A DNA stretch of 64,000 bases from a virus, in UHGV virus genome UHGV-1882326. One strand, 5' to 3'. Numbering within the stretch: the first letter of the stretch is position 1; every line of letters starts with the position of its first letter. The notes beneath the pieces were generated by a model. It was given only the letters and a program-made list of their open reading frames with translations, searched no databases and was not told the origin of the DNA. This document shows positions 1 through 64,000 of this stretch, one piece after another. Both the position numbers and the translations under genes were made by a program.

Positions 1-160
1 GTGTTTTTATTGTAAAAATATGTTTGCATCCTTCTGTCTGGCACGGAATTTTAATTTCTGGTATCGTTTTGATAATGTCATTTATATTTATATCTCTGTT
101 CATTTTTTTGCCACCTTTTTAATATTATTAGTATATACGTTTTAATTTTTAGTTTAAATA

Positions 161-823
161 TTACAAACCAGAATTATTTACATCTGGTTTGTAATTTATA
201 TCACGATATTGTATTACCATACCTACTTTATAATTTTGACTCGACATTGTAAGCATAATTGATGTATTATCTTTTTTCCAAGTTGCTGTATATACAACAT
301 ATCCATATTCTAATGCTTTTGAAGGACCGGCATGTTCAATTAGGTTTTCTTTTTCATTAGGCATAATTGTGTCTATACTAGGCGTTCCATATTTTTGAAT
401 AAGGGAATTTTTCAACGAATTATAAGCAGTTATAAATTGTCCACCGCTTGTATAATTCAAATTAAATAAATACAAACCCTCATATAATTTTTCATTTTCA
501 AAATGATAAAATGTATAAGCATCATACCCACTTACGGTTGTTTCACCAAAAAGTCCACCGTTCTCCATAGGTTCCAAATTTATTTTGGTTTCATATTTTT
601 TTACTGTGTCTGCATTATCACCCCAAATACTACTTCTAAATGTACATCCTTCTCGTTGTTCAATAATTTCCTCATCGGCTTCTGATGTAGGTTCGCTTTC
701 TGTTTCTTCGGGTCTGGTAACAGTAGCTACCGTAGAAGTAACTCTTACGTTTGTTTTAGAAGAATTACAACCACCCAAAATAAATGTTGTACTCATCAAT
801 AATATTACAGCAATTTTTTTCAT
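161..823 (-). CDS. putative lipoprotein (accessory/moron-like)
   Basis: 220-aa ORF. The N-terminus MKKIAVILLMSTTFILGGC has a signal-peptide-like hydrophobic stretch with a lipobox-like Cys. An AGGAG RBS lies ~9 nt upstream. A hairpin acaaaccag/ctggtttgt follows the stop at ~166..193. Confidence 0.5.
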   Translation of the reverse strand: MKKIAVILLMSTTFILGGCNSSKTNVRVTSTVATVTRPEETESEPTSEADEEIIEQREGCTFRSSIWGDNADTVKKYETKINLEPMENGGLFGETTVSGYDAYTFYHFENEKLYEGLYLFNLNYTSGGQFITAYNSLKNSLIQKYGTPSIDTIMPNEKENLIEHAGPSKALEYGYVVYTATWKKDNTSIMLTMSSQNYKVGMVIQYRDINYKPDVNNSGL

Positions 824-834
824 ACCTTTTTCTC

Positions 835-2217
835 CTATTTTAAAATATTTTCAAATAATTTTTGTACATTCTTCAGTGAATGAGCATAAAACTCCATTAA
901 TTCAAATAAAGTAAGCACCCCAAATTCATAACCTGCATAAAGAACTACATAAGGTTGTACTTGTGGCATATAGTTTTTTAATATAACAGGCAATGATTTT
1001 CCTAAATATTTTTCACCTTCTGGCAATAAGATATAAAGTTGATAAAACAGATAGCCAAATAATACACATACAATATGAAATAAAATCATATTGAGTTTTG
1101 TACTCTTAAAATCTTCTATTTTCCAAAAATCTTTTAATTGCCTATAATCTTCTTCTATTTCTGGTCGCAATTCATAAATACGGACAATTTCCTTCGCTGA
1201 TTTAGTAATGTCTGTAGTTATAAAAACAAAATAATTATCAAATTGTTTATCCCAAACAACGCAGGTATTTATAGGAACATCATTTTCGGAAGTATCACTG
1301 TCCCAGTACATTCCCATACCTTCAACTAAAGATACAACTTGATTTTTTCTTTTAAAATTAGGGTGCGGTTTCCAGATGTTTTGTTCTTTTGCGCTTAAAA
1401 TAGCTTGTTGATAAGCTACCATATTCTTCCTTAAAGGGATATATGTGTCTACGTTTCTTTCTACTTTAAGAAAATTCATCAATTCTCTTGACATAAAGCC
1501 TCTGTCATTAATTAAAATATCCCCAGGTTTCAATACAGGAGAAGTTCTAACCATTTCTTCACTTAGGTTTAGATCGTGGCTTTGGATGCTTCCAAAACGT
1601 ATATCTTCAATTAAACCAACATCTTTAACAATTCCTCTAAGGGTAGCAAGTTTATAACCTCTTGTAAGTTTATTGTCACGCTTACTATGGCTTATTCCCG
1701 ACATTTCATAATTGGAATTTTTAAAATTTACTTCTAAATCAGTACAGTCTAATATGTGTATATTAGGTTCTATATTTAATAGAGGGAGAATACCTTTTTG
1801 AATTGTGTAAATATAACCATTTATAAATAATTCAGCGTCATATTTTCCTAATAAAAATCTTAAACTTCCTTCTTGCATTAACCCATTCTTTAAATTACCA
1901 GAGTCATCTATAAGAGTATATCCTAACTCAGCTAAAGTTTTATGGTCGTTAAGAGCGTAAGGAATGTCAGTAAGACTTGTCTGAACACGCATTTTAGCCG
2001 CAATAGCACTAGCCCAAATTAACTTATAAGGGATTGTTGTGTTATCTGCTCTGAAATCTGGTATATATTTTTCTAAGCAGTTAAAAATATTACATGAATT
2101 TATTTTCAATATAATATCGTCAATTAAATTTGTAGTGCTAAGGGCAACAGCGTCCAGTTGACCACTGCGTATTTTATCAAGGATATTTTCTTGATTATAC
2201 TTGCACAATCTAATCAT
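835..2217 (-). CDS. IS4-family DDE transposase-like protein
   Basis: 460 aa. It contains the IS4-family signature Y-(2)-R-(3)-E-(6)-K as YELRPEIEEDYRQLK near the C-terminus, and a DRGF motif (ILINDRGFMS). Its stop codon lies only 11 nt before the ATG of the downstream lipoprotein gene. No terminal inverted repeats could be confirmed by eye. Confidence 0.6.
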   Translation of the reverse strand: MIRLCKYNQENILDKIRSGQLDAVALSTTNLIDDIILKINSCNIFNCLEKYIPDFRADNTTIPYKLIWASAIAAKMRVQTSLTDIPYALNDHKTLAELGYTLIDDSGNLKNGLMQEGSLRFLLGKYDAELFINGYIYTIQKGILPLLNIEPNIHILDCTDLEVNFKNSNYEMSGISHSKRDNKLTRGYKLATLRGIVKDVGLIEDIRFGSIQSHDLNLSEEMVRTSPVLKPGDILINDRGFMSRELMNFLKVERNVDTYIPLRKNMVAYQQAILSAKEQNIWKPHPNFKRKNQVVSLVEGMGMYWDSDTSENDVPINTCVVWDKQFDNYFVFITTDITKSAKEIVRIYELRPEIEEDYRQLKDFWKIEDFKSTKLNMILFHIVCVLFGYLFYQLYILLPEGEKYLGKSLPVILKNYMPQVQPYVVLYAGYEFGVLTLFELMEFYAHSLKNVQKLFENILK

Positions 2218-2346
2218 ATTCTCACCTCCTTCCTTACTTTTATTATACTATAAGTATATCAAAAAGTCTACTATTAGAGCAACTTTCGATATTCCAACAG
2301 TGTAACAAATTCATTGTATAGTTGTACAATAAGGAGAGATAATCAT

Positions 2347-2790
2347 ATGGTTCTAATAGGGGCGAAAATCAAGGAATTACGCAATTCATGTAAATTTACA
2401 CAAAAAGAATTGGCTGATTTAGTTGGTGTAACAAAATCTACTATTGCGGCATATGAGAACGATAGTCGAACACCGTCTTTTGAAGTGTTAATAAAACTAG
2501 CCACTGTTTTTCATGTTACAACAGATACTATATTATTAAATCGTTCTGGTTCGATTTTAGAAGTTGACGGATTAACACCGGAACAAATACACATTATAAA
2601 AATTATTATTGATAGTTTTTGCAAAAGTAATCTTGTCACAAAGGCATTTGAGGATAATTCATTGGATATTCTTGAAACAATGTTGAATTTTAAAAGAATT
2701 GCTGACGATCAGGAACCTTTAATAGAAAAAAATATGTTGGAATTATCGTCTGACCTAAGTAAAATAATAAAAAAGAAGAAAAAGAAATAA
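2347..2790 (+). CDS. XRE/Cro-CI-type helix-turn-helix transcriptional regulator
   Basis: The ORF track gives 2314..2790. The likely start is ATG 2347, preceded by AAGGAGAG. It carries an HTH_3 motif, IKELRNSCKFTQKELADLVGVTKSTIAAYENDSRTPS. It is divergent from the transposase gene. The palindrome ATTGTAtagttgTACAAT lies just upstream. Confidence 0.8.
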   Translation: MVLIGAKIKELRNSCKFTQKELADLVGVTKSTIAAYENDSRTPSFEVLIKLATVFHVTTDTILLNRSGSILEVDGLTPEQIHIIKIIIDSFCKSNLVTKAFEDNSLDILETMLNFKRIADDQEPLIEKNMLELSSDLSKIIKKKKKK

Positions 2791-2822
2791 CTCCCCATTT
2801 TGAATATTAGGGAGTTATTTTA
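2788..2822. terminator. bidirectional rho-independent terminator between convergent genes
   Basis: Hairpin aaCTCCCCattttgaatattaGGGAGtt with flanking A/T runs, located between the XRE gene (+) and the tail fibre gene (-). Confidence 0.5.
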
Positions 2823-2845
2823 CTTTACGAATTGAAGTTATGTTT

Positions 2846-4504
2846 TTACTGATTCTTTATCCACACAAGTCTTACTTTACAGTTGCAAGTTTTATCATCG
2901 CCTTGGGATTTAAGATAAATTAAAGCGTTATAAGTGCCATCTGGTGTTATATCTAAAGAGCAATGACCTACAAATGGGTTAGTATCGTCAATAACCAAAG
3001 TAGCAGATATTGGAGTATAGCCACTTTGCATTGCTAAATCATAACTATACCATTGTTCCTCACCACTTGCGATTGTCAATTCATAAGCAACATCTGTATA
3101 TTTAATAATAGAATTTACAGTATTTGCGACTTGATTTTCGTCAAAAGTCATTTTCCAAGCGTTCAGACTTTCAACGTCATGCTGACACCTTTCAAATGAA
3201 TCTGCTAATGTTTTAAACTGATTATAATTTACTGCGTCATTTTTCTGTTGTCCTGCTCTAATACCTCTTAAAATCACGTCTTGATTTGTGTCACCAGTAT
3301 GAACACCAGTAATAACTTTTACATATTCTGGAACTTTTGTATCAGTATTGATAGAAGCCTGTGAAGTTTCTCTAATAAAATATGTGTTATTTGCACTATC
3401 ATTAATCCCACCATAAATCTCTACAGCAGAAGTATTGATTAATTTATACTGTTTCATATCCAAGTCTTTATTTGGAACAAAATCACTTGGCAAATGAGTT
3501 TCAAAATACTTTTTATTAACGGCATCAGTATCTTGAATAGGGGTATCTACACCTCTAACAATAACTGGATTGCCGTTTTTGTCAGTTAAATCTAATATAC
3601 CACTTGCTTCGTCACCATTTACAGTAAGATTAATACACATATTGGCGTTATCAGCTTTCTGAATGGTAACTTGATTTTCCGTAACAGAATTTACAATATC
3701 ATCAACATATTTCTTATTAACAGCCATATTATCACCAGTAGGTTCAGCAACACCATCTATTTGAACTGGTGCAAGTGTTCCATCTTGAACGCCTTTAGGA
3801 TAAGTACCAACCAGTAAATGATATTCCTCACCAGTCATGGCAGAAGTTATAAAAGGAACTAATCTACCGTCTGTTAATGATACTGGGTCAGCAAAATAAA
3901 ATCTATCCCCACTGTCCATTACCATAGAATTTTTAAATACATAAGCCAAGTCATTTTGACCTAAAACAAACTCCTCTTGCCCGCTATCCAAAACTGGATT
4001 ATGCTCAATTCCATATTCTTTTATGTTATCAGCATATTTCTTATTTACGGTATCATTATCATTTGTTGGCGTATCAATTCCCCTAAGTTTAATATCTTTC
4101 TTTGTCTTAGGATTAGATAATTCAACAGTAGTTCCGTTATCAATTTCACTTGTAATTTCGTGAGGAATGATACCAACATATCCAGTTTCACCTAATGTCA
4201 ATTCACTTGCATTTTCAACTTGATAACCAGACATATTTATAGCACCTTGCATAGTACCACCAGATAACGGCAAGTAATCACCAGTAGCAGTCGTTCCACC
4301 ACCCGTTGTAACAGAAGTAACAGAACTTATCTTTTTCCATACGCCATTTTCTTTATCCCAACGGTACTCTTGCATATTATTATCAACTTCATAAAAAGCA
4401 CTACCGTTAGGAACATCTTCTGTTGGTTTTACATCTGTGGTATTGCCGTAAAATTCTGTAAAAATTGTGCCGTTAGCACCACCAACTTTGTTTACTGTTC
4501 TCAT
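2846..4504 (-). CDS. tail fibre / receptor-binding protein with internal repeats
   Basis: 552 aa. It is the last gene of the tail module. A repeated motif (D/N)xVNKKY(A/V/F)D occurs 3 to 4 times (DTVNKKYADNI, MAVNKKYVDDI, DAVNKKYFETH). It is Gly/Thr/Asn-rich, as is typical of fibres. Confidence 0.55.
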   Translation of the reverse strand: MRTVNKVGGANGTIFTEFYGNTTDVKPTEDVPNGSAFYEVDNNMQEYRWDKENGVWKKISSVTSVTTGGGTTATGDYLPLSGGTMQGAINMSGYQVENASELTLGETGYVGIIPHEITSEIDNGTTVELSNPKTKKDIKLRGIDTPTNDNDTVNKKYADNIKEYGIEHNPVLDSGQEEFVLGQNDLAYVFKNSMVMDSGDRFYFADPVSLTDGRLVPFITSAMTGEEYHLLVGTYPKGVQDGTLAPVQIDGVAEPTGDNMAVNKKYVDDIVNSVTENQVTIQKADNANMCINLTVNGDEASGILDLTDKNGNPVIVRGVDTPIQDTDAVNKKYFETHLPSDFVPNKDLDMKQYKLINTSAVEIYGGINDSANNTYFIRETSQASINTDTKVPEYVKVITGVHTGDTNQDVILRGIRAGQQKNDAVNYNQFKTLADSFERCQHDVESLNAWKMTFDENQVANTVNSIIKYTDVAYELTIASGEEQWYSYDLAMQSGYTPISATLVIDDTNPFVGHCSLDITPDGTYNALIYLKSQGDDKTCNCKVRLVWIKNQ

Positions 4505-4532
4505 TTACGAACCCCTTTCTAATTTATGATAA

Positions 4533-4570
4533 CAAAAAGAGAGGAACTATTATTAATTCCTCTCCATTGT
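4533..4570 (-). terminator. putative rho-independent terminator
   Basis: On the minus strand the hairpin GAGAGGAAttaataatagTTCCTCTC is followed by TTTTTGTTATC, between the 72-aa gene and the fibre gene. Confidence 0.4.
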
Positions 4571-4588
4571 AATATATTTATTTAATTA

Positions 4589-4807
4589 TCAATCCTTAAC
4601 AAGTCTTTGGGTCTGAGGTCTTACACGTTCATCTGTTTTACCAGTTGCAGGGCCAGTTGTTACATAGGTTGTATCCTGTGCGCCCTTTGGTCTTTTAGTC
4701 TGTGCTAAATCATTTGCCATCTGTTCCTTGGTTCTATGGTCTGCATGCTTTCCAGTTGCTACTGCCATAATAATTACCTCCTTTAAGGTTAATATACAGA
4801 AATACAT
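4589..4807 (-). CDS. small basic hypothetical protein
   Basis: 72-aa ORF. The likely true start is the internal MAVATGKH, preceded by TAAGGAGG. It is Lys/Thr/Gln-rich. Confidence 0.4.
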   Translation of the reverse strand: MYFCILTLKEVIIMAVATGKHADHRTKEQMANDLAQTKRPKGAQDTTYVTTGPATGKTDERVRPQTQRLVKD

Positions 4808-4948
4808 AATTTTTAAAATAGTTTTAGAACAATTTTTATAGCACTTTATTTTTCATTTAAAACAGTAAGTCTGTAAACTTTCTATATGAATTGTTCTTTA
4901 TTTATAATACTACTTGTCACCTTATTTGTCAAGCGAATTTTAATCACT

Positions 4949-5509
4949 TTATGATAATTTTATCCATTTACTTGTAGTTGGAATTTCATCTTCAACACTT
5001 GTCAACATAATTCCATTATCATCATTCTCAAATGAATTAGTAACAGCCGTTTCCTCACCAATTTCCTCTTTATCCTTAGAATTGGACACATGAGTTACTA
5101 CAGCCTTGTATAACTCACCGTACTCGTTAGTAACCCTATCTCCCTCTTTATATTCAACGCCCTCAGTCCATACTGGATAGAGTTCTGGAACTTCTACGGC
5201 TTGTTCGTCTGTGAAATTCTGTGCTGATAATTTAGCTGTTTTATAAAGGGTCTTATTAATTTGTTGTAAAGTCGCAACTTGCTGTTCTTGTGTTGGAACG
5301 TAAGCAATTTCATTATCTTCTAAGTCATAAAACTTGCCGTTTTTATATTTGCAACCTATAAAACAAGGGTATTGTAAACAGTCTACTGCGATAGCTTCAT
5401 TGCCGTAAGTACCTCTTGCAATCTGATTAGCAAGTTCATAATTGTCGCATACAATAATATTCTGTACAGTTTCCTCATGTACAATAGCAAAAACTTGATG
5501 TACAATCAT
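4949..5509 (-). CDS. hypothetical tail-associated protein
   Basis: 186-aa ORF sitting in the tail-fibre gene cluster. Confidence 0.35.
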   Translation of the reverse strand: MIVHQVFAIVHEETVQNIIVCDNYELANQIARGTYGNEAIAVDCLQYPCFIGCKYKNGKFYDLEDNEIAYVPTQEQQVATLQQINKTLYKTAKLSAQNFTDEQAVEVPELYPVWTEGVEYKEGDRVTNEYGELYKAVVTHVSNSKDKEEIGEETAVTNSFENDDNGIMLTSVEDEIPTTSKWIKLS

Positions 5510-5534
5510 ATCATTTCTATCCTTTCATTCTATA

Positions 5535-5780
5535 TTAATAAGCGAAAATACTATTCACTGTTAAAGTGCCAGTTTGTTGGGCTTGTGGATTAGTGGTATA
5601 AAAAGTTGTACCAGTTAATACTTGATTTACATTGGCGTTACCAGTTAATTCAAGAGTTCCAATTTGTTCATCATCAGAACCTAAACCAAGAAAGATATAA
5701 CCTTTCATAACTTCTGATTTGGTTGCAGTCAATTCAGAAGTATCAACGCCACCAGATATAAAATTATTAATTATAGCCAT
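5535..5780 (-). CDS. short paralogue of the fibre N-terminal domain
   Basis: 81 aa. Its N-terminal ~65 residues align with the N-terminus of the adjacent 445-aa Gly-rich fibre (GGxxSxxATAxxNVLKGYTFVG.DSDDxQTGTLELTGNA, TFYNTD motif). Confidence 0.45.
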   Translation of the reverse strand: MAIINNFISGGVDTSELTATKSEVMKGYIFLGLGSDDEQIGTLELTGNANVNQVLTGTTFYTTNPQAQQTGTLTVNSIFAY

Positions 5781-5795
5781 ATGATACTCCTTTCT

Positions 5796-7133
5796 TTATT
5801 TGAAACGGATAAGGATAATTCCAGAACCACCAGTACCACCGTCCCTACCACTATAAGCATAGCCACCACCGCCACCACCTGCTCCACCACCAGTATTAGC
5901 AGAACCATTGCCGCCCGCACTAGCGAAAATGTAATCTGGTTCACTAGAAGAACCTCCACTTCTATAGGTGCCATTACCACCATGACCGCCACCTATAGAA
6001 CCACCAGAGCCGCCCCAGTTACCCGGTGTTAAAGCACCTAATCCTTGTCCACCAGAACCACCACCGCCAGAATAAACAGTACCAGAACTTTCACCAAATG
6101 GGCGAGTTGTTGTTCCTTGACCTAATCCTTGACTATTTGTGACACCAGGACTATTACCACCATTGCCACCATTACTACCGCCATTATTTCCATAAGTATA
6201 TCCATACGTTGAACCACCTACTCCACCGCCACTACCGCCACAACTAGCACGATAATATGGTGAAGTAGTTTCACCGTCACCGCCATATCCACCAGAAGCA
6301 GTACATAATGTAGTTCCGCTTCTTGTTACAGAAGTAGTGCCACCAGTACCCCCATTAGCGCCGCCACCGCCACCAATAGAGCATACTAAAGTTTGTCCAG
6401 AAGATACACTAACATTAGAAGCAGTTTTAGTGTAGCCACCACCGCCACCACCGCCACCATAAGTTGAATTTCTATCTCGACTTTCTCCATGCCCACCACC
6501 GCCACCACCACCAACACAAAATATATCAACTTGACTATATCCACTTGGTACAGTTACATTTGTACTACTTGTAATCGTCTGTGTATATGTACTACCACTT
6601 ACAATATTACCTTGTATTGGTGTTCCTATCAATTCCCCATTACTTGTCACACAATAACTATACACACTTATGTAATACCTAGTTCCAAGATTAGGAAACC
6701 CCAAAGTAACACTACTTCTACCACCACTTGTAGTATTATTTCCAGTACCTTTATAAATCTGAGTACCACCAGTCCCAGGATTTCCACTTGTGCTATATTT
6801 AACATATACACCACTATAAGGTCTACCAGTAGTTTGTATAGGGTTAGACCAAGTAACAGTAATATTTCTACCACTAGAAACAGCTAAGTTTAAATTACTT
6901 ACATTACCAACTTCCATTATGCCAGTAACCTTAATTTTAGCGTCTGTATTATAAAACGTAGCACCTTTGATAACATGACTTTCTATAGCGTTTCCAGTCA
7001 GTTCCAATGTGCCAGTTTGTATATCGTCACTATCTTTTCCTACGAATGTATATCCTTTTAATACATTATTTGGTTCAGCAGTTGCAATATCAGAACTACC
7101 ACCACCAGTAGGAAATCTATTCATAATTGACAT
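5796..7133 (-). CDS. glycine-rich tail fibre protein
   Basis: 445 aa with long poly-Gly/Ser/Asn tracts (GGGGGGGHG, GGGGGGGGYTKT and GGxGGxGG runs), resembling the Gly-rich domain of phage fibres. The antisense ORFs here are artefacts of G-rich codons. Confidence 0.6.
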   Translation of the reverse strand: MSIMNRFPTGGGSSDIATAEPNNVLKGYTFVGKDSDDIQTGTLELTGNAIESHVIKGATFYNTDAKIKVTGIMEVGNVSNLNLAVSSGRNITVTWSNPIQTTGRPYSGVYVKYSTSGNPGTGGTQIYKGTGNNTTSGGRSSVTLGFPNLGTRYYISVYSYCVTSNGELIGTPIQGNIVSGSTYTQTITSSTNVTVPSGYSQVDIFCVGGGGGGGHGESRDRNSTYGGGGGGGGYTKTASNVSVSSGQTLVCSIGGGGGANGGTGGTTSVTRSGTTLCTASGGYGGDGETTSPYYRASCGGSGGGVGGSTYGYTYGNNGGSNGGNGGNSPGVTNSQGLGQGTTTRPFGESSGTVYSGGGGSGGQGLGALTPGNWGGSGGSIGGGHGGNGTYRSGGSSSEPDYIFASAGGNGSANTGGGAGGGGGGYAYSGRDGGTGGSGIILIRFK

Positions 7134-7160
7134 AAAATCACCTCTTTTTGTTAATAAAAC

Positions 7161-7577
7161 TTATCCAATAATCAGCACTTGGATGGGTAAATCTTCCGTT
7201 GGCTTATTCTTATAAGCTGTAAGAGTAATCTGATTTTCTGCTTGTGCTGTACACTGAATGATACATTTCATGGATAGTTTAATTTGGTCTAAGGTTGCAT
7301 TTGAAGCTAAACCAACCTCAATATTATTCTCAGCCGTAACACCATTTACTGTTAAAGTTAATGTATATGGTGCATTATCACCTTGCCAATCTGCACTAGG
7401 AGCATTTACTTGCACACTTACAGATTTAAAAGCACCATTTTCTACATTTTTTATTTTAGTCTGAGGATATAATTGGTCATATCCAGTATCAGTTTTTACA
7501 TTCATTTCTATGTTATAACTTGCCATATTTTCACCAACTTTCTTTATTAAACTTCGATAGATAAAATTTTCCACCAT
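7161..7577 (-). CDS. hypothetical tail protein
   Basis: 138-aa ORF in the tail gene cluster. Confidence 0.35.
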   Translation of the reverse strand: MVENFIYRSLIKKVGENMASYNIEMNVKTDTGYDQLYPQTKIKNVENGAFKSVSVQVNAPSADWQGDNAPYTLTLTVNGVTAENNIEVGLASNATLDQIKLSMKCIIQCTAQAENQITLTAYKNKPTEDLPIQVLIIG

Positions 7578-8236
7578 TGACCACCAACTTCTAATTGTTC
7601 GTCAGTTGGTTCTGTTTCAGATACAATAACTCTTGCTTTTGGAAACTTCATAAATACCTGCCATGTGCTAGGTGTGGTATCTGGTTGAACATTTGTATTC
7701 GCTTTTAAAGCAATATACATTACATTTTCATAAGTAACAACGTCATTAATAGCATAATTTACTGTTTTATCCCAAACATCTTTTAACTGAACGTCAATAC
7801 TTGTCGCACCAACCTCACCTTTTAAGCCAATCAACACCCAGTATTCCATATCAGTAGGCAGATTTCCAGTTGATTGTTTTAAACACATATAAACTTGTTT
7901 GTCATAAACAACAAAGTTATACATTTCATATTGTATATCAGCTTGATATTCTTTCTTATTTATGTAATTATTAAGCATTGTCTGAAATAATTGTTCATCT
8001 TCTGCAAGTTTAACCTCTACTGCATTGTAATATAAATTCTGTAAATATTCAAGAGCCGTATGAATCATATTGAAACATATTGGCATAACCGTTTCAGAAT
8101 CAATGTCATCATTGTTCATAATTAACGCTAATGCTTGACTAAAATAACCCTCTCTAAAATATTGAGAAAACTGTTGCATTAAGTTTCTATTACTTAATGA
8201 TAAGTCTTGCCAACGTCTGACTTCAAAACTTGCCAT
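7547..8236 (-). CDS. hypothetical tail protein
   Basis: 229-aa ORF, tightly packed in the cluster. Confidence 0.35.
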   Translation of the reverse strand: MASFEVRRWQDLSLSNRNLMQQFSQYFREGYFSQALALIMNNDDIDSETVMPICFNMIHTALEYLQNLYYNAVEVKLAEDEQLFQTMLNNYINKKEYQADIQYEMYNFVVYDKQVYMCLKQSTGNLPTDMEYWVLIGLKGEVGATSIDVQLKDVWDKTVNYAINDVVTYENVMYIALKANTNVQPDTTPSTWQVFMKFPKARVIVSETEPTDEQLEVGGQWWKILSIEV

Positions 8237-8250
8237 ATTTTTTTCCTTTC

Positions 8251-8982
8251 TTAGTTCACAATTCTAAACCATAAATCACCAGTTTCTTGTTGACTTGGCG
8301 TTCCCCCTTGTACTGGAATTTCTCTAGGTCTAACAGAACCAATATTAACCCAGTATTGCGAACCCTCAAAAGGTGCTTGGTTATTATTAGCTTCAATACA
8401 AGCCCACACATAGTTACCGTATGTTACTACGTTCTGTGTGGTGTAATGTACTGTACTATCCCATTCTCCTAAGAAAGACAATCCCTCACCAGAATCACCT
8501 TTTTCACCACGAATAGAAAGCACTCGCCAATAAGTTGTATTTGTGGGATCTGTTCCCAAAGGTGGATTAGTAACAGCAATATACACATAATTTACACCGT
8601 TATAGGTGTATGTTACAAAGTTATTCTTAGAATAGGTTATAGTAGGGTTATATATTCCCTTATAGCCAAATAAATTGATGATATTCTGCCATTCAATTTG
8701 CTTGCCCTCTACATAAGGTTGCACATCAGTTTTATAAAAATTTTCCAACGCTTCACAAGTATTGATAATCGTATTTAATTTTTGAGCATTGATAATCTTT
8801 TGATTACCGTTTGGAATTTGTGCAAATATATTTTGTGCGGTTTCATAATCATTAGACTGAATAGCTGTCTGATATTGCTGAATTAATTGTGCGTCAGAAG
8901 CCGTAATATCCAAAAAAGTTGTAAATGTTTGTACTTGATTAGGAAAAGTCGTACTCGGAAATTGAGGGTAACGTTCACTCAT
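8251..8982 (-). CDS. hypothetical tail/baseplate protein
   Basis: 243-aa ORF. AGGAAG RBS. Confidence 0.35.
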   Translation of the reverse strand: MSERYPQFPSTTFPNQVQTFTTFLDITASDAQLIQQYQTAIQSNDYETAQNIFAQIPNGNQKIINAQKLNTIINTCEALENFYKTDVQPYVEGKQIEWQNIINLFGYKGIYNPTITYSKNNFVTYTYNGVNYVYIAVTNPPLGTDPTNTTYWRVLSIRGEKGDSGEGLSFLGEWDSTVHYTTQNVVTYGNYVWACIEANNNQAPFEGSQYWVNIGSVRPREIPVQGGTPSQQETGDLWFRIVN

Positions 8983-9488
8983 AAATCACACTTCCTTTCT
9001 ATGTAATCTAAATATTATTATATATTATTCTTTATTTTATTACAACAAAAAAGAGTGAATCTATTAAGAAACACTCTTTCTTGCTACCAAAAACGTATTA
9101 CAGGGGGTTTAATGAAAATAAGAAAAATATGCTTAGTTCTTTTTTCCAAGCATTACGTCACCATTCACCTTTTATCTCTCGCACATAAAAGGGTTCAGCT
9201 TTTTGTGACTAACTACCTATCTAACCATAGGTTAGTTTGAATTGTCACCATCACAGGCTTTTTTTCAACTTTAGCTGAATTAATTTCATTATCACTATGG
9301 CAAGTAAATGATAATGAAAATCCAGTTAAGAAAAGGAACGTTGTGGATTTTTCGCACATGGATACGAACAACAATGTATACAATTTATAAGGAGAACATA
9401 TATCTTTTATTTCCTTTCCTTAACTTAATTATATCTTACCATACTTTACGCCTTGTGTCAATAGTTATTTTGAAATATTTCCACTTAT

Positions 9489-10901
9489 TTAGAAACTTTC
9501 GTATTCTGGATAATAAGCAATCATACTTATATTCATTGAACCACTTTCTTGCATATCAGCACTAAAACTTTTTACAAGATACTGTTTTGGAACTGTAGAA
9601 TCTTTAGGTGTGTATGAAACAACTATATTTACGTCAAGCCACCATATAGGGACACATGTCAAACTTACACTGTCATTCATTCTGGTTCGTAAATATAATT
9701 CATATTTAGCACGTTGTCTTGCTAAATCATTAGTATATATATTATCATATTCACCCCCAGACAAAGGAATTGCTATCTCACCTATTGTACCCCCTACATA
9801 ATAAGGGCTTTGTGGATTATCGTCTTTAGCTTCACCGTATATCTGTTGATAGCCTAGGTATATAAACTTACCATTCTGGTATCTGGCAACGTAATACTGG
9901 TTGTTACGGTCTAGTACCGCCGCTGTTCCGTCCTCATTAACCAAAGGTAATGCGCTGTTATCATTCACTTTAATATAAGGACTTGCAACTGCTGTAGTAG
10001 CCGTCCAACCTACTGTGAAACTTGTATCTGCATAAAAAGTTGTTGGATAATCTGCAATAGTAAGAGTATAAGTATTTCCACTCTGAGTTATATTACTTGG
10101 ATAATATGTTGGGTCGATTGATTTTCCAAATACTCTTACTACATTTTTAACGCTTTCAAAATCAGACGTAATACTTTCTGATGTTACAATATTATCCCAT
10201 ACATCGTCATCCAATAAAGACGGTTCATTATGACCACTTGGAATTTTTTGATACCTAAATACTCCGTTCACATCAAAGAAAATTTCCATAGTTGCGTCTA
10301 CATCTCTTAATTGAGAAAGTAATGAATAAACACTATCACCAACGTCTACTTGTATATCATAAGGTAAAGCATATGGCAATTCTTCAAGGACATATTTAGT
10401 TACTCCTACTAACTTTAACACACTAATCATAGCGTTTCTTACGTTACTACCTTGTGGAATCGTTGTTGGCATATCTGAAATATAACCATTTCTTGTACCA
10501 TTCAGTCTTGCCATAAGGTCAAGTCCCTCAAATGATAATGAATTAGTAGAAGCGTCATAATTCCATGTAGGGGTATTGATAAGATAAATACCTAAATTTA
10601 CCCATTCCCAGTCTTTTGCAAGTATATCATATTCACCTATATAAATCTGAACATATCTATCCAACCATATTCTTCCACCAGATTTTATCTCAAAATCAGC
10701 GGTATCTTTCAGTGCTAAAGTAATACTACATGAACGCCTTTGGTCATTGTTACTATCACAATTTATATTACCACTGATAACATAACCCTGTATTTCATTT
10801 ACGGTCTGATACTCATAATTGAGCAGATTTATCTTTATTTGACGTTCTCTCATTCGTTGTTTTGCGATATTGTATAAATTTTGCGTTATATTTAATGGCA
10901 T
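9489..10901 (-). CDS. baseplate / tail-tip structural protein
   Basis: 470-aa ORF within the post-tape-measure block. Function is inferred from position only. Confidence 0.35.
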   Translation of the reverse strand: MPLNITQNLYNIAKQRMRERQIKINLLNYEYQTVNEIQGYVISGNINCDSNNDQRRSCSITLALKDTADFEIKSGGRIWLDRYVQIYIGEYDILAKDWEWVNLGIYLINTPTWNYDASTNSLSFEGLDLMARLNGTRNGYISDMPTTIPQGSNVRNAMISVLKLVGVTKYVLEELPYALPYDIQVDVGDSVYSLLSQLRDVDATMEIFFDVNGVFRYQKIPSGHNEPSLLDDDVWDNIVTSESITSDFESVKNVVRVFGKSIDPTYYPSNITQSGNTYTLTIADYPTTFYADTSFTVGWTATTAVASPYIKVNDNSALPLVNEDGTAAVLDRNNQYYVARYQNGKFIYLGYQQIYGEAKDDNPQSPYYVGGTIGEIAIPLSGGEYDNIYTNDLARQRAKYELYLRTRMNDSVSLTCVPIWWLDVNIVVSYTPKDSTVPKQYLVKSFSADMQESGSMNISMIAYYPEYESF

Positions 10902-10914
10902 AATTTATCCTCCC

Positions 10915-11847
10915 TTACGTTCCAGTAGTAGAAACTCCACTTACTACTGGTTCTACTAATCCAAATTCCATAAGGTCTTTTTCGTTATTTGCGTCACCAA
11001 CCTCAACGTAATCAAAGGAAATATCTACCTTTCCCATACCCCAGTTGTTGTCATATGTAATGTTTGGTTCTGAACTTGGATAAACCAAATGTATCGAGTT
11101 ATTCCAATCCTTTATGATTTTTGCTTTATTATTTGTGATATAATTCAATATTTCTTCTGTTAATTTATTGATTTCGTATCTATTCATTATCCTATTCTTT
11201 TCATAATCCAAAGGTAGGACAGTAAAACTGATACTATTGCTGTAATAATTCGTCTTAGCATTAGCAACAATTACTGGATATTTACTACCATAAGGCTCAA
11301 ATACACCTATCTTCTTAACACGTTTACCAGTACCATATGCTACCCCAGCGTAGAATTTATATATACTATCCTTTTCACAAATGAATACGCCCTTGAATTG
11401 AGAAGTGATACTATTGGTAATATAATCGCCCTCAGCACCGTTCAATATAGGAACTAAAGCATATTCATAATCTGTATTATTAGCGGCTATATAATCATTA
11501 AAAGCAAAGTTTAAATCTTCAAATGCTTTTACTGTAACTGTCTTTAAAGTAACCCAGTTAAATGTACCTTTAATTCTACGTTTTACTTTAATAGCGGTCA
11601 AATATTGCAGTAAGAAATCTACATTACCGCCATTGATATTACCGTCAAAATTAGCAACAATAATATCAAGATAAGCCCATTCAGTATTTTTAATAGGTGA
11701 ATAATCACTAGTTACATTACTAGTTAAATGAAAATGGTCAAAGATACCGTTCTGAACTTGAACTGTTGTTACATTATTTACACTGGTAGGTGCAATATCT
11801 AGGCTGTTACCGTCTTGTACGAAATTGTACCCTAAGAAAGAAAACAT
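10915..11847 (-). CDS. baseplate / tail structural protein
   Basis: 310-aa ORF in the tail block. Confidence 0.35.
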   Translation of the reverse strand: MFSFLGYNFVQDGNSLDIAPTSVNNVTTVQVQNGIFDHFHLTSNVTSDYSPIKNTEWAYLDIIVANFDGNINGGNVDFLLQYLTAIKVKRRIKGTFNWVTLKTVTVKAFEDLNFAFNDYIAANNTDYEYALVPILNGAEGDYITNSITSQFKGVFICEKDSIYKFYAGVAYGTGKRVKKIGVFEPYGSKYPVIVANAKTNYYSNSISFTVLPLDYEKNRIMNRYEINKLTEEILNYITNNKAKIIKDWNNSIHLVYPSSEPNITYDNNWGMGKVDISFDYVEVGDANNEKDLMEFGLVEPVVSGVSTTGT

Positions 11848-11883
11848 ATTATCCTCTCACCTACTTTCTATTTGTTGTTATTA

Positions 11884-13008
11884 TTAATTTGTTGCAGTAG
11901 GAATTACGCTACCTAAATTTATCAAAGAAATATTATAAACATTTCCTATTCTTCTCACCCATAAAGTAAGATAATCTGTATTTTGTGGTAATGGAATATA
12001 TTGAGAATATCTATAATAAACATCTTCTGCAATACCACTGTCCACAGTCATATCTACATAGGCTTTAAGTTCTGTTTCGTTTCTATAATATCCGTTCCTA
12101 TAAGTAAACGTAATCTTTTGACCTTGTGAATTAGTAAAAAATGAGATTGGTGTGTCTACGTTCATATCTCTAAACCACCATTGAGCCGTAAAATCTCCGT
12201 TTAATTGGAAACCACTTGTCCACTTTGTCCAGTAACCGTCTGGTCTTAAATCAATTTCTTTACCGTCTACATTAGTAATATATATTGGTTCTTCTGGATT
12301 GCTTGAACCCTCAATAATACTAACAATACTTTCACCAGTGATATAACCATTAGTGCAATCATTAGTCAAACCAAGAATACCAAACACAGTTGGACTGGAA
12401 TATGTAACAGTGATTAATATTTCACCAGTTGTTACATAAGTTCCATAAATAGTATAACCCTTGATTTCAATGTAATAAGTTGCTTTATCATCTAATCCAG
12501 TCAATAAATAAGTTTGAGTTACTGGTGGTTTAATACTCTGACCACCATAAATCTCACCACTGTTATTAATTTCAACATGGTTAGAATTATATAGAATCAC
12601 ATTATAATAGTTTAATAATTCACCCTCAATCTGATTATATGTAAACTCAAATAAAAAACTTGAAGAATTGATAATATTATTTGCGGGTAAATTGGTAAAC
12701 TCTATTGTAGGTTGAGTATAGCACCAAAACTGTATAGGGTCACTTGGACTACTTACTTCGCCTTGTGCGTCATAAGTAGTTACATAAGCGTTATAATATG
12801 TACCATTAGTTAATGTATTAGGTGGAACAGTATGCTCAAACTTAAATGAGTCCACAGACTGTTGGTATACAACTTGGTTTGTGGTGTTGTTACGAATTGT
12901 TAATTGGTTCTTTACAACTTGATTACCACCAGTTGAATAGAATGTAAATGTTGACTTTTGAGAAGCGTCAAATGCATTTATTGAATATAATATCGGTTTA
13001 GTTACCAT
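11884..13008 (-). CDS. baseplate / tail structural protein
   Basis: 374-aa ORF in the tail block. Confidence 0.35.
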   Translation of the reverse strand: MVTKPILYSINAFDASQKSTFTFYSTGGNQVVKNQLTIRNNTTNQVVYQQSVDSFKFEHTVPPNTLTNGTYYNAYVTTYDAQGEVSSPSDPIQFWCYTQPTIEFTNLPANNIINSSSFLFEFTYNQIEGELLNYYNVILYNSNHVEINNSGEIYGGQSIKPPVTQTYLLTGLDDKATYYIEIKGYTIYGTYVTTGEILITVTYSSPTVFGILGLTNDCTNGYITGESIVSIIEGSSNPEEPIYITNVDGKEIDLRPDGYWTKWTSGFQLNGDFTAQWWFRDMNVDTPISFFTNSQGQKITFTYRNGYYRNETELKAYVDMTVDSGIAEDVYYRYSQYIPLPQNTDYLTLWVRRIGNVYNISLINLGSVIPTATN

Positions 13009-13028
13009 AAAATTTAATCACCTACTTT

Positions 13029-13883
13029 TTAAGATGTTCTTTGCCAAATATAACAACAAAGATATGGCTGTACAGTTGAAATAGTTTGTGTTGTTAATGT
13101 TACATCTCCGTGTGTATGTCCTTGTCCTCCACCTGCACCTAATGTAGTTGTAATAGTACCTTTGCTCCAATCATTAAACCAACCACCGTTATTATGAATT
13201 TGAAAACCATTATTAGCCGAAATTGGAGAAAACTCATTAGGTGCCGCAGAGCCATATTTTACTGCTATAATACTTGTATTGCCATCCATACCATGTTGAT
13301 GGTCTGGAATTTCATTTATTGTTAATACATGATTTTGCGTTGTGTGTGCGTGAGTATAATCATTACTATACACACCGCCCAGTTTTCCTGCTTGATTAAA
13401 GCTATCTTGATTAGTGTCAACGCCTACTAAAGTTCTTCCTTGTCCTATTAACAACCAACTTCCACCAAAAAAAGTTGAAGGATTAGTAGCAACCAAAGAA
13501 AGATAAATTGAACCAACAGGGTAAACATCTAAAGCACTAATACCACCAGATTTGCTACTTCCACCACCGCTTATATACATATTACTTGCTTGATTTTGTG
13601 GGTATGTGACTTTTACAATATCATTTATCTTAAAGTTTGCGACAGAGTAACTAGGAACTCTGCTATATTCTTTATTATCTATAACAACATTATATGTACC
13701 ATCAGAATTTAAACTTTTAATCAAACCAGTTTTAGTAATATCTCTAGGTGCTTTATTAACTTCCTGTTTTGCAATAATTCTCATAGCTTCAAGTATTTCT
13801 TTATTTATATCCCATGTTTTAGCATCAAGGCTACTATTCCCTCGCTTAACATCGGTTCCTTTATTGTTGTATAAATTTTGCAT
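13029..13883 (-). CDS. tail protein with phage tail-collar domain
   Basis: 284 aa. The segment PVGSIYLSLVATNPSTFFGGSWLLIGQGRTLVG fits the tail-collar domain pattern. It lies immediately downstream of the tape measure gene. Confidence 0.55.
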   Translation of the reverse strand: MQNLYNNKGTDVKRGNSSLDAKTWDINKEILEAMRIIAKQEVNKAPRDITKTGLIKSLNSDGTYNVVIDNKEYSRVPSYSVANFKINDIVKVTYPQNQASNMYISGGGSSKSGGISALDVYPVGSIYLSLVATNPSTFFGGSWLLIGQGRTLVGVDTNQDSFNQAGKLGGVYSNDYTHAHTTQNHVLTINEIPDHQHGMDGNTSIIAVKYGSAAPNEFSPISANNGFQIHNNGGWFNDWSKGTITTTLGAGGGQGHTHGDVTLTTQTISTVQPYLCCYIWQRTS

Positions 13884-13940
13884 AATTCAATTCACTTCCT
13901 TTACCAAAACAAACAAAATCTTTATAGTAAAAGGAGAGAA

Positions 13941-16900
13941 TTAATCTCTCCTTCCACCCATCTGTAATGCTCTGTTTTTTAAATTCTTTAATTCGTCAAT
14001 AAATGATTGTGCGTTGGTAACATTTGGTAATGTAAGATTTTCAAAAGCGTAGTTATAAATAGGTGCAGACTGTCCACCCATTTTTCCTACAATACTGTTT
14101 AACCATTGTGTAGGTGAGAATTTACCAAGTTGCATAAGATTCTCAGTCAAATGATTAGGAATAATACCGTCACCCTCATTAGACCTTGAACCAAGAACTC
14201 TTAATTCTCGACCTTTTTCACCAACCATAGATAAACCATAACCTTTTGTTGTACCGTTTGCATAAGCCCCCGGGCCATGTGAAGTATCATCTTCATACCA
14301 GTTATCACCACCAGACCCATGAGAATAACTAGGTTCTTTATCAGAATAATATTCATCTGGGTCAAGTTCGTCACCAAAATCTTCATCGTCATCATCATCG
14401 TAACTTTTATATCTTGTCTTAAGTGTACTCATTATTTCATTGTATCTATCTACATAATCTTGAAGATTGCCAAGACGTTTCTCCCAGTTTTCACCCTCTA
14501 AACTGATACCTAATACTTGTTCAGCAAGAAGTTTATTCTGTTCAGTTGTATAATTATCTGTAACATTTCCCCATTCATCTTTATACTTTTGCCAATACTT
14601 TATCTGTTCTTCAACTGAATTAATTGTAGCGTCACGAATATCTTCTAATCGTTTTATCTCTTTCTTGGTGTCTTGCTCTTTCTTATATTGTGTAAGAGCA
14701 GTTTTAGCTTCGTCTACAGCAGATTGGTCTGTTTCGTAAACAAAACCTTGTCCCTCTCTATATATTCTTACTTTCTTTTGTTGTGCTTTTGCTAAAGCAT
14801 CTAACTTTTCTTGTAGTTCAATTTCGTCATTTGTTGCATCGTTCTTTTCGTTTATTTTGTCAATCTCAGCATCGTACTGGTCTTGAATAGCTTGTTTTCT
14901 TTCGTTAAGTGCATCAATTTCTTTTTGCGCTAATGAAGCAACATAACTAAACGCTGTTTCCAGATTAGATTGTTGTTCCTCATACCAAGCCTTTTCTTCC
15001 TCCCACTCTTCTTTACGTGCTTTCTTACGCTTTTCTGCTTCTTGCTCTGCTTTTCTTGTATTTTCTTCTTCAAGTTTATTACGTCCAGAATAAATCTCTT
15101 CTTCAATTTTCCAACGTTGCTCTGCGTATTTTTCTTCATTACTATAGAACTCTTTCATTAATTCTTCAAGTTCGTCATAGTATTCCTGTTCAGAAATCAT
15201 ATCCATAGCAAGTTGATGTTTTAAGAGGTTATAACGCTCAGTATAAGCCGCATCATGGGCTTTTGTCATACCGTCTAAGGCTTTCTCATGATACTTGTTA
15301 TATTCATCCTCATACCCCTCTTTATCTTTGTAGTATTTATTTGTAAGTTCTTCAAGCTGTTCATAATACCATTTATCTGTAGCGGCATTATCTTTCATTG
15401 AAGCCTTTTGTTTATCTAAAGCAGCAAGTTCTTTTTCAAATGCTTCTTTATATGCTTTAGCGTCTGCTTTTGCTTGCTTTTCTTCATCTGAGGTTGAGGA
15501 CTTTTTGGAACCACCACCTTTACCGCCTTTACTACCAGAAGTAGAAGGTTTAAATTGTAATCCTTTTCTCAATTCCTCTAAAAGTTTTTGATTTTGTTGA
15601 TTACGGTAAGCTTGAACTTGTGCGTCAAATCCTTCTGAGTAAGATTGAACACCAACACCGCTACTGCCTGTTCTAGCTTTTGGTGCGGCACCAGATACAG
15701 CATCTAAACTAGAAGCAAATTGTAAAATTCCTTGCGCTCCTTGTGCAAATTGGTTACCTGTTGTTATAGCTGTATTACCAATCGTTGTTAAATAAGGATT
15801 TGCTTGTGAACTTGCTGTTCCCACTTGTTGAATAGAAGTTCCTAAATTATCAGAACCTTGTTTCCCTGTTTCTGCGTTTGTGCCAACTTTTTGCTCACTT
15901 TCACTAAAAGTATCTAATCCTTGTGAACTAGAAATAGCAGAAATCCCTCTTTCAGTAAAGCTTTGCGCCATTGACATTAAAGAAGCATCATTAACAACTA
16001 ATTGACCATTTACCATTTGTAAAGAATTAAGATATTCTGGGTTTAAAGATAATAAATCAGCCATTGTATCTATTGTAACACTACCTGTTTTATTATATTC
16101 GTCTGCTACTTCATGTAAGGTATTATAAGCGTCTTGAACGCCTTTTAATTCTGATGTAAGACTTTTAATAGCTTTTTCAAATTCTTCTGTTTGGGAAGCG
16201 GCTTCACCTGCATCTTCACCATATTGATTTACACCATCGGCGGCTTCTTTTGCTTTATCACCATTATCTTGTAATTCAATTCCTAATGCTTTTGCAAAAT
16301 CTGGGAATTGCGTAGCAACAACTTCGTCTAACGCTTCTTTAAACAACGGAATCTGTGAATTATTTTCAAGCAACGCATTGTATACACTTTCAAAAGAACT
16401 AAGGCTATCATATTGAGTGTTTATAAAAGATTGTGTCTTTTTATCAACATCAACTGTTGCGTCAGCGGCTTCTCTTGTAAGTGTAGCAGTTTTATTATAT
16501 TTATCCTCTAATTCAACAAGAGTATTACTTAAGAACGCTAAAGTTTGCTGATGCAATTTTGTTTGATTATCTTCTTGTTGCATTGCGGTAATAGTAGTGT
16601 TTAAATCCGCTATTAATTCTTTATAACCACCTGCCGCTTCATAAACACCTTCGCCCAAACTCTTTGTATATTTATTATAAAACGCCTTAAAAGATTCACT
16701 GGATTCAGTATCATAAGTAAATTTTAAAGGAATGTAAAATGAAGTTCTATTTAACATATCCTGTGTTGCTTTTTGTGCTTTCTGAATTTCAGCTTGATTT
16801 CTGTTCAAAAAATCTTGTGATTTTTCAGCATTTTCTTTACTAAGTAAATCTAAACCTTCTGCTCTTGTTCCGTTCAAATTTGATAGTGCTTCTTCTTCAA

Positions 16901-18602
16901 TACCGTAAGCCTTAGCAAGTTTAGAAATTGTAGATTTTAACTTTTGTTTATTTTCATCTTCATCACCTGTAGCTTCTTTAGCATTAATATATTCAAGTCT
17001 TAAATTATAAAGATTTTTTCTTTCATCTTCAAAACTACTACCTGCTTGTTCTGCGGCTCTTCTTGCGTTTTCTTGTTGAGTATTATAATAACTATAAGCG
17101 GCTACAAGTCCAGTAACAACAAGTGATACTGCACCTAAACTTGCAGTTAATAAACTACCTGCACCTGCCATAGCCGTAAATCCTTGTGCTAAAGAACCTG
17201 TAGCGGCATAAGCATAATCAAATTTAGCAATCATATCTAAAACATTTGTAGATATTTTCGCTATCATTTCTGGTATTTTATGTCCGTTAAGAGTAATAAA
17301 AGCACCTGTAATAGCAGTAAGTACAGTGGGCATACCACCTAAATCATTAATAAGTTTTAATACTTGTGTACCAAATTCTACAAGGCGTTTTACACTATCT
17401 GAGGAAATACCCTCTGTCCAAAACTTTTCTAATTCAGATGTGAACTGAGATACTTTACCTTGTATACTATCCAAATAACGTGCATTTTCTTTAAGTGCTG
17501 AACCTTGGGAATCTAAAGCTAATTTATAAGCTTCTGTAGCAGAATTAAGGTTTGTCATAACCGCACTAAATACGGAAAATTGGTTCTTACCTGCAAGTGC
17601 CAAACCCAATGATTGTTTTTCAGCTTGTGACATTTCATCCCAACTAGATTTTAAATCTTGAAAGACTTGATAAGTGCTTTTCATTTCTCCTGTAGATTGG
17701 TCAAATAAATCTATAGATTTTGTAACACCTTGTACTTTAAAACTTAATTCTCCTGCTTCATTAGCCGCTTTTGCTATATTATTTCCCACCGTGGTCAATC
17801 CTCTTGCCACTTGCACACTTCTTCCAGTAAGAATCTCCGTACCTGATGTAATTAATGCTATAGATTCTTCAAAGTCATTGCCTAATACAGAAAGACCTGC
17901 ACCTGCAACAGTAAGACCTTTTGCTAAATCATTAGTTCCGACAGCCATGTTATTAGCAACCTCGTTGGTGGCATCTATAATATGCTGTGCATCTTGTGAT
18001 GTCATATTAAACGCTTTCATTTGAGAGTTTACAAAACTTGCACTATCTCCTGCGGAAATTGCAGTATCTGCAATATTTTGAAACATAGTTGCTACTTTTC
18101 CTAATTGTAAACTTTCTTGGTCTGAATAACCCATTTTCTTGAACTGGGTTCCTGCTTCTATAAATTCAGTAGCACTTTTTCCTACTTCAAGACCCATTTC
18201 TCTTGCTGTACTTACAAAACTTTTCATTCCCTCGTCTGTTAAATCAGACACTTTCTTATATTCAGTAACAGCGGCATCTAATTCTCTAACAGCATCTACA
18301 CCGTCCATTAACGATTGTCTTAACTCATTAATAACAAGTGTTACGCCACCAAACTTAGATACTTTAGTAAATATATCACCAATACTTTGAAAAGTTTTTT
18401 CTGCGCTCGTACTGGTATCATCAAATCCCACTTTTAATCCTTTAAGCCCACTTAACGCATCACTAAGTTTGCTTGTATCAACATCAATGCCAACTTTCAT
18501 AGTTGCGTATTTTTGACTTATCTTATCTAATTGTGCTTGAATATTTTTTGCATCTAATACTGCATTTACAAGTATTTGAAAATTACTACTATTCAATGCC
18601 AT
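13941..18602 (-). CDS. tail tape measure protein
   Basis: 1553 aa, the largest ORF. It has long coiled-coil K/E-rich stretches and hydrophobic segments, and sits downstream of the major tail and chaperone-like genes. Confidence 0.85.
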   Translation of the reverse strand: MALNSSNFQILVNAVLDAKNIQAQLDKISQKYATMKVGIDVDTSKLSDALSGLKGLKVGFDDTSTSAEKTFQSIGDIFTKVSKFGGVTLVINELRQSLMDGVDAVRELDAAVTEYKKVSDLTDEGMKSFVSTAREMGLEVGKSATEFIEAGTQFKKMGYSDQESLQLGKVATMFQNIADTAISAGDSASFVNSQMKAFNMTSQDAQHIIDATNEVANNMAVGTNDLAKGLTVAGAGLSVLGNDFEESIALITSGTEILTGRSVQVARGLTTVGNNIAKAANEAGELSFKVQGVTKSIDLFDQSTGEMKSTYQVFQDLKSSWDEMSQAEKQSLGLALAGKNQFSVFSAVMTNLNSATEAYKLALDSQGSALKENARYLDSIQGKVSQFTSELEKFWTEGISSDSVKRLVEFGTQVLKLINDLGGMPTVLTAITGAFITLNGHKIPEMIAKISTNVLDMIAKFDYAYAATGSLAQGFTAMAGAGSLLTASLGAVSLVVTGLVAAYSYYNTQQENARRAAEQAGSSFEDERKNLYNLRLEYINAKEATGDEDENKQKLKSTISKLAKAYGIEEEALSNLNGTRAEGLDLLSKENAEKSQDFLNRNQAEIQKAQKATQDMLNRTSFYIPLKFTYDTESSESFKAFYNKYTKSLGEGVYEAAGGYKELIADLNTTITAMQQEDNQTKLHQQTLAFLSNTLVELEDKYNKTATLTREAADATVDVDKKTQSFINTQYDSLSSFESVYNALLENNSQIPLFKEALDEVVATQFPDFAKALGIELQDNGDKAKEAADGVNQYGEDAGEAASQTEEFEKAIKSLTSELKGVQDAYNTLHEVADEYNKTGSVTIDTMADLLSLNPEYLNSLQMVNGQLVVNDASLMSMAQSFTERGISAISSSQGLDTFSESEQKVGTNAETGKQGSDNLGTSIQQVGTASSQANPYLTTIGNTAITTGNQFAQGAQGILQFASSLDAVSGAAPKARTGSSGVGVQSYSEGFDAQVQAYRNQQNQKLLEELRKGLQFKPSTSGSKGGKGGGSKKSSTSDEEKQAKADAKAYKEAFEKELAALDKQKASMKDNAATDKWYYEQLEELTNKYYKDKEGYEDEYNKYHEKALDGMTKAHDAAYTERYNLLKHQLAMDMISEQEYYDELEELMKEFYSNEEKYAEQRWKIEEEIYSGRNKLEEENTRKAEQEAEKRKKARKEEWEEEKAWYEEQQSNLETAFSYVASLAQKEIDALNERKQAIQDQYDAEIDKINEKNDATNDEIELQEKLDALAKAQQKKVRIYREGQGFVYETDQSAVDEAKTALTQYKKEQDTKKEIKRLEDIRDATINSVEEQIKYWQKYKDEWGNVTDNYTTEQNKLLAEQVLGISLEGENWEKRLGNLQDYVDRYNEIMSTLKTRYKSYDDDDDEDFGDELDPDEYYSDKEPSYSHGSGGDNWYEDDTSHGPGAYANGTTKGYGLSMVGEKGRELRVLGSRSNEGDGIIPNHLTENLMQLGKFSPTQWLNSIVGKMGGQSAPIYNYAFENLTLPNVTNAQSFIDELKNLKNRALQMGGRRD

Positions 18603-19188
18603 TGTTTATGTACCTACCTTTCTTAGCATTTATATTTGGCTTCTTACCAAATCCCTTACTTATTTCAGTAGGTTTAATCTGTGACCATGCTATTCCAATA
18701 GCATCTCCAATATCGTCATCATTTTTCACGCTTTTAGGTTTATCTAAATCATAAAACAATTCCAACCCAAAAATATGATTGACTTTTTCTATAGTTTTCC
18801 ATTTCATTACTGGACGTTTAGTTCCATTTCTAGTACCATCATAAACGCCCAAATCACTACGCCATTTACTAGGCATAAGAAATTCTATTTTTACATTATG
18901 TACCGCACAAACACCTAATACAATTCCTTGTAACACTGATAATTGTTTTACTGTTTGTACATTATTACCACATTCACCGCTTAAAATTGTATCTTCACAA
19001 TAAATAAAAAACGGGGAATAAGTGTCCAATAGCGTGGATAACTCATTCCCCATATATATACAACGTTCTCTCCAAGCTATCTCTTGCTTCTGTTTCCAAA
19101 CGCCAAATTTTATCAATTTACCATTTTTAAAAACTGAATATCCAGAACTTTTCGTTGACATATCCAGTCCAATTACAACATTTTCCAT
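18589..19188 (-). CDS. RuvC-like Holliday junction resolvase fold protein
   Basis: 199 aa. The N-terminus VVIGLDMSTKSSGYSVF resembles the RuvC/YqgF GxDxGxxxxGxAV motif. There is a C-terminal DDDIGDAIGIAW acidic motif. It overlaps the tape measure start by 14 nt. Confidence 0.5.
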   Translation of the reverse strand: MENVVIGLDMSTKSSGYSVFKNGKLIKFGVWKQKQEIAWRERCIYMGNELSTLLDTYSPFFIYCEDTILSGECGNNVQTVKQLSVLQGIVLGVCAVHNVKIEFLMPSKWRSDLGVYDGTRNGTKRPVMKWKTIEKVNHIFGLELFYDLDKPKSVKNDDDIGDAIGIAWSQIKPTEISKGFGKKPNINAKKGRYINNGIE

Positions 19189-19208
19189 ATAATCCCCTTT
19201 TCCAAATT

Positions 19209-19718
19209 TTACCAGAAAGAGGATATATTTTTACCTCTTCCTACACTTCTACATTGTATTCCTTGTTTCTGCATACCTTCAATAAACCATTTCTTTAATT
19301 CACCTTTGTTTAACTGTTCAATCAACGGTGTCCAAGCATCTCTTGGTTTATTCCACCAACCATATCCAAATAAATCACCACCAAGACCTTGATATATAAT
19401 TCCAGTTAATTCATCTCTTACATCACCATAAGTAGTATATAAACTACCATGTTGGAACATTTCTGGATTATAAGACATAAAAGTAGGGTCTTGGGATAAA
19501 ATCCCAGACCCACCTTGTCTTGTTTTTTGTGATTTTGTTTGCCAACTTTCCAGAAATTCATATGTTCTTTCATATTCTTCTGGTATATGTGCATATACAA
19601 TCTGATTGATTAAATGCTTATAATTCACCAATATTTGTTGCATTACATATTCAACAGCTTTAGAAACTGGTTCATTGTACAAGGAATAAAACTCACCTGC
19701 ATTTTTAGCATAAGCCAT
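19209..19718 (-). CDS. hypothetical protein (possible tail assembly chaperone T-like part)
   Basis: 169-aa ORF between the 170-aa acidic protein and the tape measure gene. No motif was recognised. Confidence 0.25.
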   Translation of the reverse strand: MAYAKNAGEFYSLYNEPVSKAVEYVMQQILVNYKHLINQIVYAHIPEEYERTYEFLESWQTKSQKTRQGGSGILSQDPTFMSYNPEMFQHGSLYTTYGDVRDELTGIIYQGLGGDLFGYGWWNKPRDAWTPLIEQLNKGELKKWFIEGMQKQGIQCRSVGRGKNISSFW

Positions 19719-19727
19719 TTTACCTTA

Positions 19728-20240
19728 TCACTTCTTTCCAAATGCTTCTACTAACTTTTTACTGTCTGCTAACATGTCCTCAATCTGTTTATTGTTAGGC
19801 ATTTTCTTAGCATATTTATCTAAAGTCTTATTCAATTGTTCTAAAAATTTATTCACGTTGGTTCTGATTGATAATTCATCTTCTACATAATCATCAATCT
19901 CACTAACGTTAAATATATTATAATCCACAACGTCAATAATTCCAGATTTAACAAGCATATCATAATCTTTAACAATTCCCTCTGGAATATCAGTCATTAA
20001 TTTAATAAGCATTGTATTTTTAACAACATTTCTTTCAACAGCATTTGAACATTTTAACATATTATTTCCAATAAGTTCAACCTGTTCTGGGGTTAAATAC
20101 TGTTTTACCGTATATTTTTCACCTTTTTCGTCCTCAGTATAAGGAATTGTTACCACTTTTTCTTTTAATTCAACCATTTCATTCCGTCCTTTCGTTTCGT
20201 TCCATAATCTATGTACAAAGGGTGCAACGAAACGTAACAC
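19728..20240 (-). CDS. hypothetical acidic protein (possible tail assembly chaperone)
   Basis: 170-aa acidic ORF. The probable start is the internal MVELKEK. Function is inferred from its position between the major tail and tape measure genes. Confidence 0.3.
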   Translation of the reverse strand: MLRFVAPFVHRLWNETKGRNEMVELKEKVVTIPYTEDEKGEKYTVKQYLTPEQVELIGNNMLKCSNAVERNVVKNTMLIKLMTDIPEGIVKDYDMLVKSGIIDVVDYNIFNVSEIDDYVEDELSIRTNVNKFLEQLNKTLDKYAKKMPNNKQIEDMLADSKKLVEAFGKK

Positions 20241-20303
20241 CCTTTTTAAAATTTACCCTACCAATTTATCATGTAAACCATTCAAATCAGTGTTACCCTA
20301 TTT

Positions 20304-20573
20304 CTACTTATCTGTAACCACTTTCTTTGCAACTTGGTCTACCCATGTGGAAGCCATTCCAGACACAATACCAATGGCAATAGCTGTCATAATATCATCA
20401 GCAGGAAAATCAACCATATATCTATAACCTAAAACACCTGCAATTCCACCAATCAGTCCAACAATCGGCAGAATCTTATTATTATCTAACTTAGTATAAT
20501 TTTTAACAAACTGCCCTGCAAGATAAGCAATAACTACAATTACAGGTACACTTACAATTCCGAAATCTGGCAT
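20304..20573 (-). CDS. holin-like small membrane protein
   Basis: 89 aa with two predicted TM helices (VSVPVIVVIAYLAGQF and ILPIVGLIGGIAGVLGY) and a charged C-terminus, the typical class II holin architecture. Confidence 0.55.
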   Translation of the reverse strand: MPDFGIVSVPVIVVIAYLAGQFVKNYTKLDNNKILPIVGLIGGIAGVLGYRYMVDFPADDIMTAIAIGIVSGMASTWVDQVAKKVVTDK

Positions 20574-20588
20574 AATATCAAATCCTTT

Positions 20589-20969
20589 CTATTTGAATCC
20601 ATATTTAGTTGCTAATATATATCCTACAAAAGATATTGCAATAATTATTGTAGGGAAATTTTTCTTTATGTATTCCATAATATTAAAATTAGATTCGTCT
20701 TTAATTTTATTAAAATCTGTCTTAATATCGTTTACTTGAAGTTTAACGTCTGAAACGTCACTTTGTAAAGAAATCATTGTAATTTTAATATCTTGAATAG
20801 TTTCATTCAATGCTTTATTAGTTTTTACAACTTCCTCAGATAAATTCTGAATAAATTTATGACTTTCTTGAAGTCTGGTAATATCTTGTGTATGTTCATC
20901 TACTTTTAACTTAACTTCTCTTAAATCCTCTTTAATTTCATGTGCTGTCATATCTTCCACAAATCTCAC
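20589..20969 (-). CDS. XhlA-like coiled-coil membrane protein
   Basis: 126 aa. It has a long coiled-coil and a single C-terminal TM helix (FPTIIIAISFVGYILATKYGF). It lies directly upstream of the holin, as xhlA does relative to xhlB in PBSX-like lysis cassettes. Confidence 0.4.
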   Translation of the reverse strand: MRFVEDMTAHEIKEDLREVKLKVDEHTQDITRLQESHKFIQNLSEEVVKTNKALNETIQDIKITMISLQSDVSDVKLQVNDIKTDFNKIKDESNFNIMEYIKKNFPTIIIAISFVGYILATKYGFK

Positions 20970-21027
20970 CTACTTTACCATAAAATACCCTTCTTTCTTT
21001 TTTATCCGTCCATTCATTTCATTCCAA

Positions 21028-21402
21028 TTAATCACCACAAAGGTTAGCAAATACAATACCAGTAATTGCTCTCAAATCAGCCTTATTCAAAGTTCCAATA
21101 TAGTTCTTAAACCTTGACTTATCCACAGCACGAATTTGTTCAGCACAAGCAACGCTATCATCTACAAGAAATTTATTTTTTTCTTTAGATAATGTATAGT
21201 GTGTAAGCAAATCTTCTCTTTTAACTTTAGAAGTTAAAGGTACTATGATTATGGTAGGGCTATAAAAATTTCCAGTATCATTCTGTAAAATTAATACTGG
21301 TCTTACTCCGCCTTGTTCTGAACCTTGGGTATTCCTTAAATCAGCATAATAAACTTCCCCTCTTTTGAATGTTCTTGCGTTATTGTTTATTGTTGTAAAC
21401 AT
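21028..21402 (-). CDS. mazF: MazF/EndoA (PemK-family) endoribonuclease toxin homologue
   Basis: 124 aa. RGEVYYADLRNTQGSEQGGVRPVLILQND...IIIVPLTS...DSVACAEQIRAVDKSRF is near-collinear with Bacillus EndoA/MazF (GSEQGGVRPVL identical). It has its own upstream -10-like TATAAT element. Confidence 0.85.
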   Translation of the reverse strand: MFTTINNNARTFKRGEVYYADLRNTQGSEQGGVRPVLILQNDTGNFYSPTIIIVPLTSKVKREDLLTHYTLSKEKNKFLVDDSVACAEQIRAVDKSRFKNYIGTLNKADLRAITGIVFANLCGD

Positions 21403-21484
21403 ATTCAGTTCTCCTTATGTACTATATTTTTATATAACTTTCATATAATATATATAGCACTTTTTATTTACAAAGTCAATACTT

Positions 21485-21832
21485 TTATTTACCATAACCC
21501 TTATTTTTATTAATACCATACCCATTTTTTGTCTTATATAAAGTAACATATTTAGGTACAAAATTAAAAGGATTTTTCAATGTAATCACCATATTGTTCT
21601 CAACTTCAATATACAATTCGCCTTTCTTTTCAAAACGAACCCTTGAAGCCTTTTCTGGAACAATATATTCACTTTTTAACCTACAAGTATCTTGACTTGG
21701 TAATGGTTTCCAACAATCTGATATATTGCACCAACGAACAAAAGGACAAATATTACCATTTTGTCTTTTACATAAAACCCTATTTCTATTATCTACTTTA
21801 CCAATATATGAATCTGGACACAAAATAATCAC
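21485..21832 (-). CDS. Cys-rich hypothetical protein upstream of mazF (candidate partner)
   Basis: 115 aa with eight Cys (CPDSYIGKVDNRNRVLCKRQNGNICPFVRWCNISDCW). No MazE/AbrB-like motif was found. Confidence 0.35.
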   Translation of the reverse strand: MIILCPDSYIGKVDNRNRVLCKRQNGNICPFVRWCNISDCWKPLPSQDTCRLKSEYIVPEKASRVRFEKKGELYIEVENNMVITLKNPFNFVPKYVTLYKTKNGYGINKNKGYGK

Positions 21833-21914
21833 TTCCTTTACAACAAAATTTAAAATATGTAAAATGCGTAGAGCATATCACCCTACGCATATAGATACAA
21901 ACTAGTAACAGAGA

Positions 21915-22961
21915 TTAGCCAACAGTTACATTAGCATAACCTTCTACTGCTGTATTCTTAGTGAGAACAGCATGGATAGTAGTTGTACCAGTTGCTACAC
22001 CCTCTACTTCACCAGTTGCATCATCCACTTTAGCAGTACCAGCAGCACCACTTGTAAAAGTAACAGCAGTTGGGTCTACTAACTTAGGTAAAGCATTTCT
22101 GATAAGAGCATAAACCTTAATAGTTTCTTTTTCACTTACTTGTAAATCAATATCAGCCGGAGTTAAAGCCAATGCGTAAGCGTCATTCTCCCACTGAGCA
22201 GTAGACAGAATTTCCTTAATAGTACCATAGATAGCTTCATCACTACAGCTAGAGGTTTCAGCAGATGCCAGAGCAGAACCATTAAGAGGCGTATTAGCCG
22301 CACCAGTCATACTCATAGAGATTTCCTGTGAGCCGTTTAACATTAAACGTGGAATGTCAATCTGAACCTCGCCAACTTTAGTAGTAGACGCTTCATTTGG
22401 ATTAGTGCTACTACCTGCAAACAGAGTACCAGTCATTACAGCATGAACGGTAGCAGGAATAAAGTTAGCACCTACTGTCAGCACTCTCATAGAATCGTTG
22501 TTTACTACATACTTAACGCAATAAACATCACCAGACATAGCACCTGCAACAGTGATAATCTTATTGTTGAAAGTACCTTTAACCCATGTAGAGCCATTAG
22601 GCTTTTTGTACCAACCAATAGTACCAAAGTTACCAAATGCTACAGGAGTACCACTTACGGTAATCTGTCCTGCGTCTGTTACAGTAACTTCCTCAGAAGT
22701 TAAAGCACTACCACCAATCGCAATATCAGAACCAATGTTCTTTGCGATAAATTCAAGACGGAACATTACATCAGTAAGAGTTATGTCCATTGTAGAAGAA
22801 TGTGCATATTTGCCATACAGTTTTGCACCTTGTCCACCACGAATATCTTCAAGAGATACATCAAAACTAAAAGTAGAATCTGTTAAAGTTTTTGCAGTAG
22901 CAAACAGTTCATCGCCTACAAAAAGGTCAACATTTGCTACACCAGCTAAAAAAGCATCCAT
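21915..22961 (-). CDS. major tail protein with C-terminal Ig-like (Big_2-type) domain
   Basis: 348 aa and Thr/Ala/Gly-rich. The C-terminal TGTTTIHAVLTKNTAVEGYANVTV is Big_2-like. It lies upstream of the tape measure block. Confidence 0.55.
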   Translation of the reverse strand: MDAFLAGVANVDLFVGDELFATAKTLTDSTFSFDVSLEDIRGGQGAKLYGKYAHSSTMDITLTDVMFRLEFIAKNIGSDIAIGGSALTSEEVTVTDAGQITVSGTPVAFGNFGTIGWYKKPNGSTWVKGTFNNKIITVAGAMSGDVYCVKYVVNNDSMRVLTVGANFIPATVHAVMTGTLFAGSSTNPNEASTTKVGEVQIDIPRLMLNGSQEISMSMTGAANTPLNGSALASAETSSCSDEAIYGTIKEILSTAQWENDAYALALTPADIDLQVSEKETIKVYALIRNALPKLVDPTAVTFTSGAAGTAKVDDATGEVEGVATGTTTIHAVLTKNTAVEGYANVTVG

Positions 22962-23013
22962 TTATATTACTCCTTTCATATTTCAAACATTTTTTATATT
23001 TCAGACATTTGTG

Positions 23014-23043
23014 AACTACCCATCAGCTAAAGCTAATGGGATT
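23014..23043. repeat. palindrome-bearing miniature element, copy A
   Basis: The sequence AACTACCCATCAGCTAAAGCTAATGGGATT contains a 22-bp imperfect palindrome CCCATCAGCTaaAGCTAATGGG. The same core occurs at 32725 and, inverted, at 55451. Confidence 0.7.
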
Positions 23044-23048
23044 TCTGA

Positions 23049-23849
23049 TTATATTTTTTTAAATCCTTGTCCAATATTCTTTTTATTTACAAAAGCATCT
23101 GCATATTTGCCTTTCTTATTCTTATATGCAAAATGCTCTATAGGCTTTTTAAACTTTCCACCATTTGCTTCAAAATTCTTGTTCACAACGTAATCAATCT
23201 GTTCAACAACAGCATTAAACAAAGACGTAAAACTATAAAAAGTCATTTCAAGCAAATCTTTCTTTAACATGCCGTTATGTGCTGAAACAATAGATATTTT
23301 TCTTTCTAATGTTATAGGTTCTTTATTCTTATTCACCAAACTATAATATTCATCAACAGCTTTCTTATAATCTGGATTTAAATCTCTTTCATCTTCATAA
23401 TCATAGATATTCTGATATTGTATAATTTGAATTATATTATCAAAATCCTTATAATCTATAATCACGTCATTTATTTCAAGAATAAATTTACCTTTTTCAT
23501 TAATCTTGATTTTGAACTGTTCTTCAATTTTATTAAGTCCAAAACATAATTCTATAATTCTGACAAATTGCCAATATCTCATAGAATGTTTTTCAACTTT
23601 TCCAAACAAATCTTGTCCTAAAACCATTTGCAAAAGAAATTGTAAATAAGAACTCTGAATGATTTCTATATCTTCAAATGTGTTTTTATCTATTGTAAGC
23701 ACGTTATAACAGTTTACAAAATCGTTAGCTTCTTTTAACTTAACTGGATATAATAATATTACTTGTTTATGTCTAGTAACATAAGGGATAGGTTTGTCCA
23801 TTTCAATATAGTTCTGATAAGGTGTTATATCAAACTTCATTAAACACAC
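23049..23849 (-). CDS. hypothetical head-tail joining/structural protein
   Basis: 266-aa ORF between the head and tail modules. Confidence 0.3.
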   Translation of the reverse strand: MCLMKFDITPYQNYIEMDKPIPYVTRHKQVILLYPVKLKEANDFVNCYNVLTIDKNTFEDIEIIQSSYLQFLLQMVLGQDLFGKVEKHSMRYWQFVRIIELCFGLNKIEEQFKIKINEKGKFILEINDVIIDYKDFDNIIQIIQYQNIYDYEDERDLNPDYKKAVDEYYSLVNKNKEPITLERKISIVSAHNGMLKKDLLEMTFYSFTSLFNAVVEQIDYVVNKNFEANGGKFKKPIEHFAYKNKKGKYADAFVNKKNIGQGFKKI

Positions 23850-24403
23850 CCCTCACTTATACTACCAATCTGAACAGCCATAAATATACTTGCACCATTG
23901 TAGTTTCTTGTATTATTTAAAGCCGCCCTAGACCTACAATACTGTGATAGTTCTGCATTAAACTGAAATTGTCCAACACCGTCCATAGCATAAGAACCAT
24001 TAAGTGTTTTCATAATTTCAGTTTCCATAACATCAGCCCTATTACAAGGAATACCATTATATTCCACAATAGCAATTTTGTCCCCAAATAAAACATCAAA
24101 TTCATACACAACAGTACATAAATAAGGGTTTATTGGATAACTGTCATACTTAAAACATTTTAATATGGTTGTTGCGTCATATTGCATGTTTTCAACTAAA
24201 GGATTTAAAAATATCCTATATTTTTGTTGTTGGTCTTGATTTTTATAAATCATTCCCATTTTTTCCTCGAATGTAAGATTAGGTTTACTTAAACAATCAT
24301 AAGTGCCATACTTAAGAAGTTTAAATATATTTTCATTATTTTGAGCCAATGTCATTATAATTTTATAAGGGACATATGGCAAATTTGCAAAATTATTAAA
24401 CAT
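23840..24403 (-). CDS. hypothetical head-tail connector protein
   Basis: 187-aa ORF, translationally coupled to its neighbours. Confidence 0.3.
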   Translation of the reverse strand: MFNNFANLPYVPYKIIMTLAQNNENIFKLLKYGTYDCLSKPNLTFEEKMGMIYKNQDQQQKYRIFLNPLVENMQYDATTILKCFKYDSYPINPYLCTVVYEFDVLFGDKIAIVEYNGIPCNRADVMETEIMKTLNGSYAMDGVGQFQFNAELSQYCRSRAALNNTRNYNGASIFMAVQIGSISEGCV

Positions 24404-24419
24404 TTACACATACTCCTTT

Positions 24420-25697
24420 CTAAAACGCAGACACTAGTTTGATTTCTTTTTGTAATGTTAAATCATCAGCTTCTATTGTTAAAATCAATACATCAGACGT
24501 AGGTTTTATACAAGTTAAAGCATATGTATTATCTGATTTAGACAAAGTATAATATCCTTGTTTAACGCCAGTCGCAGTTACGACAATATCAACATTCTGT
24601 TTAACACCATTAATTATCAACATTGGTTCAAAAATTTGAACATTACCTTGACGCACTTGCGTAAAAACAGGGGTTATAACAATCTCTTTTTTCTCAGTCA
24701 CAGTTTCTACTACGGTACATATTGCTTCGTCTTGTACTGTCTTATACTGACTGGTAGCCACATGAAATTCGATTTTAGACCCTATTTCAACATCTGCTGA
24801 AATTTGATAATTGCCATTTTCGTCTATTGTTGCACTTTCAGATGGTACAGCCCACCATTGCAAAGGAATGGACAGTTGCTCATTATCCCTCATTACAATA
24901 GCTTGTAACCTACCACTACCACCTTGTACCACTTCAAATTCGCCATCTTGTATCATAATCGAAAAAGTATGCTCATAACGATTAGCCACATTATTTTCAA
25001 TATCATCAGACGGTTGAATTTCATCAAGATATAAATCTATATAAAGAATAGTTGTATCTTGGTCTATATAACTATTCTGCATATAATTGTTGTACCCAGT
25101 AATCTTAAAAGGTCTACCATTAAAAATAAACCTTTTATTTTGTTTCCATTTGATTGTTTCTTTATTTCCTTGTACAATCATTACAACATGATTATCTGGG
25201 ATAACAATATCTTCCATGTACTTAGGTGAAGGTGATGTAGGTGTATAGTCCAAAATACAAGGTATTGATATAATATCACCAGTATTTTCGTCTACATATT
25301 TTGCAAGATTATTACAACGTCTGACAACAACAGCTTCGGAAACACTGTTATAGTTGTCTGTAAATGTTGTAATCCAATAGTTATCATCAAATTGATATAA
25401 TAATCCTCTAGTATTTCTATCAGAAGAACCATTTTCTTGAATAATATCCTTGAAAATTAACTTTCTGAAATCATCACCGTTTTTACGTCCTGTGCTTGTT
25501 TCCTCTATGACATGATTTATATAAACCGTTATAGGATTAAACTCAAAAGAACCTATTTCAGTTTCTTCGCCCACATCGTATTGCACAGTAGTATTATCCC
25601 ATTGAGAATCGACCAATGCTTGTATATCATTTCTATACTTACTGTTAGGGGTCATAGCCAGACCCTCTAGGTAAGCACCATAATAAGTTAATGCCAT
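24420..25697 (-). CDS. hypothetical structural protein
   Basis: 425-aa ORF between the head and tail modules. Confidence 0.3.
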   Translation of the reverse strand: MALTYYGAYLEGLAMTPNSKYRNDIQALVDSQWDNTTVQYDVGEETEIGSFEFNPITVYINHVIEETSTGRKNGDDFRKLIFKDIIQENGSSDRNTRGLLYQFDDNYWITTFTDNYNSVSEAVVVRRCNNLAKYVDENTGDIISIPCILDYTPTSPSPKYMEDIVIPDNHVVMIVQGNKETIKWKQNKRFIFNGRPFKITGYNNYMQNSYIDQDTTILYIDLYLDEIQPSDDIENNVANRYEHTFSIMIQDGEFEVVQGGSGRLQAIVMRDNEQLSIPLQWWAVPSESATIDENGNYQISADVEIGSKIEFHVATSQYKTVQDEAICTVVETVTEKKEIVITPVFTQVRQGNVQIFEPMLIINGVKQNVDIVVTATGVKQGYYTLSKSDNTYALTCIKPTSDVLILTIEADDLTLQKEIKLVSAF

Positions 25698-25712
25698 GGC
25701 TATGTCCTCCTT

Positions 25713-25949
25713 TTATTTTACAAAATCTATTGCTTGAAAAATAGAAGCCTTTACCATATAATGTGTAGCTTCTGTTCCTAATCTGTTTAAACCTCTTATG
25801 ATAATAATAACTTGTTCATTTATCTCGCTTTTCTTTACACCGTTTAACCATACTAATAAGGTTTCTAAGTATTTACAATAATCTTCTTTTGAAGTTTCAT
25901 AAATACATAAAGCCTTATATAATTTGCCAACAATTAAACTCTTATTCAT
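25713..25949 (-). CDS. small hypothetical protein
   Basis: 78-aa ORF. Confidence 0.3.
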   Translation of the reverse strand: MNKSLIVGKLYKALCIYETSKEDYCKYLETLLVWLNGVKKSEINEQVIIIIRGLNRLGTEATHYMVKASIFQAIDFVK

Positions 25950-26395
25950 TAAAACACCAACTGCAAGTCTTTTATTTTGTCTATATTATCATTCTGATAA
26001 TCCAGACTATCTTGCTTTATCTTTTCTCTCATTCTATCCAGATATTCAGATTTAGCATCTAAGTTGTTTGCTTCTGCATAATGTTTAAAGTCTGTATTGG
26101 TAAGATGTAAATTAAATTGAGTAACGTCATTAATATTGGTTTCAAACCATGTATACACGAACCAATCTGCTAATATACTTTGCTCTTTCAAAGTTAATTT
26201 ATTAGCAAATTCTCTAGTTTCTGTACTATAATCAAGAGGTTGTAAACATTCAACAAATTTAGGTATAGATTTTATTAACATTCCGTCAGTATATTTTTGA
26301 AAATCTTCTGTACTTTTTTCATAAAGTTTATCTAATTTATAGTCACGTATAATAATTAATGCTAAGTCTTTTATAGTATCAAAGGAAGTAGCCAT
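25949..26395 (-). CDS. hypothetical head-tail adaptor-like protein
   Basis: 148-aa ORF. Confidence 0.3.
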   Translation of the reverse strand: MATSFDTIKDLALIIIRDYKLDKLYEKSTEDFQKYTDGMLIKSIPKFVECLQPLDYSTETREFANKLTLKEQSILADWFVYTWFETNINDVTQFNLHLTNTDFKHYAEANNLDAKSEYLDRMREKIKQDSLDYQNDNIDKIKDLQLVF

Positions 26396-26419
26396 ATTGT
26401 TTCACCTCCTTTTATTTAA

Positions 26420-27082
26420 TTACTCAGCTTCAATTCCCACGAAATTAATTCCAGTAAGTTCACCAAGTTTTACCAGAACATTTGCGTCTACATCAATACC
26501 TTGAACACGCTTATTCTTAATCATTTCGATAATAGTTTCCTTCTGACCTCTTGGAGCCATATTATAAAGGTCAATGATTTTGTTAGCATCATTCTTAAAA
26601 ATATTTTCAATAACTTCTGGTGGTAACATTTTGTTATATTCAGAAGTTTTTCTTAATTTTCTAACAACTTCTTCGTCAACAATATAGAAATATCCCTCGT
26701 TAGCAAATCTCTGATTATGCTGTACAATATCTTTTAAATCACCAAAAGGAATATCTATAATCTGTCCAAAATCAGTAAAAGTATAAATATTTCCCTGTCC
26801 TTTACCTTGTGTTGCAAGATTTAATTCACCTTGACACATACTGACTACAGGAACCTCTGTTTCAAGATAATTGTAAAATCTATCGTTACCATACGGTACA
26901 GATTGAGTAACAGCTTGCGACTTAACTTTGCCCTCTAAGTCATTGAGTCTACCCATAAGTGCTTCAAACTGCTCTGTAGTAAGTGTTACCGTATTTGTAG
27001 ATTTTTCTTCTACGTTTTCTGTTACAGCTTCCTCAACAATAGGTGTTGTAGCAGTCTTTTTTGCTGTTTTTGCGGTTGCCAT
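26420..27082 (-). CDS. hypothetical head-associated protein
   Basis: 220-aa ORF with an Ala/Thr/Glu-rich N-terminus. Confidence 0.3.
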   Translation of the reverse strand: MATAKTAKKTATTPIVEEAVTENVEEKSTNTVTLTTEQFEALMGRLNDLEGKVKSQAVTQSVPYGNDRFYNYLETEVPVVSMCQGELNLATQGKGQGNIYTFTDFGQIIDIPFGDLKDIVQHNQRFANEGYFYIVDEEVVRKLRKTSEYNKMLPPEVIENIFKNDANKIIDLYNMAPRGQKETIIEMIKNKRVQGIDVDANVLVKLGELTGINFVGIEAE

Positions 27083-27183
27083 ATCATTTAAATCCTTTCA
27101 TTCATTTTATTCATTAAAAAAGAAATGCCAAGAAAGCATAAGACCTCCTTGGCATTTTTATTATATTTTTGCACAAGACAAAA

Positions 27184-28377
27184 TCATTGCTTGTTCTTAA
27201 CATCTAATACAATTTCTGTGTGATTTTTTCCTTGAAGTAAAGAATCTATTGCTTCTATAAGTTGTTGTTTTGTAGGAATTTCAAAATTTCCTTTTACTCG
27301 TAAAATTTTATATCCTTTACTTCTAACGAAATAATCTCTTCTTATATCTCTTTTTTTATTTACTTCTAAATTATGCCAATATTCTCCATCGTATTCAATA
27401 TCTATTTTTTCACCTTGTATTTCTAATAAGCAATCAAAAACCGCTCTTTCTAAAACAAAACCAAACGTAACTTTATAATTCGGATAAGTTTCTTTTACAA
27501 GCTCACAAAGTTTCTTTTCTGGCTTAGAAGAACGAACATTACCATTTTCAGCCATAGATTCTATTACTTTTTGTCTTATCTCTGGAACTTGCAAAATATA
27601 AGGTTTACCATACTTTTTTAAAACAGTTTGTACTGCTTTATTCCTTGTTTCTAAAGATTCAAAAGCACTTTTTCTACCATATTTTTTTAAATTAGTTAAT
27701 AATGCTCTTTCTCTTATTTCTGAAACTTGCATAGCGTTTGGTTTACCATATTTTTCAATCATGGTTTTTTGTGCTTTTTCTTTTACTTCTGGTATTTGCA
27801 TTGTATAAGGCTTCCCATATTTATTCAAATTATTTTGAACTATTTTTTCTTTTATTTCAGAAGAAGCAAAAACATTAGAAACGCCATATTTTTCTAAATT
27901 AGTTTGCTCAATTCTTTCTTTTATTTCGGGAACTTGTAATACACAAGGCTTTCCATATTTTTTTAAATTAGTCTTTTCTATTTTCTTTTGAATATCTCTA
28001 TTTTGTGCAGGAAAATCAACTCCATATTTTTTTCTGTTTGTGCTTTTTATTTTTTCTTGTACACCTTCTATCCCCATAGGAGTTGTTGTACCATATCTTT
28101 CTAAGAAAGTATTTTCTCTTTTTATTTGCGAACATTTTTTACAATATAACTTACCATCTTTTTCAGTGTTTTTTAAATACCCAACATAAGTAATATTTAA
28201 CTTTTTCCCACAAATATCACAAAATGCTATTATTCTTTTTTGAGAAGAAGGAGGTAAATCTTTAAGTTTAACTTTAAATTTATCAAATCTTTTGGTATAT
28301 TTATACCCTTTTTCAATATAATAGTTAAAATTTCTTCCTGCCCAAGTCATTTCAATTTCTTGGTTTTCGTCTATCAT
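27184..28377 (-). CDS. freestanding homing-endonuclease-like protein (Zn-ribbon, KYG repeats, C-terminal Vsr/DUF559-type nuclease domain)
   Basis: 397 aa. It has an N-terminal Cys4 ribbon (CDICGKK...CKKCSQ) and about eight ~33-aa repeats each containing KYG(K/V)P (e.g. KKYGKPCVLQVPEIKERIEQTN). The C-terminal ERAVFDCLLEIQGEKIDIEYDGEYWHNLEVNKKRDIRRDYFVRSKGYKILRV matches the DUF559/Vsr-like fold. It has its own promoter-like sequence and a terminator hairpin at 27100..27150. Confidence 0.6.
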   Translation of the reverse strand: MIDENQEIEMTWAGRNFNYYIEKGYKYTKRFDKFKVKLKDLPPSSQKRIIAFCDICGKKLNITYVGYLKNTEKDGKLYCKKCSQIKRENTFLERYGTTTPMGIEGVQEKIKSTNRKKYGVDFPAQNRDIQKKIEKTNLKKYGKPCVLQVPEIKERIEQTNLEKYGVSNVFASSEIKEKIVQNNLNKYGKPYTMQIPEVKEKAQKTMIEKYGKPNAMQVSEIRERALLTNLKKYGRKSAFESLETRNKAVQTVLKKYGKPYILQVPEIRQKVIESMAENGNVRSSKPEKKLCELVKETYPNYKVTFGFVLERAVFDCLLEIQGEKIDIEYDGEYWHNLEVNKKRDIRRDYFVRSKGYKILRVKGNFEIPTKQQLIEAIDSLLQGKNHTEIVLDVKNKQ

Positions 28378-28489
28378 AAAGTTTACCTCCTACTTGACAA
28401 TCATTTAGACAAATTTTATTAATCATATATCTTTATTATAAATTATACCATAATAATCATAATAAAGATATATGAATTTTATACAAAAA

Positions 28490-29599
28490 TTAATCTAATT
28501 TTATCATTGCGGCTGTTGCATTTGATACGAACTCACAAGCCCAACCCTTATTAATAGTGGTGTTAGATGTAAGATTTGCATTGTCATAGTAATCATTTCC
28601 GTTGCTTAACTGGACTCCCTCAAGTACCATCTTAACTAATTTATCTGTGGATGGAGATACAACATAAATCTTCTTATCATCCAGAGCCAGAGAATAATTA
28701 GTATAATCACCAGTAGCAACCTGTGGCAGTACCAGAATATCGTAATCAAAGAAATTCTTGATAAGCTGAATACTCTGGGAGTTACTATCTGTTACGATTC
28801 TGTAAACATTAGCGGCATTTGGAATAATCTTAGATAATGCAAGTGCAGTACCTACAATTACAGCCTTATCCCCCTGATTGTAAGCGGTTACAGTCTGGCA
28901 TAAACCTAACAGAGTATCCTGTGTATAACCAGTCTTAACTAAAGCTGTTGGATAAGTAGCGGCAGTTAAACCTGCGTTCAGTGCATTGTAAGCATCCAGA
29001 GAGAAAGCAGTTTCCATAGAACGAATTGCAGTTCTTACAAACTCAGCTAAATTCTCCTTACGTGCCAGAACCTTATACAGAGAAGCATAAACAGTAATAT
29101 TATGGTTTACTGGCATAAGAGTTCTATTTGCACTAAACTGCTTCTGACGAATAGTAGTTCTCTGACCATGTGCGCCTGTAGAAACAGTCATTAATGCTCT
29201 TGGCTTAATCTCAAACTGTGCAGAGTCTCCCCAACCTACATTACGAACCTCGGTGTACAGACCAATGGAACGAATGATAGTTTCTGGTAACACTGCTTGA
29301 ATAAGCATATCAACAACAGCAAAAGCCGCCCAACGTATCATTGGATTTGCTACTAAATGTGTAGGTTGAATATCATTCGGCAGAGTACAACCTGCAAATC
29401 TCTGTACTTCACCTAAGAAAGAATTGTTAATCTTATCTTCCTTTTCACTTAAAGATACAGTATTATCAAAATCACCTAAGTCCTTCTTATTAACCTTGGA
29501 CATATAATGAAAATAATAATCTCTAAATCTATCTACAAACTTTAAAGTGTTCTCGTTACCATTAGAGAACTTGATAATGGATAAATCCTTAATAGCCAT
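28490..29599 (-). CDS. major capsid protein
   Basis: 369-aa ORF following the scaffold/protease gene in the canonical head order. It has an AGGAAG RBS and is abundant in Ala/Thr/Val. Confidence 0.55.
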   Translation of the reverse strand: MAIKDLSIIKFSNGNENTLKFVDRFRDYYFHYMSKVNKKDLGDFDNTVSLSEKEDKINNSFLGEVQRFAGCTLPNDIQPTHLVANPMIRWAAFAVVDMLIQAVLPETIIRSIGLYTEVRNVGWGDSAQFEIKPRALMTVSTGAHGQRTTIRQKQFSANRTLMPVNHNITVYASLYKVLARKENLAEFVRTAIRSMETAFSLDAYNALNAGLTAATYPTALVKTGYTQDTLLGLCQTVTAYNQGDKAVIVGTALALSKIIPNAANVYRIVTDSNSQSIQLIKNFFDYDILVLPQVATGDYTNYSLALDDKKIYVVSPSTDKLVKMVLEGVQLSNGNDYYDNANLTSNTTINKGWACEFVSNATAAMIKLD

Positions 29600-29637
29600 A
29601 AGTCTAAAACTCCTTCCTAATCTATAATCAAATTAAA

Positions 29638-30186
29638 TTACTGAACTCTCTCTAAAATCCAAGCAGGTTCACTATCAGCACCAATAGCAATAGGCATAGA
29701 CTTACGGATAGCAAATCTTAAACCTGCATAAGCACTTGTAGCTTCTGTAAGAGCCTTCCAACCGGTACCTGCGGTATATTCTACATACTTAGCTGTAGCA
29801 CCAATAGTAGCAGGGTCTTGTGCATTTGCAAAGAACGGAGTGGTAAGCTGTACGCAATCACCAATCTGTACGGAAATTACATCAAAATCTGTGTTCTTAA
29901 CATTGGTGTAATTTCTTGGGTCAACACCAATACCTTTGTACAATAAAGTACCATCTGGCAGAACATTAACTTCTGGGGCGCAAGCCATCCAATACTGAGC
30001 ATGTTTACCTGCGTCACCTAAAGGAGTAGCTGTCCATACAAATCCCTTACCTGCTATTTCAGTGAAACCAGTTTCAAGAGTAACTACAGTACCATTCATA
30101 ACATCAGTATCACAAATAGCAGAACGATTATAAGCGTCTACGTTATCAGCCGCAACTCTGGATAAAACTAAAACTGTATTAGCCAT
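29638..30186 (-). CDS. hypothetical head protein (decoration/accessory)
   Basis: 182-aa ORF between the scaffold and capsid genes. Confidence 0.3.
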   Translation of the reverse strand: MANTVLVLSRVAADNVDAYNRSAICDTDVMNGTVVTLETGFTEIAGKGFVWTATPLGDAGKHAQYWMACAPEVNVLPDGTLLYKGIGVDPRNYTNVKNTDFDVISVQIGDCVQLTTPFFANAQDPATIGATAKYVEYTAGTGWKALTEATSAYAGLRFAIRKSMPIAIGADSEPAWILERVQ

Positions 30187-30219
30187 ATTTTTATTACCTC
30201 ACTTTTCTTATTATTTTTA

Positions 30220-31953
30220 TTAATCAGCCCATAAGCCAGTATTCTTAGAACCTTCAACAGGTGCGCCCATACGCCATAATCCCTGTCTTTGTTTATTAGA
30301 CTTTTTACTTGCTTCAAAAGCTACACTCTTAACCTTATTCTTCCAACCGTCTAATTCAGACATTTTGCAAAGTTTTCCTTCACTTTCAAACTTTTCAAAA
30401 TCATCTTTCTCAACGAAATTCTTAACTTCTTCAAGAGTTTTTGCAACTTCCATTTCAATAGACTTTTTCTCAGTGTCCTCTTTAAATTTTTTCAACTCAC
30501 CAAGTTCTGTATCTTTTTGCATGATAATATTATCTCTTTCCTCTAAATCTTTAGCAAGTTTTTCATTCTTTCTCGCTTCTTCTTCTAACATTTCACAATA
30601 AGCAGAAGCATCCACATTAGCATCGGTAGAAAGTTTCTTAATGAAATCTACACAGTCAGACATAGTAATTGCTTTATCATCTTTCTTGTTTTTATCATCT
30701 GTTTTTTCTTCCATTTTCTGAACTTTATCTTTTTTTACAGTGTTCCACTTAATATCAGCAGAAACCTTTTTATCGTCTTTACTAACTTTAACATCAGCTT
30801 CAACACGATACCTTTCATCACCTTTGGTATAAATAATATGGTCTTTTTCTACGGAATCAACATAGACATCTTTACCCTCATGGTCTTGAACCTTAGCAAT
30901 AATATCACCCCATGCTTTTCTTCCTTCAATTTCAAATTTCTGTTCTTGCATAGTTTTACTTTCCTTTCCTTTACTCTCTTTATTATCGTCATTATCTTCA
31001 ATATCAAGACTTTTATAAATCTTTTCAATTTTAGACACAACATCAGTTTCATTTTCAGCTTTAGCATAACCTAAAGCAGAACTTAAACCATTACGATTAT
31101 ATACTAAAGTATCACCTTTAAACTGCATAACTGGATATTTCAGTTTATCAGATGGTGCGTCTTTCCAACCATTTTCTACTTTCATGTATACATCTTTAAC
31201 GAGAGTATCAGCATTAGAAGCGTCAACAATTTTCTTATAAAGTTCAGTCTTATCCACATTACCCCATGGTGTATCTACCATAGAATCCTTAGATTTATCT
31301 ACTTTATATGTTTTCTTTTCCATGTTTACCCTCCTTTCTTTTACGAATTTCTTTAATTCAGATAAACTATTACTTTTGCAATTTTCGTAAAATTTATTAG
31401 CTTTTTCTTCAAACTTTACCAATTTTGCATTTGCTCCGGGACTACTTGGATTTATCCTTTTGCCCAGAACAGTTAAACCTACGATACAAAAATTGGAAAT
31501 CAAATTATTATCAACTTCACCGTTTTCCAATTCTGTGCCTACGGTCAACATTTCCACTGATACGCTTCTGCGATTATCGTTATATTTAAACATATTATAC
31601 ACATCTTCTGCATAAATCTTAGAAATAACAAAATCACATATTGCTAAAAGATAGCCGTCTTTATCATATTCAAAGCGAATATCTTGATTTTCAGGAATCC
31701 TTCCAGATATGCACTCGTCAACCGTATGACCTTCACCATCTTTTGTATAAGGATTTACCTTACACACAAGCCATTTACCCTTTATTGTATCAGCACAATT
31801 TCTTAATACTTCTTCTGAAATAACTAGCCCATGGGTATTAGGTCTTGTACTCAAAAAAAGTGTAGTTCCATAGGCAAATTCTGGGTCATCATCATCAACA
31901 AATTTTTCAATAACATCTACTGAAAAATTTCGTTTAATCTGTTTTATTTCCAA
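30220..31953 (-). CDS. scaffolding protein, possibly fused to an N-terminal prohead protease-like domain
   Basis: 577 aa. The C-terminal ~330 residues are K/E/D-rich coiled-coil, typical of scaffolds. It is positioned between the portal and capsid genes. Confidence 0.4.
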   Translation of the reverse strand: MEIKQIKRNFSVDVIEKFVDDDDPEFAYGTTLFLSTRPNTHGLVISEEVLRNCADTIKGKWLVCKVNPYTKDGEGHTVDECISGRIPENQDIRFEYDKDGYLLAICDFVISKIYAEDVYNMFKYNDNRRSVSVEMLTVGTELENGEVDNNLISNFCIVGLTVLGKRINPSSPGANAKLVKFEEKANKFYENCKSNSLSELKKFVKERRVNMEKKTYKVDKSKDSMVDTPWGNVDKTELYKKIVDASNADTLVKDVYMKVENGWKDAPSDKLKYPVMQFKGDTLVYNRNGLSSALGYAKAENETDVVSKIEKIYKSLDIEDNDDNKESKGKESKTMQEQKFEIEGRKAWGDIIAKVQDHEGKDVYVDSVEKDHIIYTKGDERYRVEADVKVSKDDKKVSADIKWNTVKKDKVQKMEEKTDDKNKKDDKAITMSDCVDFIKKLSTDANVDASAYCEMLEEEARKNEKLAKDLEERDNIIMQKDTELGELKKFKEDTEKKSIEMEVAKTLEEVKNFVEKDDFEKFESEGKLCKMSELDGWKNKVKSVAFEASKKSNKQRQGLWRMGAPVEGSKNTGLWAD

Positions 31954-32185
31954 TGAACTCCACTCTCCTTTCTTTTAATATTCCATGAGTTTCGCTCAAT
32001 TTCATATACTTATCTACAAATTTCTTATCAATCTTATAATAAGTTGCTTCTCTATCCATATACATAGGCATAAGACCATTTTCTTGTAACAACAAATTCT
32101 CTTGTGAATTGGTTACTCGCCAATAGTCTGTATCATTTAAAGGTGTACTACGAAAAATCATAATTTCACCCCTTTGATACCCCAT
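31934..32185 (-). CDS. small hypothetical protein
   Basis: 83-aa ORF. Confidence 0.25.
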   Translation of the reverse strand: MGYQRGEIMIFRSTPLNDTDYWRVTNSQENLLLQENGLMPMYMDREATYYKIDKKFVDKYMKLSETHGILKERRVEFIGNKTD

Positions 32186-32664
32186 TTGCTAATATTAAAA
32201 TCGAACTTATCAAAATCTGTAGGCATTTGTTGTGCTTTATCATTTAATGTATTTACTTGTCCCATAATGATATTGTATTTTCTAAATAACCTATACATAT
32301 CAGAAGTTACGTTTCTATCCCTATGAGCAATAGCAATGTCTACTACTTTATTCATAATTTCATAAACTTCGCTAAACTCTTTTAAGACCGTAGAAAACAT
32401 ATCAGATAAATTAGAATAATTTCTATCATCTTTATGGACTTCTGGGCGAATAGAAGATAAATTATAATTATCTTTAATTTCACTCACAACATCTGCAAGT
32501 AAAGGCATAGTATGACTTATGTTAAGATGTACAATTTCTCCTGCGTTTGGCATAGAAAAATCGTTTAGCATAACAGAAGCTACTCTATCCAAAGTTGCGT
32601 TCAAATCAAAAAACGCTCCATACAGCACGTCTAACGCTTCACTTGTTTCTTCATGTATCAACAA
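32158..32664 (-). CDS. hypothetical head morphogenesis protein
   Basis: 168-aa ORF. Confidence 0.3.
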   Translation of the reverse strand: MLIHEETSEALDVLYGAFFDLNATLDRVASVMLNDFSMPNAGEIVHLNISHTMPLLADVVSEIKDNYNLSSIRPEVHKDDRNYSNLSDMFSTVLKEFSEVYEIMNKVVDIAIAHRDRNVTSDMYRLFRKYNIIMGQVNTLNDKAQQMPTDFDKFDFNISKWGIKGVKL

Positions 32665-32718
32665 ATCAACTCACCTCTTTCAACCAGTGTTACTCACTGT
32701 TACTAATCAGTACCTAGT

Positions 32719-32749
32719 CAACTACCCACAAGCTAAAGCTAATGGGATT
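32719..32749. repeat. palindrome-bearing miniature element, copy B
   Basis: The sequence CAACTACCCACAAGCTAAAGCTAATGGGATT aligns with copy A over the core and flanks. Confidence 0.7.
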
Positions 32750-32761
32750 CCTTGCTCTTTT

Positions 32762-33721
32762 TCATTGATTTCGTGACCGCTCCGCAGAATCAGAAATGGC
32801 TTCTTCACTTTGAGGTCTACCAACTTGTCCACTACCCCCACTCATGGTATGAATAGACAAAAGTTGTGATAAATTGTCTAAGAAATCACTATTATGTGCT
32901 TCTTCCAACATTCTCTCAAAATCCATAGGTTTATATCCAAAAGCAGAAGCATAAGCACTTGAATTAAGCACCATACCCACATCTGCTAATTTCATAATAG
33001 CATCTTGCTTCTTTTTACGCCAAAATGGTTGTGTACATCCATCAAACGTAAACTTAAACTTAAATTGTTTAGTTTTCTGATTAGCATAGAACTCTAAGAA
33101 ATTGTTAAATTGAGTATATAATTTAGCTACAATCTCATAATCAGCAGTAATAGCCGCTTGAAGTTCTTCGTTTGACATTCTATCCGTAGCGTAAATTAAA
33201 CGGCTTGCAGAACTACCATATCCCACTGTATCTTTAGCGGCAGTAGTAGCCATATCCGTATTTTTATCCTCAAACTGTTTAAATTCAACTTCTTCAAGAG
33301 GTAAGGCAATAGAACGAACAATTTTATCTTGTGTCATAGAGTTTTTCAATCCACTAGCAACAAGTTTCATTAATCGTCCTAATGTACTTGGTTTGACTGC
33401 AAATCTATCAGCAACCTCACCAGATTTTGCAGAATCTTGCATTTTCATCTCACCGTAAAGTATACCAAAAGCACTGGCAATATCTTTATTTTTTTGTAAC
33501 TTTGCAATCTCTGTGTTATTGAAAACATTCTTTAAATACGGAGCCATAAAAGGAACACTTGCAAAATTACTTGTGTCAAACTTGAAAGCCCAGAAACCAT
33601 CATTAGGACTTGTCTGGTGATAAAGAGTAAAAGTGCCGTCACGATTACTTAAACCATTTGACGGAATATAATCTTTAAAATCTTTACCATCCCATACTTC
33701 TCTAAGGTATTTCTTAAACAC
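32762..33721 (-). CDS. portal protein, C-terminal portion (putative exon 2)
   Basis: 319-aa ORF with a GTG-initiated ORF call. The reading frame stays open further upstream, to 33748. Together with the 214-aa ORF at 35528..36172 it gives a ~530-aa product in the canonical position between TerL and the scaffold. Confidence 0.5.
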   Translation of the reverse strand: MFKKYLREVWDGKDFKDYIPSNGLSNRDGTFTLYHQTSPNDGFWAFKFDTSNFASVPFMAPYLKNVFNNTEIAKLQKNKDIASAFGILYGEMKMQDSAKSGEVADRFAVKPSTLGRLMKLVASGLKNSMTQDKIVRSIALPLEEVEFKQFEDKNTDMATTAAKDTVGYGSSASRLIYATDRMSNEELQAAITADYEIVAKLYTQFNNFLEFYANQKTKQFKFKFTFDGCTQPFWRKKKQDAIMKLADVGMVLNSSAYASAFGYKPMDFERMLEEAHNSDFLDNLSQLLSIHTMSGGSGQVGRPQSEEAISDSAERSRNQ

Positions 33722-33837
33722 AGGAGCATAACACTGAACCTCACATAACTAAAATTACGTAATTCTTGGGAACTTCCAACTATTGTCAGAATATTTGCCA
33801 AGCTAACCCCGTAGTTCCTACGGTTTTTATATATTAT
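33722..33837 (-). ncRNA. IS605-family right end / omega-RNA scaffold region downstream of tnpB copy 1
   Basis: In minus-sense, the sequence after the tnpB stop is CCGTAGGAACTACGG (hairpin) ... AATTACGTAATTTTAG. It is conserved with the region downstream of tnpB copy 2 (GGTAGGAACTATCGG ... AATTACGAGG ... TTTTGTAG). Confidence 0.5.
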
Positions 33838-34962
33838 TTAAACACTTAAAATTCTCAATCCTTCATTCAAAATATTAATAGAAGCATTATTATCTCTATC
33901 TAATTTTGAACCACAGTTAGAACAAATCCAGTATCTAATCTCAACAGACTTTTTACCACCATTAACACCACAACAATGACAAATTTGAGAAGAAGGAAAA
34001 TATCTATCAATTACAGATAATATCTTTCCATACCATGTAGATTTATAAGTCAACATTCTACGAAATTCAGACCAAGAAACATCATTCACATGTTTATTAC
34101 GAACATTTGAGTCTGTACTTTTCATAGATTGAACATCTAAATCTTCAATACAAATAATATCATATTGTTTTACAAGATTAGTAGTCAATTTCTGTAAAAA
34201 GTCTTTACGTTGATTAGATATATGTTTTTGTAAATTTGCAACTTTAATTCTTGCTTTATTCCAATTAGAACCACCGATTGTTTTTCTCAATAACTCTCTT
34301 TGTAATTTAGCAAGTTTCTTTTCTGATTTTTCATAAAATCTAGGATTTTTAATCTTAACACCGTTAGATAAAATTGCAAAATCTACAATTCCTAAATCTA
34401 TCCCAACATTTTTATTTGTTTTTGGATATTGTGGAAATTCTATATCAGCGCAACATAATGAACAATAATAATGTCCGTTAGGTTCTTGTGATATAGTAGC
34501 ATTAAGTATTCTTCCTTGCGGAATTTGTTTATCGCGAATTTTTACACAACCTAATTTTGGAAGTTTAATATGTTTATTTTCAAATCTTATATTACCACCA
34601 GCTGTAGTTTTCATATAACTTGTAGTATAAGATTGATATCTATTTTTCTTAGACTTAAATTTTGGATACCCAGTATGCTCTTTAAAGAATTTTTGATAAG
34701 CATTATCTAAATTTTTTAATGAATTTTGTAAAGAACATTTATCTGGTTCTTTAAGCCATTCATTTTCTTTCTTTAATTGAGTAAGCATTTTACTTGTGTC
34801 ATAAAAGCTTAAACTCTTTTTATTTTCTTTATACTCAGTTATCTTTTTATCTAAAAAATAATTATAAACATATCTACAACAACCAAAAGTTTTTTGTATT
34901 AATTCTTGTTGTTTTTTATTCGGATAAATTCTATACTTAAAAGCTTTTTCCAACAATATCAC
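33838..34962 (-). CDS. tnpB: TnpB (IS200/IS605-family OrfB; RNA-guided RuvC-like nuclease)
   Basis: 374 aa. The N-terminus KAFKYRIYPNKKQQELIQKTFGCCRYVYN is the OrfB_IS605 helix. A RuvC-like split domain is followed by a C-terminal zinc finger CHCCG...CSNCGSKLDRDNNASINIL. Confidence 0.9.
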   Translation of the reverse strand: MILLEKAFKYRIYPNKKQQELIQKTFGCCRYVYNYFLDKKITEYKENKKSLSFYDTSKMLTQLKKENEWLKEPDKCSLQNSLKNLDNAYQKFFKEHTGYPKFKSKKNRYQSYTTSYMKTTAGGNIRFENKHIKLPKLGCVKIRDKQIPQGRILNATISQEPNGHYYCSLCCADIEFPQYPKTNKNVGIDLGIVDFAILSNGVKIKNPRFYEKSEKKLAKLQRELLRKTIGGSNWNKARIKVANLQKHISNQRKDFLQKLTTNLVKQYDIICIEDLDVQSMKSTDSNVRNKHVNDVSWSEFRRMLTYKSTWYGKILSVIDRYFPSSQICHCCGVNGGKKSVEIRYWICSNCGSKLDRDNNASINILNEGLRILSV

Positions 34963-35527
34963 TTCCTTTCATAAATTAACTTATAACATAAACCTATATA
35001 AATGTCAAGTTAAATTATGAAAAGAATTATTTTAGTTTAAATAACATATAAAAACCGTAAGTTACTTTAGTTATATTTGGAGGTTGTCGTTCACATAGGC
35101 TCGCTAGTTCCTATGCAGTTCTCTAATGAACTTCTTGTACTTTCATACAAGCACAGACTATATCTTATCCCTCACCATTATGTGTTAGGGCCTACCCACT
35201 TCCACACGCTTGTGTGTACTTCCCTCAAGAGGAATAGTCGTTGAAGTTTTCCTTTCGGACTTACCTGCTAATTGCCTATTTTTCAGTGTTTAGGATTTAA
35301 CCATGCACCATTCATTCAATTTTTTCTACTTTCGTCACATTCACGCTTATACCATTTAAGCACATTTTTGTGTTGTTTAAGGTATTACGTTGTAGTTTGA
35401 ATGACTTTAAGGTTTCCTAGCAATTCAAGTAGTATTGGATGCCAAAAGCATCTCTACGTGCAAGTTTCCCTACACGCTGACTATTTCGTAAAACACTTAC
35501 TTATTCATACGAATATGTATTCACGAT
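34963..35527 (-). ncRNA. group I intron ribozyme core (5' part of an IStron-like element)
   Basis: 565-nt ORF-free segment, GC-richer than the AT-rich gene background. In minus-sense it contains an R-like element UUCAACGACUAUU (complement of plus 35231..35246) and an S-like element AAGAUAUAGUCU (complement of plus 35155..35170), which can pair GACUA/UAGUC to form P7. Boundaries are approximate. Confidence 0.6.
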
Positions 35528-36172
35528 TTAATCAATGTCCACTCCTTGCATACCAATGAAGTACATCATGTCGAAGTCGAATAATAAACCACTTTCAAAA
35601 TACCCAGTTAAAATACATCTATCTTGTGGTAATGTTTGCAGAGCATATTTAGGATTATTTCTATCCATGTTTGTTCTGAAACTTGTATAATGTACTTCAT
35701 GCCTTAAAAGCTGTTTTACAACTTTTTTAAATTCTCCTTTGTAATCAAAATTATCAAGAAATTTATAAATTCTTGCTTTATCTGCTTTATAATTATCAGA
35801 CTTATAATCTTCTTTCTTAGCGTTCTTACAAGTAATCTGCAAATCAAAAGAAAGGAGATTTGTGTAGTATTCAATAGTTCTGTTATAAATCATATCGAAT
35901 ACTTCCATAAACTCACTATAAGCCTGTAAATTTGTAGCACCAGTTTTATACTCACTTAAAGCCTTTATAATATCGTCATATTTTGGAATTTTAGCATTAT
36001 TGTTAAGATTAACCAGATTTTGATTACTTAACCATGGACTATATACTCCAAAACTATCCAATCCATATAAACTCTGAGCAAAACTTACTACATCATAAAC
36101 CTGTTGTTCTGATAACATAACAGGTTCTTCTACTTTAGGAGTTAATCTTTGACTATTTTTCGTAGTTCTCAT
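35528..36172 (-). CDS. portal protein, N-terminal portion (putative exon 1, ORF runs into intron)
   Basis: 214-aa ORF immediately downstream of TerL. Its stop lies inside the intron-like segment. Confidence 0.5.
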   Translation of the reverse strand: MRTTKNSQRLTPKVEEPVMLSEQQVYDVVSFAQSLYGLDSFGVYSPWLSNQNLVNLNNNAKIPKYDDIIKALSEYKTGATNLQAYSEFMEVFDMIYNRTIEYYTNLLSFDLQITCKNAKKEDYKSDNYKADKARIYKFLDNFDYKGEFKKVVKQLLRHEVHYTSFRTNMDRNNPKYALQTLPQDRCILTGYFESGLLFDFDMMYFIGMQGVDID

Positions 36173-36243
36173 CTCCTTTCTTCAAATATTTTTTATTTAA
36201 AGGCAGTCAAATCATAGCAGTTGATAAGACCGCCTATATACAC

Positions 36244-38124
36244 TTAGAACACAAGTTGGTCTAACTCATCTAAATTGGTATCTCTTTGTTCATCTACAGC
36301 ATACTTATCGCCTATTAAGGTTGCAATATGGTTTCCGTAACTCAAAGCTACAATTTTATCCTTTGTCGCACTATTTCTGTTAGGTTCTGATAATTTCAAA
36401 ATACCGTTATTCCATGTTTGAGTTAAACTAATAGCTTCTGACATCATTAATGCAGTTTGAACATATGGCAACTTAATATTAACTTTTTCCTCAGAACTCA
36501 TAGTAAGATAATTTACATCTTCTTCAAGTTCTGTTTCAATCGTTAATTCATCCACCAAAAATTCAATCATTTCATTGTCTAGGGCTTTCTTTAAATCAAG
36601 CCACATTAAACTATTTCGTTCACTTGTACCAACAATAGGTATAATACATGGTATAGCTTCTGCATCAACTGTTTTGCCTTTAAGTTCTTGAATTTTAGCA
36701 TCTGGAACTATCTGTAAAGCAGATTCATAACAAACTGTAAATCCATGTGGATTCCAATTACTTCGTGATGGGTGTTCAAAGGGTTTAGATAACTCTGTAT
36801 AATAAAGAGTACCACCGCTTCTTTCGTCCATTACGATATAATCTGCTTGGTAATCCCAAAAGAACTCTCTAATCTTTTGTTGAAATCCCTCACTATCACT
36901 AGCAGGGTGCGTTCCAATATATTCTACTTTTCGTCTTGTCTTACCATCTTTCATAATGACAGACATACAACCAATAACACTATTATCGTTATCGTTTGTA
37001 TTGCTGTTTACAAAAGCATAATCAATGAAAAGTAAACGTTTTTCAAATTCACCTTTAGGTCTGTTACCTAAATCAGTTGACATAAATATATCCATAGGCG
37101 TAGGTGGTTTATAGGCTTTTTTTATCACTTGATTCTTTCTGAAATCTTCAAGTAAGAAGAAAGCACCCTCTGTTTCACCATACATTTCATTCAAATCTTC
37201 TGTTACAAAGTCAATATCTGAATCAAATTCTTTATCATGCCAGTAATCAGCCCATGTTTTAAGGTTAAATAAAATTGCAAGGAAAATATTAGATGCAAAG
37301 AAATTATATGTATGTTTCGTTTGTGTCATACACTTTTGAACTACAAGTTTAAATTCTTTCCAAAACCATTCATGTTTAAATCTAGCAGATGTAATATATG
37401 CTGTTTTACACTGTTCAATCCAACGTGGTAATGTTTTTCCGTCTTTATCCTTGTATTCGTCACGTAAGGTATAAGCCGCTTGTCTTGGATGCGCCATTTT
37501 AGAAAATACAGAATCAAGTATTGTCTTTTTAAGTAATCGACACTCTTCATATATAAGAAAAGTACTTCTCTCTCCCCTACTTGATTCCAAACAAGGCAAT
37601 ACAGTTATCATACTTCCGTTAATCTTTTTCAAGTCTACTTCTATAGCATCATTATTATAACGAAAGACAATATCTCCGTTATCATAATAATATTTTAAAA
37701 CAGATGAAAGTTTTTTACATAATTCATCTTCCATTTTCTTTTTAACCATCTTAGTAGCTTGGGGAATTGTGGAAGAAGTAATAACAACTTCGGCATATGG
37801 AAATAATAATGCGTGAACCATTCCTGCAAGAGCAATAATAAATGATTTACTTCCACCTCTGCTGCAAATTCCATACCATACTTGTGATATTCCAACTAAA
37901 TACAACATAACATGCTGAAACGGATAAAGTTTTATCTTTAATCTTCTTTCAGCATATATATTCCAATTACGTCTATAGAATGTTGTCCATTCCTTAATAT
38001 TTTTCTTTCTTTGTTCCCATGGTAATCTTCTGTCAGTTTTTTTCTTTTCTTCTTGTTTCTTCTTTCTTTTTTCTACAAGGCTAATAATATCTATATCTTT
38101 GTTTTCCTCTAACATAGACATCAC
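36244..38124 (-). CDS. terL: terminase large subunit
   Basis: 626 aa. Walker A-like motif GICSRGGSKSF. The C-terminal nuclease region has acidic motifs (FIDYAFVNSNTNDNDNSVIG). It is translationally coupled to the upstream gene. Confidence 0.85.
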   Translation of the reverse strand: MMSMLEENKDIDIISLVEKRKKKQEEKKKTDRRLPWEQRKKNIKEWTTFYRRNWNIYAERRLKIKLYPFQHVMLYLVGISQVWYGICSRGGSKSFIIALAGMVHALLFPYAEVVITSSTIPQATKMVKKKMEDELCKKLSSVLKYYYDNGDIVFRYNNDAIEVDLKKINGSMITVLPCLESSRGERSTFLIYEECRLLKKTILDSVFSKMAHPRQAAYTLRDEYKDKDGKTLPRWIEQCKTAYITSARFKHEWFWKEFKLVVQKCMTQTKHTYNFFASNIFLAILFNLKTWADYWHDKEFDSDIDFVTEDLNEMYGETEGAFFLLEDFRKNQVIKKAYKPPTPMDIFMSTDLGNRPKGEFEKRLLFIDYAFVNSNTNDNDNSVIGCMSVIMKDGKTRRKVEYIGTHPASDSEGFQQKIREFFWDYQADYIVMDERSGGTLYYTELSKPFEHPSRSNWNPHGFTVCYESALQIVPDAKIQELKGKTVDAEAIPCIIPIVGTSERNSLMWLDLKKALDNEMIEFLVDELTIETELEEDVNYLTMSSEEKVNIKLPYVQTALMMSEAISLTQTWNNGILKLSEPNRNSATKDKIVALSYGNHIATLIGDKYAVDEQRDTNLDELDQLVF

Positions 38125-39015
38125 CTAATCTTTCTTTCGTGGAATTAAAGGGTACTCCTTTGTACCTGCTATCAGATTCTTTACAGCAGAAACCACATAC
38201 TTAAACCAGTCAGCTTCAATATTGCAGAAATCCTTATATTTTTCCAAATCTTCACATTCACAAGGTTCAGTATTCTCTATTTCCCAAATCTGATGTTCAA
38301 GCATTTGTTCAGTTAAAGTCTTTTCTTTTTTCTGAGTAAAGTTATCAAGTTTTAAGGTTTTCATTAATTTTAAAACCATATCTTGTTCTTCTTTACCAGA
38401 ATTACCCATGTCCACTTCTTTTTTGTATCTTAATTCAGCAATACAAAGTTTACGATACAAACTCTCTTGTGCAGGTGTCAACTTAATATCATCAGTGTAG
38501 AATCCCCATCTATATTCAAGATAGGCATAATCTTCATCTGATTGCTCACCCCAGTCCAGAATTAAATCTTGTATATTTAATTTACGTTGCGTTTCTTCAT
38601 CATTGGAAGTCATAGAATTTCTATCTACATCTGTTTGTCCAAAACAATCCCATTTGTCTGATTTTTTCTTTAAAGCTAAAAAAGTTACATAATACTGTCC
38701 CCAGTAGTTATATGTACTAGACAAAGTACCCTCTTCTCTTTCTTTTTCAACTTTTTCCATCAAACCATCATATACTTTTTGTATAAACGGTATTCCTATC
38801 TCAGCACATGTTGACCATAAAGCTAACTTAATATCTCCGTATTTATTGTAATAGTTTTGATAAATCGTTTTACAACAAGTGGTACAATAAGGAACTACTT
38901 TATTTGCATGGTTTGGATTGTCAGATTTATAGAATTTCTTAATATCATAAGGTCTGTTGCAACGAATACAAAACGATTCTGTTATGGGTCTTTCTTTTCT
39001 TATAATGGTTGCCAT
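38125..39015 (-). CDS. putative terminase small subunit / DNA-packaging protein
   Basis: 296 aa. Its stop abuts the TerL start. It has an N-terminal Cys cluster (CIRCNRP...CTTCC) and an acidic C-terminus. Function is assigned by position only. Confidence 0.35.
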   Translation of the reverse strand: MATIIRKERPITESFCIRCNRPYDIKKFYKSDNPNHANKVVPYCTTCCKTIYQNYYNKYGDIKLALWSTCAEIGIPFIQKVYDGLMEKVEKEREEGTLSSTYNYWGQYYVTFLALKKKSDKWDCFGQTDVDRNSMTSNDEETQRKLNIQDLILDWGEQSDEDYAYLEYRWGFYTDDIKLTPAQESLYRKLCIAELRYKKEVDMGNSGKEEQDMVLKLMKTLKLDNFTQKKEKTLTEQMLEHQIWEIENTEPCECEDLEKYKDFCNIEADWFKYVVSAVKNLIAGTKEYPLIPRKKD

Positions 39016-39053
39016 AACTTTCCCTCGTTTCCATCAAAAAAAGAAAGACAATA

Positions 39054-39572
39054 TTATTTGCCTTTCTTTTTCTCTACGAACTCGACATAATCTGGTTCAA
39101 GCATTTCAGCTAATCTTTTTTGCTTTCTTACTCTTTTTTGCTTTTCTATCATTACTTCTCTTTGAAATTCTGGTTTTACAGCTTCTTTTACTTTAGCCGC
39201 AGACTTATTTTTTACCTTTAATGACGGTTCAAGGTTGTTTAAATATCCTTTGAGATATTCAGAGGTTTTAAATCTAACCATATACGTCAATGGTATCATA
39301 ACGTTATTTTTTTGTTTCGTCTGAATATTATATACTCTCTTGATTACACCCCCGCAAGTGGAAATCTTAAAAGTACCAATATTAGGAATATTGAAATAAC
39401 CGTTATTTTTTATTTCATCTGCCATAATTTCAATAAAAGTTTTCATACATAACTTAGCCATTTCAGTTGTGAAACTTGGTTTAGTTTTTTTAACTGAAAT
39501 GGCTATCAGTTCTGCAAGTTCGTTAGGGCTTAAAGACTTAACAATAACACCATCTTTATTAGGTCTTGCCAT
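39054..39572 (-). CDS. HU/IHF-family DNA-binding protein with C-terminal basic extension
   Basis: 172 aa. A histone-like fold (LSPNELAELIA...FTTEMAKLCMKTFIEIM...IPNIGTFKIS) is followed by a lysine-rich tail. Confidence 0.5.
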   Translation of the reverse strand: MARPNKDGVIVKSLSPNELAELIAISVKKTKPSFTTEMAKLCMKTFIEIMADEIKNNGYFNIPNIGTFKISTCGGVIKRVYNIQTKQKNNVMIPLTYMVRFKTSEYLKGYLNNLEPSLKVKNKSAAKVKEAVKPEFQREVMIEKQKRVRKQKRLAEMLEPDYVEFVEKKKGK

Positions 39573-39597
39573 AACTTATTACTCCTTTATTTTATGA

Positions 39598-39951
39598 TTA
39601 CTCTACAAAAGGTGCGTCCTGTGTCTTTTCCTTAACAGTTTCTCTTAACTTCTTAGACATCTTAAATACTGGCTTAGTATAATCTGGGGTTGCACTTAAC
39701 TGTCCAACTTCACCAGTAGCAGGATTGATAATACCAGTTCTTTCTGGTCTGCCCTTAACAGTAGTAAAATCAATCTTTCCAAAGCCGTTCATATCAAACT
39801 TCTTACCAGAAGCAATGCAAGTAGCGGCAATTTCATAAAACGCAGTCAGAACAGCCTTTGTGTCCTTCTGAGTAGCCTGTGCCTTATATGCTACCATCTT
39901 TACTAACTCTGCGGTGCTAACCTTAGTTACCTTAATTGCTTTCTTTGCCAT
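39598..39951 (-). CDS. HU-family histone-like DNA-binding protein
   Basis: 117 aa. GFGKIDFTTVKGRPERTGINPATGEVGQLSATPDYTKPVFKMSKKL matches the HU arm motif GFGxFxxxxRxxRxGRNPxTGE...PxFKxGKxLK. Confidence 0.75.
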   Translation of the reverse strand: MAKKAIKVTKVSTAELVKMVAYKAQATQKDTKAVLTAFYEIAATCIASGKKFDMNGFGKIDFTTVKGRPERTGIINPATGEVGQLSATPDYTKPVFKMSKKLRETVKEKTQDAPFVE

Positions 39952-40199
39952 AATAAATTACCTCATTTCTTTCTTTTTATTCGTTTTATTCATTTTTATT
40001 TCTTGAGGGATTTGGTGAGTGCCATATAGGTCACTCCCTTACCCCCCTTTGATTTTTAATTTTTGGGTTCTCTCTATCCATTAATAGAAAACGATTTTGC
40101 TCTTTCAAAAAGTGATTTAATCTTCAATACTTTTTATATAAAATAATTTTATTTTTGAAAATGCCTATTTTACACCCTTATTTCACCTTATTGAAAAAA

Positions 40200-40958
40200 T
40201 TAGACCGTTTTTGAACATTTTTTACAAACTGCAAATAAAGTGTTGTCAACCTTAATAAGTTTACCGCATTTTGAACACATTGCATACCCCTCTTTGTAAG
40301 TCGCAATCAAAAGGTTCCCCAAATTCTCCATTTCACTGATTCTGAAAACTGGTTCCATTCCTTCATAATCATCTAACATTTTTACTCTAATATTCAAATT
40401 GTCACAAGAATTTGTAGTTTCAACCAAACCTCTGCTTTTTAATTTGCCAATCAGCTTCATGCGCTCAAAAGCAGTACAAGCCACATTTGACAATTCAAAC
40501 CAGTCTCCAATATCTTTTATGGTTTTAAGATTTAACCAACCATTAGCCGATTTATAATGAGCCATAACATACGCAGAAAACATTAACTTACGCTCTCGGT
40601 CAGTTTCTCCTTTGAATACTTGTGTCATGTCCCATGCGTAAACGTCTATATAAAGTATATGACTTAAAGGTTTAATAATACCGTTCCTTAGATTATCATA
40701 TACATTCATAATCATTTTACGCCATTTTTCATGTACGTATTCTTTTTGATAAATTTTAGTCATTGCATTTCTTACTAAATCTTCCACATGATATAATGCA
40801 TAATCAAACTCTTTATCGGAATAGTATTTAATCAACCATAAGAGAAATTTAAAAAAACCTATATCTGGTTTAACAATTTTTTCTGTTTTATCAGAATAAA
40901 TATTTGTTAAAATATCTCTTACATACTGATTTTCATTAAGAATGATTTTGTTTTTCAT
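40200..40958 (-). CDS. hypothetical protein with C-terminal zinc ribbon
   Basis: 252-aa ORF ending in CSKCGKLIKVDNTLFAVCKKCSK. Confidence 0.35.
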   Translation of the reverse strand: MKNKIILNENQYVRDILTNIYSDKTEKIVKPDIGFFKFLLWLIKYYSDKEFDYALYHVEDLVRNAMTKIYQKEYVHEKWRKMIMNVYDNLRNGIIKPLSHILYIDVYAWDMTQVFKGETDRERKLMFSAYVMAHYKSANGWLNLKTIKDIGDWFELSNVACTAFERMKLIGKLKSRGLVETTNSCDNLNIRVKMLDDYEGMEPVFRISEMENLGNLLIATYKEGYAMCSKCGKLIKVDNTLFAVCKKCSKTV

Positions 40959-42248
40959 ACCTTACACTCCTAGTGAACTACTACAAAATTAAAAACCTCG
41001 TAATTTCTTGCTTCAACGTCCTCGTAACCTACTAACTCCACAAGCGTAAATTCCGATAGTTCCTACCGTACTATTTATTATTAAGTTGCACTTAAAATTC
41101 TTAGTCCTTCATTTAATATATTAATTGCGGCATTAATATCTCTATCATGCACAGTACCACATTTAGAACATCTCCACTGACGTACAGATAAATTCTTTGT
41201 ATCTTTATTAATATAACCACATACATTACAAGGTTGACTTGACTTTGTAAATCTATCAATCTTTATATATGTGCGTCCATTCCAATCAGATTTATAACTT
41301 ATCTGTCTTGTCAATTCATACCAACCACAATCAAGTATTGATTTTGAAAGATTATGATTTTTCACCATATTAGAAATTGCTAAATCTTCACTAACTATTA
41401 CTTGGTTTTCGCTAATAAGTTTATATGAAATTTTATGCAAATAATCTATTCTGGTATTTTTAATTTTTTCATATACTTTTGCAAGTTTGATTCTTTGCTT
41501 CTGATAATTCTTACTACCTTTTTCTTTATGAAAAAGTTTACGCTGTTCTTTAGCAAGTTTTTTCTCATATTTTTTAGTAAGTTTAAGATTATCAAACTTT
41601 TCTCCATCAGAAGTTATAAGTAAATCCTTAATGCCTAAATCAATTCCAATAGAATTGTTTGTATGCTCTAATGAAATATGTTCTGTTTCTATTAAAATAG
41701 ATACAAAATATTTACCAGAGGGAACTTGCGAAATAGTAGCAGATTTAATTTTTCCAGTAAATTCTCTATGAATTTTTGCTTTCACCCATTTAAGTTTTGG
41801 AAGTTTAATTTTATTGTTATCAAAAGAAACTTCAATATTATTATTTGCGAAATTTGTTTTATAAGATTTTTTATTATCTCGTTTGCTTTTGAACTTTGGA
41901 TAACCAGTATGTTCTTTAAAGAATTTTTGATAAGCGGAGTCCATATTATAAATGGAATTTGTCAAAGACCATTTATCAACCTCTCTAAGCCATTCATATT
42001 CTTTTTTTAGTTGTCTATTACAATAGTTATTCAAATCAATTTTACTCATAGAAACACTTTCATTTTTATATTTATTGATTTTAAGATTTAAACACTGATT
42101 ATAAACAAACCTGCAACAGCCAAAAGTTTTTTGGATTAAAATTTTTTGTTCTTTGTTTGGATATAATCTGTATTTATAGGCTTTTAACATTTACTTATCA
42201 CCTCCAATCTATTTATATTATATATTCTACTACATTTTCATTAACTTG
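40959..42248 (-). mobile_element. IS605-family (IS1341-like, tnpB-only) insertion in an intergenic site
   Basis: It carries tnpB copy 2, a 58-bp upstream region with a -10-like TATAAT, and a 122-bp 3' region conserved with the 3' region of copy 1. No tnpA is present. Confidence 0.6.
41081..42190 (-). CDS. tnpB: TnpB (IS200/IS605-family OrfB)
   Basis: 369 aa. It starts MLKAYKYRLYPNKEQKILIQKTFGCCRFVYNQ and ends in the zinc finger CNVCG...[19 protein letters not shown]. It is paralogous to copy 1. Confidence 0.9.
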   Translation of the reverse strand: MLKAYKYRLYPNKEQKILIQKTFGCCRFVYNQCLNLKINKYKNESVSMSKIDLNNYCNRQLKKEYEWLREVDKWSLTNSIYNMDSAYQKFFKEHTGYPKFKSKRDNKKSYKTNFANNNIEVSFDNNKIKLPKLKWVKAKIHREFTGKIKSATISQVPSGKYFVSILIETEHISLEHTNNSIGIDLGIKDLLITSDGEKFDNLKLTKKYEKKLAKEQRKLFHKEKGSKNYQKQRIKLAKVYEKIKNTRIDYLHKISYKLISENQVIVSEDLAISNMVKNHNLSKSILDCGWYELTRQISYKSDWNGRTYIKIDRFTKSSQPCNVCGYINKDTKNLSVRQWRCSKCGTVHDRDINAAINILNEGLRILSAT

Positions 42249-42923
42249 TCAACCATTTTCATGCAATTTCTTTAAATTTTCTATTATTAAATCACCGACA
42301 ACAGCCCAACAAAAGTATTTATTCTTATTCTGCCCATAACATAAATCAAGCATAATATTAACAAGTCTGTCTTTGTTTGGACAAATTTCTTCTGCTCTTG
42401 CTCTAAATTCATGCTGTATGCTCATTACTCTTATATTTGCTTCTTCTGTACTTAAATTTTTCTCAATCACAATTTTCTTAAATTGCTTAATACGTTTAAT
42501 GTATTCTTTTTCAAGATTTTCAATATCTTCTCTTGTTTTAGGTGAACTTCTTTGAATAGGAGATTTAAGAAATTCATAATCAAAGCCTTTGGCTTTAAGT
42601 TCTGTCACTCTACCATCAAATTCACTTTCTATATATCGACAAATTCGGTTCATAGTAGAATCAGAAATGTTTACAGGCATTTTTATATCGTACCATTCTA
42701 AAAATTTTTGCTGTTCTTCTGTAAGATTTTGTTTTTTTCTTAGTTCATTTACTTTACAGCCATAAAGCATAACACATTTAAGGTCACAATTTTTTATATA
42801 ACTATCGTAATCTTTCTTTAAAGAAGAATAATTATAAATAAAGTAATAAGGCTTTTTATCTGTTACGATTATTTTATCTAATGTAGTGGTACATAATTTT
42901 GAAACATACCAATACTTAGGCAT
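42249..42923 (-). CDS. hypothetical protein
   Basis: 224-aa ORF. Confidence 0.3.
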   Translation of the reverse strand: MPKYWYVSKLCTTTLDKIIVTDKKPYYFIYNYSSLKKDYDSYIKNCDLKCVMLYGCKVNELRKKQNLTEEQQKFLEWYDIKMPVNISDSTMNRICRYIESEFDGRVTELKAKGFDYEFLKSPIQRSSPKTREDIENLEKEYIKRIKQFKKIVIEKNLSTEEANIRVMSIQHEFRARAEEICPNKDRLVNIMLDLCYGQNKNKYFCWAVVGDLIIENLKKLHENG

Positions 42924-42927
42924 TTCC

Positions 42928-43140
42928 TTACATACAATTCCTTTTAATTTCCTTTATACCCTCTGTCACCAGATATTTATTGGGGGAGTAGACTATCTCT
43001 TCACTTAATATTTCTATTAAGGTTCGGCACTTCCAAACAAGGACTTTCACCTTGAATGTACTGGTTTCATAATCTTTATACAAAGACCGTATACCATAGT
43101 CGTTACACCGTTCAAAAACGTCACCGTTTAAGCTTGGCAC
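42928..43140 (-). CDS. small hypothetical protein
   Basis: 70-aa ORF. Confidence 0.25.
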   Translation of the reverse strand: MPSLNGDVFERCNDYGIRSLYKDYETSTFKVKVLVWKCRTLIEILSEEIVYSPNKYLVTEGIKEIKRNCM

Positions 43141-43152
43141 GATATTGAGTTA

Positions 43153-43956
43153 TTACAAATATAAGCTAAACAATTCTTTTTGTGGAGCATATTCTCCATA
43201 ATATTCTTTTTCAGCTATAAGTCTTGTTTTTATAGCTTCTTCTTTTGTATCAAATCTTCCTAAATTTATTCTTTTATAATTATACCCTATTCTAGCTATC
43301 CATTTATTTTCTCTCTTATTATAACAAACACCAGAAACACCAGAAGTATTATTTTTATGTGTTGAAGCATTTTTCGCATTTTCGCTAGGAGAACAAATTC
43401 TTAAATTATTTTCTGTGCAATCATAAGTATTTCTATTTATGTGGTCTACAATTTTATCTTTCATTATTCCATTTGTTTTTGCAACTTCCACATCTTTAAA
43501 ATATATTAATCTGTGTAATATTAAATTTTCTCTTGTTTCTCCTTTTTTGTTTCGATTATCTCCTAAATGCGCTCTGGCATATTTTTTATATGCGAACCAA
43601 TAAAATTGAGAAACCAACTCATAATTTTTTAAATCTATTTTTACTTTTTCTAATGAATTATTAAAACATAAGAAGCAGTAATCTTTTCCTTCTGGAAAAA
43701 TATATTTATTTTCTTTTTTACGGCTTTCTGAAATTTTATTTCTTCTTTCTAAATTTCTTTGTTCTTTATTGCACTCACAATCTATAATTTTATTATTATT
43801 AAGATAAGTTCCTTTTATTGCTTGTACTCTACCACATAATTTACATTCACAGTCAAAATAGGATATTTTATTTTTACTACTTAATTCTTCGTTTATTTTT
43901 ATTACATACCATGTATCAAATGTTAAGCCTTCTAATTGTAATCTCTTATTTGACAT
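43153..43956 (-). CDS. HNH homing endonuclease with AP2 DNA-binding domain
   Basis: 267 aa. HNH motif VDHINRNTYDCTENNLRICSPSENAKN. AP2-like segment SGVSGVCYNKRENKWIARIGYNYKRINLGRFDTKEEAIKTRLIAEKEY. Confidence 0.75.
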   Translation of the reverse strand: MSNKRLQLEGLTFDTWYVIKINEELSSKNKISYFDCECKLCGRVQAIKGTYLNNNKIIDCECNKEQRNLERRNKISESRKKENKYIFPEGKDYCFLCFNNSLEKVKIDLKNYELVSQFYWFAYKKYARAHLGDNRNKKGETRENLILHRLIYFKDVEVAKTNGIMKDKIVDHINRNTYDCTENNLRICSPSENAKNASTHKNNTSGVSGVCYNKRENKWIARIGYNYKRINLGRFDTKEEAIKTRLIAEKEYYGEYAPQKELFSLYL

Positions 43957-44067
43957 AATCTCCTTTCTTTATATTTTATAATAACTCTTCCATCGTTAGC
44001 AAGATTTTTATAATCTCACACCCTATATTTATAGGTTCACCGAATTTTACTTGAACTCAACAAAAAG

Positions 44068-44355
44068 TCAATCCAAGGTATTTTGCTGATATAACTGCCC
44101 ACACAAAATACGTTTTGATAATTCTTTATATTCATTAGTGTTTTCATTAAATAAAGCCAATTTATCTATTTGTGCTGATACTCTATTAGTGATTGTTCCA
44201 ACTTCTGAGCCTAAACCCATACGGTTACTTTTTCTAATATCATTTCTTTTAACAACTTTCTTCTCGCCTTTACGTTGCACACAATCAATAGAATTTGTAT
44301 ATCTGTAAGTATTTAAAAGTATATTATTATTCGTGGAATAAATTGTGTCACTCAT
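44068..44355 (-). CDS. small hypothetical protein
   Basis: 95-aa ORF. Confidence 0.25.
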   Translation of the reverse strand: MSDTIYSTNNNILLNTYRYTNSIDCVQRKGEKKVVKRNDIRKSNRMGLGSEVGTITNRVSAQIDKLALFNENTNEYKELSKRILCGQLYQQNTLD

Positions 44356-44560
44356 TATTACCGCCTATTTCTAGGTACTTTAACATTGATTTAACAATCG
44401 GTTTAGGTCATATCATCATAGTTTAAAACTATGGAAGGCACTTCGATTTAAAGGAATTTCACCTACTATATTGCTATAGCCCTACTTCTATTGCTCTGTT
44501 TAACGACTGAGCCAAGGAATGACCGTCTGACTTTTATAAATATTTACATTACTTTTTTAA

Positions 44561-45130
44561 TCAATAATTCCAAATTTCTCTAGTTACAACTCTTTTAACC
44601 AAATTCCATTTATTCTTTTGTTTTCTATAGGTATCTAATTCTGGATGCATAATTCTTACTATTTCCATTACGGTTTTACCTTCGTCATATAATCTTCTTA
44701 TTTTCTCTACATCTTCACCTGTATATTTTGCTCTACCATTATTTTCACCTTGTCTACCCTTACAATAAGTTTCATAATTATTTTTAATAGTATAAGCAAT
44801 ATTTTCAACATGTGTTATCCATTCAAGATTTTCAAAATAACTATCTGTTCTTATAAAATTTTTATGATTAACTTCTAAAGGTTCGTCTGTTTCTGGTTTT
44901 GGAACAAATACCATAGCAACAACACGGTGTACAGTTATAGACCGTCTATTTTTAAGATTGCCTAATGTTACTATTGGATAACCGTCTGGATTTAGTCTTT
45001 GTTTGACCATTCCTCTTTCTGGTGCTATAATTCTTCCGTAATTGCTTACTTTATATTTTAGCCCATTAAATTCCCAATCTTTCCATTCTTCTGGCTTTCT
45101 TTTAGGGGTTAATCTTTTTGAATTTTTCAA
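44561..45130 (-). CDS. HNH homing endonuclease (NUMOD4-HNH type)
   Basis: 189 aa. NUMOD4-like YKVSNYGRI. HNH core VHRVVAMVFV...EVNHKNFIRTDSYFENLEWITHVEN. Confidence 0.75.
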   Translation of the reverse strand: MKNSKRLTPKRKPEEWKDWEFNGLKYKVSNYGRIIAPERGMVKQRLNPDGYPIVTLGNLKNRRSITVHRVVAMVFVPKPETDEPLEVNHKNFIRTDSYFENLEWITHVENIAYTIKNNYETYCKGRQGENNGRAKYTGEDVEKIRRLYDEGKTVMEIVRIMHPELDTYRKQKNKWNLVKRVVTREIWNY

Positions 45131-45328
45131 TTACTATACCTCCTTATCTTAAGCAATGTAAATATTTATACTTAGCACAGGATTATCTTGCTGTTCCACT
45201 CAGTTTAGACTTCCCCTGTTAGCATATTCATTCATTGTCATTTCCTACAATTACTAATTCGTTGAATATACACCCAACTCTGTTGGTTCACACTTCTGCG
45301 TTGTACATTTAGTACAAAGGACTAACAT

Positions 45329-46843
45329 TTAATCAAAGTCACAACCGTTCAATGCCATACATGTAGTATCCCAATCATTTAACACCATCATTGTATTAGA
45401 ATATTTATACCATTCTTGACATTTTTTATCATTGTTTACTCTCATTTTTCTAATATTATTATGTGAAGTCATAGGAGAACGAAAGCAAACTACTTCATTC
45501 ACACCTTTATCAGCCCAGTATTGTGAATATATTTCATTAGCTTTAAGCAGACCAGTGATTTCTAACCCATATATACTTTGCATTAAAGCATAAGGGTCTC
45601 CCATAACTATCTGATAATTTCCCTCAACTTTTAATTTACCAATCTTAGCTTGATTAATCTTTTTCTTAATCATCTTGTTAATTCTATCAATCACATAAGG
45701 GTCATTCATCATTCTTTCGTCTAAATACAACGCCTGTGCATAATCTTTAGTTTTAGTTTTTTCACCAACTCCTAAAAATTCTTTTGTTTTTTGGTAATCA
45801 CCGCCAAACGCCATTTTTAGCCAGTCAACAGTAGGTTTACACAATTCCACAATTTGTTCATCTGTCAGTTCATAACTTTGCAAATACTGATAATTTGTTT
45901 CTCTTGTATCCTCTAACTTTTTAGGTGTTACTTTTGTAGCAGAAAACCTATATCCATTTTCATAATAACACTTGTGGTATTCTTCCCAACTAGAATAATT
46001 ATCCCATAGTTTAAGACTGGATTCAGTGATAATCATATCCACATCTCGAATATCTCTTTCAGTACCCCAAATATCTTTTACTTTATATCCCTTACCAACT
46101 TCCTCAGCAAATTTTATAATCTCAAAGACATTCAACATACCTTTCATATAAGCATTTCTTAAACAAATACCACTTGGCAAATAATCAAGACCTAATTTAT
46201 CAGCAACTCTTTGCATATATTCTGGTGTACAAAGATTCATGCCGTCACTGCCGTTGTTTTCCAACTCTACACCAAATTTTTCCTCAACGATAGGTTCATC
46301 TGTTTCACTATCATCAATCCTAACCACTTCACCCTTAAATTTAGTGATACAATCTCGTACAACCAATACAGAGCGTGGTTCTGGTATCTCAACGGACGCT
46401 GAATAGGTCAGAGCAATATAAGCCTCTAATTTAGCCGGTATAGCCTTGTAATCTTTCTTCCTACCACAATCAGTCCTTTTAATTAACTCTGGTAAAATAT
46501 CTTCTCTCACAAACAATAAAGTATTATTTTTAAGACCACCAGTAGTTCCAACAACCCACAAAAACCTTTTACCATTTAAAATCACACCAGTTTTAGACGT
46601 AACTTTGTCATAGTCACTCATTGAGGAAATCTCCACAGCAAGCATTAAATCCGTCATATCTTGCTTGTATCGTTTGTTACCTATAATTGTAATTAAATCT
46701 ATCAGTCGAAATGCTTGTGAATCAAATAAGTCAATCAATTCGTCTAAACGAACTGCCAATTCTTTAGATAAAGTAATCTGCCAGTTATTCATTCGGAATC
46801 GTTCAGACGAAATCTTGAAAATCTTTCTACGTTTATTTTGCAT
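45329..46843 (-). CDS. hypothetical large protein, first gene of the leftward operon (possible replication or nucleic-acid enzyme)
   Basis: 504-aa ORF with a strong RBS AAAGGAGG. No motif was confidently recognised. Confidence 0.3.
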   Translation of the reverse strand: MQNKRRKIFKISSERFRMNNWQITLSKELAVRLDELIDLFDSQAFRLIDLITIIGNKRYKQDMTDLMLAVEISSMSDYDKVTSKTGVILNGKRFLWVVGTTGGLKNNTLLFVREDILPELIKRTDCGRKKDYKAIPAKLEAYIALTYSASVEIPEPRSVLVVRDCITKFKGEVVRIDDSETDEPIVEEKFGVELENNGSDGMNLCTPEYMQRVADKLGLDYLPSGICLRNAYMKGMLNVFEIIKFAEEVGKGYKVKDIWGTERDIRDVDMIITESSLKLWDNYSSWEEYHKCYYENGYRFSATKVTPKKLEDTRETNYQYLQSYELTDEQIVELCKPTVDWLKMAFGGDYQKTKEFLGVGEKTKTKDYAQALYLDERMMNDPYVIDRINKMIKKKINQAKIGKLKVEGNYQIVMGDPYALMQSIYGLEITGLLKANEIYSQYWADKGVNEVVCFRSPMTSHNNIRKMRVNNDKKCQEWYKYSNTMMVLNDWDTTCMALNGCDFD

Positions 46844-47245
46844 ATAATGTTTTAGACCTCCTTTATATATTTATTATATATTATAATATATATTATTACA
46901 TATTAATATTATAAAGTCAATAGTATTTATTATATATATTATAATTTTATATTAATTATTATTATTTATATAAAAAAATAGAGGAATTGGGGAATCAAAC
47001 CATGCAAGTTGCTAAATTTAGCGTCATGGTGGGACAAAAGACGCTTGTCGGCTTTTGGAACGCCATAGCTGAATTTGCTTTACGCAACTTCTGCATGGTT
47101 TGAAATTGCAAGTAAATTTCAAGGAATTGGCGTGTCTGTGACACGACAATGACTGCTATTTACGGCAATCCCCTAAGCCACTACATAAAGAACCAATAAC
47201 AATTTACATATTTACATTAATATTATATAATATATATTATACCCC

Positions 47246-47274
47246 TTGACATATTCTATATTATATGATATAAT
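47246..47274 (+). promoter_or_regulatory. consensus sigma-A-type promoter for the rightward early operon
   Basis: TTGACA (47246..47251), then a 17-nt spacer, then TATAAT (47269..47274). It sits in an extremely AT-rich divergent control region. Confidence 0.7.
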
Positions 47275-47458
47275 CGGAGTATGAAGTTGATTAATAGTAA
47301 TAGAAAGTATAAAAGTTTTTGAATTTTTGTACTATCAAATGTATCTAATAAGGTGTTCTCTATATCTGATACATTTACTAGTACAAAAAAATAAAAACTA
47401 TATAATTTTTATTGAGTTTGCTTACATTTTAAAAAATACCAAAAAAGGAGAAATGATT

Positions 47459-48472
47459 ATGGAATTAGAATTTAACAAACCCTATAAATACAAAGATTTA
47501 TGTAATTTTTTTAATTTAGAGCCAAAAACAGGAACAACTAAAATTTACCAAATTAAAAGATTACAAAAAGAATACGAAATTGAAAAATTAGGAACAAACT
47601 ATGTTTTTATTAAAAAATATACAAAAGAAGAAATAGAATTAGCTGAACAAACAGAAAAATTAAAAGGTGTTTATCAATCTTATGTAGAATCTATTCTCAC
47701 TGAATTAATCGCAAGACAAAATAATGGTATTCTTAGAATGTCTACCACAGAATTACTGAGAGAAGTAGGTTTTATAAACGAAGATTTTAGTTACTGCAAA
47801 TATAATAGTTACTTTTCTTCTTTAGTCCTCAAAACAGACGAAATAGATTTACACGAATATACAGAAATTGTATATAAACAGTTATCTCATTTATTAAGAA
47901 CCATTATTCAAAATTTACATGATAAGCATTATCTTATTAGTAGGCAATGCTTTAGATTATTAAAAGTTGTTAATACTGGAATGAATGGAACTAAAATTCA
48001 GTCACAATACGAAGTTCCTATTGAAACAAAAGAAGAACAGGATATTTTAAAAATTTATCTTAATACAGCACGTTCTTTAGGGTATAATGATGTTAAAGAT
48101 TTATATGCTAAATTTAAAGATGTAGAAAAATTTAAGGATTTAGTAGGCAAAGAAATCAATAAAATCTATCCAGAGTATAATGCTGTGTGTAAAGTATATA
48201 GTTTAAGTAGTGATAGAATGACAGCTTTAGATAATAGTACGAAAATTAAGAACGAACTTACTCAAAAGATTAGAAAAAAGATTGAGGGCTCAAAAGCAAC
48301 TATTGGTATGGAAGATTTAGCATTATATGTTGAAGCTACAATCGACCCAAAAAGAATCTATCAAATTAAAGAGAAATTTTCTAAATATGGTCATTTACTT
48401 AGAGAAAATCCAGAATTATTAAGACAAACTTTATTTAAAGAAAATGAAGATATTATGTTTTTTCATAACTAA
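47459..48472 (+). CDS. hypothetical early protein, paralogue 1
   Basis: The ORF track gives 47327..48472. The likely start is ATG 47459, 8 nt after GGAG. It shares ~25-30% identity with the 49294..50229 product (NKPYKYKDLC vs GRTYRYKELC; ELLREVGFINEDFSYCKYN vs ELLLACGIINTDFKYCRYN). Confidence 0.5.
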   Translation: MELEFNKPYKYKDLCNFFNLEPKTGTTKIYQIKRLQKEYEIEKLGTNYVFIKKYTKEEIELAEQTEKLKGVYQSYVESILTELIARQNNGILRMSTTELLREVGFINEDFSYCKYNSYFSSLVLKTDEIDLHEYTEIVYKQLSHLLRTIIQNLHDKHYLISRQCFRLLKVVNTGMNGTKIQSQYEVPIETKEEQDILKIYLNTARSLGYNDVKDLYAKFKDVEKFKDLVGKEINKIYPEYNAVCKVYSLSSDRMTALDNSTKIKNELTQKIRKKIEGSKATIGMEDLALYVEATIDPKRIYQIKEKFSKYGHLLRENPELLRQTLFKENEDIMFFHN

Positions 48473-48620
48473 TAACTAAGAGCGTCCAAACGGACGTTCT
48501 TTTTTATTATTTAATTCTACTAATATATTTATTACAAAATATTTTAAAAAAATACTCTTGACTTATATGTTTTCTTATGCTATTGTATAAGTATCACATA
48601 CAGAAAGGTGGTATAACAAA

Positions 48621-49292
48621 TTGGAGAAACCGATAAAGAAAATTATTATTATTAATGGTTCTGGTGGAGTTGGTAAGGATGCTTTTGCTAAAAGAGTTAT
48701 TGAAGAAACTGTTAAATTGGCAAAATGTGTTGTTCCAGTTGAAAATGAAAATTATTGTGTAAATCCAGAAATTTTTTATAAAATCAATAATACTTCTATT
48801 ATTGATTATGTAAAAAATATTGCTAGAATGTTTGGTTGGAATGACGAGAAATCTGAAAAAGACAGAAAAATGTTAAGTGACCTAAAGGATTTAATAACGG
48901 TATATAATGATTATCTTTTTAAAGATATTACGACACAAATTAATGATTGGTTGTATTATGACAAAACAAGATTAAATGATATGTACGACCATTCATTTCT
49001 TTTTGTCCACTGTAGAGAGCCTAAAGAAATTGAAAGGATAAAGAATCAATTTCCTAATGACACTTTTACTTTATTAGTACAGAATCCTAAAGTTGCAAAA
49101 GTAACTGGTAATCATGCTGATAGAGAAGTTGAAAATTATAACTATGATTTTATTGTAGTTAATGATTCTAACCTTAGAGCATTAAGAAAAGTTGCTATTG
49201 ACTTTTATAAGAAAATCTTTAATCAAGGTTTTACAAAGTATAAGTTTGTTGCTTCTGATTATGATTTCAGTCCAGAAGAATGGAATGATTAA
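48621..49292 (+). CDS. P-loop nucleotide kinase-like protein (dNMP-kinase-like)
   Basis: 223 aa. Walker A KKIIIINGSGGVGKDAFAK resembles phage dNMP kinase GxxxSGKDT. Confidence 0.5.
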   Translation: MEKPIKKIIIINGSGGVGKDAFAKRVIEETVKLAKCVVPVENENYCVNPEIFYKINNTSIIDYVKNIARMFGWNDEKSEKDRKMLSDLKDLITVYNDYLFKDITTQINDWLYYDKTRLNDMYDHSFLFVHCREPKEIERIKNQFPNDTFTLLVQNPKVAKVTGNHADREVENYNYDFIVVNDSNLRALRKVAIDFYKKIFNQGFTKYKFVASDYDFSPEEWND

Positions 49293-49293
49293 A

Positions 49294-50229
49294 ATGATAG
49301 AAATTGGTAGGACTTATCGTTATAAAGAACTTTGTGAAGCTATAGGAAAAGATAATGTTATAGGTTCTTATAAAACTACTTTACTTAAAAGTATTTATAA
49401 AGATTATGAAGTAATTCATAAAAACGGCTTTTATAAAATCATAAGAAAATATTCACAACAAGAAAAAGATGCAAAAGAGATTAAAGGAATGTATCAAAAA
49501 CTGCTTGAAGCTATATTAAGTAATTTTCTATCTCAACAAGATAATTATTCAGTTTGTACCTCAATGATGGAATTACTTTTAGCTTGTGGGATTATCAATA
49601 CAGATTTTAAATACTGTAGGTATAATATTGATTCTTCTTCTAAAATACTTAAAAGCGACCCTTATGATTTAGAAGAATATATTACAAAATCTTATAATCT
49701 CCTTAGTCGAATGTTTAAAGATATTCTCGACCAACTTGAAAGTAAAGCTCTAATCAAATGCCGAAAAGGTTACAAGCTGTTCAAAGTCAATAACATGGGG
49801 TTACAAAGCGGTAGTAAGGTGGTAACTCTTGGCTCAAAAGAGGAAACGATAATTATCAAGGCTGAGGAAGAAGGACTTAAGGAAATGGGTCTTACTAAGC
49901 TATTTGAAGTATATAGAAACGAAATTAGTATTGAAACATTTAAAAAAATCACAAACAGGAAGATAAAAGAACAGTTTCCAGATTATGACGGTTATTACAA
50001 AGTATATCATATCACTTTAAATCGCACAGGACTTTGGGAGAACAAGAATAATATTTATAAAGAACTTAACAAAAAAATTCAAACTAAGTTATTAAAGAAT
50101 AAAGGTTTATCTGAAATAACGCAATTAAAGAAAATGGTAGACGCTACAATTAATTTATCCAGACCATTTAAAATACAAGAAAATTTAAAGCTTATGAAAA
50201 AGTTGGAAGGAGAGAATAACAATGAGTGA
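49294..50229 (+). CDS. hypothetical early protein, paralogue 2
   Basis: The ORF track gives 49192..50229. The likely start is ATG 49294, directly after the kinase stop. It is paralogous to 47459..48472. Confidence 0.5.
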   Translation: MIEIGRTYRYKELCEAIGKDNVIGSYKTTLLKSIYKDYEVIHKNGFYKIIRKYSQQEKDAKEIKGMYQKLLEAILSNFLSQQDNYSVCTSMMELLLACGIINTDFKYCRYNIDSSSKILKSDPYDLEEYITKSYNLLSRMFKDILDQLESKALIKCRKGYKLFKVNNMGLQSGSKVVTLGSKEETIIIKAEEEGLKEMGLTKLFEVYRNEISIETFKKITNRKIKEQFPDYDGYYKVYHITLNRTGLWENKNNIYKELNKKIQTKLLKNKGLSEITQLKKMVDATINLSRPFKIQENLKLMKKLEGENNNE

Positions 50230-50470
50230 GATTAAAAAAGTAGAAAATGGTGTTACAACTAAGTACAAAGGTGTATGGAACGCTACAATCTGTGTTGAAG
50301 AAAATTTTACAAGTGATGAATTTACAGAAGAAGATTTACATGATTTTGCAAATAGATGTGGTAAATATACTGAGGAAAAATTACAGAAAGTTGTTGAAGA
50401 AATTTTGTCAAAATCTTTAGATGGTAAAGTAAGTGTAAGTAATTTCAATTATAATTTTTATGAAATTTAA
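50222..50470 (+). CDS. small acidic hypothetical protein
   Basis: 82-aa ORF overlapping the upstream stop. Confidence 0.35.
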   Translation: MSEIKKVENGVTTKYKGVWNATICVEENFTSDEFTEEDLHDFANRCGKYTEEKLQKVVEEILSKSLDGKVSVSNFNYNFYEI

Positions 50471-50584
50471 AATAAATAATAATAAAACGGAATATATTAA
50501 CGAAAATAAATAAAACAATAAAATAAATCAGAAAGGATAGGTTAGGGTAGCTACTAAGGACATGTCACCTTTCTGGTAAATAAA

Positions 50585-51190
50585 ATGGAGAATAAAGTAT
50601 TAGCAGGTGCGAAACTTGCAGGTGGAAATCCAGAAAACGGACGAGTTGAAAATGATTATTACGCAACCAATCCAGAAGCGGTAAAAATGTTATTAACTAA
50701 GTATACATTTGATGCGCATACAATCCTAGAACCTTGTGTTGGCGGTGGGCATATTGCCAATGCAATCAATGATTTCTATGTAAACAAAAGAGAAATTACA
50801 GGGATAGACTTAGTAGATCGAGGATATCCTGGAACAATTGTTGCTGATTTTCTCACATATAAAACTGATAAAAAATATGAAGGAATTATCACAAATCCAC
50901 CGTACTCGCTCGCAAAGGAATTTGTAGAAAAGGGTATGGAGTTACTGGAAGATGATGGTCAAATGGCTATGTTTCTCAAAATCCAGTTCTTAGAAGGTGC
51001 TAAGAGGAAGGAGTTATTTGACAAATATCCGCCGAAGTACATTTATGTTTTCAGAAACAGAATGGCGACTTGGAATAGTGGATTAGAGAAAGACCCAAAG
51101 ACAGGAAAACGTTGGGCGACAACAATGTGTCATGCATGGTTCGTTTGGGAGAAAGGAAGCACATCTGAACCGGTAGTAAGATGGTTATAG
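50585..51190 (+). CDS. orphan DNA N6-adenine (or N4-cytosine) methyltransferase
   Basis: 201 aa. Motif I LEPCVGGGHI and motif IV ITNPPY are present. No restriction endonuclease gene is adjacent. Confidence 0.75.
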   Translation: MENKVLAGAKLAGGNPENGRVENDYYATNPEAVKMLLTKYTFDAHTILEPCVGGGHIANAINDFYVNKREITGIDLVDRGYPGTIVADFLTYKTDKKYEGIITNPPYSLAKEFVEKGMELLEDDGQMAMFLKIQFLEGAKRKELFDKYPPKYIYVFRNRMATWNSGLEKDPKTGKRWATTMCHAWFVWEKGSTSEPVVRWL

Positions 51191-51357
51191 TATGTAATGC
51201 TACTATATATAGTGACTGCCATTAGGATAATATACAATATATATGGGAATAATTTGTATTCTATTAGTAATAACAGTAATTGGAATACTTGCATTACCAG
51301 ATGTATTAAGTGCTTGGTCAGCAATGAGATTAAATGAAAAACGGGAGGAGAATGAAG

Positions 51358-52044
51358 ACGATGAAAACGATTTTTAATTGGATTGCAGATGATTGGCGTA
51401 GGGTAAAAAATCATTGTAGAACCACAGATAATAAGGATTTTACAGAAAAAGATGCAACTGACACTTTTAAAAAAAATTTGCTTATTTCTGAACATAGTCC
51501 TATTAGATTGCTTGAATTTGATTGGACTTGGAAAGCAATTAAATACTGGCTTAGTACTGAAATGAGCCGTCATAAATATGAAAAGTTTATATCTACAGCA
51601 AGAGATGATAGGGGATTTTCAGAAAGAAAAACAGAAGAGGGATATACAGTATGGGACGAAGCTACAAAACAGAACATTGAATATCACCCATTATCCAGAG
51701 ATGACGCTCCACAGAAAAATCCTGTAAATTTTGATGGGTACGCTAACATGCAGAATTTAATTGACGTTTGGCGTAAGAGATTATGCTTCTGTTGTACTAA
51801 AGATGCAAGAGAATTGGCAGAAGATTTTAAATATGTTTTACATGAAACTCACCCTATTGAAGCTGATGTATTACAGAAAAATTGTATATACAGATGTGGT
51901 TGTCCAGAGTTTAAATCTTGTGGATATTGGGAAAATTTTTGTAAAAAATACAGTAAAGAAGATTTGACAAATATTCAGACAAGATATGATTTGGCTAATA
52001 AAGAGTTTTATGAGAATTATAAAAAGAGGGATAAATCATGTTAA
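51358..52044 (+). CDS. hypothetical protein with C-terminal Cys cluster
   Basis: The ORF track gives 51334..52044. The likely start is ATG 51358 after GGGAGGAG. It has a C-terminal CFCC...CGCPEFKSC. Confidence 0.35.
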   Translation, partial: TMKTIFNWIADDWRRVKNHCRTTDNKDFTEKDATDTFKKNLLISEHSPIRLLEFDWTWKAIKYWLSTEMSRHKYEKFISTARDDRGFSERKTEEGYTVWDEATKQNIEYHPLSRDDAPQKNPVNFDGYANMQNLIDVWRKRLCFCCTKDARELAEDFKYVLHETHPIEADVLQKNCIYRCGCPEFKSCGYWENFCKKYSKEDLTNIQTRYDLANKEFYENYKKRDKSC

Positions 52045-52268
52045 GAGAAAAACTTGAAAAATATTTAGGAAAGCATATTGGAATTAGATTGTTTGATGGC
52101 AATGTTTATAATGGATATTTATGCAAGTCTGGAAATAAAGAACGCTTTCCAAATGACCCTAACTTATATATACCAAAAAATTATTATTTTCTAGTAGACA
52201 AAAATGATAATGTAATTTCTTGTTTGTTTAGAAGTTCTCATGTTACACGATTGCTTGTAAAAGAATAG
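52038..52268 (+). CDS. small hypothetical protein
   Basis: 76-aa ORF. Confidence 0.3.
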   Translation: MLREKLEKYLGKHIGIRLFDGNVYNGYLCKSGNKERFPNDPNLYIPKNYYFLVDKNDNVISCLFRSSHVTRLLVKE

Positions 52269-52276
52269 GAGAAATT

Positions 52277-52813
52277 ATGGCTAACAAATATTATTACACC
52301 GCTTGTCTTAAAAAAGATGATGATAGTGGGGTTATTAAAGATAAAAGAAACGAATACAACGAAGCCCTAAAAGATTTAGTTGAATTAAATAATGACTATA
52401 ATTACAGAATACTTAATAATACTATTACTTTTATAGGTATAATTAAACATAAAGCAAATGAAAGTCCTTTTGACAGAATAAGAGATTTAAACGAAAATCT
52501 TACTTTGGATGTTTACACTAGAATTGTAAACGCTATGGATAAATTGAGAAAGAAAGACGAAAAATATATAAGTATCGAGGGAATTAGTGGTGGTATATCA
52601 AAAGATTATATGTGTTCTAAAAGAGTAAGATATAATTGTAATATAGCTTTTGACATAGAAGCCTATTATGACGGAGATTCATTTGCTTTATTTGAGTTTC
52701 AGATATATTTAAAAAGAAAAGATAAATATGAAGATTGCTGTACTTTACCAAGTTATTTTGGAGAACAGCAAGAAAAAGCTTTGCGAGAATTTATAAATAT
52801 GTATATTGATTAA
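52277..52813 (+). CDS. hypothetical protein
   Basis: 178-aa ORF with an AGGAGA RBS. Confidence 0.35.
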   Translation: MANKYYYTACLKKDDDSGVIKDKRNEYNEALKDLVELNNDYNYRILNNTITFIGIIKHKANESPFDRIRDLNENLTLDVYTRIVNAMDKLRKKDEKYISIEGISGGISKDYMCSKRVRYNCNIAFDIEAYYDGDSFALFEFQIYLKRKDKYEDCCTLPSYFGEQQEKALREFINMYID

Positions 52814-52818
52814 GGAGA

Positions 52819-53103
52819 ATGATTATGAAAGAATTAAAAGAAACAGTAGACATGATGAACAGTGAAGATTATAAAGAAAGATTTAAAGCTGAATATTGGC
52901 AGACTTATATCAGATATGAAAAATTAACAAAAATGGTTGAAAACTGGGAGAAAGGTGAATTAAATTTTACACCTACTTGTGATAAAAAAATATATAAGAC
53001 ACAGTTACTTCATATGGCTAACTATCTTAGTATTCTTAGAGTAAGAGCAAAGATTGAAAACGTAGATTTAGGAATTGAGGAAGAAAATGAAAAAGACTGT
53101 TAA
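52819..53103 (+). CDS. small hypothetical protein
   Basis: 94-aa ORF. Confidence 0.3.
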   Translation: MIMKELKETVDMMNSEDYKERFKAEYWQTYIRYEKLTKMVENWEKGELNFTPTCDKKIYKTQLLHMANYLSILRVRAKIENVDLGIEEENEKDC

Positions 53104-53383
53104 TAATTCTACAAAGTTAAGTCAAGAAGAATTTGTTTTGTTTAGTAAAAGAATGATTCAAAGATACTATACAGAATTGTTTGGTGGCAATACAGTATCA
53201 TCTGATGAAATATTTTTAGTATGGTATTGTAAGACTTTACAGAATCATAAGGCGTTACTGGGTGTTATTGGTCAATATGATGAATATTTTGAAGCTATCT
53301 ATGACGGTGATAATAATAAAGTCTATCTGGACGTATATAAGAAAGATAAGAATATTGTAGCTGAACCGATACGAATTGAATAA
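53075..53383 (+). CDS. small hypothetical protein
   Basis: 102-aa ORF overlapping the upstream gene. Confidence 0.3.
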   Translation: MRKKMKKTVNNSTKLSQEEFVLFSKRMIQRYYTELFGGNTVSSDEIFLVWYCKTLQNHKALLGVIGQYDEYFEAIYDGDNNKVYLDVYKKDKNIVAEPIRIE

Positions 53384-53421
53384 AAAAGAATAAAAAGTTT
53401 TAAAATTTTTGAAAAAAGTTC

Positions 53422-53450
53422 TTGACGGATTAAGGAAAGTATGATATAGT
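53422..53450 (+). promoter_or_regulatory. strong sigma-A-type promoter preceding a ~730-nt untranslated, structured region
   Basis: TTGACG (53422..53427), then a 17-nt spacer, then TATAGT (53445..53450). Confidence 0.6.
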
Positions 53451-54184
53451 ATAAACATAGCAAACGAGAGAACAAGTAAATGAGTAAACGTAGTTAATTA
53501 TTTAGTCGAAAATTTACAGAGTTTGACAGTTGCTAAAGTAACTAAATTTATAGGTTTTGCATGAGGAAGAGTTATTGTGTATAAGGGCAGCCGAATGTAA
53601 TTAAAATCTACGGAGAACAAACTCCGGTAAAAACCGTACTATGAAAGTGGTGTATATCTTTTTTGTTAGGTTCAGCTTTTATCTAAATCGTGTGTAGACG
53701 AAGAAAAGATATATAAAAGCAAAAATAGGTTTTTTCTCTGAATCATGTTAAATCGGCGGTTGGTTGGTTATTAAGTGTAAGCGCAAACACGTAATAACGC
53801 AACATGATGTGTCACTACTCACAACCGCTTTTGGTATGCTATCCACACATACCAAAGCCTCCTAATTCGCAATACAAAAGATTAATTTTCTCCTTTTTGA
53901 CTAGCAACTTTTCTGGTAGATGGACGTGAATAGTCAAAGATGGCAACTTGTTTTATCGAGGAATAAGTTGCCACATACATAGTAATTGAAAACTGAATAT
54001 TTGAGATTACTAAAAAATCCGTTAATAATGAAAATGCTAAGTATTCATAGATACGATAAATATTTAGCTTAAAATGTTATTAAAAACCTACTCTGTAGAG
54101 ATATAAACCATGGCAGTGAGAACGTATCTAGTCTGTGATTACAGAATATTATCCTTTGGTAGCGGTTGAGGGGATATTAATTAA

Positions 54185-54256
54185 AGGGCATTAGCCAAGC
54201 GGAAAGGCAAAACACTTTGACTGTTTCATGCGTAGGTCCGAATCCTACATGCCCTG
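54185..54256 (+). tRNA. tRNA-like element, possible tRNA-Gln(UUG) with atypical T-loop
   Basis: A cloverleaf can be drawn with a 7-bp acceptor stem AGGGCAT/ATGCCCT and a D-arm GCC-aagcggaaa-GGC. The anticodon stem AAACA/TGTTT carries the loop CTTTGAC (anticodon TTG). The T-arm GTAGG-TCCGAAT-CCTAC has C where the near-universal U55 is expected. Confidence 0.45.
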
Positions 54257-54286
54257 TTTATAAAAATAAATGTTTGGTGATTAAAA

Positions 54287-55084
54287 ATGAATACTAATAT
54301 TAAATATTATGAACGTAAAGTTCCAATAGTTGATACTTATTCTGTTAAAGAATTAGAAGAAATTGTGAAAAATTCATATTCTTTTAAAGAAGTAATTTTA
54401 AAATTGGGATATAAAACGCAGAATGGAAGTAATATAAAAACAGTAAGAAACAGATTAGAAAACTTAAACATTGATTATAGTCATTTTGCTTCTACTATGC
54501 AAATAAAAAGAACCTATGAAAATGTATTTTGTAAAAATAGTACAGCTACACAGCATGTTTTAAGACGGTGGTATAAGAAAATAAGTAATGATAATATTTG
54601 TACTATTTGCGGACAGGATAAAATCTGGAATAATAAAGAATTGACTATGATTTTAGACCACATTGATGGCGACAATCATAACAATGTAACTTCAAATCTA
54701 CGGTGGATTTGTCCTAATTGCAACAGTCAGTTGCCTACATTTGCAGGCAGAAATTTAAGAAAAGGTGAAAAAACTGATAATAGTAATATTGGTTATTCTC
54801 CTACAAAAATTAGAAATGTAAAGTTAAAACATACAAGAGAAAAGAAAATTTGTCCTATTTGCAACAAAAATATCCTTTCTAACAGTGATAATAAAATGTG
54901 TATTGATTGCTACAAAAATTATCAATCCAGAAATATTCCTGCTAAAGAAGAGTTAGAAAAATTAATTTATAATACGCCTTTTGTAAAAATTGGTAAAAAA
55001 TACGGGGTATCAGATAACGCTGTAAGAAATTGGTGTAAGAAATACGGCTTACCTTATAAATATAATGATTTACACAAAAGATAA
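54287..55084 (+). CDS. HNH homing endonuclease
   Basis: 265 aa. It carries the motif CTICGQDKIWNNKELTMILDHIDGDNHNNVTSNLRWICPNCNSQ plus extra Cys4 clusters. It is flanked by tRNA-like genes. Confidence 0.75.
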   Translation: MNTNIKYYERKVPIVDTYSVKELEEIVKNSYSFKEVILKLGYKTQNGSNIKTVRNRLENLNIDYSHFASTMQIKRTYENVFCKNSTATQHVLRRWYKKISNDNICTICGQDKIWNNKELTMILDHIDGDNHNNVTSNLRWICPNCNSQLPTFAGRNLRKGEKTDNSNIGYSPTKIRNVKLKHTREKKICPICNKNILSNSDNKMCIDCYKNYQSRNIPAKEELEKLIYNTPFVKIGKKYGVSDNAVRNWCKKYGLPYKYNDLHKR

Positions 55085-55189
55085 TTAATTTATTATGTTT
55101 AAGTCTTGTTGGAAAGAATTAGTAGATATTATAGGTAATCTATTAAACAATGCAAGTTCAACTCTTGCACCTAAATTTTTATCATAAAC

Positions 55190-55263
55190 GGAACAATATT
55201 TCAACTGGTTAGAAAGTTCGGCTCATAACCGAAAAGTTATAGGTTCGAGTCCTATTTGTTCCA
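55190..55263 (+). tRNA. tRNA with CAT anticodon (elongator Met or Ile-lysidine type)
   Basis: Acceptor GGAACAA/TTGTTCC, D-stem TTTC/GAAA, anticodon stem TTCGG/CCGAA with loop CTCATAA (CAT at 55224..55226), T-arm ATAGG-TTCGAGT-CCTAT, discriminator A. It is not initiator-like, having a 1:72 G:C pair and no GGG/CCC in the anticodon stem. Confidence 0.8.
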
Positions 55264-55450
55264 TTAGAAGAATAATTAGTATTGAAATACACCACCTTAT
55301 AATTGTAATGACGTTCTCCCCCTAAAATAACGTTTATTACTGCAATATTAATTGTTCTTCACAATACAAAACAGTAATACAGTATAACAACTCCCACCAC
55401 CAATGTTTATGCTGTATTACTGTTTTTTATAGAACAGTAAGCCAAAAACC

Positions 55451-55472
55451 CCCATTAGCTTTAGCTGATGGG
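55451..55472. repeat. 22-bp palindrome, copy C, at the left end of the tnpB copy 3 element
   Basis: CCCATTAGCTTTAGCTGATGGG, 44 nt upstream of the tnpB copy 3 start. It is the reverse complement of the core of copies A and B. Confidence 0.7.
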
Positions 55473-55515
55473 AAGAATAGCGGAGAACAATTAACTGAGA
55501 GTGAGGTGATTATAG

Positions 55516-56627
55516 ATGTTGGTAGCATACAAATACAGATTGTATCCGAATAAAGAACAACAAGAATATTTTGCTAAATGTTTTGGGTGTGTACGATTTA
55601 TCTATAATCGTATGCTTTCAGATAAGATTGACTATTATAAAGAAACAAAGAAAAAGCTGAATAATACACCTGCTCAGTACAAGAAAAAGTTTGAGTGGCT
55701 AAAAGAAGTAGATTCACTTGCATTAGCAAATGCTCAAATGCTCAAATGAATTTGCAGACAGCCTATAACAATTTTTTCAAATGTCCAGAAGTGGGTTTTC
55801 CAAAATTCAAAAGCAAGAAGAATAATCACTTCTCTTATACTACAAATAATCAGGGAGGAAACATTTATGTGACAGACCGATACATAAAACTCCCTAAGAT
55901 TGGACTTGTTAGAGTTCGGAAACATAGAGATTTTGAAGGACTAATTAAGTCTGTTACTATTTCTAAAAGTCCGTCTGGTAAATACTTTGTTTCAGTATTA
56001 GTAGACCAAAAAGATAAAGAAAAATTAATTCCAAACAATAACCAAATTGGAATTGATTTAGGTATTAAAGAATTTTGTATTACTTCTGATGGAGAGATGA
56101 TTCAAAATCCAAAGTTTCTTAGAAAGTCTGAAAAGAAATTAAGAAAATTACAAAAGGATTTATCTCGTTGTCAAAAAGGAAGTAAAAATAGAGAAAAATG
56201 CAGAATTAAAGTCGCAAGACAACATGAAAAGATTGCAAATCAACGTAAAGATTTTCTACATAAGTTATCTAGGCGATTTATTAATGAAAACCAAATCATT
56301 GCATTAGAAACTTTGAAAATTAAAAATATGATGAGTAATCATAAATTAGCAAAATCAATAGCAGATGTATCATGGTCTGAATTTGTAAGACAATTAGAGT
56401 ATAAGGCTCAGTGGTATGGTAGAGAAATCGTAAGGATTGATACTTGGTATCCATCAAGTCAGATATGCTCTAATTGTGGTCACAAAGACAGAAGAAAGCC
56501 ATTATCAGTAAGAGAATGGATCTGTCCTAATTGTGGTACACATCATGAAAGGGATATAAATGCAGCTATAAATATTCTTAAAGAAGGTTTGAGAATTAAA
56601 ACGGCAGGAACTGTCGAGATAGTCTAA
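55516..56627 (+). pseudogene. tnpB: tnpB copy 3 (IS605-family), frameshifted by an 8-bp tandem duplication
   Basis: It is split into 55516..55749 (MLVAYKYRLYPNKEQQEYFAKCFGCVRFIYNR) and 55695..56627 (RuvC-like domain plus zinc finger CSNCG...[19 protein letters not shown]). The sequence TGCTCAAA occurs twice in tandem at 55731..55746, and removing one copy restores a single ~370-aa frame. Confidence 0.85.
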
Positions 56628-56692
56628 GTAAACTTGTGCGGTTACGCATATTGATTAGAAAATCCAATGAGTTTTAACTCATGGGTAGTTCA

Positions 56693-56740
56693 GAGGTAAG
56701 TTAATGAGTAGATGTAGAGGTAAGTTAATGAGTAGATGTA
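56693..56740 (+). repeat. perfect 24-bp tandem duplication abutting the right end of the tnpB copy 3 element
   Basis: GAGGTAAGTTAATGAGTAGATGTA occurs twice, immediately after ...ATGGGTAGTTCA. It duplicates the N-terminus of the downstream ORF (MSRCRGKL-MSRCNC). Confidence 0.9.
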
Positions 56741-57081
56741 ATTGTCAGCATTGTGACGCTTATATTAACATTTCAGTAAATTGGTTCACAATGTATTTCT
56801 ATGAGGATTTAACAAGATGTTGGATTTTTTGGCATATGAAAATGAATCATAGTTTTCAGAGTACAGAAGATAATTGGTTTACTTTTGTATTAAGATTTAT
56901 TGGGTTGATGCTAAAGTTTGATTTAGCCTGTGTGTTGATTCCAGTGAAGATTGTGTTGTTACCATTTGTAATATTGGACAGATTTTTATTCTTTGACGCT
57001 AGAAGAGATATGGATTTTGAATATTTGGATAGTGATGAAATTGAGGAAGATGAAGATAAAAGCGAGGATAAGGAGAATTAA
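56728..57081 (+). CDS. hypothetical membrane protein
   Basis: The ORF track gives 56704..57081, but the first 8 codons lie in the duplicated repeat, so the start is probably the second ATG. It has hydrophobic segments and an acidic tail. Confidence 0.35.
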   Translation: MSRCNCQHCDAYINISVNWFTMYFYEDLTRCWIFWHMKMNHSFQSTEDNWFTFVLRFIGLMLKFDLACVLIPVKIVLLPFVILDRFLFFDARRDMDFEYLDSDEIEEDEDKSEDKEN

Positions 57082-57087
57082 ATAAAA

Positions 57088-57612
57088 ATGAATATTAATT
57101 TAGTGAAAATTAAAATACATGATAATACAACTTCATACAAATATTGCTCTTATGACTTTTGTTGTGAAGAATTAAAAGAAGTTTTAGAAAGTGAATATGA
57201 AGAAGATAGATATATAACTTTTACCAATGAAAATGTCATTGATAATACAGATAGAGAATATGAATATCCGTCAATCTGTATTGGTGTTTTAACAGTTGAT
57301 GAATTTGGAGAAAGTGATTCATATAATAATTATCCTATTAAATATTGTCCGTTTTGTGGAGAAAGAATTAAAATTACAACAATTAAAGAAGAAGATTGGA
57401 CAAAAGAATATGAAGATTTTAAAAAACATCTTGCTGATTTAGATAAAAAAAGAAAAGAAGAAAAAAATATTATTTCTTATGACGAATATAATAAAATATC
57501 AAAAAAGATTTTTGAGGGTAACAAAATTCTTAATACTTTTTATTATACTAATAATTATGAAGAATTTTATAATAATATGACAAATATTAGAAGCATGAAA
57601 GGAAAAGAATGA
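57088..57612 (+). CDS. hypothetical acidic protein
   Basis: 174-aa ORF. Confidence 0.3.
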   Translation: MNINLVKIKIHDNTTSYKYCSYDFCCEELKEVLESEYEEDRYITFTNENVIDNTDREYEYPSICIGVLTVDEFGESDSYNNYPIKYCPFCGERIKITTIKEEDWTKEYEDFKKHLADLDKKRKEEKNIISYDEYNKISKKIFEGNKILNTFYYTNNYEEFYNNMTNIRSMKGKE

Positions 57613-57902
57613 AAAATATAGAAATGAGTTTTGATTTTAAATTTGGAGATAAAATAAAACCTGTAGACCTCTGCCAATATACTCTTGCTATTGACAGTGA
57701 AGTATATTTGCAAAGTATAAGCAACATGAAAATAGTCAATGCTAAAAGTCTTATTGCGCTTAGCCAGTTTCCTTATTTTCCTAACGAAACTGTAAGGCTT
57801 ATTATTAAAGATAACAAACCAAGTGAAGCAAACAAGGCTCTGGAATATTTTCTAAGTCAGAACACATTTGTTGTCAGAAAGCGAGTTGTTCAACATGATT
57901 GA
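57609..57902 (+). CDS. small hypothetical protein
   Basis: 97-aa ORF with overlapping stop and start. Confidence 0.3.
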   Translation: MKNIEMSFDFKFGDKIKPVDLCQYTLAIDSEVYLQSISNMKIVNAKSLIALSQFPYFPNETVRLIIKDNKPSEANKALEYFLSQNTFVVRKRVVQHD

Positions 57903-58326
57903 TAAATTAAGAGAAGCAAAAAAAGGTAAACTTACCAAAGAAGAAAACGCCATTAAACAAGTTTCAGCATGTATAAAAGCATGGGAAAATAATGAACCTG
58001 CGACACTTAGCACTGAAACAATGAAAACAATCCTTAAAACTTTAAAAGAAATAAAAGATTTTCGTGATGTTGGCAACGTAAAAACTATAAAAGAATTAAA
58101 AAAACTCAGCCTTAAACGTCAGCCTAAAAATCTTAATAAAAAATATTGTGACTATAAAGTTGACGATGAAGAAATCCATTCTTTCTATGGCATCTGCCCC
58201 AACTGTGAGCAACCATTAAATTTCTACTGGCATCAGAAATATTGCGGTAACTGTGGACAAGCCCTTATCTGGCGAAACTTAAAGTCAGTCATAAGCAAGA
58301 AAGACCTTGACAAAATCATAAAGTGA
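57868..58326 (+). CDS. hypothetical protein with C-terminal zinc ribbon
   Basis: 152 aa. CPNCEQPLNFYWHQKYCGNCGQ. Confidence 0.35.
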   Translation: MLSESELFNMIDKLREAKKGKLTKEENAIKQVSACIKAWENNEPATLSTETMKTILKTLKEIKDFRDVGNVKTIKELKKLSLKRQPKNLNKKYCDYKVDDEEIHSFYGICPNCEQPLNFYWHQKYCGNCGQALIWRNLKSVISKKDLDKIIK

Positions 58327-58342
58327 CACGTTCACATTTTTA

Positions 58343-58385
58343 AACCCCTTAGTAACACAAAGTACAAGGGGTTCTTTTTTATTTT
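58343..58385 (+). terminator. rho-independent terminator of the rightward operon
   Basis: AACCCCTT-(15 nt)-AAGGGGTT followed by CTTTTTTATTTT. Confidence 0.7.
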
Positions 58386-61300
58386 CAACCAAGTTATTAC
58401 ATTCAGAACAAAAATCCCCTATATCCTCTTTCTACCGATTGTTACCGCCCTAAATCAGAATAAATCCCCCTAACTCAGAACACGAGATTTCACCCTATAT
58501 TGCAAAACGCCATATGAAGCCCAAGGGAGAAATTATTTGCAATGTCCTATAAATTGGACACCTAAAACACTAATGAAAATTATTTAAGACTTGAAACATT
58601 GCAATTCGCCCACTCGAAAACGCCTACGCAAAAACCATTACTTTTCGACTATAGGGGGTCAAGACACTTTTCGCCAATAGTTCTTTTTAGAACCATTTTT
58701 CCGTTATTCATAAATTTTAATAACGAACAGTGAAATGACAAAACACCTGTCTTTACAACTGACAAGACATCTGACAAGACATTTCTCAATTTTCCACTAT
58801 GGTTATGATATACCACTCTCCCCTAAATTTAGCTACCTGTGACTACTCTTATATACCGTTACAACTCATTTAAGCACCCCTAGAAACGATTTTAATAGAT
58901 AAGACGATTAACTTATCATGTGAAAACTGAAACGCCCACATTTGCCTTGTACTGTTTCATATAAAAAGTGACACATTATCATGCTTTTAAAACCTCTACA
59001 GAAATAATAGTCGAATATTAAACCAGTATACTGGTATACGGCGAATGACCCTTATCCCCCAGTACACAATTACCCCCCTCTATCAGATAATATATTATCT
59101 ATTGTAAAGAGTAGATGACTAAGAGATAGAACTACAAGAATTATAAGAATAGATAAGAGATAAGAGGATTGAGAACTGGATAATATGTTGGCTATTACAT
59201 ACTCGTAAATGTTGCAACCTCCTATTCCGTGTTATCACCTACACCTATAAAACCACTAGACATAAAGAGCAAAATGATACACATATTTTCGTCACATATA
59301 TCTTAAATATTCTTAGACGATTTACTGTGTATTATTGTGGTGAGAAATGATATGAAAAGTATATGGGGTTAAGGTGGTGTAAAAATGGTCTGGGATAGGT
59401 ATGGGGAAATATTATCTCTCATATGTGTTATATATAATATATTAAGATTGAAATAGGTGGGTGAAATATGGGACGAGTAAATAAAAATGAATGAGGGGTT
59501 AATAAGTAGGAAACGGTGAAGTGATGAGAGATGAAAAACTAAGGATTGATATGAACATAAGGATTTAGGAATATAGAGAGCAGAAGGATATATAAGGATA
59601 TATGATATAAGGTGAGAGTGGGCGTGAGTGGGTGTGGAGATAATGATGATAGTTGGGATAGAGCAATAGCAATGGGGGATAGGGGGTAACAGGAGCAATA
59701 GATAGAGAGATAATTGAAATACTATGAATATTGACAAATATTGAGTTGTGGGAGTGTGCGGTGTATCAGCTATTCCGAGTATGCGAAAATCGTATATACG
59801 AATTGTCTGAAAATACCCCCCGGTTATACGTGACTAACAGAATGAGTGTTCGACTAGCCCAGGGGAGGGGGCGATATACTCTGCCCGCATAGGTTCGGAA
59901 CGTCAAAAAACATGGCTATAATAAATCATTATAGACACGTTTGTATGCAAGCGGTTGCACAAAATTGCATATTGCGTTGCATATAATAGAAAGTATTAGT
60001 GAAAGTGATATTTTTTCATAGATATATTTATTGAAGTTATAAGTATATGTTAAAATATTGACGTAATAAGATAATGTTATATATGTGATACCGCACATAG
60101 TATCAGACATCATCCTATCCTTTATCTTCTATCCTCTGCTTTCCCTTCTTAATGTTTCACATGAAACAATATATCTAATCCAGTTCAACTCATATCTATA
60201 TTATATTATTCCGTTTCCGCTTTCCCATCTTACAATCAATCCCACTTGCTATCATATCTCAAACCATATCACGCCATAACACATACCACCACACAACATA
60301 CCCATACCATCTTACATAGTAACAATAACCACATACATAGTATTCAATACTACTTGTAATCTTACTCATATCCCATATCATGTTTTACAATACTATCTCA
60401 TATCCCTATTAATCCACTATGTTAATATGTTACCCATAAACCCATTATCCCTATAGGTTAATATATAAATCATAAACCCTATAACATACTATGTAATAGG
60501 TATTTTATAAACCCATTAACCAACTATGTTATTGAATTATAACATAATTATATGAGTTGTTGTTATTGATATCATTTTAGGCAATACTTTTATCGCAACG
60601 GCTCAATTTTAGTCAATACTTAAAATTTGTACGAAAACTATTGGCATTTTAGCAATAATGATACACACTAAAACGTTTAATATATATATTATATATGGCA
60701 CGAAAATGTATGTGTTATTGTTTGAAAAATTGCTACAATTTTCATTATGTTAGCACAACTCCAATTTTTTGGTTTACATAAGGCGTGAATATTCAGACGC
60801 AATTTGAATTTTAGAATAATTTAGCTGTACTTATTAATAAGTGGCGTTTTTAATAAGTGTATCTAATAATAAATGGCAAGCGATCCAATGCCGGATTTAT
60901 GTAAATGCCGTTTAAAGCCCTTAGAAGCCGTTTTAAAGCGTTTTAGGGCTTTCAAAGCATATTTTATCATTAAATGTTTTCCAATCGAAACTATGTTATG
61001 TGGTATTGAAAACTACGTTATTATCTGACAATTTGGCACTCATTAGTGGTAAGTGCTAATAAGTAAACATATGTGAATTATTGCCATATATGAATAGTAA
61101 ATAAATGTTTATTAATGGGCTTCTAACATAAAAGCAAAAACACCTATATAAGCAATGGGGCTTGTATGTATGCTTACTTATATATATGTATATATGCATA
61201 GTGTTTTATATGGGACTTGCATATGCTTTTATATAGTAGTCTGCTTTTTTTTGTAAATCCCTTATATATAGGAAGTAATACAATCGAATAAATGTTTTTA

Positions 61301-61494
61301 TGAAAAATGTATAAAAAAATATATGTTTTTTGGTAGTTTTTACCATTGAGTATATATATACTTTTTGCTATACTTGCATTATCAAATGAATCAAATCATT
61401 TCCATATCGGAAATATTAAGAATATACGTTCTGTATATTCCAAAAAAAATAAAATTAAACATTAAATCATACATATAAAAGGAGAAGAAAAGCT

Positions 61495-61988
61495 ATGCAA
61501 AATATTACATCTGCAATTACATCAATAAATTCAAAAAAAGCCCCCGCCATTTATTCAATGCCAAAAGCTATTGAGTTAATGAAGGGGAAGAAGGTTATTG
61601 ACATAGGGGGGGGAGATATGATACCGCTGTATCTAAAGCTAGTGAATATGGCGCAACGGTAGCAATATACGATCCTTATAACCGCACCGCTGACCATAAC
61701 GCTATTGTTTTAAAAAACACTTATGATGTTGCTGTAATAAGTAATGTGTTAAATGTCATTCCCGACTTAGACAGCCGGTTAAAAGTTCTTAGTTTGGCGT
61801 TGAGTAAAGCGCACACTGTACTTATTACTGTATATGAGGGCGACAAAACAGGCATAGGCAGACAGACAGGAATAGACAGTTGGCAAGAAAACAGAAAACT
61901 TAATGATTATTATAAAAATATTAAATCATTTTTACCAAACACTAAAAAATGCGGAAAAATGATTGTAATAAAACGCAATTCTAATTAA
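61495..61988 (+). pseudogene. SAM-dependent methyltransferase gene interrupted at a G8 homopolymer (candidate phase-variable gene)
   Basis: ATG 61495 with an AAAGGAGAAG RBS. The frame stops 23 codons after the poly-G tract at 61606..61613. With one extra G it reads through to 61988 as a 164-aa protein. That product carries motif I VIDIGGGRYD, an acidic VAIYDPY and motif DVAVISNVLNVIPD, typical of class I SAM MTases. Confidence 0.6.
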
Positions 61989-62011
61989 ATTCAAAAAGGA
62001 GAAGAAAAACA

Positions 62012-62302
62012 ATGAAAAAAATATTAAAAGCAAGCACAAAAGCGGGTTCCCGTTGGATTTTAGCGGCAAAAAACAATGAAGGATATGAATTATCTGATAT
62101 TTACGACAGTTATTCCGTAAATAAAGAAAAAGCTTATAATTGGTGCTTAAATCAGTACAATAGCACTGAAAATTCTGAAAACTTCCGTATAATATCCCAT
62201 AATTCTAACTTCTTTACAATCGCATGGGAAGAGTACGGAAAAGAACCGAAATTACATATTGAAACGGCAAAAAATTCTTATGTTATCTTATTAAATCAGT
62301 AG
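62012..62302 (+). CDS. small hypothetical protein
   Basis: 96-aa ORF with an AAAGGAGAAG RBS. Confidence 0.35.
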   Translation: MKKILKASTKAGSRWILAAKNNEGYELSDIYDSYSVNKEKAYNWCLNQYNSTENSENFRIISHNSNFFTIAWEEYGKEPKLHIETAKNSYVILLNQ

Positions 62303-62314
62303 GGGGCTTATATT

Positions 62315-62572
62315 ATGAGATTAAATGCAAAAGAAAGATTAAGTTATCAGAAAAAAGAACCTATTGCAGTATATGGTATGTCAAATTTTGGCGGTATCGC
62401 CATTATTGATATAATCTACGGCATAGAAGATTATATTGTTTGGTATGATTCACAAATTGATATTGAAAAGCGTAAAATACACATTAGCAAGGTATATTAT
62501 TCTGAAAATGGCGGATATTTTAAACCATATGGAAGTTTATATGTAAAGCTTTCAGAATGTTTAAGAGTATGA
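62315..62572 (+). CDS. small hypothetical protein
   Basis: 85-aa ORF. A terminator hairpin AGGGATgcattttttcttgtATCCCT plus a T-run lies at 62584..62616. Confidence 0.35.
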   Translation: MRLNAKERLSYQKKEPIAVYGMSNFGGIAIIDIIYGIEDYIVWYDSQIDIEKRKIHISKVYYSENGGYFKPYGSLYVKLSECLRV

Positions 62573-63395
62573 ACATAAATAAAAAGGGATGCATTTTTTC
62601 TTGTATCCCTTTTTTGCATATCTTTTTTGCTGTCTGGATACGATCCTGTATTGATACAGTCATAAACCTATTAACATATTTATATTATAGGTTTATAGCT
62701 GTATGAGTGCATGAAAACAGATGATATATCGCATCTGTTTTTTTGTGTGTTCAACTTTGTACCTTTACAACTAAAAATGAACGATATATCTATAACGCTG
62801 TATAAGGGCTTTTATAGGCTTTTTTGCGTTACTATGGGCTTTTTATATGTGTTGTGTTAGTGCATGGGCTTATATTGCCTTTTATGGGGCTTGTATGGTA
62901 CGATCTGGACTTTACCAGACATTAACAGACAGACATTAAACCGTTGCTATATTATGTAAACTTTGCTTATAAAGCGTTTAAAGACGGTTTAAAGCGTTTA
63001 TATGCTGTAAACGTATAAAGTACCATGTAAAGGGTTTAAAAGGGCTGTATCGGGTTTATCGGGCTTTATATGTCATATATATAGTATATGATATGGCAAG
63101 CGATCAAAAAAGCAAGGTATGGACGTTTTTTGTTCCTCTGCGATATTATCAATATATCGATAATGCGATATAACGCACGTAACGCCTATTTAAAGCCGTT
63201 TAATCGTTTAGGCGTACACGGTATAGACTATAGGCATTTAAACGGCTGTATAAAGCTTGTATGACTTTGTAATGTGTTCGGTTTACCGGTTTATGGCAAG
63301 TGTTCCGGTTTATGTTTACTTCTGATTTTATCCGGTATTATATCCGGTTTATACTATTGTTACACTTTTAACGATGTATACTATATTAGTTATGT

Positions 63396-63479
63396 CTAAC
63401 TATAACCACAATATTTTTTGTGTTATCTCAAAATGTTTTAGATTAGTAGTAACTAATCATAAGTTGTGGTTATAGTTAG
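63396..63479. repeat. perfect 16-bp inverted repeat pair (origin/regulatory-like)
   Basis: CTAACTATAACCACAA at 63396..63411 pairs with TTGTGGTTATAGTTAG at 63464..63479, 52 bp apart. Reiterated TAACT/AGTTAG and CCGGTTTAT motifs lie nearby. Confidence 0.8.
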
Positions 63480-63893
63480 GTATATCTAATGATAGTTGGT
63501 TATGACTAACGTTAATGTAGACTAACTGTAGTTAGTTTAGGCTAATTGTGTCTATTGTAGATACAATTCAAATCGAACAGACGTTTGGGTAATTTTGACA
63601 ACGGAAATCGGCAAGCGGAAAAAGGGAAATTTGCCCCAAAGGGTAATATCGTTTTTTAAATTTTCCCCACGGATTTATAATCTACTTTAAAATTTGAAAA
63701 GTCAATTTGAAAATGAAAAGTTTTTTCTTTTTTATTTTTTCTTTTCCTTTATAATAAGGAAGTCTTTCATTTCTTTTATTTTTTTAATCTTTTTATATTA
63801 TATCTATTGATTTTTCTTTTCTTTAATGGTATAGTGCAACCATAGTAACAAAGTAATAAACAGTATAAATAAGTAAATAGGAGGATTTTAAAA

Positions 63894-64000
63894 ATGAGAT
63901 TAAGAGAAGGAAAGCTTATATCAGAATGGGAAGATGAATATGAAAACAAAGCGTTAATTGAAGAAGTGGAAATCAAACCACATAAAGAAGCTAAACTGGA
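63894..64000 (+). CDS. hypothetical protein, 5' partial at window edge
   Basis: ATG 63894 preceded by AGGAGG. It begins MRLREGKLISEWEDEYENK and is open to the end of the window. Confidence 0.4.
   Translation, partial: MRLREGKLISEWEDEYENKALIEEVEIKPHKEAKL

Follow-up and report, generated by a model that had tools for sequence, protein, structure and literature searches.

Why should a phage keep a gene for an mRNA-cleaving toxin among its tail genes, with no antitoxin recognizable beside it, and what, if anything, restrains the product? This question is raised by a mazF homolog in UHGV virus genome UHGV-1882326, of which a stretch of 64,000 nucleotides (hereafter the window) was analyzed. The source, an SPbeta-like phage, has a genome of about 100 kb and possesses YomU, YomW, and YomX tail genes. 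A first-pass annotation, made from the sequence alone, had described the toxin as apparently unguarded and had offered several scenarios: that the Cys-rich protein encoded upstream is a novel antitoxin, that the toxin serves as a host-shutoff or anti-defense weapon, or that it is a decoy or regulator for a host MazEF-type abortive-infection system.

A MazF homolog within a phage tail module

All genes of the region lie on the minus strand (Table 1), in the order YomX_C, YomW, an unnamed gene, the YomU-type tube gene, the Cys-rich gene, mazF, and the genes for a coiled-coil protein, a Hol44 holin, a 170-aa protein, a 169-aa YomN-like protein, RuvC, and the tape measure. As had been proposed, mazF is embedded in a tail gene block, since it sits between the tube and tape measure genes. 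The tube gene can be taken as the anchor of this module, and PF27173 (YomU_Tube) is recorded on its orthologs. The coiled-coil protein encoded next to mazF is acidic (pI 5.6) and a frequent core member of the module; no match to XhlA or any other specific family was obtained for it.

Table 1. Features of the tail module around mazF, with positions given along the window
Feature	Position	Strand	Remarks
Tape measure	13941-18602	minus	PhageMin_Tail
RuvC-like resolvase	18589-19188	minus	phrog_827, phrog_159; synteny across all loci
169-aa YomN-like protein	19209-19718	minus	Weak YomN match on the L084 ortholog; synteny
170-aa conserved core protein	19728-20240	minus	Synteny across all loci
Holin, Hol44 family	20304-20573	minus	Pfam Phage_holin_5_2, 1.1e-14; phrog_1129; inside the tail module
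Coiled-coil protein	20589-20969	minus	126 aa, C-terminal hydrophobic anchor; immediately downstream of mazF; only coiled-coil-type Pfam matches
mazF	21028-21402	minus	124 aa, MazF/EndoA-type endoribonuclease by family, PemK_toxin; accessory gene in the tail module
Intergenic gap between mazF and the Cys-rich gene	21403-21484	minus	82 bp; sigma-A-like promoter and ribosome-binding site
Cys-rich basic protein	21485-21832	minus	115 aa from GTG, probably 112 aa from TTG 21823; core tail-module gene
Terminator- or attenuator-like hairpin	21864-21890	minus	Predicted 11-bp stem and 5-nt loop, then UUUU; just downstream of the tube gene
Major tail (tube) protein, YomU_Tube type	21915-22961	minus	C-terminal Big_2; phrog_2729, phrog_341

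Among cultured phages, the closest relatives are PMBT24 and CB457/CB473, which infect Enterocloster bolteae, have genomes of ~100 kb, and carry a mazF ortholog in the same syntenic slot, and the same synteny recurs in many human-gut metagenome and IMG/VR contigs. PMBT24 has been reported to be virulent, and the paper describing it is silent on the gene labeled "mRNA interferase" in GenBank (PMC11035940).

The 124-aa product matches Pfam PF02452 (PemK_toxin) with an E-value of 2.4e-28 and a score of 99 bits (cutoff 23.1), the alignment joining residues 13-113 to profile positions 1-101 of 109. It also matches the PHROG 1936 profile, "MazF-like growth inhibitor" (1.3e-28, 101 bits), and the solved structures of Staphylococcus aureus MazF (4mzm, 1.6e-26) and Bacillus subtilis EndoA (4mdx, 1e-22). 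Sequence identity amounts to 49% with S. aureus MazF and 48% with B. subtilis MazF, within a range of 45-58% for bacterial MazFs. The near-collinearity with Bacillus EndoA/MazF noticed in the first-pass annotation holds, and the motifs GSEQGGVRPVL, IIVPLTS, and DSV..EQIR.VDK.R are all present. The possibility, raised at the same time, that key catalytic residues might be missing is not borne out: R34 (in GGVRP) and T57 (in VPLTS) align with the catalytic R25 and T48 of B. subtilis MazF (numbering as in the published structure). Judged by family and catalytic residues, the gene encodes a genuine MazF/EndoA-type endoribonuclease.

Among known systems, bacterial mazEF (ndoAI-ndoA) encodes toxins (YdcE/EndoA, 4mdx and 4me7; S. 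aureus, 4mzm) that have the PF02452 fold in common with the window protein at 48-49% identity, together with the catalytic Arg/Thr pair and the GSEQGGVRP and EQIR RNA-groove motifs, and the U^ACAU-type cleavage chemistry is likely to be similar. Unlike mazEF, the window has no recognizable mazE of the AbrB or RHH type, beside the toxin gene or elsewhere, and its toxin gene resides in a virulent-type phage, within a tail module and behind a promoter-like element of its own.

Comparison among the phage loci points to purifying selection on mazF, similar to that on the tube protein, the dN/dS ranges being 0.11-0.32 (mazF), 0.10-0.23 (tube gene), and 0.16-0.41 (Cys-rich gene). Divergent MazFs of such modules (35-41% identical) nearly all keep the catalytic Arg and Thr, the exception being one protein in which His replaces the Arg (L083). 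Phage MazFs diverge fast relative to bacterial EndoA-type MazFs, and one ancient capture was not resolved from repeated captures in a neighbor-joining tree of phage and bacterial sequences.

These data bear directly on the decoy scenario, in which the phage protein would soak up a host factor or form inactive heterodimers with host MazF. Its attraction lies in the fact that SPbeta-like phages manipulate host MazEF (PMC10769878). However, a decoy should tolerate loss of the catalytic residues, yet purifying selection has preserved them, and binding of host MazE would free host MazF rather than block it. The decoy role thus finds no support, and we regard it as extremely improbable.

Searches for an antitoxin

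The absence of a recognizable antitoxin next to mazF was sustained, as domain, motif, and RNA searches all came back empty in the 64-kb window, which covers all but about one-third of the genome. No MazE/AbrB, RHH, or Phd family was present among the 25 most frequent of 36 Pfam families in 96 ORFs of the window (non-overlapping, 40 aa or longer), nor among the 25 most frequent of 32 families in 49 small window ORFs at E<=0.05. Likewise, the two neighbors of mazF gave no MazE/AbrB, RHH, Phd/YefM, or HTH antitoxin match in Pfam, PHROG, NCBIfam, or PADLOC. Six-frame scans of the window and of the complete PMBT24 genome revealed no MazE-helix motif in a small candidate peptide; a single loose chance match was obtained per genome, in neither case in such a peptide. 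A canonical mazE-like ORF hidden in a different frame, which the first-pass annotation had allowed for, was therefore found neither by Pfam nor by six-frame motif scanning. The 173 annotated features of PMBT24 include no antitoxin.

Inhibitors of other kinds were also considered. AimX and YosL of SPbeta-family phages neutralize host MazF by mimicking the C-terminal helix of MazE, M-x3-Y-x-E-M (PMC10769878), and a helix motif of the AimX/YosL type was not found in small candidate peptides of the window or PMBT24. A type III (ToxIN-like) RNA antitoxin was rejected: neither ToxI-like RNA repeats nor an Rfam family was detected around mazF, where only weak, short, AT-rich repeats occur, the best of them being a 22-nt unit present in 3.2 copies (74% match) that extends over the 3' end of the coding sequence. 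A further candidate was provided by the PMBT24 clade, in which an extra Zn-ribbon ORF of 148-149 aa is located directly ahead of mazF. This ORF has left no trace in the window, and in one relative (L008) an in-frame stop and loss of the Zn ribbon have turned it into a pseudogene beside an intact mazF; it is therefore dispensable and was rejected as the antitoxin.

The toxin might instead be guarded by a partner that such searches do not recognize, be it the acidic coiled-coil protein, a small unannotated phage protein encoded elsewhere, or host MazE early in infection. The coiled-coil gene adjoins mazF in both orders, following it in the window and directly preceding it, abutting or overlapping, in two relatives (L033, L139). 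PMBT24 contains many small hypothetical ORFs, and small unannotated proteins could act as MazF inhibitors. In addition, the RNA-groove motifs of the phage MazF are near those of Firmicute chromosomal MazFs (45-58% identity), so that cross-binding by host MazE is conceivable. However, the coiled-coil gene is also a core gene in relatives without MazF, where it comes directly after the Cys-rich gene, and it is absent from three loci that carry MazF (L052, L057, L084). Neither the window nor PMBT24 yielded a MazE-like domain or helix motif. A guard of this sort is accordingly considered improbable.

The Cys-rich family and its association with mazF

The gene upstream of mazF had been described as encoding a 115-aa protein with eight Cys residues and no MazE/AbrB/RHH features. 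The last point agrees with the lack of any Pfam, PHROG, NCBIfam, or PADLOC match. The 115-aa ORF does exist when read from its GTG codon, but the TTG codon is the likelier start, because homologs also begin with MCPDSY, and the number of Cys residues had to be corrected to six (residues 5, 21, 29, 35, 40, and 50).

A word-indexed search returned 7 relatives of this protein, and a profile search over 1.8 billion representatives returned at least 152 clusters at E<=1e-3; scanning of viral contigs with single distant family members found nothing. Across the family, C2, C18, C26, and C47 are invariant and C32 almost so, followed by a VRFEKxGxLY...NPF..VP..V core. An AlphaFold2 model based on a 64-sequence alignment is all-beta and two-part, with a pLDDT of 92.7 (an earlier model from 7 sequences, with a pLDDT of 52, was discarded). 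The predicted fold appears to combine a Cys cluster with an OB-like barrel. Fold searches with the predicted model led to OB-like barrels only and gave no similarity to antitoxin folds. The protein is strongly basic (pI 9.5, net charge +10.7; family median pI 8.8). These small Cys-rich proteins form an uncharacterized, widespread family, core to YomU-type tail modules and with genes always following the tube gene.

To relate the Cys-rich gene to mazF, IMG/VR was sampled by the tube protein, that is, independently of both genes, which yielded 61 loci whose sequence continued for 2 kb or more downstream. Both genes were present in 28 of these loci and neither in six, the latter stemming from very few lineages. 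The Cys-rich gene occurred without MazF in 27 loci (27 of the 55 carrying it), and MazF without the Cys-rich gene in none, although the 61 loci are phylogenetically clustered and the counts do not represent independent events. Relatives without MazF retain the tube, Cys-rich, (coiled-coil), 170-aa, 169-aa, RuvC, and tape measure genes. Because the Cys-rich gene is present in loci that lack MazF, it is a core module gene and mazF an accessory insert. Accordingly, the Cys-rich gene, often together with the coiled-coil gene, belongs to the core of the module, and its product is not a dedicated antitoxin. The Cys-rich sequences split largely into two subfamilies, one from loci with MazF and the other from loci without it.

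Where present, mazF usually follows the Cys-rich gene directly. Among distant clades (tube identities of ~40%), the two genes abut or overlap, with gaps of 1, 6, -4, or -11 nt, and in one locus (L138) they stay paired though 3.4 kb away from the tube gene. Other lineages have genes between them: one in the PMBT24 clade, two in L033 and L139, and six (2.9 kb) in L086, the last with no MazE-like ORF ahead of mazF. The conserved toxin-partner pair that neighborhoods of homologs might have revealed was thus not recovered, given these intervening genes and the 27 of 55 Cys-rich loci without MazF. On the other side, the finding that MazF never occurs without the Cys-rich gene is the pattern of a toxin that needs a partner; along with the tight coupling of both genes in several distant lineages and the pairing in L138, it counts against an antitoxin-free toxin.

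Could the Cys-rich Zn/OB-like protein nevertheless double as a non-canonical antitoxin or inhibitor, with mazF inserted behind it and the RNase held back until late infection? All 27 of the close loci have the gene upstream of mazF and in the same orientation, and translational coupling or overlap is seen in L050-L057, L072-L079, L083, and L137. The protein has a size typical of an antitoxin, and SPbeta-like phages do have MazF inhibitors other than MazE, namely AimX and YosL (PMC10769878). Nevertheless, several observations argue against such a role. In the window, the two genes are parted by an 82-bp gap with a promoter-like element; the Cys-rich protein has no AimX, YosL, or MazE-like motif; and its predicted fold resembles OB-like barrels only. 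Inhibitors of the MazE type reach into the basic RNA groove of MazF with an acidic helix, and a strongly basic protein is unlike them. Furthermore, a metagenomic variant (L009) has lost the C-terminal half of its Cys-rich protein to a 154-nt frameshifting deletion, and the 91 aa of its MazF that can be read before the contig ends match the window exactly, although a single 866-nt scaffold is weak evidence.

Taken as a dedicated antitoxin, the role first proposed for it, the Cys-rich protein is disfavored, since it tracks the tube gene rather than MazF, is basic, and is predicted to adopt an OB-like fold. A second, moonlighting function as an inhibitor is doubtful. A bolder version, which is unlikely, would make this Cys-cluster/OB-like protein a completely new kind of MazF inhibitor, basic and resembling nucleic acid-binding proteins, that sequesters or targets the RNase, mazF having been captured directly behind its gene for that reason. 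Were it true, the result would be a toxin-partner pair whose "antitoxin" is an essential phage gene and not a dedicated one. As a variant, MazF made late might be loaded into virions for the next host.

Expression signals and the proposed role of the phage MazF

The 82-bp distance between mazF and its upstream neighbor was borne out, as was the statement that no ORF fits the gap. The sole extra ORF, of 43 aa from a TTG codon (21430-21561), overlaps the 3' end of the Cys-rich gene, is read in a different frame, and matches no family. The TATAAT element that had been assigned to mazF requires revision: the exact TATAAT (21444) is read on the plus strand, opposite to mazF, but the idea of an own promoter survives in a promoter-like element read on the coding strand at 21479-21451, which consists of TTGACT, a 17-nt spacer, and TG-n-TATATA. 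A ribosome-binding site, AAGGAG (21416-21411), lies 8 nt ahead of the mazF ATG. The pattern TTGAC[AT]-N16-18-TATA[AT][AT] has two matches in the 64 kb, both intergenic, against a chance expectation of ~1.6 per window as estimated from base composition. One is that ahead of mazF, and the other is a perfect TTGACA-17-TATAAT in a divergent intergenic region (47246-47274). A diverged relative (L007) keeps the element ahead of mazF as TTGACA-18-TATATT. By contrast, the element is missing in L010, where mazF starts 3 nt past the upstream stop, and in distant clades, where mazF is coupled to the upstream gene.

The phage also encodes a YonO-like single-subunit RNA polymerase (labeled "RNA-dependent RNA polymerase" in PMBT24), and the YonO polymerase of SPbeta transcribes late genes. 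Given late transcription of the YonO type and a promoter of the sigma-A type, expression of mazF in the window lineage would be driven by the host polymerase. Just downstream of the tube gene, the hairpin listed in Table 1 has a predicted folding energy of -17.3 kcal/mol (z = -4.2 vs shuffles) and could attenuate read-through.

Such a hairpin might also suit an attenuated or repurposed MazF-fold protein, one that binds or processes RNA of the tail operon, for example to set the ratio of tube to downstream transcripts, or that is carried in the virion and delivered to the next host. Long retention between the tube and tape measure genes, at tube identities down to ~33%, fits this idea, as do the fast divergence of phage MazFs from the bacterial EndoA type and the His at the catalytic Arg position in L083. 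However, nearly all members keep the catalytic Arg/Thr and the RNA-contact motifs, and the window protein is 48-49% identical to characterized toxic MazFs, which makes repurposing decidedly improbable.

Of the scenarios offered by the first-pass annotation, host shutoff, with the toxin as a weapon, appears to be the best remaining reading. In the explanation that we would tentatively put first, while stopping somewhat short of calling it probable, mazF is an accessory gene for a phage RNase that works without an antitoxin, in the takeover or turnover of RNA during lytic infection. The gene would have been captured long ago by a lineage of ~100-kb, SPbeta-like, virulent-type phages of gut Firmicutes and kept as an accessory gene in the tail module, usually right behind the core Cys-rich gene. 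Its product is presumably an active sequence-specific endoribonuclease made during infection; in most lineages, the gene would be co-transcribed, and often translationally coupled, with tail genes, and in the window lineage mazF may additionally be served by its own sigma-A-like promoter. No dedicated antitoxin would be needed, because the cell is doomed in lytic infection. The probable substrates are mRNAs of the host, earlier mRNAs of the phage, or both, and the short motif at which they would be cut is likely to resemble UACAU. That the enzyme is active, where it cuts, when it acts, and how the phage gains from it are features that we infer from the sequence and its context, whereas family membership, conservation of the catalytic residues, purifying selection, the lack of a recognizable antitoxin, and the distribution of the adjacent genes are shown by the data.

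UACAU is the MazF site of Bacillus and Staphylococcus, and its occurrence in the phage allows one form of self-protection to be assessed. On the phage sense strand, UACAU is found 82 times, with 74 expected, which is no avoidance. Nor is there any sense-strand depletion of the other published MazF motifs, or of any word on that strand only, and late genes contain no less UACAU than early ones, both in the window and in PMBT24. Self-protection through avoidance of cleavage sites was therefore rejected, and the phage's own mRNAs would also be cut, unless the harm is kept in bounds by specificity, dose, or timing. Some words are strongly avoided in this phage, symmetrically on the two strands, as is typical of restriction sites.

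In its logic, the proposed takeover or turnover of RNA would be analogous to that of T4 RegB, a phage sequence-specific mRNA endonuclease with a toxin-like fold and no antitoxin that inactivates a class of mRNAs during infection. The similarity is one of logic, with no homology claimed: RegB has a RelE/YoeB-like rather than a MazF fold, is an early gene product, and recognizes GGAG.

Phage MazF homologs without an annotated antitoxin neighbor are already known as the PHROG 1936 class, with members in Psychrobacillus phage Perkons, Lactobacillus phage Maenad, and Faecalibacterium phage Lagaffe, as well as the annotated ortholog in PMBT24, and no functional study of a phage-encoded MazF was found in the literature searched. 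In Perkons, Maenad, and Lagaffe, mazF sits among early or replication genes, whereas that of the window is in the tail module. Antitoxin-less MazFs have been catalogued in many phages, and the MazF family itself is well established; what is new is the long-term residence of mazF in a tail module and the identification of the suspected antitoxin as a core gene of an uncharacterized family. The present case is not a one-off, as the gene is kept across a broad clade of human-gut Firmicute phages, and a widespread Cys-cluster and (predicted) OB-like family is now defined as core to YomU-type tail modules. Since PMBT24, a cultured and virulent phage of Enterocloster bolteae, carries an ortholog, the question of MazF function is directly testable. 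The window phage also has SPbeta-like tail genes in common with phi3T/SPbeta, whose biology is likewise wired to a MazF RNase; there, however, the MazF is that of the host and the phage supplies the inhibitors, whereas the window phage encodes MazF itself.

The Cys-rich family and variation next to mazF

An uncharacterised family of phage proteins is defined by the product of the Cys-rich gene (window 21485-21832, minus strand). The family has members in related loci L032 to L150 and comprises 152 or more clusters at the 50% identity level. These proteins are basic, carry four invariant and one near-invariant Cys residues, and are predicted by modelling to form an OB-like barrel. In almost all cases, the family gene directly follows a gene for a YomU-type tail tube protein. 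In the window, the tube gene is followed directly on its 3' side by a strong hairpin and U-tract, probably a terminator or attenuator balancing tube expression against that of the downstream genes.

Between the Cys-rich gene and mazF, an additional ORF encoding a Zn-ribbon protein of 148-149 aa is found only in the clade resembling the Enterocloster phage PMBT24, the closest cultured relative. Its copy in L008 is a pseudogene, and in L022 the match is limited to the C-terminal two-thirds (residues 47-148), with a wider gap separating it from the Cys-rich gene. A natural 154-nt deletion occurs within the Cys-rich gene of L009, an 866-nt ENA scaffold; it is equivalent to window 21503-21655 and causes a frameshift after approximately residue 56, and the downstream mazF is unchanged over the 91 aa readable before the contig ends. 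One divergent module MazF, that of L083 (1976-2338), carries His at the position of the catalytic Arg (NIHPVVVV), and its gene shares a 4-nt overlap with the adjacent Cys-rich gene.

Other genes of the tail module

The gene for a RuvC-like resolvase overlaps the start of the tape measure gene, and its position is kept in all related loci, including those lacking MazF. The holin gene is missing from some related modules (e.g., L033, L052 and L057) and is therefore an accessory insert, as is mazF. It also lies distant from the endolysin gene; in PMBT24, the holin is at 30093 and the lysin at 48776. Some relatives carry a Cys-rich 266-aa ORF with nuclease-like features, inserted immediately upstream of or inside the tape measure region, and in several loci the tape measure ORF appears to be fragmented.

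Coordinates of features in the window and in related loci
Feature	Source	Position	Strand	Remark
Zn-ribbon ORF	L001	4499-4945		148-149 aa
Zn-ribbon ORF	L008	4340-4738		pseudogene
266-aa ORF	L120	12882-13679		
266-aa ORF	L129	13064-13861		
RuvC-like Holliday-junction resolvase	window	18589-19188	-	immediately upstream of tape measure gene
Holin	window	20304-20573	-	within tail module
Hairpin with U-tract	window	21864-21890	-	
TnpB-like ORF 1	window	33838-34962	-	
TnpB-like ORF 2	window	41081-42190	-	
TnpB-like ORF 3	window	55695-56627	+	
Polymerase piece, aa 596-831	window	42237-42950	-	
Polymerase piece, aa 503-595	window	44071-44349	-	
Polymerase piece, aa 1-501	window	45332-46843	-	
Sigma-70/sigma-A promoter	window	47246-47274	+	perfect consensus, TTGACA-17-TATAAT

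A split polymerase gene, transposon-type ORFs and word avoidance

PMBT24 encodes an 831-aa YonO-like RNA polymerase annotated as 'RNA-dependent RNA polymerase', whose homologue in the window (42237-46843, minus strand) consists of three separate pieces, recognised by homology to the PMBT24 protein and separated by ORFs at 44561-45130 and 43153-43956. Both interruptions resemble mobile insertions and might be introns or inteins that carry homing endonucleases. The consensus promoter lies where the minus-strand and plus-strand gene blocks diverge, in the intergenic region that separates them.

Three IS605 OrfB/TnpB-like ORFs, each with OrfB_IS605 and Cas12f1-like TNB domains, are present in the window, together with a DDE_Tnp_1 match. 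In TnpB-like ORF 3 the N-terminal HTH is missing; it may be encoded by an overlapping ORF (55516-55749).

Across the whole window, restriction-type words are avoided very strongly and strand-symmetrically. For example, GATC occurs 5 times against 112 expected, GGCC 3 against 31, GCTGG 4 against 31, GAGAC 3 against 24 and GAAGAC once against 17, while GAATTC (24 expected), CCAGG and GGACC (13 expected each) are absent.

Follow-up and report, generated by a model that had tools for sequence, protein, structure and literature searches.

Short palindromic elements between late genes of a tailed phage as probable deletion remnants of IS200/IS605-family tnpB insertion sequences

The window analysed here is a stretch of 64,000 nt (64 kb) of the virus genome UHGV-1882326. 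It contains three tnpB genes and, according to a pattern search, exactly three copies of a 22-nt hairpin, named A, B and C (Table 1). The original prediction of a 22-bp palindrome occurring three times was reproduced by this search, and the pattern gave no match in 100 dinucleotide-preserving shuffles. Its consensus CCCAT(C/A)AGC was slightly off for B, which reads CCCACAAGC... at this position. Copy C is the left-end (LE) hairpin of the insertion sequence (IS) carrying tnpB copy 3. It lies upstream of this gene as described, at a distance of 43 nt (and not 44 nt) before the ATG at 55516. A fourth hairpin of like shape (CCAATGAGTTTTAACTCATGGG) was detected with a structure-aware pattern and is the right-end (RE) hairpin of tnpB copy 3.

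A and B had been described as continuing into a terminus like that of the copy 3 element, and this was confirmed on the minus strand. A runs on into GATGGGTAGTTCAC and B into TGTGGGTAGTTGAC, and the copy 3 right end is CATGGGTAGTTCAG. Both hairpins are followed by the right-end tip TAGTT(C/G)AC. A repeat search aligned A (23012-23044) with the copy 3 right end (56660-56692) over 33 nt at 85% identity (pair I15), and two of the five differences restore stem base pairs. Taken with the empty result of the shuffles and the exact identity with IS ends in relatives (see below), this match leaves a practically negligible probability that the hairpins are chance palindromes without relation to an insertion sequence.

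Table 1. Features of the window and the sequence or comparison on which each is based. Positions refer to the whole 64-kb window; a slash marks the insertion point.
Feature	Position	Strand	Sequence or basis
Element A, 48 bp, probable terminal-only remnant of a tnpB IS	23011-23058	-	Identity with the IS ends at this site in L050/L052/L041; empty sites
A left end, 18 nt	23041-23058	-	AAAAATATAATCAGAAAT
A hairpin	23019-23040	- (pattern match on +)	CCCATTAGCTTTAGCTGATGGG; 0 mismatches in pattern search
A right-end tip, 8 nt	23011-23018	-	TAGTTCAC
Target motif (TAM) TTTAA directly 5' of A	23059-23063	-	Empty allele GGATTTAA/AAATGTYTG
Duplicated target adjoining the A right-end tip	22978-23010	-	AAATGTCTGAAATAT (22996-23010), AAA, AAATGTTTGAAATAT (22978-22992)
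Upstream ORF at site A, 266 aa, function unknown	23049-23849	-	Last two codons and stop from element A
Downstream virion structural gene, Ig-like domain, major-tail-like	21915-22961	-	Pfam Big_2; phrog_2729, phrog_341
Element B, 48 bp, probable terminal-only remnant	32717-32764	-	Empty versus occupied alleles; matches to IS ends
B left end, 18 nt	32747-32764	-	TGAAAAAGAGCAAGGAAT
B chimeric hairpin	32725-32746	- (pattern match on +)	CCCATTAGC TTTA GCTTGTGGG; 1 mismatch in pattern search
B right-end tip	32717-32724	-	TAGTTGAC
Target motif ATCAA (TCAA) 5' of B	32765-32769	-	Empty versus occupied comparison
tnpB	33838-34962	-	
tnpB	41081-42190	-	
Copy C, LE hairpin of the resident tnpB copy 3 IS	55451-55472	+ (pattern match on -)	
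tnpB copy 3, pseudogene in the window	55516-56627	+	Frameshift by an 8-bp insertion, CAAATGCT, at about 55727-55734
Copy 3 right end	56664-56693	+	Hairpin 56664-56685; tip TAGTTCAG at 56686-56693

Intact copy 3 ORFs of 367-368 aa were found in four relatives (L012, L033, L079 and L085). For the tnpB gene at 41081-42190, a right-end tip TAGTTCAC (40973-40980, minus strand) lies just 14 nt before the ATG of the next ORF. Upstream of the gene (42191-42300, minus strand), no recognisable left-end hairpin was present, and a promoter-like sequence TTGACA...TAGAAT was found instead. The possibility that A and B are the right ends of tnpB copies 1 and 2, the genes at 33838-34962 and 41081-42190, was considered and rejected: the ORFs directly upstream are a protein of unknown function and the portal C-terminus.

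The portal gene of the window is interrupted, its N-terminal part lying at 35528-36172 and its C-terminal part at 32762-33721. The insert of 1.8 kb (33734-35530, minus strand) comprises a strongly structured 5' part of 569 nt (z=-5.0) and the tnpB gene at 33838-34962. With TTGAT in front of it and TCAG at its end, it resembles group A IStrons (PMC4227781). The portal gene was intact in 10 of the 10 relatives examined; there the codon in question reads ATAGAT, so that no TAM is present. A similar element, 92% identical, was found at another TTGAT site in L064. An E-value scan of 32600-36300 gave no match to an Rfam model of a group I intron. At 33740-33829 (minus strand) there was a weak match to Ref70, 'Enterococcus sRNA 70' (29 bits, E=0.025), far under the gathering score. 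The match coincides exactly with the stretch immediately 3' of tnpB in which an omegaRNA would be expected, and the Ref70 family may itself be derived from omegaRNAs.

The hairpin CCCATTAGCTTTAGCTGATGGG was recovered in a viral contig scan as the conserved LE hairpin of a widespread family of phage tnpB elements. In a genome scan it occurred in 29 loci, mostly in Lachnospiraceae and related gut/rumen Clostridia. At the 34 left ends that were classified in phages and Lachnospiraceae genomes, the hairpin is followed by tnpB or tnpA(+tnpB). A second scan yielded 38 right ends, located 47-97 nt past the tnpB stop codon and usually consisting of a hairpin plus TAGTTCAC. The LE and RE hairpins are 22-nt direct repeats with 17-18 of 22 positions identical, and they have in common the core AGCTTTAGCT and the 3' foot TGGG. 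The imperfect hairpins are subterminal at both ends and terminal inverted repeats are absent, as in other IS200/IS605 elements.

The hairpin feet vary together with the sites next to them. At the left end, the foot/TAM pairs were CAAT-TTGAA, AAAT-TTTAA, GAAT-TTCAA and CTAT-TAGAA, and the expected TAM was present at 21 of the 34 left ends compared with 8.8 under permutation (0 of 2000 permutations reached 21). At the right end, the foot/tip pairs GAA-TTC, CAA-TTG and AAA-TTT accounted for 34 of the 38 cases; for A, the pairing of the foot with its own right-end tip is ambiguous, since real right ends differ in their foot register. Comparison of empty and occupied sites gave the targets TTTAA/ for A, TCAA/ for B and TTGAA/ for the element in L080. 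This covariation of foot and cleavage site is the guide logic of IS608, where the relation of guide to cleavage site is established (summarised in PMC10055086). IS608 and ISDra2 also resemble the present elements in their subterminal hairpins without inverted terminal repeats, in their insertion 3' of a target of 4-5 nt and in the complementarity of the bases 5' of the hairpin foot to the cleavage sites, found here for LE and TAM and for RE and tip. In contrast, the hairpin sequence and the targets (TTTAA, TTGAA, TCAA) differ, and the resident elements of the window are tnpB-only.

A cognate Y1 transposase was found in L231 (Lactonifactor), as a 134-aa ORF (3540-3944) between this left end and tnpB (Pfam Y1_Tnp, E=1.4e-34). 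TnpA homologues are present in L021, L024, L025 and L080. As L080 carries a tnpA+tnpB IS, a close relative of the window phage has a Y1 transposase. No tnpA was detected in the window by tblastn with the cognate TnpA (best E=0.9). The sequence ATTGAA/AACG at 53056-53060 of the window is the empty target of the tnpA+tnpB IS that is present in L080 (1035-2750).

Relatives of site A were found via the flanking protein, and the site occurs in three states. The empty state, GGATTTAA/AAATGTYTGAAATATGAAAGG, was found in 10 contigs (L046-L049, L051 and L053-L057). A complete tnpB-only IS of ~1.26 kb occupies the site in the close relatives L050 and L052 (also seen as L041 and L027), with flanks 96-98% identical to the window; this IS is 82% identical to copy 3. 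The third state, with 48 bp, was found in the window and in the metagenome contig L239. Element A corresponds, base for base, to the left end of the full IS through the hairpin, followed by the right-end tail after the hairpin. Its hairpin is purely of the LE type, and its left-end foot AAAT is complementary to the TTT of the TAM. The length of about 30 bp proposed for A and B did not hold: both are 48 bp long by empty-site comparison, since the hairpin is preceded by 18 nt of left end.

The target next to the right-end tip of A is duplicated. Empty alleles have a single copy, and both copies are present in the full-IS alleles (L050, L052) and in the window. A C/T variant and the 18-nt flank duplication were common to A and the full-IS alleles only. 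Because the full-IS and the 48-bp alleles have the flank duplication in common, A is tied to the full-IS lineage. The evidence from these alleles favours an origin of A at its present site from a full IS over a separate insertion. It counts against a deletion that the crossover for A would rest on 4 nt only (TGGG), which is thin for homology-driven recombination.

Flank duplications beside the right end were observed in two independent tnpB IS insertions, at site A (22978-23010, 15+3+15 nt) and at copy 3, where the right flank (56692-56739) is a perfect 24-bp tandem repeat (AGAGGTAAGTTAATGAGTAGATGT, twice). Both adjoin the right end and are not classical duplications flanking both ends. IS200/IS605 elements are not supposed to duplicate their target. 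The duplicated flank is the predicted omegaRNA guide region, and IS-free relatives have one copy of it, preceded by TTTAA. With the second copy, the ribosome-binding site or start codon of the downstream gene was in both cases shifted out of the guide segment. No duplication was seen by eye within 62 nt of the other right ends listed in the scan.

At site B, the empty allele AAATCAA/TAGGGTACTG was found in L059, L063 and L073, and L064 and L066 are also without B. The element was present in five IMG/VR relatives and in metagenome contigs. It has no target-site duplication. In its hairpin, a left-end 5' arm is joined to a 3' arm which, like the tip after it, is of the kind found at L020/L035-type right ends; related subfamily left ends in L001 and L020 come after TTCAA and CTCAA. 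No full IS was found at site B in the relatives, and a viral-contig scan with the B left end gave only the five known relatives with the 48-bp form; the metagenome scan required the right-end tip and could therefore recover alleles with the short form only. From the chimeric hairpin we infer that B, too, probably arose by deletion in place.

Both elements extend into the reading frame upstream. A supplies the stop TAA at 23049-23051, so that the ORF ends in ...GFKNV-stop in the empty allele and in ...GFKKI-stop in the occupied one. The first three bases of B (TGA, 32762-32764) are the stop codon of the portal C-terminal ORF. The intergenic position given in the original prediction is thus not purely intergenic, as each element provides the stop codon of its upstream ORF. 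Conservation at the same positions in all relatives without an IS605 element had been named as the finding that would speak against an IS origin. Neither element is conserved: A is absent in 10 relatives and replaced by the full IS in 2, and B is absent from at least five and present in others.

The same comparison bears on the idea that the phage keeps the hairpins to regulate its late operon, for instance as terminators, as binding sites for a protein or as stem-loops with a role in RNA stability or processing. A and B do both lie between late structural genes, and A on the sense strand folds to a stable RNA stem-loop (-14.9 kcal/mol, z=-2.7). However, many close relatives with the same flanking genes lack A and B, the fold of B is no better than that of shuffled sequence (z=-0.5), and the same hairpin and tip end insertion sequences in unrelated phages and bacteria. 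A terminator/promoter scan gave no terminator-like site on either strand in 22700-23300 and 32450-33050, and the suggested activity as hairpin terminators was not borne out. The T-run at A starts 13 nt past the stem and is part of the A-rich left end and the TTTAA target. We consider a regulatory origin highly improbable. REP sequences associated with RAYT are likewise single short imperfect palindromes with a conserved flanking motif, related to substrates of Y1 transposases. They differ in having many copies per genome and a RAYT, whereas here there are two copies without RAYT and a parent IS demonstrable at the same site. With 2 copies in 64 kb and no Y1 transposase homologue in the window, A and B are also outside the definition of REP/BIME.

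Deletion alleles of the same kind were found in other phages. L014 carries the full IS and L156 the short form at the same site. The hairpin of the latter (CCCATTAGCTTTAGCTCGTGGG) is CCCATTAGC-TTTA-GCTCGTGGG, that is, the LE 5' arm and the RE 3' arm. L185 and L095 may be a second such pair, with right flanks that are alike over ~10 nt only and an L185 left end that was not recovered. Chimeric hairpins are present in B, L095 and L156, and both site B and the L095 site occur with a chimeric as well as with a pure LE-type hairpin. This points to more than one deletion event in place, with the crossover at one of two points, either in the core AGCTTTAGCT or at the foot TGGG. A further mini-element with the LE AGAATCTC[A/G]TCAGAAAT was found at two unrelated TTTAA sites, in L236 and in L030/L217. 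Here a mobile mini form would fit equally well as two parent insertions followed by two deletions.

Several other short forms were noted during the scans. In L030 (8472-8518) and L217, this mini-element has its 22-nt hairpin turned round with respect to the flanks (a 'flip'). A third terminal-only element, of 44 bp, is located in L050 at 527-570 (TTGAA/ATAAGGCTACCGCAAT-hairpin-TAGTTCAC). It derives from the tnpA+tnpB IS type seen in L080 and lies inside a homologue of the window ORF 27184-28377; at this position ~1.07 kb of window sequence (27280-28348) is missing. A conserved half-hairpin with tip (ACGCAAGTCTTTAGCTCATGGG-TAGTTCAC) occurs without an upstream tnpB in several viral contigs. Palindromes extended so that a tip flanks the hairpin on either side, e.g. 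GTGAACTAC-hairpin-TAGTTCAC, were also found without an upstream tnpB. Right-end motif variants lacking tnpB were found in L092, L101, L127, L130, L149 and L178 and in L097, L116, L210 and L225.

An alternative is that A and/or B arrived already as mobile 48-bp PATEs, moved in trans by the Y1 transposase of a co-resident element or of the host. Each keeps the TAM, the left-end guide foot, the hairpin and the right-end tip, and cognate TnpA genes exist in related phages (including the close L080) and in Lachnospiraceae genomes. The same mini-element at two unrelated TTTAA sites would agree with such movement, as would the variation of B as presence/absence only, with no full-IS state sampled. 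In Haloquadratum, moreover, a 52-bp version was suspected by the authors to move (PMC3119063). Against this, A agrees in flank duplication and left-end sequence with the full IS that its closest relatives carry at this site, and the two hairpin variants at sites B and L095 fit repeated deletion better than one insertion. The established mechanism of the IS608 type uses two hairpins, one per end (PMC10055086), and A and B have one; the window has no tnpA. Arrival as a mobile mini form is hence judged improbable for these two elements.

A probability of about 0.8 is given to the reading in which tnpB insertion sequences of the IS200/IS605 family lost the interior between their end hairpins and left A and B as 48-bp terminal-only remnants. 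In the late structural operon, the full element (~1.26 kb) is inserted on the 3' side of TTTAA or TCAA. The scar alleles retain the TAM followed by 18 nt of LE, a single hairpin, which is either purely LE-type or an LE/RE chimera, and the RE tip of 8 nt; the interior between the two hairpins, including tnpB and the omegaRNA scaffold, is removed. At 48 bp they are too short for a transposase, and in hairpin and flanks they are the same as the ends of full elements, in keeping with terminal-only PATEs. A core-deletion origin is indicated by the full IS and the scar at the same site (A, L014/L156) and by the chimeric hairpins. The proposed nature of A and B as non-coding, PATE-like IS200/IS605-type derivatives with a left-end hairpin and a right-end tip was therefore retained, and their proposed origin from copy 3 itself was not. 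Judging by the sequences compared, their parents were sister elements located precisely where A and B are now.

The deletion would have arisen between the two hairpins, through either recombination of these short repeats or template switching during replication. An omegaRNA scaffold would span the tnpB 3' end and the right end, upstream of the guide; the final ~30 nt (hairpin and tip) are all that is left of this in A and B, and the 47-97 nt between the tnpB stop and the right-end hairpin of full elements are missing. Rfam at the gathering threshold gave two tRNAs only in the whole window and nothing at A, B or the IS ends. Without coding capacity or an omegaRNA scaffold, the scar most likely does nothing. 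As a side effect, the gene upstream takes its stop codon from the scar, and the late transcript would acquire a stable stem-loop.

The scar allele should escape cleavage by the TnpB/omegaRNA of IS-bearing relatives, because its 48 bp still part the TAM from the former guide-matching flank, and the element would then be stably lost. The homing model behind this prediction is described in PMC10055086. Precise loss of the IS, by comparison, would recreate the TAM beside the target, which could be cut by the TnpB/omegaRNA of co-infecting relatives, reinstalling the element. It is a speculative and rather unlikely extension that scars are the favoured outcome of a conflict between phage and RNA-guided transposon, being immune to TnpB homing, and/or can still be moved by TnpA. 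If single-hairpin elements were still moved by TnpA, they would be among the smallest transposable units known.

The same process is known from Haloquadratum walsbyi, in which 52-bp terminal-only PATEs are what remains of the tnpB-only ISHwa23 (1500 bp) and of the PATE HqIRS46 (390 bp) (Dyall-Smith et al. 2011, PMC3119063). The shortening was attributed to repeat-mediated deletion between near-terminal palindromes, and strains differed in whether a given position held the full or the terminal-only version. The authors put deletion forward as a way to defend against IS605-type elements and suspected some remaining mobility of the 52-bp form. The two systems have in common the parent, which is an IS605-type tnpB-only (IS1341-type) element or a PATE, the loss of its core by deletion between near-terminal palindromes that form direct repeats of 19-22 bp, and fused termini of ~50 bp (52 bp there, 48 bp here). 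The setting differs, with a haloarchaeal chromosome there and a tailed phage of gut/rumen Firmicutes here. The repeats are imperfect here (17-18/22), so that chimeric hairpins show the crossover and two crossover classes can be seen, and the copy number is low (2 in 64 kb).

The PATEs of Geobacillus stearothermophilus (Meers et al. 2023, PMC10055086) also have no protein gene, ends of the IS200/IS605 type and TnpA acting in trans. Unlike A and B, which have one hairpin and no room for a scaffold, they keep both end structures and often encode an omegaRNA. Solo LTRs are comparable by analogy only: one hybrid terminal repeat is left by recombination of two, and the element class and the repeat length differ entirely.

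The process inferred for A and B is already known from haloarchaea (PMC3119063); what is new is its setting in phages of Firmicutes, and this extends known biology without changing it. At site A, the empty site, the full tnpB IS and the 48-bp scar occur in closely related phages, which shows the loss of tnpB elements from phage genomes. Because the end repeats are imperfect, the scar itself shows where the crossover took place. For annotation, short IS-end palindromes between phage genes can be read as transposon scars and not as regulatory sites.

Follow-up and report, generated by a model that had tools for sequence, protein, structure and literature searches.

A probable TnpA-less group A IStron interrupting the portal gene in an uncultivated relative of Enterocloster phages

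An IStron is a selfish element that combines a self-splicing intron with a transposon gene encoding an RNA-guided nuclease. IStrons have so far been studied almost entirely on bacterial chromosomes and plasmids. The group A elements (Braun 2000, Hasselmayer 2004, Tourasse 2014; PMC4227781) are inserted after TTGAT (or ATTAT or TTTAT) and end in TCAG (PMC4227781). One of them is CcISt1 of Clostridium/Enterocloster citroniae, with a length of 1779 nt (PMC4227781). The described CdISt1 copies mostly lack a full ORF A (PMC4227781, Table 1; PMC10690162), and the absence of tnpA is therefore not disqualifying for group A. In IStrons, the splice sites lie at the ends of the transposon, and it is an established principle that splicing competes with TnpB/omega-RNA activity (PMC10690162). 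For CboIStron, a group B element of the IS607 family, experiments demonstrated that splicing and guide RNA antagonise each other (Zedaveinyte et al., PMC10690162). IStrons are also known from phages, namely CbISt3 and CbISt4 of the C. botulinum phages c-st and D-1873, which belong to group B (PMC4227781). Group B is marked by a serine-recombinase TnpA, a target ending in GG or a TGGG TAM, a CGG end, and a G at the 5' splice site. A further comparable system is that of the classical group I introns of phages that carry homing endonuclease genes, for example those of T4 td, Twort and SPO1 (PMC3984707).

The locus described here lies in a stretch of 64,000 nucleotides of the viral genome UHGV-1882326, referred to as the window. 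As stated in the initial annotation, the portal gene is present as two ORFs on the minus strand, one of 214 aa at 35528..36172 and one of 319 aa at 32762..33721. Their identity as portal is confirmed by a match of the joined ORFs to PHROG 2739 'portal protein', which extends across the junction (E 2e-37, residues 62-532), and by an end-to-end identity of 73% with the uninterrupted portal (541 aa) of Enterocloster phage PMBT24. Exact-protein look-ups returned no record for the two portal ORFs or for TnpB. The intervening DNA, from 35530 to 33734 on the minus strand, is very probably a TnpA-less IStron of group A (CdISt1-type, IS200/IS605), and the phage whose portal gene it interrupts is an uncultivated relative of Enterocloster phages. 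The architecture that had been proposed on first reading, a 5' group I ribozyme followed by an IS605-family tnpB and a conserved 3' tail, was found (Table 1).

The boundaries of the element follow from the comparison with empty sites. In ten IMG/VR loci from close relatives (L003-L007, L011 and L015-L018) and in PMBT24, the portal gene is uninterrupted and joined exactly at the insertion point (GAT/TGT TAT in PMBT24). The alignment of the portal halves to intact homologues, which had been suggested as a check, located the exon junction to the base. In the empty alleles, exon 1 runs straight into exon 2 without target duplication, and the sole ambiguity is one shared T. The 5' junction reads ...GACATTGAT/TAAATCG, which places the insertion directly 3' of TTGAT (35535..35531), with U as the last exon base. 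This TTGAT closes exon 1 and has three roles, as target site of IS605, as TAM of TnpB and as 5' strand of P1. The 3' junction reads ...GAGGTTCAG/TGTTAT at 33734, and its terminus TCAG is common to all eight phage copies and to the bacterial copies. The same ends recur in copies at three further sites.

The extent originally assigned to the element, from 35545 to 33722, was thus too large. The sequence ...AAUUUUAG that had been taken as its 3' end is indeed present and ends at 33749, but the true end, ...GAGGUUCAG at 33734, lies 15 nt downstream. The downstream portal frame does stay open back to 33748, as claimed, and the 15 additional in-frame bases upstream of exon 2 are intron, with no counterpart in any intact homologue. 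A 3' boundary ...AAUUUUAG/UUAUGUG at 33749/33748 was rejected, because it would add LCEVQ, which is absent from every intact portal. The predicted exon-exon junction reproduces the intact portal sequence, both exons are open and in frame, and no further lesions are found in comparison with PMBT24.

Table 1. Features of the element and its surroundings, in window coordinates
Feature	Position	Strand	Remarks
Portal exon 1	35531..36172	-	214 codons; uninterrupted homologues join at exactly its last base
Whole IStron, 1797 nt	33734..35530	-	starts TAAATCGTGAA..., ends ...GAGGTTCAG; empty-site comparison
IGS UAGUCAG	35477..35483	-	pairs with exon UUGAU and intron UA to form P1
Group I ribozyme, P2 to P9	35134..35500	-	IA2 type with P7.1 and P7.2; Rfam RF00028 (Intron_gpI)
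P7 5' strand GACUA	35235..35239	-	inside R-like element 35245..35233
P7 3' strand UAGUC	35156..35160	-	inside S-like element 35166..35155
Long inverted repeat around tnpB, 5' arm	35035..35061	-	blastn self-match, duplex energies
Long inverted repeat around tnpB, 3' arm	33817..33843	-	spans tnpB stop codon and 5' strand of stem-loop A
Promoter-like site, TTGACA-17 nt-TGnTATAAG	34980..35008	-	hypothesis only; read from sequence, upstream of tnpB
tnpB, 374 codons from GTG	33838..34962	-	Pfam HTH_OrfB_IS605, OrfB_IS605, Cas12f1-like_TNB
Omega-RNA-like scaffold (transposon right end)	33734..33870	-	three stem-loops, terminal UCAG
Stem-loop A	33823..33809	-	omega-RNA-like scaffold
Stem-loop B	33802..33765	-	omega-RNA-like scaffold
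Stem-loop C	33761..33742	-	right-end hairpin, shows covariation
Candidate pseudoknot	GGAUU 33861..33857 with GGUUC 33740..33736	-	omega-RNA-like scaffold
Predicted guide portion of omega-RNA, UGUUAUGCUCCUGUGUUUAA	33714..33733	-	first 20 nt of exon 2
Portal exon 2	32762..33733	-	323 codons and stop; opens TGT TAT GCT (C-Y-A)
IStron site in relatives	38171/38170		gene upstream of TerL; L003, L006
IStron site in relatives	37210/37209		TerL; L004, L019
IStron site in relatives	35570/35569		portal; L015-L018

The element contains a complete group I ribozyme, which is supported by covariation and whose IGS is complementary to the TTGAT that closes the exon. The covariance-model check that had been proposed gave a match to Rfam Intron_gpI on 35134..35500 (minus strand) with 67.1 bits (E 2.7e-16), above the curated cut-off of 50 bits. 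Among 12 homologues, 96% of the pair cells are paired, and 48 pairs have compensatory changes on both sides (RNAalifold, pair counts). Over all 105 pairs, which make up 22 helices, the paired fraction is 96%, compared to 33-41% in a control with the partners slid. P1 puts a U.G pair at the splice site, and its core pairs are kept in 11-12 of the 12 homologues; copies inserted after TCGAT carry a different IGS, UAGUCCGAA. The R-like and S-like elements that had been picked out in the initial annotation do contain the two strands of P7. P7 is paired in 12/12 homologues, three of which show a compensatory change from UA to CG. The final intron base is G33734. The intron segment had also been described as GC-richer, and the ribozyme core does have a GC content of 38%, compared to 31.5% for the window and 26% for tnpB. 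P10 pairing with exon 2 was dismissed as a general feature, because it amounts to 4 bp at most here and to none at the other sites. A whole-window Rfam scan (fast filters, gathering threshold) did not detect the intron, and a 57-kb Rfam scan of the relatives did not detect their IStron copies, though it did detect GIY-YIG introns. The lack of a match in such long default scans is therefore not evidence of absence. By nhmmer or blastn, there is no second copy of the intron within the window.

The only ORF of the IStron is tnpB, and no ORF of the GIY-YIG, HNH or LAGLIDADG type is present. The gene is full-length, as initially read, and the encoded TnpB is intact with its catalytic residues. It matches ISDra2 TnpB structures at E 1e-95, with D189/E273/D357 aligned to D191/E278/D361 of ISDra2 (the RuvC D-E-D triad) and C328/C331/C347/C350 aligned to the ISDra2 zinc-finger cysteines (CxxC...CxxC). 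It is 57-59% identical to the TnpB proteins of C. difficile IStron copies. The more likely start codon is not the GTG but a TTG, either at 34956 or at 34953, downstream of the ribosome-binding site AAAGGAAG. The distance from P9 to tnpB is only 171 nt. No tnpA was found in the element or in the 64-kb window in a tblastn search with CdISt1 TnpA. Two other tnpB genes, at 41081..42190 and 55516..56627, were considered as IStrons and rejected, because neither has a ribozyme upstream.

The 3' tail has a conserved structure that resembles an omega-RNA. Of its 27 pairs, 13 show compensatory changes (RNAalifold, 18 elements), and its terminal motif is kept in dozens of bacterial copies. The scaffold overlaps the 3' end of tnpB and stops at the right end of the element; a weak match to Rfam Ref70 covers 33740..33829. 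The pseudoknot, whose pairs are invariant and thus show no covariation, is a candidate only. The guide portion was predicted from the published omega-RNA layout (PMC10690162) and the element boundary. At the other end of the element, the left-end hairpin GTGAC-TTTA-GTCGTG is kept in L003, L004 and C. difficile copies, and the window copy lacks 10 nt of it.

The inverted repeat around tnpB can form an enclosing helix of 27 bp (31 bp with an extension), which overlaps stem-loop A of the omega-RNA. In six distinct elements, 25-27 of the 27 positions are paired, with compensatory changes. The 27-bp AU-rich core differs from the 6-10 balanced pairs surveyed for ORF-enclosing helices in group A, and long AU-rich helices of this kind have been described for group B only (PMC4227781). 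In C. difficile copies, duplex energies revealed no such helix above shuffled controls. The copies keep the putative promoter upstream of tnpB, apart from L006, which has lost 7 nt there. In a sigma-70 scan, promoter-like matches in the region were not above chance, and an internal promoter is thus without statistical support; the consensus scan omits the site because its -10 hexamer ends in G.

The similarity to CdISt1 and group A comprises the IA2 ribozyme at the 5' side, the IS200/IS605 tnpB at the 3' side, the TTGAT target, the TCAG end, the lack of a duplication and an identical IGS (AUAGUCAG). Intron and tail are homologous at the nucleotide level, and the intron part matches more than 20 C. 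difficile IStron copies with 210-227 bits (nhmmer). In contrast to CdISt1 and its group, the host is a phage, portal and terminase genes are interrupted, and the left-end hairpin of the window copy is truncated. An assignment to group B (IS607) was rejected: the window has the TTGAT target, the TCAG terminus and no ORF A, and none of the group B traits is found. What the element shares with CbISt3, CbISt4 and CboIStron is that all are phage- or plasmid-borne IStrons; the splice sites at the transposon ends and the overlap of the omega-RNA with the 3' splice site, known for these systems, are predicted for the element as well. ISDra2 (PDB 8H1J, 8BF8, 8EXA) has the TTGAT TAM and target, the catalytic triad and the zinc finger in common with the element, and reads its guide from the flank past the right end, as is predicted for the element, but it is without ribozyme, has tnpA, and is not known inside essential coding sequences. 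With the classical phage introns, the element shares a (here predicted) self-splicing intron in an essential gene and the expected spread via a double-strand break in co-infection. However, its nuclease is predicted to be RNA-guided, with a specificity that comes from the flanking exon. As a result, the same element can occupy unrelated sites, needing only TTGAT. Introns of the classical kind, with GIY-YIG, are present in the TerL genes of the related phages L008 and L014.

The novelty lies in the setting: one IStron family occupies four sites in packaging genes of near-identical phages, one in a gene next to TerL, one in TerL itself and two in the portal gene. The literature contains no report that we could find of an IStron within a portal or terminase gene. 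In the initial annotation, the element had been presented as unreported for a phage portal gene; IStrons in phages as such had already been published. The copies at the three other sites follow TTGAT or TCGAT, and tnpB is intact in 7/8 phage copies. At the four sites, alleles with the correct pentamer are mostly occupied, and most empty alleles differ in the 5-nt target by synonymous changes. At the window's own portal site, all ten relatives have TAGAT instead of TTGAT. A susceptible empty allele has thus not been seen for the window copy, and its insertion looks like de novo transposition rather than homing. TTGAT is not depleted in the phage genes (17 observed, 17.5 expected), so that the genome as a whole gives no hint of selection against the target.

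Searches of IMG/VR and of JGI metagenomes revealed no other contig with the occupied portal junction of the window, and two 17-mer matches to it were discarded as unrelated sequences. The occupancy of the site thus rests on one assembly. This, together with the lack of tnpA and of part of the left-end hairpin, could indicate a dead insertion, which would leave a broken portal or two polypeptides in a defective or decaying phage or prophage. We consider this very unlikely. No helix of the ribozyme is broken, and its core shares 98-100% identity with that of the copies in other phages. The exons have kept their reading frame and their similarity to an intact portal, and tnpB is undamaged. Moreover, the sister-phage copies reside in TerL and portal, which are essential genes, and this is hard to square with an element that does not splice.

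A functional portal could also be restored at the level of DNA, if TnpA supplied in trans seamlessly excised the element from some of the replicating genomes, which would then be the source of the portal mRNA. IS200/IS605 excision is scarless and creates the same junction as splicing (PMC10690162), and the related phage L014 carries a complete tnpA-tnpB IS605. Nevertheless, we regard excision as extremely improbable, as tnpA is missing from the window, the left-end hairpin is truncated in the window copy and kept in others, and a ribozyme supported by covariation would be needless.

The same losses bear on the question of what the element has become. It may be a former transposon, now a group I intron with TnpB as an RNA-guided homing endonuclease and IS605 ends that are relics. 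This would fit the absence of tnpA, the shortened left end, the retention of tnpB in nearly all copies and the predominant occupancy of alleles with the right pentamer, and a 2026 review proposes exactly such a role for TnpA-less IStrons, with validation awaited (PMC13565253). However, the presence of four insertion sites in near-identical phages requires transposition to new targets and not homing alone, the left-end hairpin is retained in L003 and L004, and the window's own site has no susceptible empty allele. The proposal is a serious one, although on balance it is probably not correct; it refines the interpretation as a TnpA-less group A IStron and does not contradict it.

For this IStron, the following course of events can be proposed. 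The ribozyme would splice the late read-through portal transcript at U35531/U35530 and G33734/U33733, giving the predicted RNA junction ...GACAUUGAU/UGUUAUGCU (also written GACAUUGAU/UGUUAUGCUCC). Splicing would join ...GVDID to CYAPVF... and allow synthesis of a full-length 537-aa portal, whereas translation of unspliced RNA would terminate at the intron-opening TAA. TnpB may bind the 3' tail and about 16-20 nt of exon 2 as a guide, and may then cut intron-less portal alleles that bear TTGAT and the matching sequence; the predicted target is TTGAT followed by TGTTATGCTCCTGTGTTT (also given as TTGAT+TGTTATGCTCCTGTGTTTAA). In a mixed infection, repair from the IStron-bearing genome would copy the element in. 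New TTGAT sites would be reached only with a Y1 TnpA in trans, from the host or a co-resident IS605. As 10 nt of the left-end hairpin are missing from the window copy, its mobilisation by TnpA is probably no longer possible. Splicing and guide-RNA formation would be mutually exclusive, as published for IStrons, and the enclosing helix, which would sequester one strand of stem-loop A, is a plausible switch between the two.

A bolder version of this scheme makes the IStron a programmable gene drive among phages, with the helix around tnpB as an RNA switch. The exon past the right end would guide TnpB to cut intron-less portal and terminase alleles of co-infecting relatives, and repair would then insert a copy of the element. 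The helix would form only in late read-through transcripts that contain the ribozyme, where it would unfold stem-loop A and move the 3' splice site to the core, and in shorter transcripts, started at an internal promoter, it would be the guide RNA that folds. We consider this version possible but rather doubtful. If true, RNA-guided intron homing and competition between phages would have their first example from nature here.

For annotation, the findings imply that portal and terminase genes split by IStrons will be miscalled as two genes, and that Rfam default filters miss the ribozymes, as they did in window and relatives alike. For the biology of IStrons, phages are a natural homing arena, because mixed infections unite occupied and empty alleles. 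According to the 2026 review, TnpB-driven homing of TnpA-less IStrons awaits experimental validation (PMC13565253). The polymorphism at four sites makes such homing between phages testable, and the near-identical genomes, polymorphic in essential packaging genes, are a ready comparative and experimental system.

The portal gene lies on the minus strand as two ORFs of 214 and 319 aa, neither of which has a Pfam match. Once joined, the halves match PHROG 2739 'portal protein' (E 2e-37, residues 62-532, spanning the junction) and the intact 541-aa portal of the Enterocloster phage PMBT24 (OQ326496.2; 73% identity, full length), which locates the junction and bears out the initial annotation in its reading of a split portal gene. 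A close relative of the whole region was not found in the GenBank phage collection. An IMG/VR scan with the spliced portal protein gave 16 loci; ten (L003-L007, L011, L015-L018) are close relatives, with 91-99% nucleotide identity to the window.

Coordinates of genes, insertion sites and related features (sites as window-equivalent junctions)
Feature	Coordinates	Strand	Remarks
TerL	36244..38124	minus	PHROG 2
Portal ORF, 214 aa	35528..36172	minus	after TerL
Portal ORF, 319 aa	32762..33721	minus	1.8 kb from 214-aa ORF
tnpB ORF	33838..34962	minus	HTH_OrfB_IS605, OrfB_IS605, Cas12f1-like TNB domains
Promoter-like TTGACA-17-TGnTATAAG	35008..34980	minus	between helix 5' arm and tnpB
Site in 296-aa gene upstream of TerL	38171/38170		occupied in L003, L006; target TTGAT
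Site in TerL	37210/37209		occupied in L004 and MAG contig L019; target TTGAT
Site in portal, 39 nt upstream of window site	35570/35569		occupied in L015-L018; target TCGAT
Hot-spot insertion, L014	5831..7356		
Hot-spot insertion, L005	6605..7555		
Hot-spot insertion, L004	5562..6908		

The PMBT24 junction reads ...GVDID/CYDPIF (GAT/TGT TAT), and the window ...GAC ATT GAT / TAAATCG...GAGGTTCAG / TGT TAT GCT. The site is uninterrupted in all ten close relatives, which join window position 35531 directly to 33733. The element thus extends over 35530..33734 (1797 nt), without target duplication. The 3' end originally proposed (...AAUUUUAG at 33749) falls 15 nt short of the empty-site junction and was rejected; the downstream portal frame is indeed open to 33748, because the 15 extra intron bases happen to be in frame. 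By its sequence, the element has the hallmarks published for group A IStrons (group I introns fused to an IS200/IS605 transposon part with tnpB), as it follows TTGAT and ends in TCAG (PMC4227781; repeated in PMC13565253).

A whole-window Rfam scan at the gathering threshold reported two tRNAs only, and no intron. With laxer Rfam filters on 33500..35800, Intron_gpI matched 35134..35500 (minus) over the full model length, at 67.1 bits (E 2.7e-16) against a curated cut-off of 50 bits. The ribozyme, from six exon bases through P9.1, was aligned with eleven homologues from related phages, bacterial genomes and C. difficile. RNAalifold recovered P2, P2.1, P3, P4, P5 with its extension, P6, P7.1, P7.2, P8, P9 and P9.1, with compensatory changes in 43 of 92 pairs. 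After P1 and the P7 pseudoknot had been added by hand, standard pairs made up 96% of 1253 pair cells, compared to 33-41% when 3' partners were slid by 1-3 columns; 48 pairs were changed on both sides, and none of 500 shuffles reached the observed values. The P7 helix picked out in the initial annotation (GACUA/UAGUC) is paired in 12/12 sequences, three of which have CG in place of a UA pair. In the P1 core, exon UUGAU and intron UA face the internal guide sequence (IGS) UAGUCAG (35483..35477), a pairing conserved in 11-12 of the 12 sequences, and the intron ends in G. The core is GC-richer, as had been noticed (38% G+C versus 31.5% for the window).

The catalytic motifs of TnpB are intact. The protein matches the solved ISDra2 TnpB with E 1e-95; D189, E273 and D357 align with catalytic D191, E278 and D361, and four cysteines with the zinc finger. 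ISDra2 also uses TTGAT. In the 3' tail, an alignment of 18 elements supports three stem-loops with 13 covarying pairs, and the terminal motif GAGGTTCAG recurs 100-130 nt past tnpB in dozens of bacterial copies. An invariant long-range complementarity of GGAUU (33861..33857) with GGUUC (33740..33736) lies where the published omega-RNA has its pseudoknot (PMC10690162). If the published layout holds here, the guide would come from the start of exon 2 (16-20 nt; 33733..33714). The tail (33740..33829, minus) also weakly matches Rfam Ref70, 'Enterococcus sRNA 70' (E 0.015), a family that may have originated from the right end of an IS605 or IStron.

A TnpB scan, with one genome per species, found family relatives at 94% identity in the MAG contig with the same phage TerL insertion as L004, at 70-78% in Eubacteriales, Mediterraneibacter, Eubacterium and Clostridium genomes, and at 57-59% in more than 20 C. 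difficile copies, which the intron part alone matches with 210-227 bits. These C. difficile copies all follow TTGAT, start with TAAA... and have the IGS AUAGUCAG. Homology of both intron and TnpB upholds the proposed CdISt1-type architecture of ribozyme plus IS605 tnpB. In some C. difficile copies a complete Y1 TnpA is encoded between ribozyme and tnpB; in the window element this interval is only 171 nt long, and tblastn with this TnpA found no match anywhere in the window. The P1 loop of most copies contains a left-end hairpin (GTGAC-TTTA-GTCGTG). It is replaced in L015-type and L055 copies; 10 nt of it are missing from the window copy, so that TnpA can probably not mobilise this copy. A further CdISt1-type IStron is present in Clostridioides phage ES-S-0173-01 (CP067352.1, an unannotated GenBank record; L002 2833..4734), where it follows CTTGAT, ends in GGAGGTTCAG and encodes a 58.7% identical TnpB.

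The element has been mobile within this phage lineage, as close relatives carry 90-92% identical copies at three further sites. Every phage copy ends in GAGGTTCAG, and tnpB is intact in seven of eight. Copies after TCGAT have an altered IGS (UAGUCCGAA), for which pairing with UUCGAU is possible with one bulged base. Empty alleles mostly carry synonymous variants of the occupied pentamer (CTGAT, TTGAC, TAGAT or TCGAC); TTGAT is present in a few, namely in L004 at the site upstream of TerL, and in L006 and L007 at the TerL site. The window's own portal site reads TAGAT in 10/10 relatives and in PMBT24. The window TTGAT is thus derived, and judging from these alleles the insertion appears to have arisen by new transposition and not by homing. 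The genes of this phage show no depletion of TTGAT (17 observed versus 17.5 expected from synonymous shuffling), and we therefore make no claim of selection for target avoidance.

The TerL protein (36247..38124) partially matches three PHROGs of 'unknown function' (residues 12-227, 305-609 and 398-607). The boundary at residue 305 coincides with the IStron site in L004 TerL, and these PHROGs may have been built from intron-split terminase fragments. In two relatives at a greater distance (70-75% identity), TerL contains a different group I intron (L008 2074..2390, L014 2030..2360; 87-96 bits; window-equivalent 36827/36758), which carries a GIY-YIG-like ORF extending to ~3300.

Self-comparison revealed an inverted repeat on both sides of tnpB. 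Its 27-bp helix core (35061..35035 with 33843..33817) is fully paired in phage copies; in three bacterial relatives 25/27 positions pair, with compensatory changes at nine, compared to 8-14/27 in slid controls. In this subfamily, unlike in C. difficile copies, duplex energies are well under those of shuffled controls. The long helix is a subfamily peculiarity, since a 2014 survey assigned long AU-rich helices to group B and short ones to group A (PMC4227781). Because omega-RNA stem-loop A (33823..33809) has its 5' strand within the 3' arm of this helix, helix and stem-loop are mutually exclusive. Transcripts from the internal promoter-like site, which has no statistical support, would contain neither the ribozyme nor the helix 5' arm. 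Two RNA classes may therefore exist and meet different fates, and we hypothesize that the helix is an RNA switch.

Two more tnpB genes are intergenic, one intact (41081..42190, minus, 369 aa) and one frameshifted (55516..56627, plus); their products are 47-49% identical to the IStron TnpB, and neither gene has a group I ribozyme upstream. Rfam RAGATH-18 (RF03064) matches L003 7000..7072 (70.6 bits), directly downstream of a 397-aa TnpB ORF (5756..6946), and weakly (25 bits) window 41005..41044 (minus), just downstream of the intact tnpB. Because both matches adjoin downstream ends of tnpB genes, RAGATH-18 appears to be the omega-RNA of this clade of TnpB. By eye, ORFs 43153..43956 (minus) and 54287..55084 (plus) resemble HNH/AP2-type homing endonucleases; the latter adjoins two tRNA genes (54185..54256 and 55190..55263). 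In relatives, the region right after the portal is an insertion hot spot that has taken up a complete IS605 (L014), a GIY-YIG-like ORF standing on its own (L005) and, in L004, a cysteine-rich ORF (449 aa) of no recognised type.

IStrons have reportedly been known since 2000. Group B IStrons of C. botulinum phages were listed in 2014 (PMC4227781), and the conflict between splicing and guide RNA was demonstrated in 2023-24 (PMC10690162). By analogy with the latter work, a late transcript would be spliced at the transposon ends, restoring the portal frame, and unspliced RNA would terminate translation at the TAA that opens the intron. TnpB with the tail and exon-2 guide would cut empty alleles bearing TTGAT, and splicing and guide formation would be mutually exclusive. 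New sites would need TnpA supplied in trans; the L014 IS605, just after the portal, has complete tnpA and tnpB. What is new is the portal and terminase setting: full-text literature searches turned up no IStron reported in either gene, which for the portal agrees with the initial annotation, and the words 'portal' and 'terminase' are absent from the supplementary tables of the 2014 survey. According to a 2026 review (PMC13565253), TnpB-driven intron homing awaits validation, and the phage setting described here would be useful for testing it.

Follow-up and report, generated by a model that had tools for sequence, protein, structure and literature searches.

How TnpB elements persist in a phage without a transposase gene beside them, and what activity they retain there, is the question raised by a stretch of 64,000 nucleotides of the virus genome UHGV-1882326 (hereafter, the window). 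The window belongs to a phage of the gut-Clostridia type, in which two TnpB elements ("guide-RNA nucleases") of the IS605 family, denoted copy 1 and copy 2, are present. IStrons, like TnpB-omega RNA elements, have been well characterised before, and the basic observation is an ordinary one whose value lies in the context. Matching empty sites are at hand for both copies, and three states of the element coexist in one window: nuclease intact but DNA ends degraded (copies 1 and 2), ends intact but nuclease frameshifted (copy 3), and a solo end. The window thus offers a compact natural system for asking whether RNA-guided homing carries TnpB-only elements from one co-infecting phage to another, and bears on how the RNA and DNA roles of one end sequence become uncoupled.

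TnpB proteins and the omega-RNA scaffold

Both tnpB genes are encoded on the minus strand, at the positions given in the initial annotation: copy 1 at 33838..34962 (longest ORF of 374 aa, with the likely start a TTG at 34953 or 34956) and copy 2 at 41081..42190 (369 aa). The two proteins are 49% identical over their full length, share the same three Pfam domains, HTH_OrfB_IS605, OrfB_IS605 and Cas12f1-like_TNB (zinc ribbon), and retain an intact RuvC D/E/D triad: the motifs GIDLG, EDL and DRD are conserved in copy 1, and the D/E/D residues of copy 2 align with the GvDvG, E and hDrD motifs of the ISDra2 TnpB chain 8BF8. In comparisons with the ISDra2 TnpB-omega RNA structures (PDB 8BF8/8EXA/8H1J), both proteins align full length with conserved D/E/D residues and E values of 1e-85 to 1e-95 (for 8BF8, E=3e-95 over the full length of copy 1 and E=3.8e-85 for copy 2), although the C-terminus of the window TnpBs is shorter by about 40 aa. 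On these grounds, copies 1 and 2 are assigned to the IS200/IS605 family as ISDra2-like TnpB elements. The view that they represent one and the same IS subfamily does not hold, given the 49% identity and the placement of the two proteins in separate (sister) clades. The copy-1 clade contains intron-containing and intron-less forms alike, whereas no intron was found in the copy-2 clade, either at 76 loci searched with nhmmer or at 16 loci searched with Rfam. A further, free-standing gene of the window encodes an HNH/AP2-type endonuclease-like protein.

The 3′ flanks of the two genes are similar beyond chance, as the initial annotation had implied, with a global alignment score of 50 compared to 0.2 +/- 8.7 for 1000 dinucleotide shuffles, none of which reached 50 (z=5.7). 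A covariance model, R1, built from 66 outside homologues only, with no window sequences, matches all three copies (copy 3 is described below) and ends exactly at the element ends, 33734 and 40973 in copies 1 and 2, bearing out the proposal of a shared scaffold and right end. In copy 1, the post-stop part of the scaffold (33734..33850, minus strand; 90 bits, E=1.6e-23), which is also the right end of the element and the intron's 3′ end, consists of hairpin 1 (33809-33823), a central stem GCTTGG...CCAAGA, a terminal hairpin and GGTTCAG. In copy 2 (40973..41093, minus strand; 104.9 bits, E=7e-28), hairpin 1 (41054-41068) is followed by a central domain resembling RAGATH-18, a terminal hairpin rich in G.U pairs, and AGTTCAC.

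An alignment of 69 sequences supports three helices with 19 base pairs, 17 of which show compensatory changes; the fraction of paired cells is 94.6%, compared to 73% in shuffles (0 of 500 reach the observed value) and 31-46% when the partners are slid. G.U pairs are abundant (for instance, GU:34 and GC:31 at one pair), which fits the sense strand of tnpB acting as RNA. The common 3′ pattern noticed earlier survives in part: the hairpin, GTAGGAACTA(C/T)CGG, is hairpin 1 and is conserved in the family and in both copies, but AATTACG is the end of a conserved CAAGAA together with the 5′ arm of the terminal hairpin, the sequence of which varies freely in relatives, and TTTT(G)TAG sets the hairpin loop of copy 1 against the 3′ arm of copy 2, at positions that are not homologous. 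The terminus common to the elements is (A/G)GTTCA(G/C), and across 80 loci the flanks diverge directly past this right end. Judging from sequence conservation and covariation, copies 1 and 2 share a conserved structured RNA scaffold of the omega-RNA type, and in each element this putative omega (guide) RNA scaffold occupies the interval from the tnpB stop codon to the right end. In ISDra2, by contrast, the corresponding helices overlap the ORF.

In its position wholly downstream of the ORF, the copy 2 scaffold is similar to the RAGATH-18/IS607 TnpB reRNA (RF03064; Ren 2024 PMC11061315), and its central domain, CUUGUGGAGU...ACGUUGAAGCAAGAA, fits the core consensus of that RNA. Assignment to this class was nevertheless rejected, the RF03064 match (25 bits) being below the gathering score of 44.9, relatives encoding a Y1 TnpA rather than a serine TnpA, and the TAM being A/T-rich instead of G-rich.

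The two insertions

Copy 1 (33734..35530, minus strand; 1797 nt) splits the portal gene of the phage into exon 1 (36172..35531) and exon 2 (33733..32762). Its left part contains a group I intron catalytic core (35134..35500, minus strand) that matches the full RF00028 model of Rfam with 67.1 bits (gathering score 50; E=2.7e-16), in agreement with the initial annotation of copy 1 as an IStron and copy 2 as a plain element. The last bases of exon 1 are TTGAT (35531..35535), the predicted TAM or transposase target motif, the final U of which is the predicted 5′ splice site; among IStron loci, this flank is TTGAT in 10 cases and TCGAT in 4. Copy 1 begins with TAAATCGTGAA, as do the IStrons at 10 other loci, and ends with GGTTCAG. 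Group A IStrons insert after TTGAT, ATTAT or TTTAT and end in TCAG (PMC4227781), and the TTGAT flank has been reported for group A IStrons and CdiIStrons alike (PMC4227781; 10.1101/2023.11.20.567912); copy 1 has both the flank and the TCAG end. The junction, GVDID|CYAP in the protein, was placed by alignment with the PMBT24 portal. In the relative L098, the intact portal gene reads ...GACATAGAT|TGTTATGCTCC across this point, and joining the exons without copy 1 yields ...GVDID-CYAPVFKKYL, identical to the L098 portal and collinear with that of PMBT24. Copy 1 is therefore best classified as a group A (CdISt1-type) IStron, with a predicted group I intron in its left part and tnpB plus the omega-RNA in its right part. 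The boundaries of the element would coincide with the splice sites, and splicing should restore the portal mRNA.

The resemblance to CdISt1/CdiIStron of Clostridioides difficile (Tourasse 2014 PMC4227781; Zedaveinyte et al. 10.1101/2023.11.20.567912) extends to a 5′-positioned group I intron, the IS605-type tnpB, the lack of tnpA, insertion after TTGAT, the TCAG 3′ end, the identity of element ends and predicted splice sites, and the overlap of the omega-RNA with the 3′ splice site. The differences are a left-end hairpin that is 10 nt shorter in copy 1, the location in a phage portal gene within a lineage of gut phages of ~100 kb, and the variable position among close relatives. The same IStron occurs in 7 relatives (TnpB 88-94% identical), where it occupies terL, the end of orf296 or a position 39 nt upstream in the portal gene; about 10 nearly identical phage genomes carry the same TnpB-only IStron at four different positions in essential genes. 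The phage IStrons of the published survey are group B/IS607 elements of C. botulinum phages (PMC4227781).

Copy 2 (40973..42224, minus strand; 1252 nt) is an IS605-type tnpB element with a truncated left end, for which a 2-nt "TA" ambiguity also permits the boundaries 40971..42222. The insertion was seen in this phage only (0 of 10 relatives); the empty site in these 10 relatives reads ...TTGACA-17-TAGAA|TAGGAGTGTAAGATATG. Comparison of empty and filled sites indicates that insertion of both copies was precise and left no target-site duplication. The right end, GTAGTTCAC, is the family terminus, and the Rfam search detected no group I intron in copy 2, unlike in copy 1. The gaps of 58 bp and 122 bp around copy 2 were correctly described, but the 58-bp left flank does not hold a complete IS: the element accounts for only ~33 nt upstream of the ATG, and the ~95-nt left end of the family, including its hairpin, is missing. 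Copy 2 is accordingly interpreted from its sequence as a plain, intron-less IS605 derivative. No near-identical donor was found, the best matches being 81% (IMG/VR) and 77% (bacterial genomes).

The promoter that the initial annotation attributed to copy 2 itself belongs to the phage, a tempting error in which a resident promoter is read as that of the IS. This promoter, TTGACA-17-TAGAAT (42224..42252, minus strand; 11 of 12 consensus positions), lies upstream of tnpB copy 2 and is kept with equal spacing in the 10 insertion-free relatives, where it drives the downstream gene for a 252-aa protein. The stop codon of the upstream gene falls within the -35 box, and the last bases of the promoter, TAGAA, form the TAM-like 5′ flank of copy 2, which is bordered exactly by the -10 box on one side and by the RBS of the 252-aa gene on the other.

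DNA ends, transposase and decay

The lack of tnpA noted in the initial annotation holds for the entire window: tblastn with a family Y1 TnpA gave no match with an E value below 1. Upstream of tnpB, relatives from both clades encode Y1_Tnp (in L066, Pfam Y1_Tnp E=3.6e-36), with similar Y1 ORFs at 7 copy-2-clade loci and, among the hits of the copy-1 search, at 16 loci that are more distant. A CTTTAG-loop hairpin is common to the left and right ends of relatives, and the subterminal DNA hairpins for Y1 TnpA at both ends are present in copy 3 and relatives but missing or degenerate in copies 1 and 2. The left-end hairpin of copy 1 has been shortened by a 10-nt deletion, and alignment to the family left ends revealed none in copy 2, which, unlike ISDra2, has lost the left end and resides in a window devoid of tnpA. 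The terminal hairpins of copies 1 and 2, both of which pair through G.U, are significant when folded as RNA (z = -3.3 and -2.8) but not as ssDNA (z = -0.6), whereas those of copy 3 and L048 fold both ways. By these features, copies 1 and 2 are truncated derivatives rather than complete IS elements. Thermodynamic folding of these short hairpins and the comparison with relatives make the two copies look like poor TnpA substrates; in both, the guide RNA seems to have been retained and the DNA hairpins that a transposase needs to have been lost, and we infer that TnpA-dependent mobility has been lost.

An alternative to which we give little weight is that the conserved structures at the 3′ side serve purely as DNA signals, that is, right-end hairpins for Y1 TnpA on single-stranded DNA with no functional RNA, and that a host TnpA mobilizes copies 1 and 2 in trans as it would any ordinary non-autonomous IS. 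Such a scheme is compatible with the occurrence of subterminal hairpins at IS200/IS605 ends, with the CTTTAG-loop hairpin common to both ends of relatives, with the Y1 TnpA encoded by autonomous relatives, and with the four IStron sites in close relatives, which imply real transposition. However, hairpin 1 and the central stem lie at a long distance from the cleavage site and show strong covariation, the frequent G.U pairs are strand-specific, ssDNA folding gives no significant terminal hairpin in either of the two copies, copy 2 is devoid of a left-end hairpin, and in ISDra2 and CdiIStron, both characterised systems, this region is the omega-RNA.

Two further traces of the family were overlooked in the initial annotation. 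Copy 3 (55516..56693, plus strand), found by tblastn, contains a tnpB gene frameshifted by an 8-nt tandem duplication (55728-55743), removal of one repeat restoring an ORF of 367 aa; its scaffold (56579-56693, plus strand) matches R1 with 54.5 bits, and a left-end hairpin, CCCATTAGCTTTAGCTGATGGG, lies upstream of its tnpB at ~55451-55472. A solo right-end remnant, AATCCCATTAGCTTTAGCTGATGGGTAGTTCAC (23011..23048, minus strand), is located in an intergenic gap and is a partial match to R1 (27.2 bits, E=3e-5). The degenerate ends of copies 1 and 2, the frameshift in copy 3 and the solo end indicate that decay is ongoing in this genome. That copies 1 and 2 are themselves relics, with neither RNA-guided nor transpositional activity and with 3′ similarity due to common descent, appears highly improbable all the same: both ORFs are full length with intact catalytic triads, the scaffold pairs have been kept by wobble and compensatory changes rather than broken, and at least the intron of copy 1 must still splice because the portal gene is essential.

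Guides, targets and homing

The predicted guide of copy 1, TGTTATGCTCCTGTGTTTAA (33714..33733, minus strand), abuts the scaffold end and corresponds to the first bases of portal exon 2; that of copy 2, TAGGAGTGTAAGGTATGAAA (40953..40972, minus strand), likewise abuts the scaffold and covers the RBS and start codon of the 252-aa gene. As in ISDra2, the guide would be read from the 3′ flank and the TAM is of the T/A-rich pentanucleotide type (TTGAT in copy 1), unlike the AGGAG/GAGGG of IS607 reRNA systems. For the copy 2 family, the L033/L034 pair and the left-end alignments point to a TTGAA TAM, from which the actual flank of copy 2, TAGAA, differs by one base. The predicted targets are TTGAT+TGTTATGCTCCTGTGT for copy 1 and TAGAA+TAGGAGTGTAAGGTAT for copy 2. 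In related phages, GAT plus 17 nt of the copy 1 guide is uninterrupted in 3 contigs, and TAGAA plus the first 12 nt of the copy 2 guide is present in 7, with relatives such as L004 showing one mismatch to this guide, at nt 13. These empty sites agree with the earlier placement of the guides directly past each 3′ end, and the match between predicted guides and empty alleles fits RNA-guided homing.

Taken together, these observations make it probable that copies 1 and 2 are TnpB-omega RNA elements, one an IStron and the other plain, whose present activity is RNA-guided. With no transposase in the window and poor TnpA substrates, RNA-guided activity is the most likely one at present; the movement of the IStron between sites in the lineage required a transposase from somewhere, which counts against this explanation. 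The phage promoter should transcribe tnpB copy 2, its omega-RNA and then the displaced 252-aa gene. TnpB carrying a guide that was transcribed from the 3′ flank would cut the uninterrupted allele (TAM plus guide) of a co-infecting related phage, and recombinational repair would then copy the element into the cut allele. For copy 1 the process would be intron homing, and for copy 2 homing that involves no intron.

A more specific scenario, which we put forward only tentatively and regard as doubtful, is that TnpB-omega RNA elements stripped of their transposase-recognition hairpins are maintained in this lineage in the role of RNA-guided homing endonuclease genes. The intron-borne one would reside in essential structural genes and the free-standing one behind a phage promoter, and both would spread or exclude rivals in co-infection by cutting the empty allele. 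A 2026 review calls the idea that a TnpB-only IStron amounts to intron homing unvalidated (PMC13565253). If correct, the homing scenario would provide a natural, directly testable case of that idea. The niche of an endonuclease gene, within conserved phage genes or in the gaps separating them and with its target in insertion-free relatives, is shared with free-standing and intron-encoded T-even homing endonucleases (Seg, Mob, I-TevI), in which the target is recognized by the protein and not by a guide RNA, so that the analogy is one of function only.

Free-standing homing endonucleases of T-even phages exclude competing phages. By the same token, copy 2 could have been domesticated by the phage as a weapon or exclusion factor that, expressed from the phage promoter, cuts and excludes insertion-free related phages. 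The position of copy 2 directly behind a strong conserved promoter, the intact tnpB and scaffold next to a lost transposase-recognition end, the matching target in relatives, and the presence of the HNH/AP2-type gene in the same window speak for domestication, but the mechanism is the same as in homing, so that sequence cannot separate the two, the insertion occurs in 0 of 10 relatives, giving no sign of long-term retention or selection, and the TAM at the copy 2 site deviates from the consensus; we consider domestication unlikely. With respect to homing by copy 1, the three empty portal alleles carry TAGAT instead of TTGAT and may not be cleavable by its TnpB; this difference is synonymous and could reflect an arms race at the level of the TAM.

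TnpB proteins and the shared 3′ flank

Copies 1 and 2, the two solo tnpB elements, contain full-length tnpB ORFs (33838..34962 and 41081..42190, respectively, both on the minus strand), and the encoded proteins, TnpB1 and TnpB2, are 49% identical over the whole length. Both proteins contain HTH_OrfB_IS605, OrfB_IS605 and Cas12f1-like zinc-ribbon domains and match the structures of ISDra2 TnpB (8BF8/8EXA/8H1J) over the full length (E=3e-95 and 3.8e-85 for the two copies), the next-best solved TnpB-like chain, 8IAZ, being a far poorer match in both cases. The RuvC Asp/Glu/Asp triad of copy 2 aligns with that of ISDra2 TnpB, and the triad of copy 1 is conserved by alignment to copy 2. No tnpA was found anywhere in the 64-kb window.

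Alignment of the post-stop flanks of the two genes (107 and 112 nt) scores 50, compared with 0.2 ± 8.7 in dinucleotide shuffles (z=5.7; the observed score was equaled in 0 of 1000 shuffles). The 3′ conservation reported in the initial annotation is thus real and well above chance; the interpretation given there was broadly correct but erred in three respects: the promoter, the completeness of copy 2 and the placement of both copies in the same subfamily. Throughout the IMG/VR relatives of both TnpBs (>200 for each), the flank follows one plan: a 6-bp hairpin just past the stop codon (CGGTAGGAACTATCG and variants), a central domain with the closing stem GCTTG(G)...(C)CAAGA, a terminal hairpin with free arm sequence and a CTTTAG-type loop, and a fixed end, (A/G)GTTCA(C/G/A), beyond which sequence divergence is complete. 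Among the three motifs originally proposed to be shared, only the first hairpin is conserved across the family; AATTACG and TTTT(G)TAG are not conserved, the former consisting of the CAAGAA tail plus a variable hairpin arm and the latter being a loop aligned against an arm.

In a 69-sequence alignment, 17 of the 19 predicted consensus pairs show compensatory changes. Paired cells amount to 94.6% vs 73% in column shuffles, with the observed value reached in 0 of 500 shuffles, and fall to 31-46% when partners are slid by 1-3 columns. The frequent G.U pairs fit an RNA read off the tnpB sense strand. A covariance model of this scaffold (R1), built exclusively from 66 sequences outside the window and searched against it with filters off, matched copy 2 at 40973-41093(-) with 104.9 bits and copy 1 at 33734-33850(-) with 90 bits, both matches stopping exactly at the independently defined element ends. 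An interpretation of the first hairpin as a terminator was rejected: the terminator scan called only the plus strand for copy 1 and nothing for copy 2, and covariation with the rest of the scaffold also opposes it.

Autonomous members of both clades encode a Y1 (IS200-type) TnpA directly upstream of tnpB, which places both in IS200/IS605 despite the RAGATH-18-like core of the copy 2 scaffold. Membership in RAGATH-18 or Ref70 was rejected because both matches are below threshold and amount to resemblances only. The central domain of the copy 2 scaffold resembles the core of RAGATH-18 (25 bits, below threshold), which is the reRNA of IS607 TnpBs (PMC11061315). Ref70 (Enterococcus sRNA 70, RF02841) weakly matches positions 33740-33829 (-) (E=0.015); given that its consensus has the same layout of first hairpin and central stem, this "sRNA" is itself probably a TnpB omega-RNA.

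Copy 1, an IStron in the portal gene

The ORFs flanking copy 1 each encode one half of a portal protein, and in the alignment to the PMBT24 portal these halves join at GVDID/CYAP; in the close relative L098, the gene is uninterrupted (...GACATAGAT/TGTTATGCTCCTGTG). The joining of the halves and the intact L098 gene delimit the element to 33734..35530 (-), 1797 nt, with TTGAT before it and ...GGTTCAG at its end. Such ends are hallmarks of group A (CdISt1-like) IStrons (PMC4227781; 10.1101/2023.11.20.567912), and a complete group I intron core is located at 35134-35500 (-) (Rfam, 67.1 bits; gathering score 50). The whole-window Rfam scan at the gathering threshold filtered out this intron, which was detected in a regional E-value scan. 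The intron core, the portal junction and the TTGAT/TCAG-type ends bear out the original proposal of an IStron, and by these sequence features copy 1 is assigned to group A. In CdiIStron-type elements, splicing and omega-RNA production draw on one transcript and compete for it. A TTGACA-17-TATAAG sequence upstream of tnpB1 fails the rules of the promoter scan.

A window-like intron is present upstream of tnpB in 32 of the 80 loci of the copy 1 clade, whereas none was found in the 76 loci of the copy 2 clade. Rfam E-value scans of a further 13 loci from the copy 1 clade and of 16 from the copy 2 clade were negative for group I introns; both intron-containing and intron-less forms thus coexist in the copy 1 clade. 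Contrary to the initial suggestion, the two copies accordingly do not represent the same IS subfamily: judging from the loci scanned, copy 2 falls in a sister clade in which no IStron was seen. Both kinds of element, a group A IStron (copy 1) and an IS605 TnpB-omega RNA element (copy 2), are already known.

The phage-like window has a GC content of ~31%, with minus-strand genes predominating up to ~47 kb. Megablast against GenBank phages identified distant relatives only, the Enterocloster phages PMBT24 and CB457P1 (77% over portal exon 1); the informative relatives come from IMG/VR. In seven close relatives (flanking proteins 90-100% identical), the same IStron, with TnpB 88-94% identical, occupies other sites, namely inside terL (L098), at the end of orf296 (L101, L102) and in the portal gene 39 nt upstream of the window site (L099, L100, L135, L140), in each case preceded by TTGAT or TCGAT. 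The range of sites implies that the IStron has recently moved between essential structural genes. A related IStron is also present in the unannotated record of Clostridioides phage ES-S-0173-01 (CP067352.1), with the 3′ half of the intron 82% identical at the nucleotide level and TnpB 59% identical to that of copy 1.

Copy 2, a truncated element behind a phage promoter

In ten related IMG/VR phages, the two genes flanking copy 2 are adjacent, with no tnpB between them, and the junction reads ...TTGACA-17-TAGAA/TAGGAGTGTAAGATATG. The insertion of copy 2 (40973..42224, -) is therefore precise and without duplication, with a 2-nt TA ambiguity. The same junction indicates that the promoter (11/12 consensus match), which the initial annotation attributed to copy 2 itself, is the phage's own promoter for a 252-aa gene.

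Copy 2 is not a complete IS either. The full-length left end of the family spans ~95 nt (TTGAA/...GGCTCGCAATCCCATTAGCTTTAGCTGATGGGTAAAGAGCC...ACAGAGAAT ATATAAATAGATTGGAGGTGATAAGTAA ATG), and copy 2 begins at an internal AGAA(T)/(T)ATATAA, such that the left-end hairpin is absent. Its left junction lies within a TAGAAT(A) microhomology to the phage -10 box. Either of two histories is possible: the element may have inserted at full length after TAGAA and then lost the stretch between the AGAA(T) repeats, or it may have been acquired through microhomology. The TAM (the motif abutting the left end) of the family is inferred to be TTGAA because one element found at two sites (L033/L034) diverges exactly there and because TTGAA is found ahead of the left-end hairpin in the majority of aligned loci; an ungapped upstream-divergence scan for left ends yielded this one clean pair, the remainder being uninformative. 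The motif at copy 2 differs from this consensus by a single base.

No near-identical donor of copy 2 was found, the best matches being 81% (IMG/VR) and 77% (bacterial genomes). The bacterial relatives of TnpB2 (≤77% identity) come from gut Lachnospiraceae and other Clostridia, consistent with the distantly related Enterocloster phages noted above. In several phage loci of the copy 2 clade (L048-L061, L033-L035, L090, L091), tnpB follows a consensus TTGACA-17-TATAAT/TATGAT promoter rather than the left-end hairpin, and some of these loci contain operator-like palindromes (GTGATAGC...GCTATCAC) and an apparent divergent gene; this arrangement raises the possibility that the copies are regulated or domesticated. 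An ORF located two genes upstream of copy 2 (43153-43956, -) matches HNH_3 just above and AP2 just below the cut-off, which suggests a free-standing homing-endonuclease-like gene; by the look of their translations, the ORFs 44561..45130 and 54287..55084 are similar to it.

Predicted guides, element ends and further copies

The predicted guide 1, the bases just past the 3′ end at 33734, is the start of portal exon 2, so that TAM plus guide (TTGAT + TGTTATGCTCCTGTGTTT) rebuilds the intron-less portal allele. From the empty-site junction, guide 2, just past 40973, comprises the RBS and start codon of the 252-aa gene (candidate target, TAGAA or, with the family consensus, TTGAA + TAGGAGTGTAAG(G/A)TATG). 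Three related contigs contain GAT plus 17 nt of guide 1, and seven contain TAGAA plus 12 nt of guide 2. The function predicted as most likely for both copies is RNA-guided: in co-infecting relatives, TnpB with its guide RNA would cut the empty allele, and repair of the cut would then copy the element in. Two reservations concern the TAMs. That of copy 2 departs from the consensus, as noted above, and at the portal site the occupied window allele has TTGAT (35531-35535; Ile ATT) vs TAGAT (ATA) in all three empty alleles (L178-L180). This synonymous difference inside the predicted TAM could reflect either the choice of target or escape through TAM change.

Pairing in the terminal hairpins of copies 1 and 2 is largely G.U. 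As RNA, these hairpins have folding energies of -6.6 and -6.7 kcal/mol (z=-3.3 and -2.8), whereas as single-stranded DNA their folding is not significant (z=-0.6); those of copy 3, a frameshifted third element, and of a typical relative fold as both. The left-end hairpin of copy 1 has a 10-nt deletion compared with L098, L101 and L121. The state of these ends suggests that copies 1 and 2, with intact nucleases, may have kept the RNA function and lost the features read by TnpA.

Copy 3 (55516-56693, +) adjoins a tRNA gene (55190-55263) and keeps the canonical left-end hairpin (~55451-55472). An 8-nt tandem duplication (AAATGCTC x2, 55728-55743) shifts the reading frame of its tnpB (55516-56627, +); removal of one repeat restores a 367-aa ORF. 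The omega-RNA scaffold scores 54.5 bits with R1 and terminates in GTAGTTCAG at 56693, and the first hairpin, CGGCAGGAACTGTCG, differs from that of copy 2 by compensatory changes. A solo right-end remnant of 38 nt (AATCCCATTAGCTTTAGCTGATGGGTAGTTCAC; 23011-23048, -), with a hairpin plus TAGTTCAC and an R1 match, lies between ORFs 23049..23849 and 21915..22961, with neither tnpB nor a left end. The tnpB elements of six compared loci (L117, L139, L144, L021, L022, L025) are often found beside tRNA genes or arrays, and copy 3 likewise lies beside tRNAs (54185-55263).
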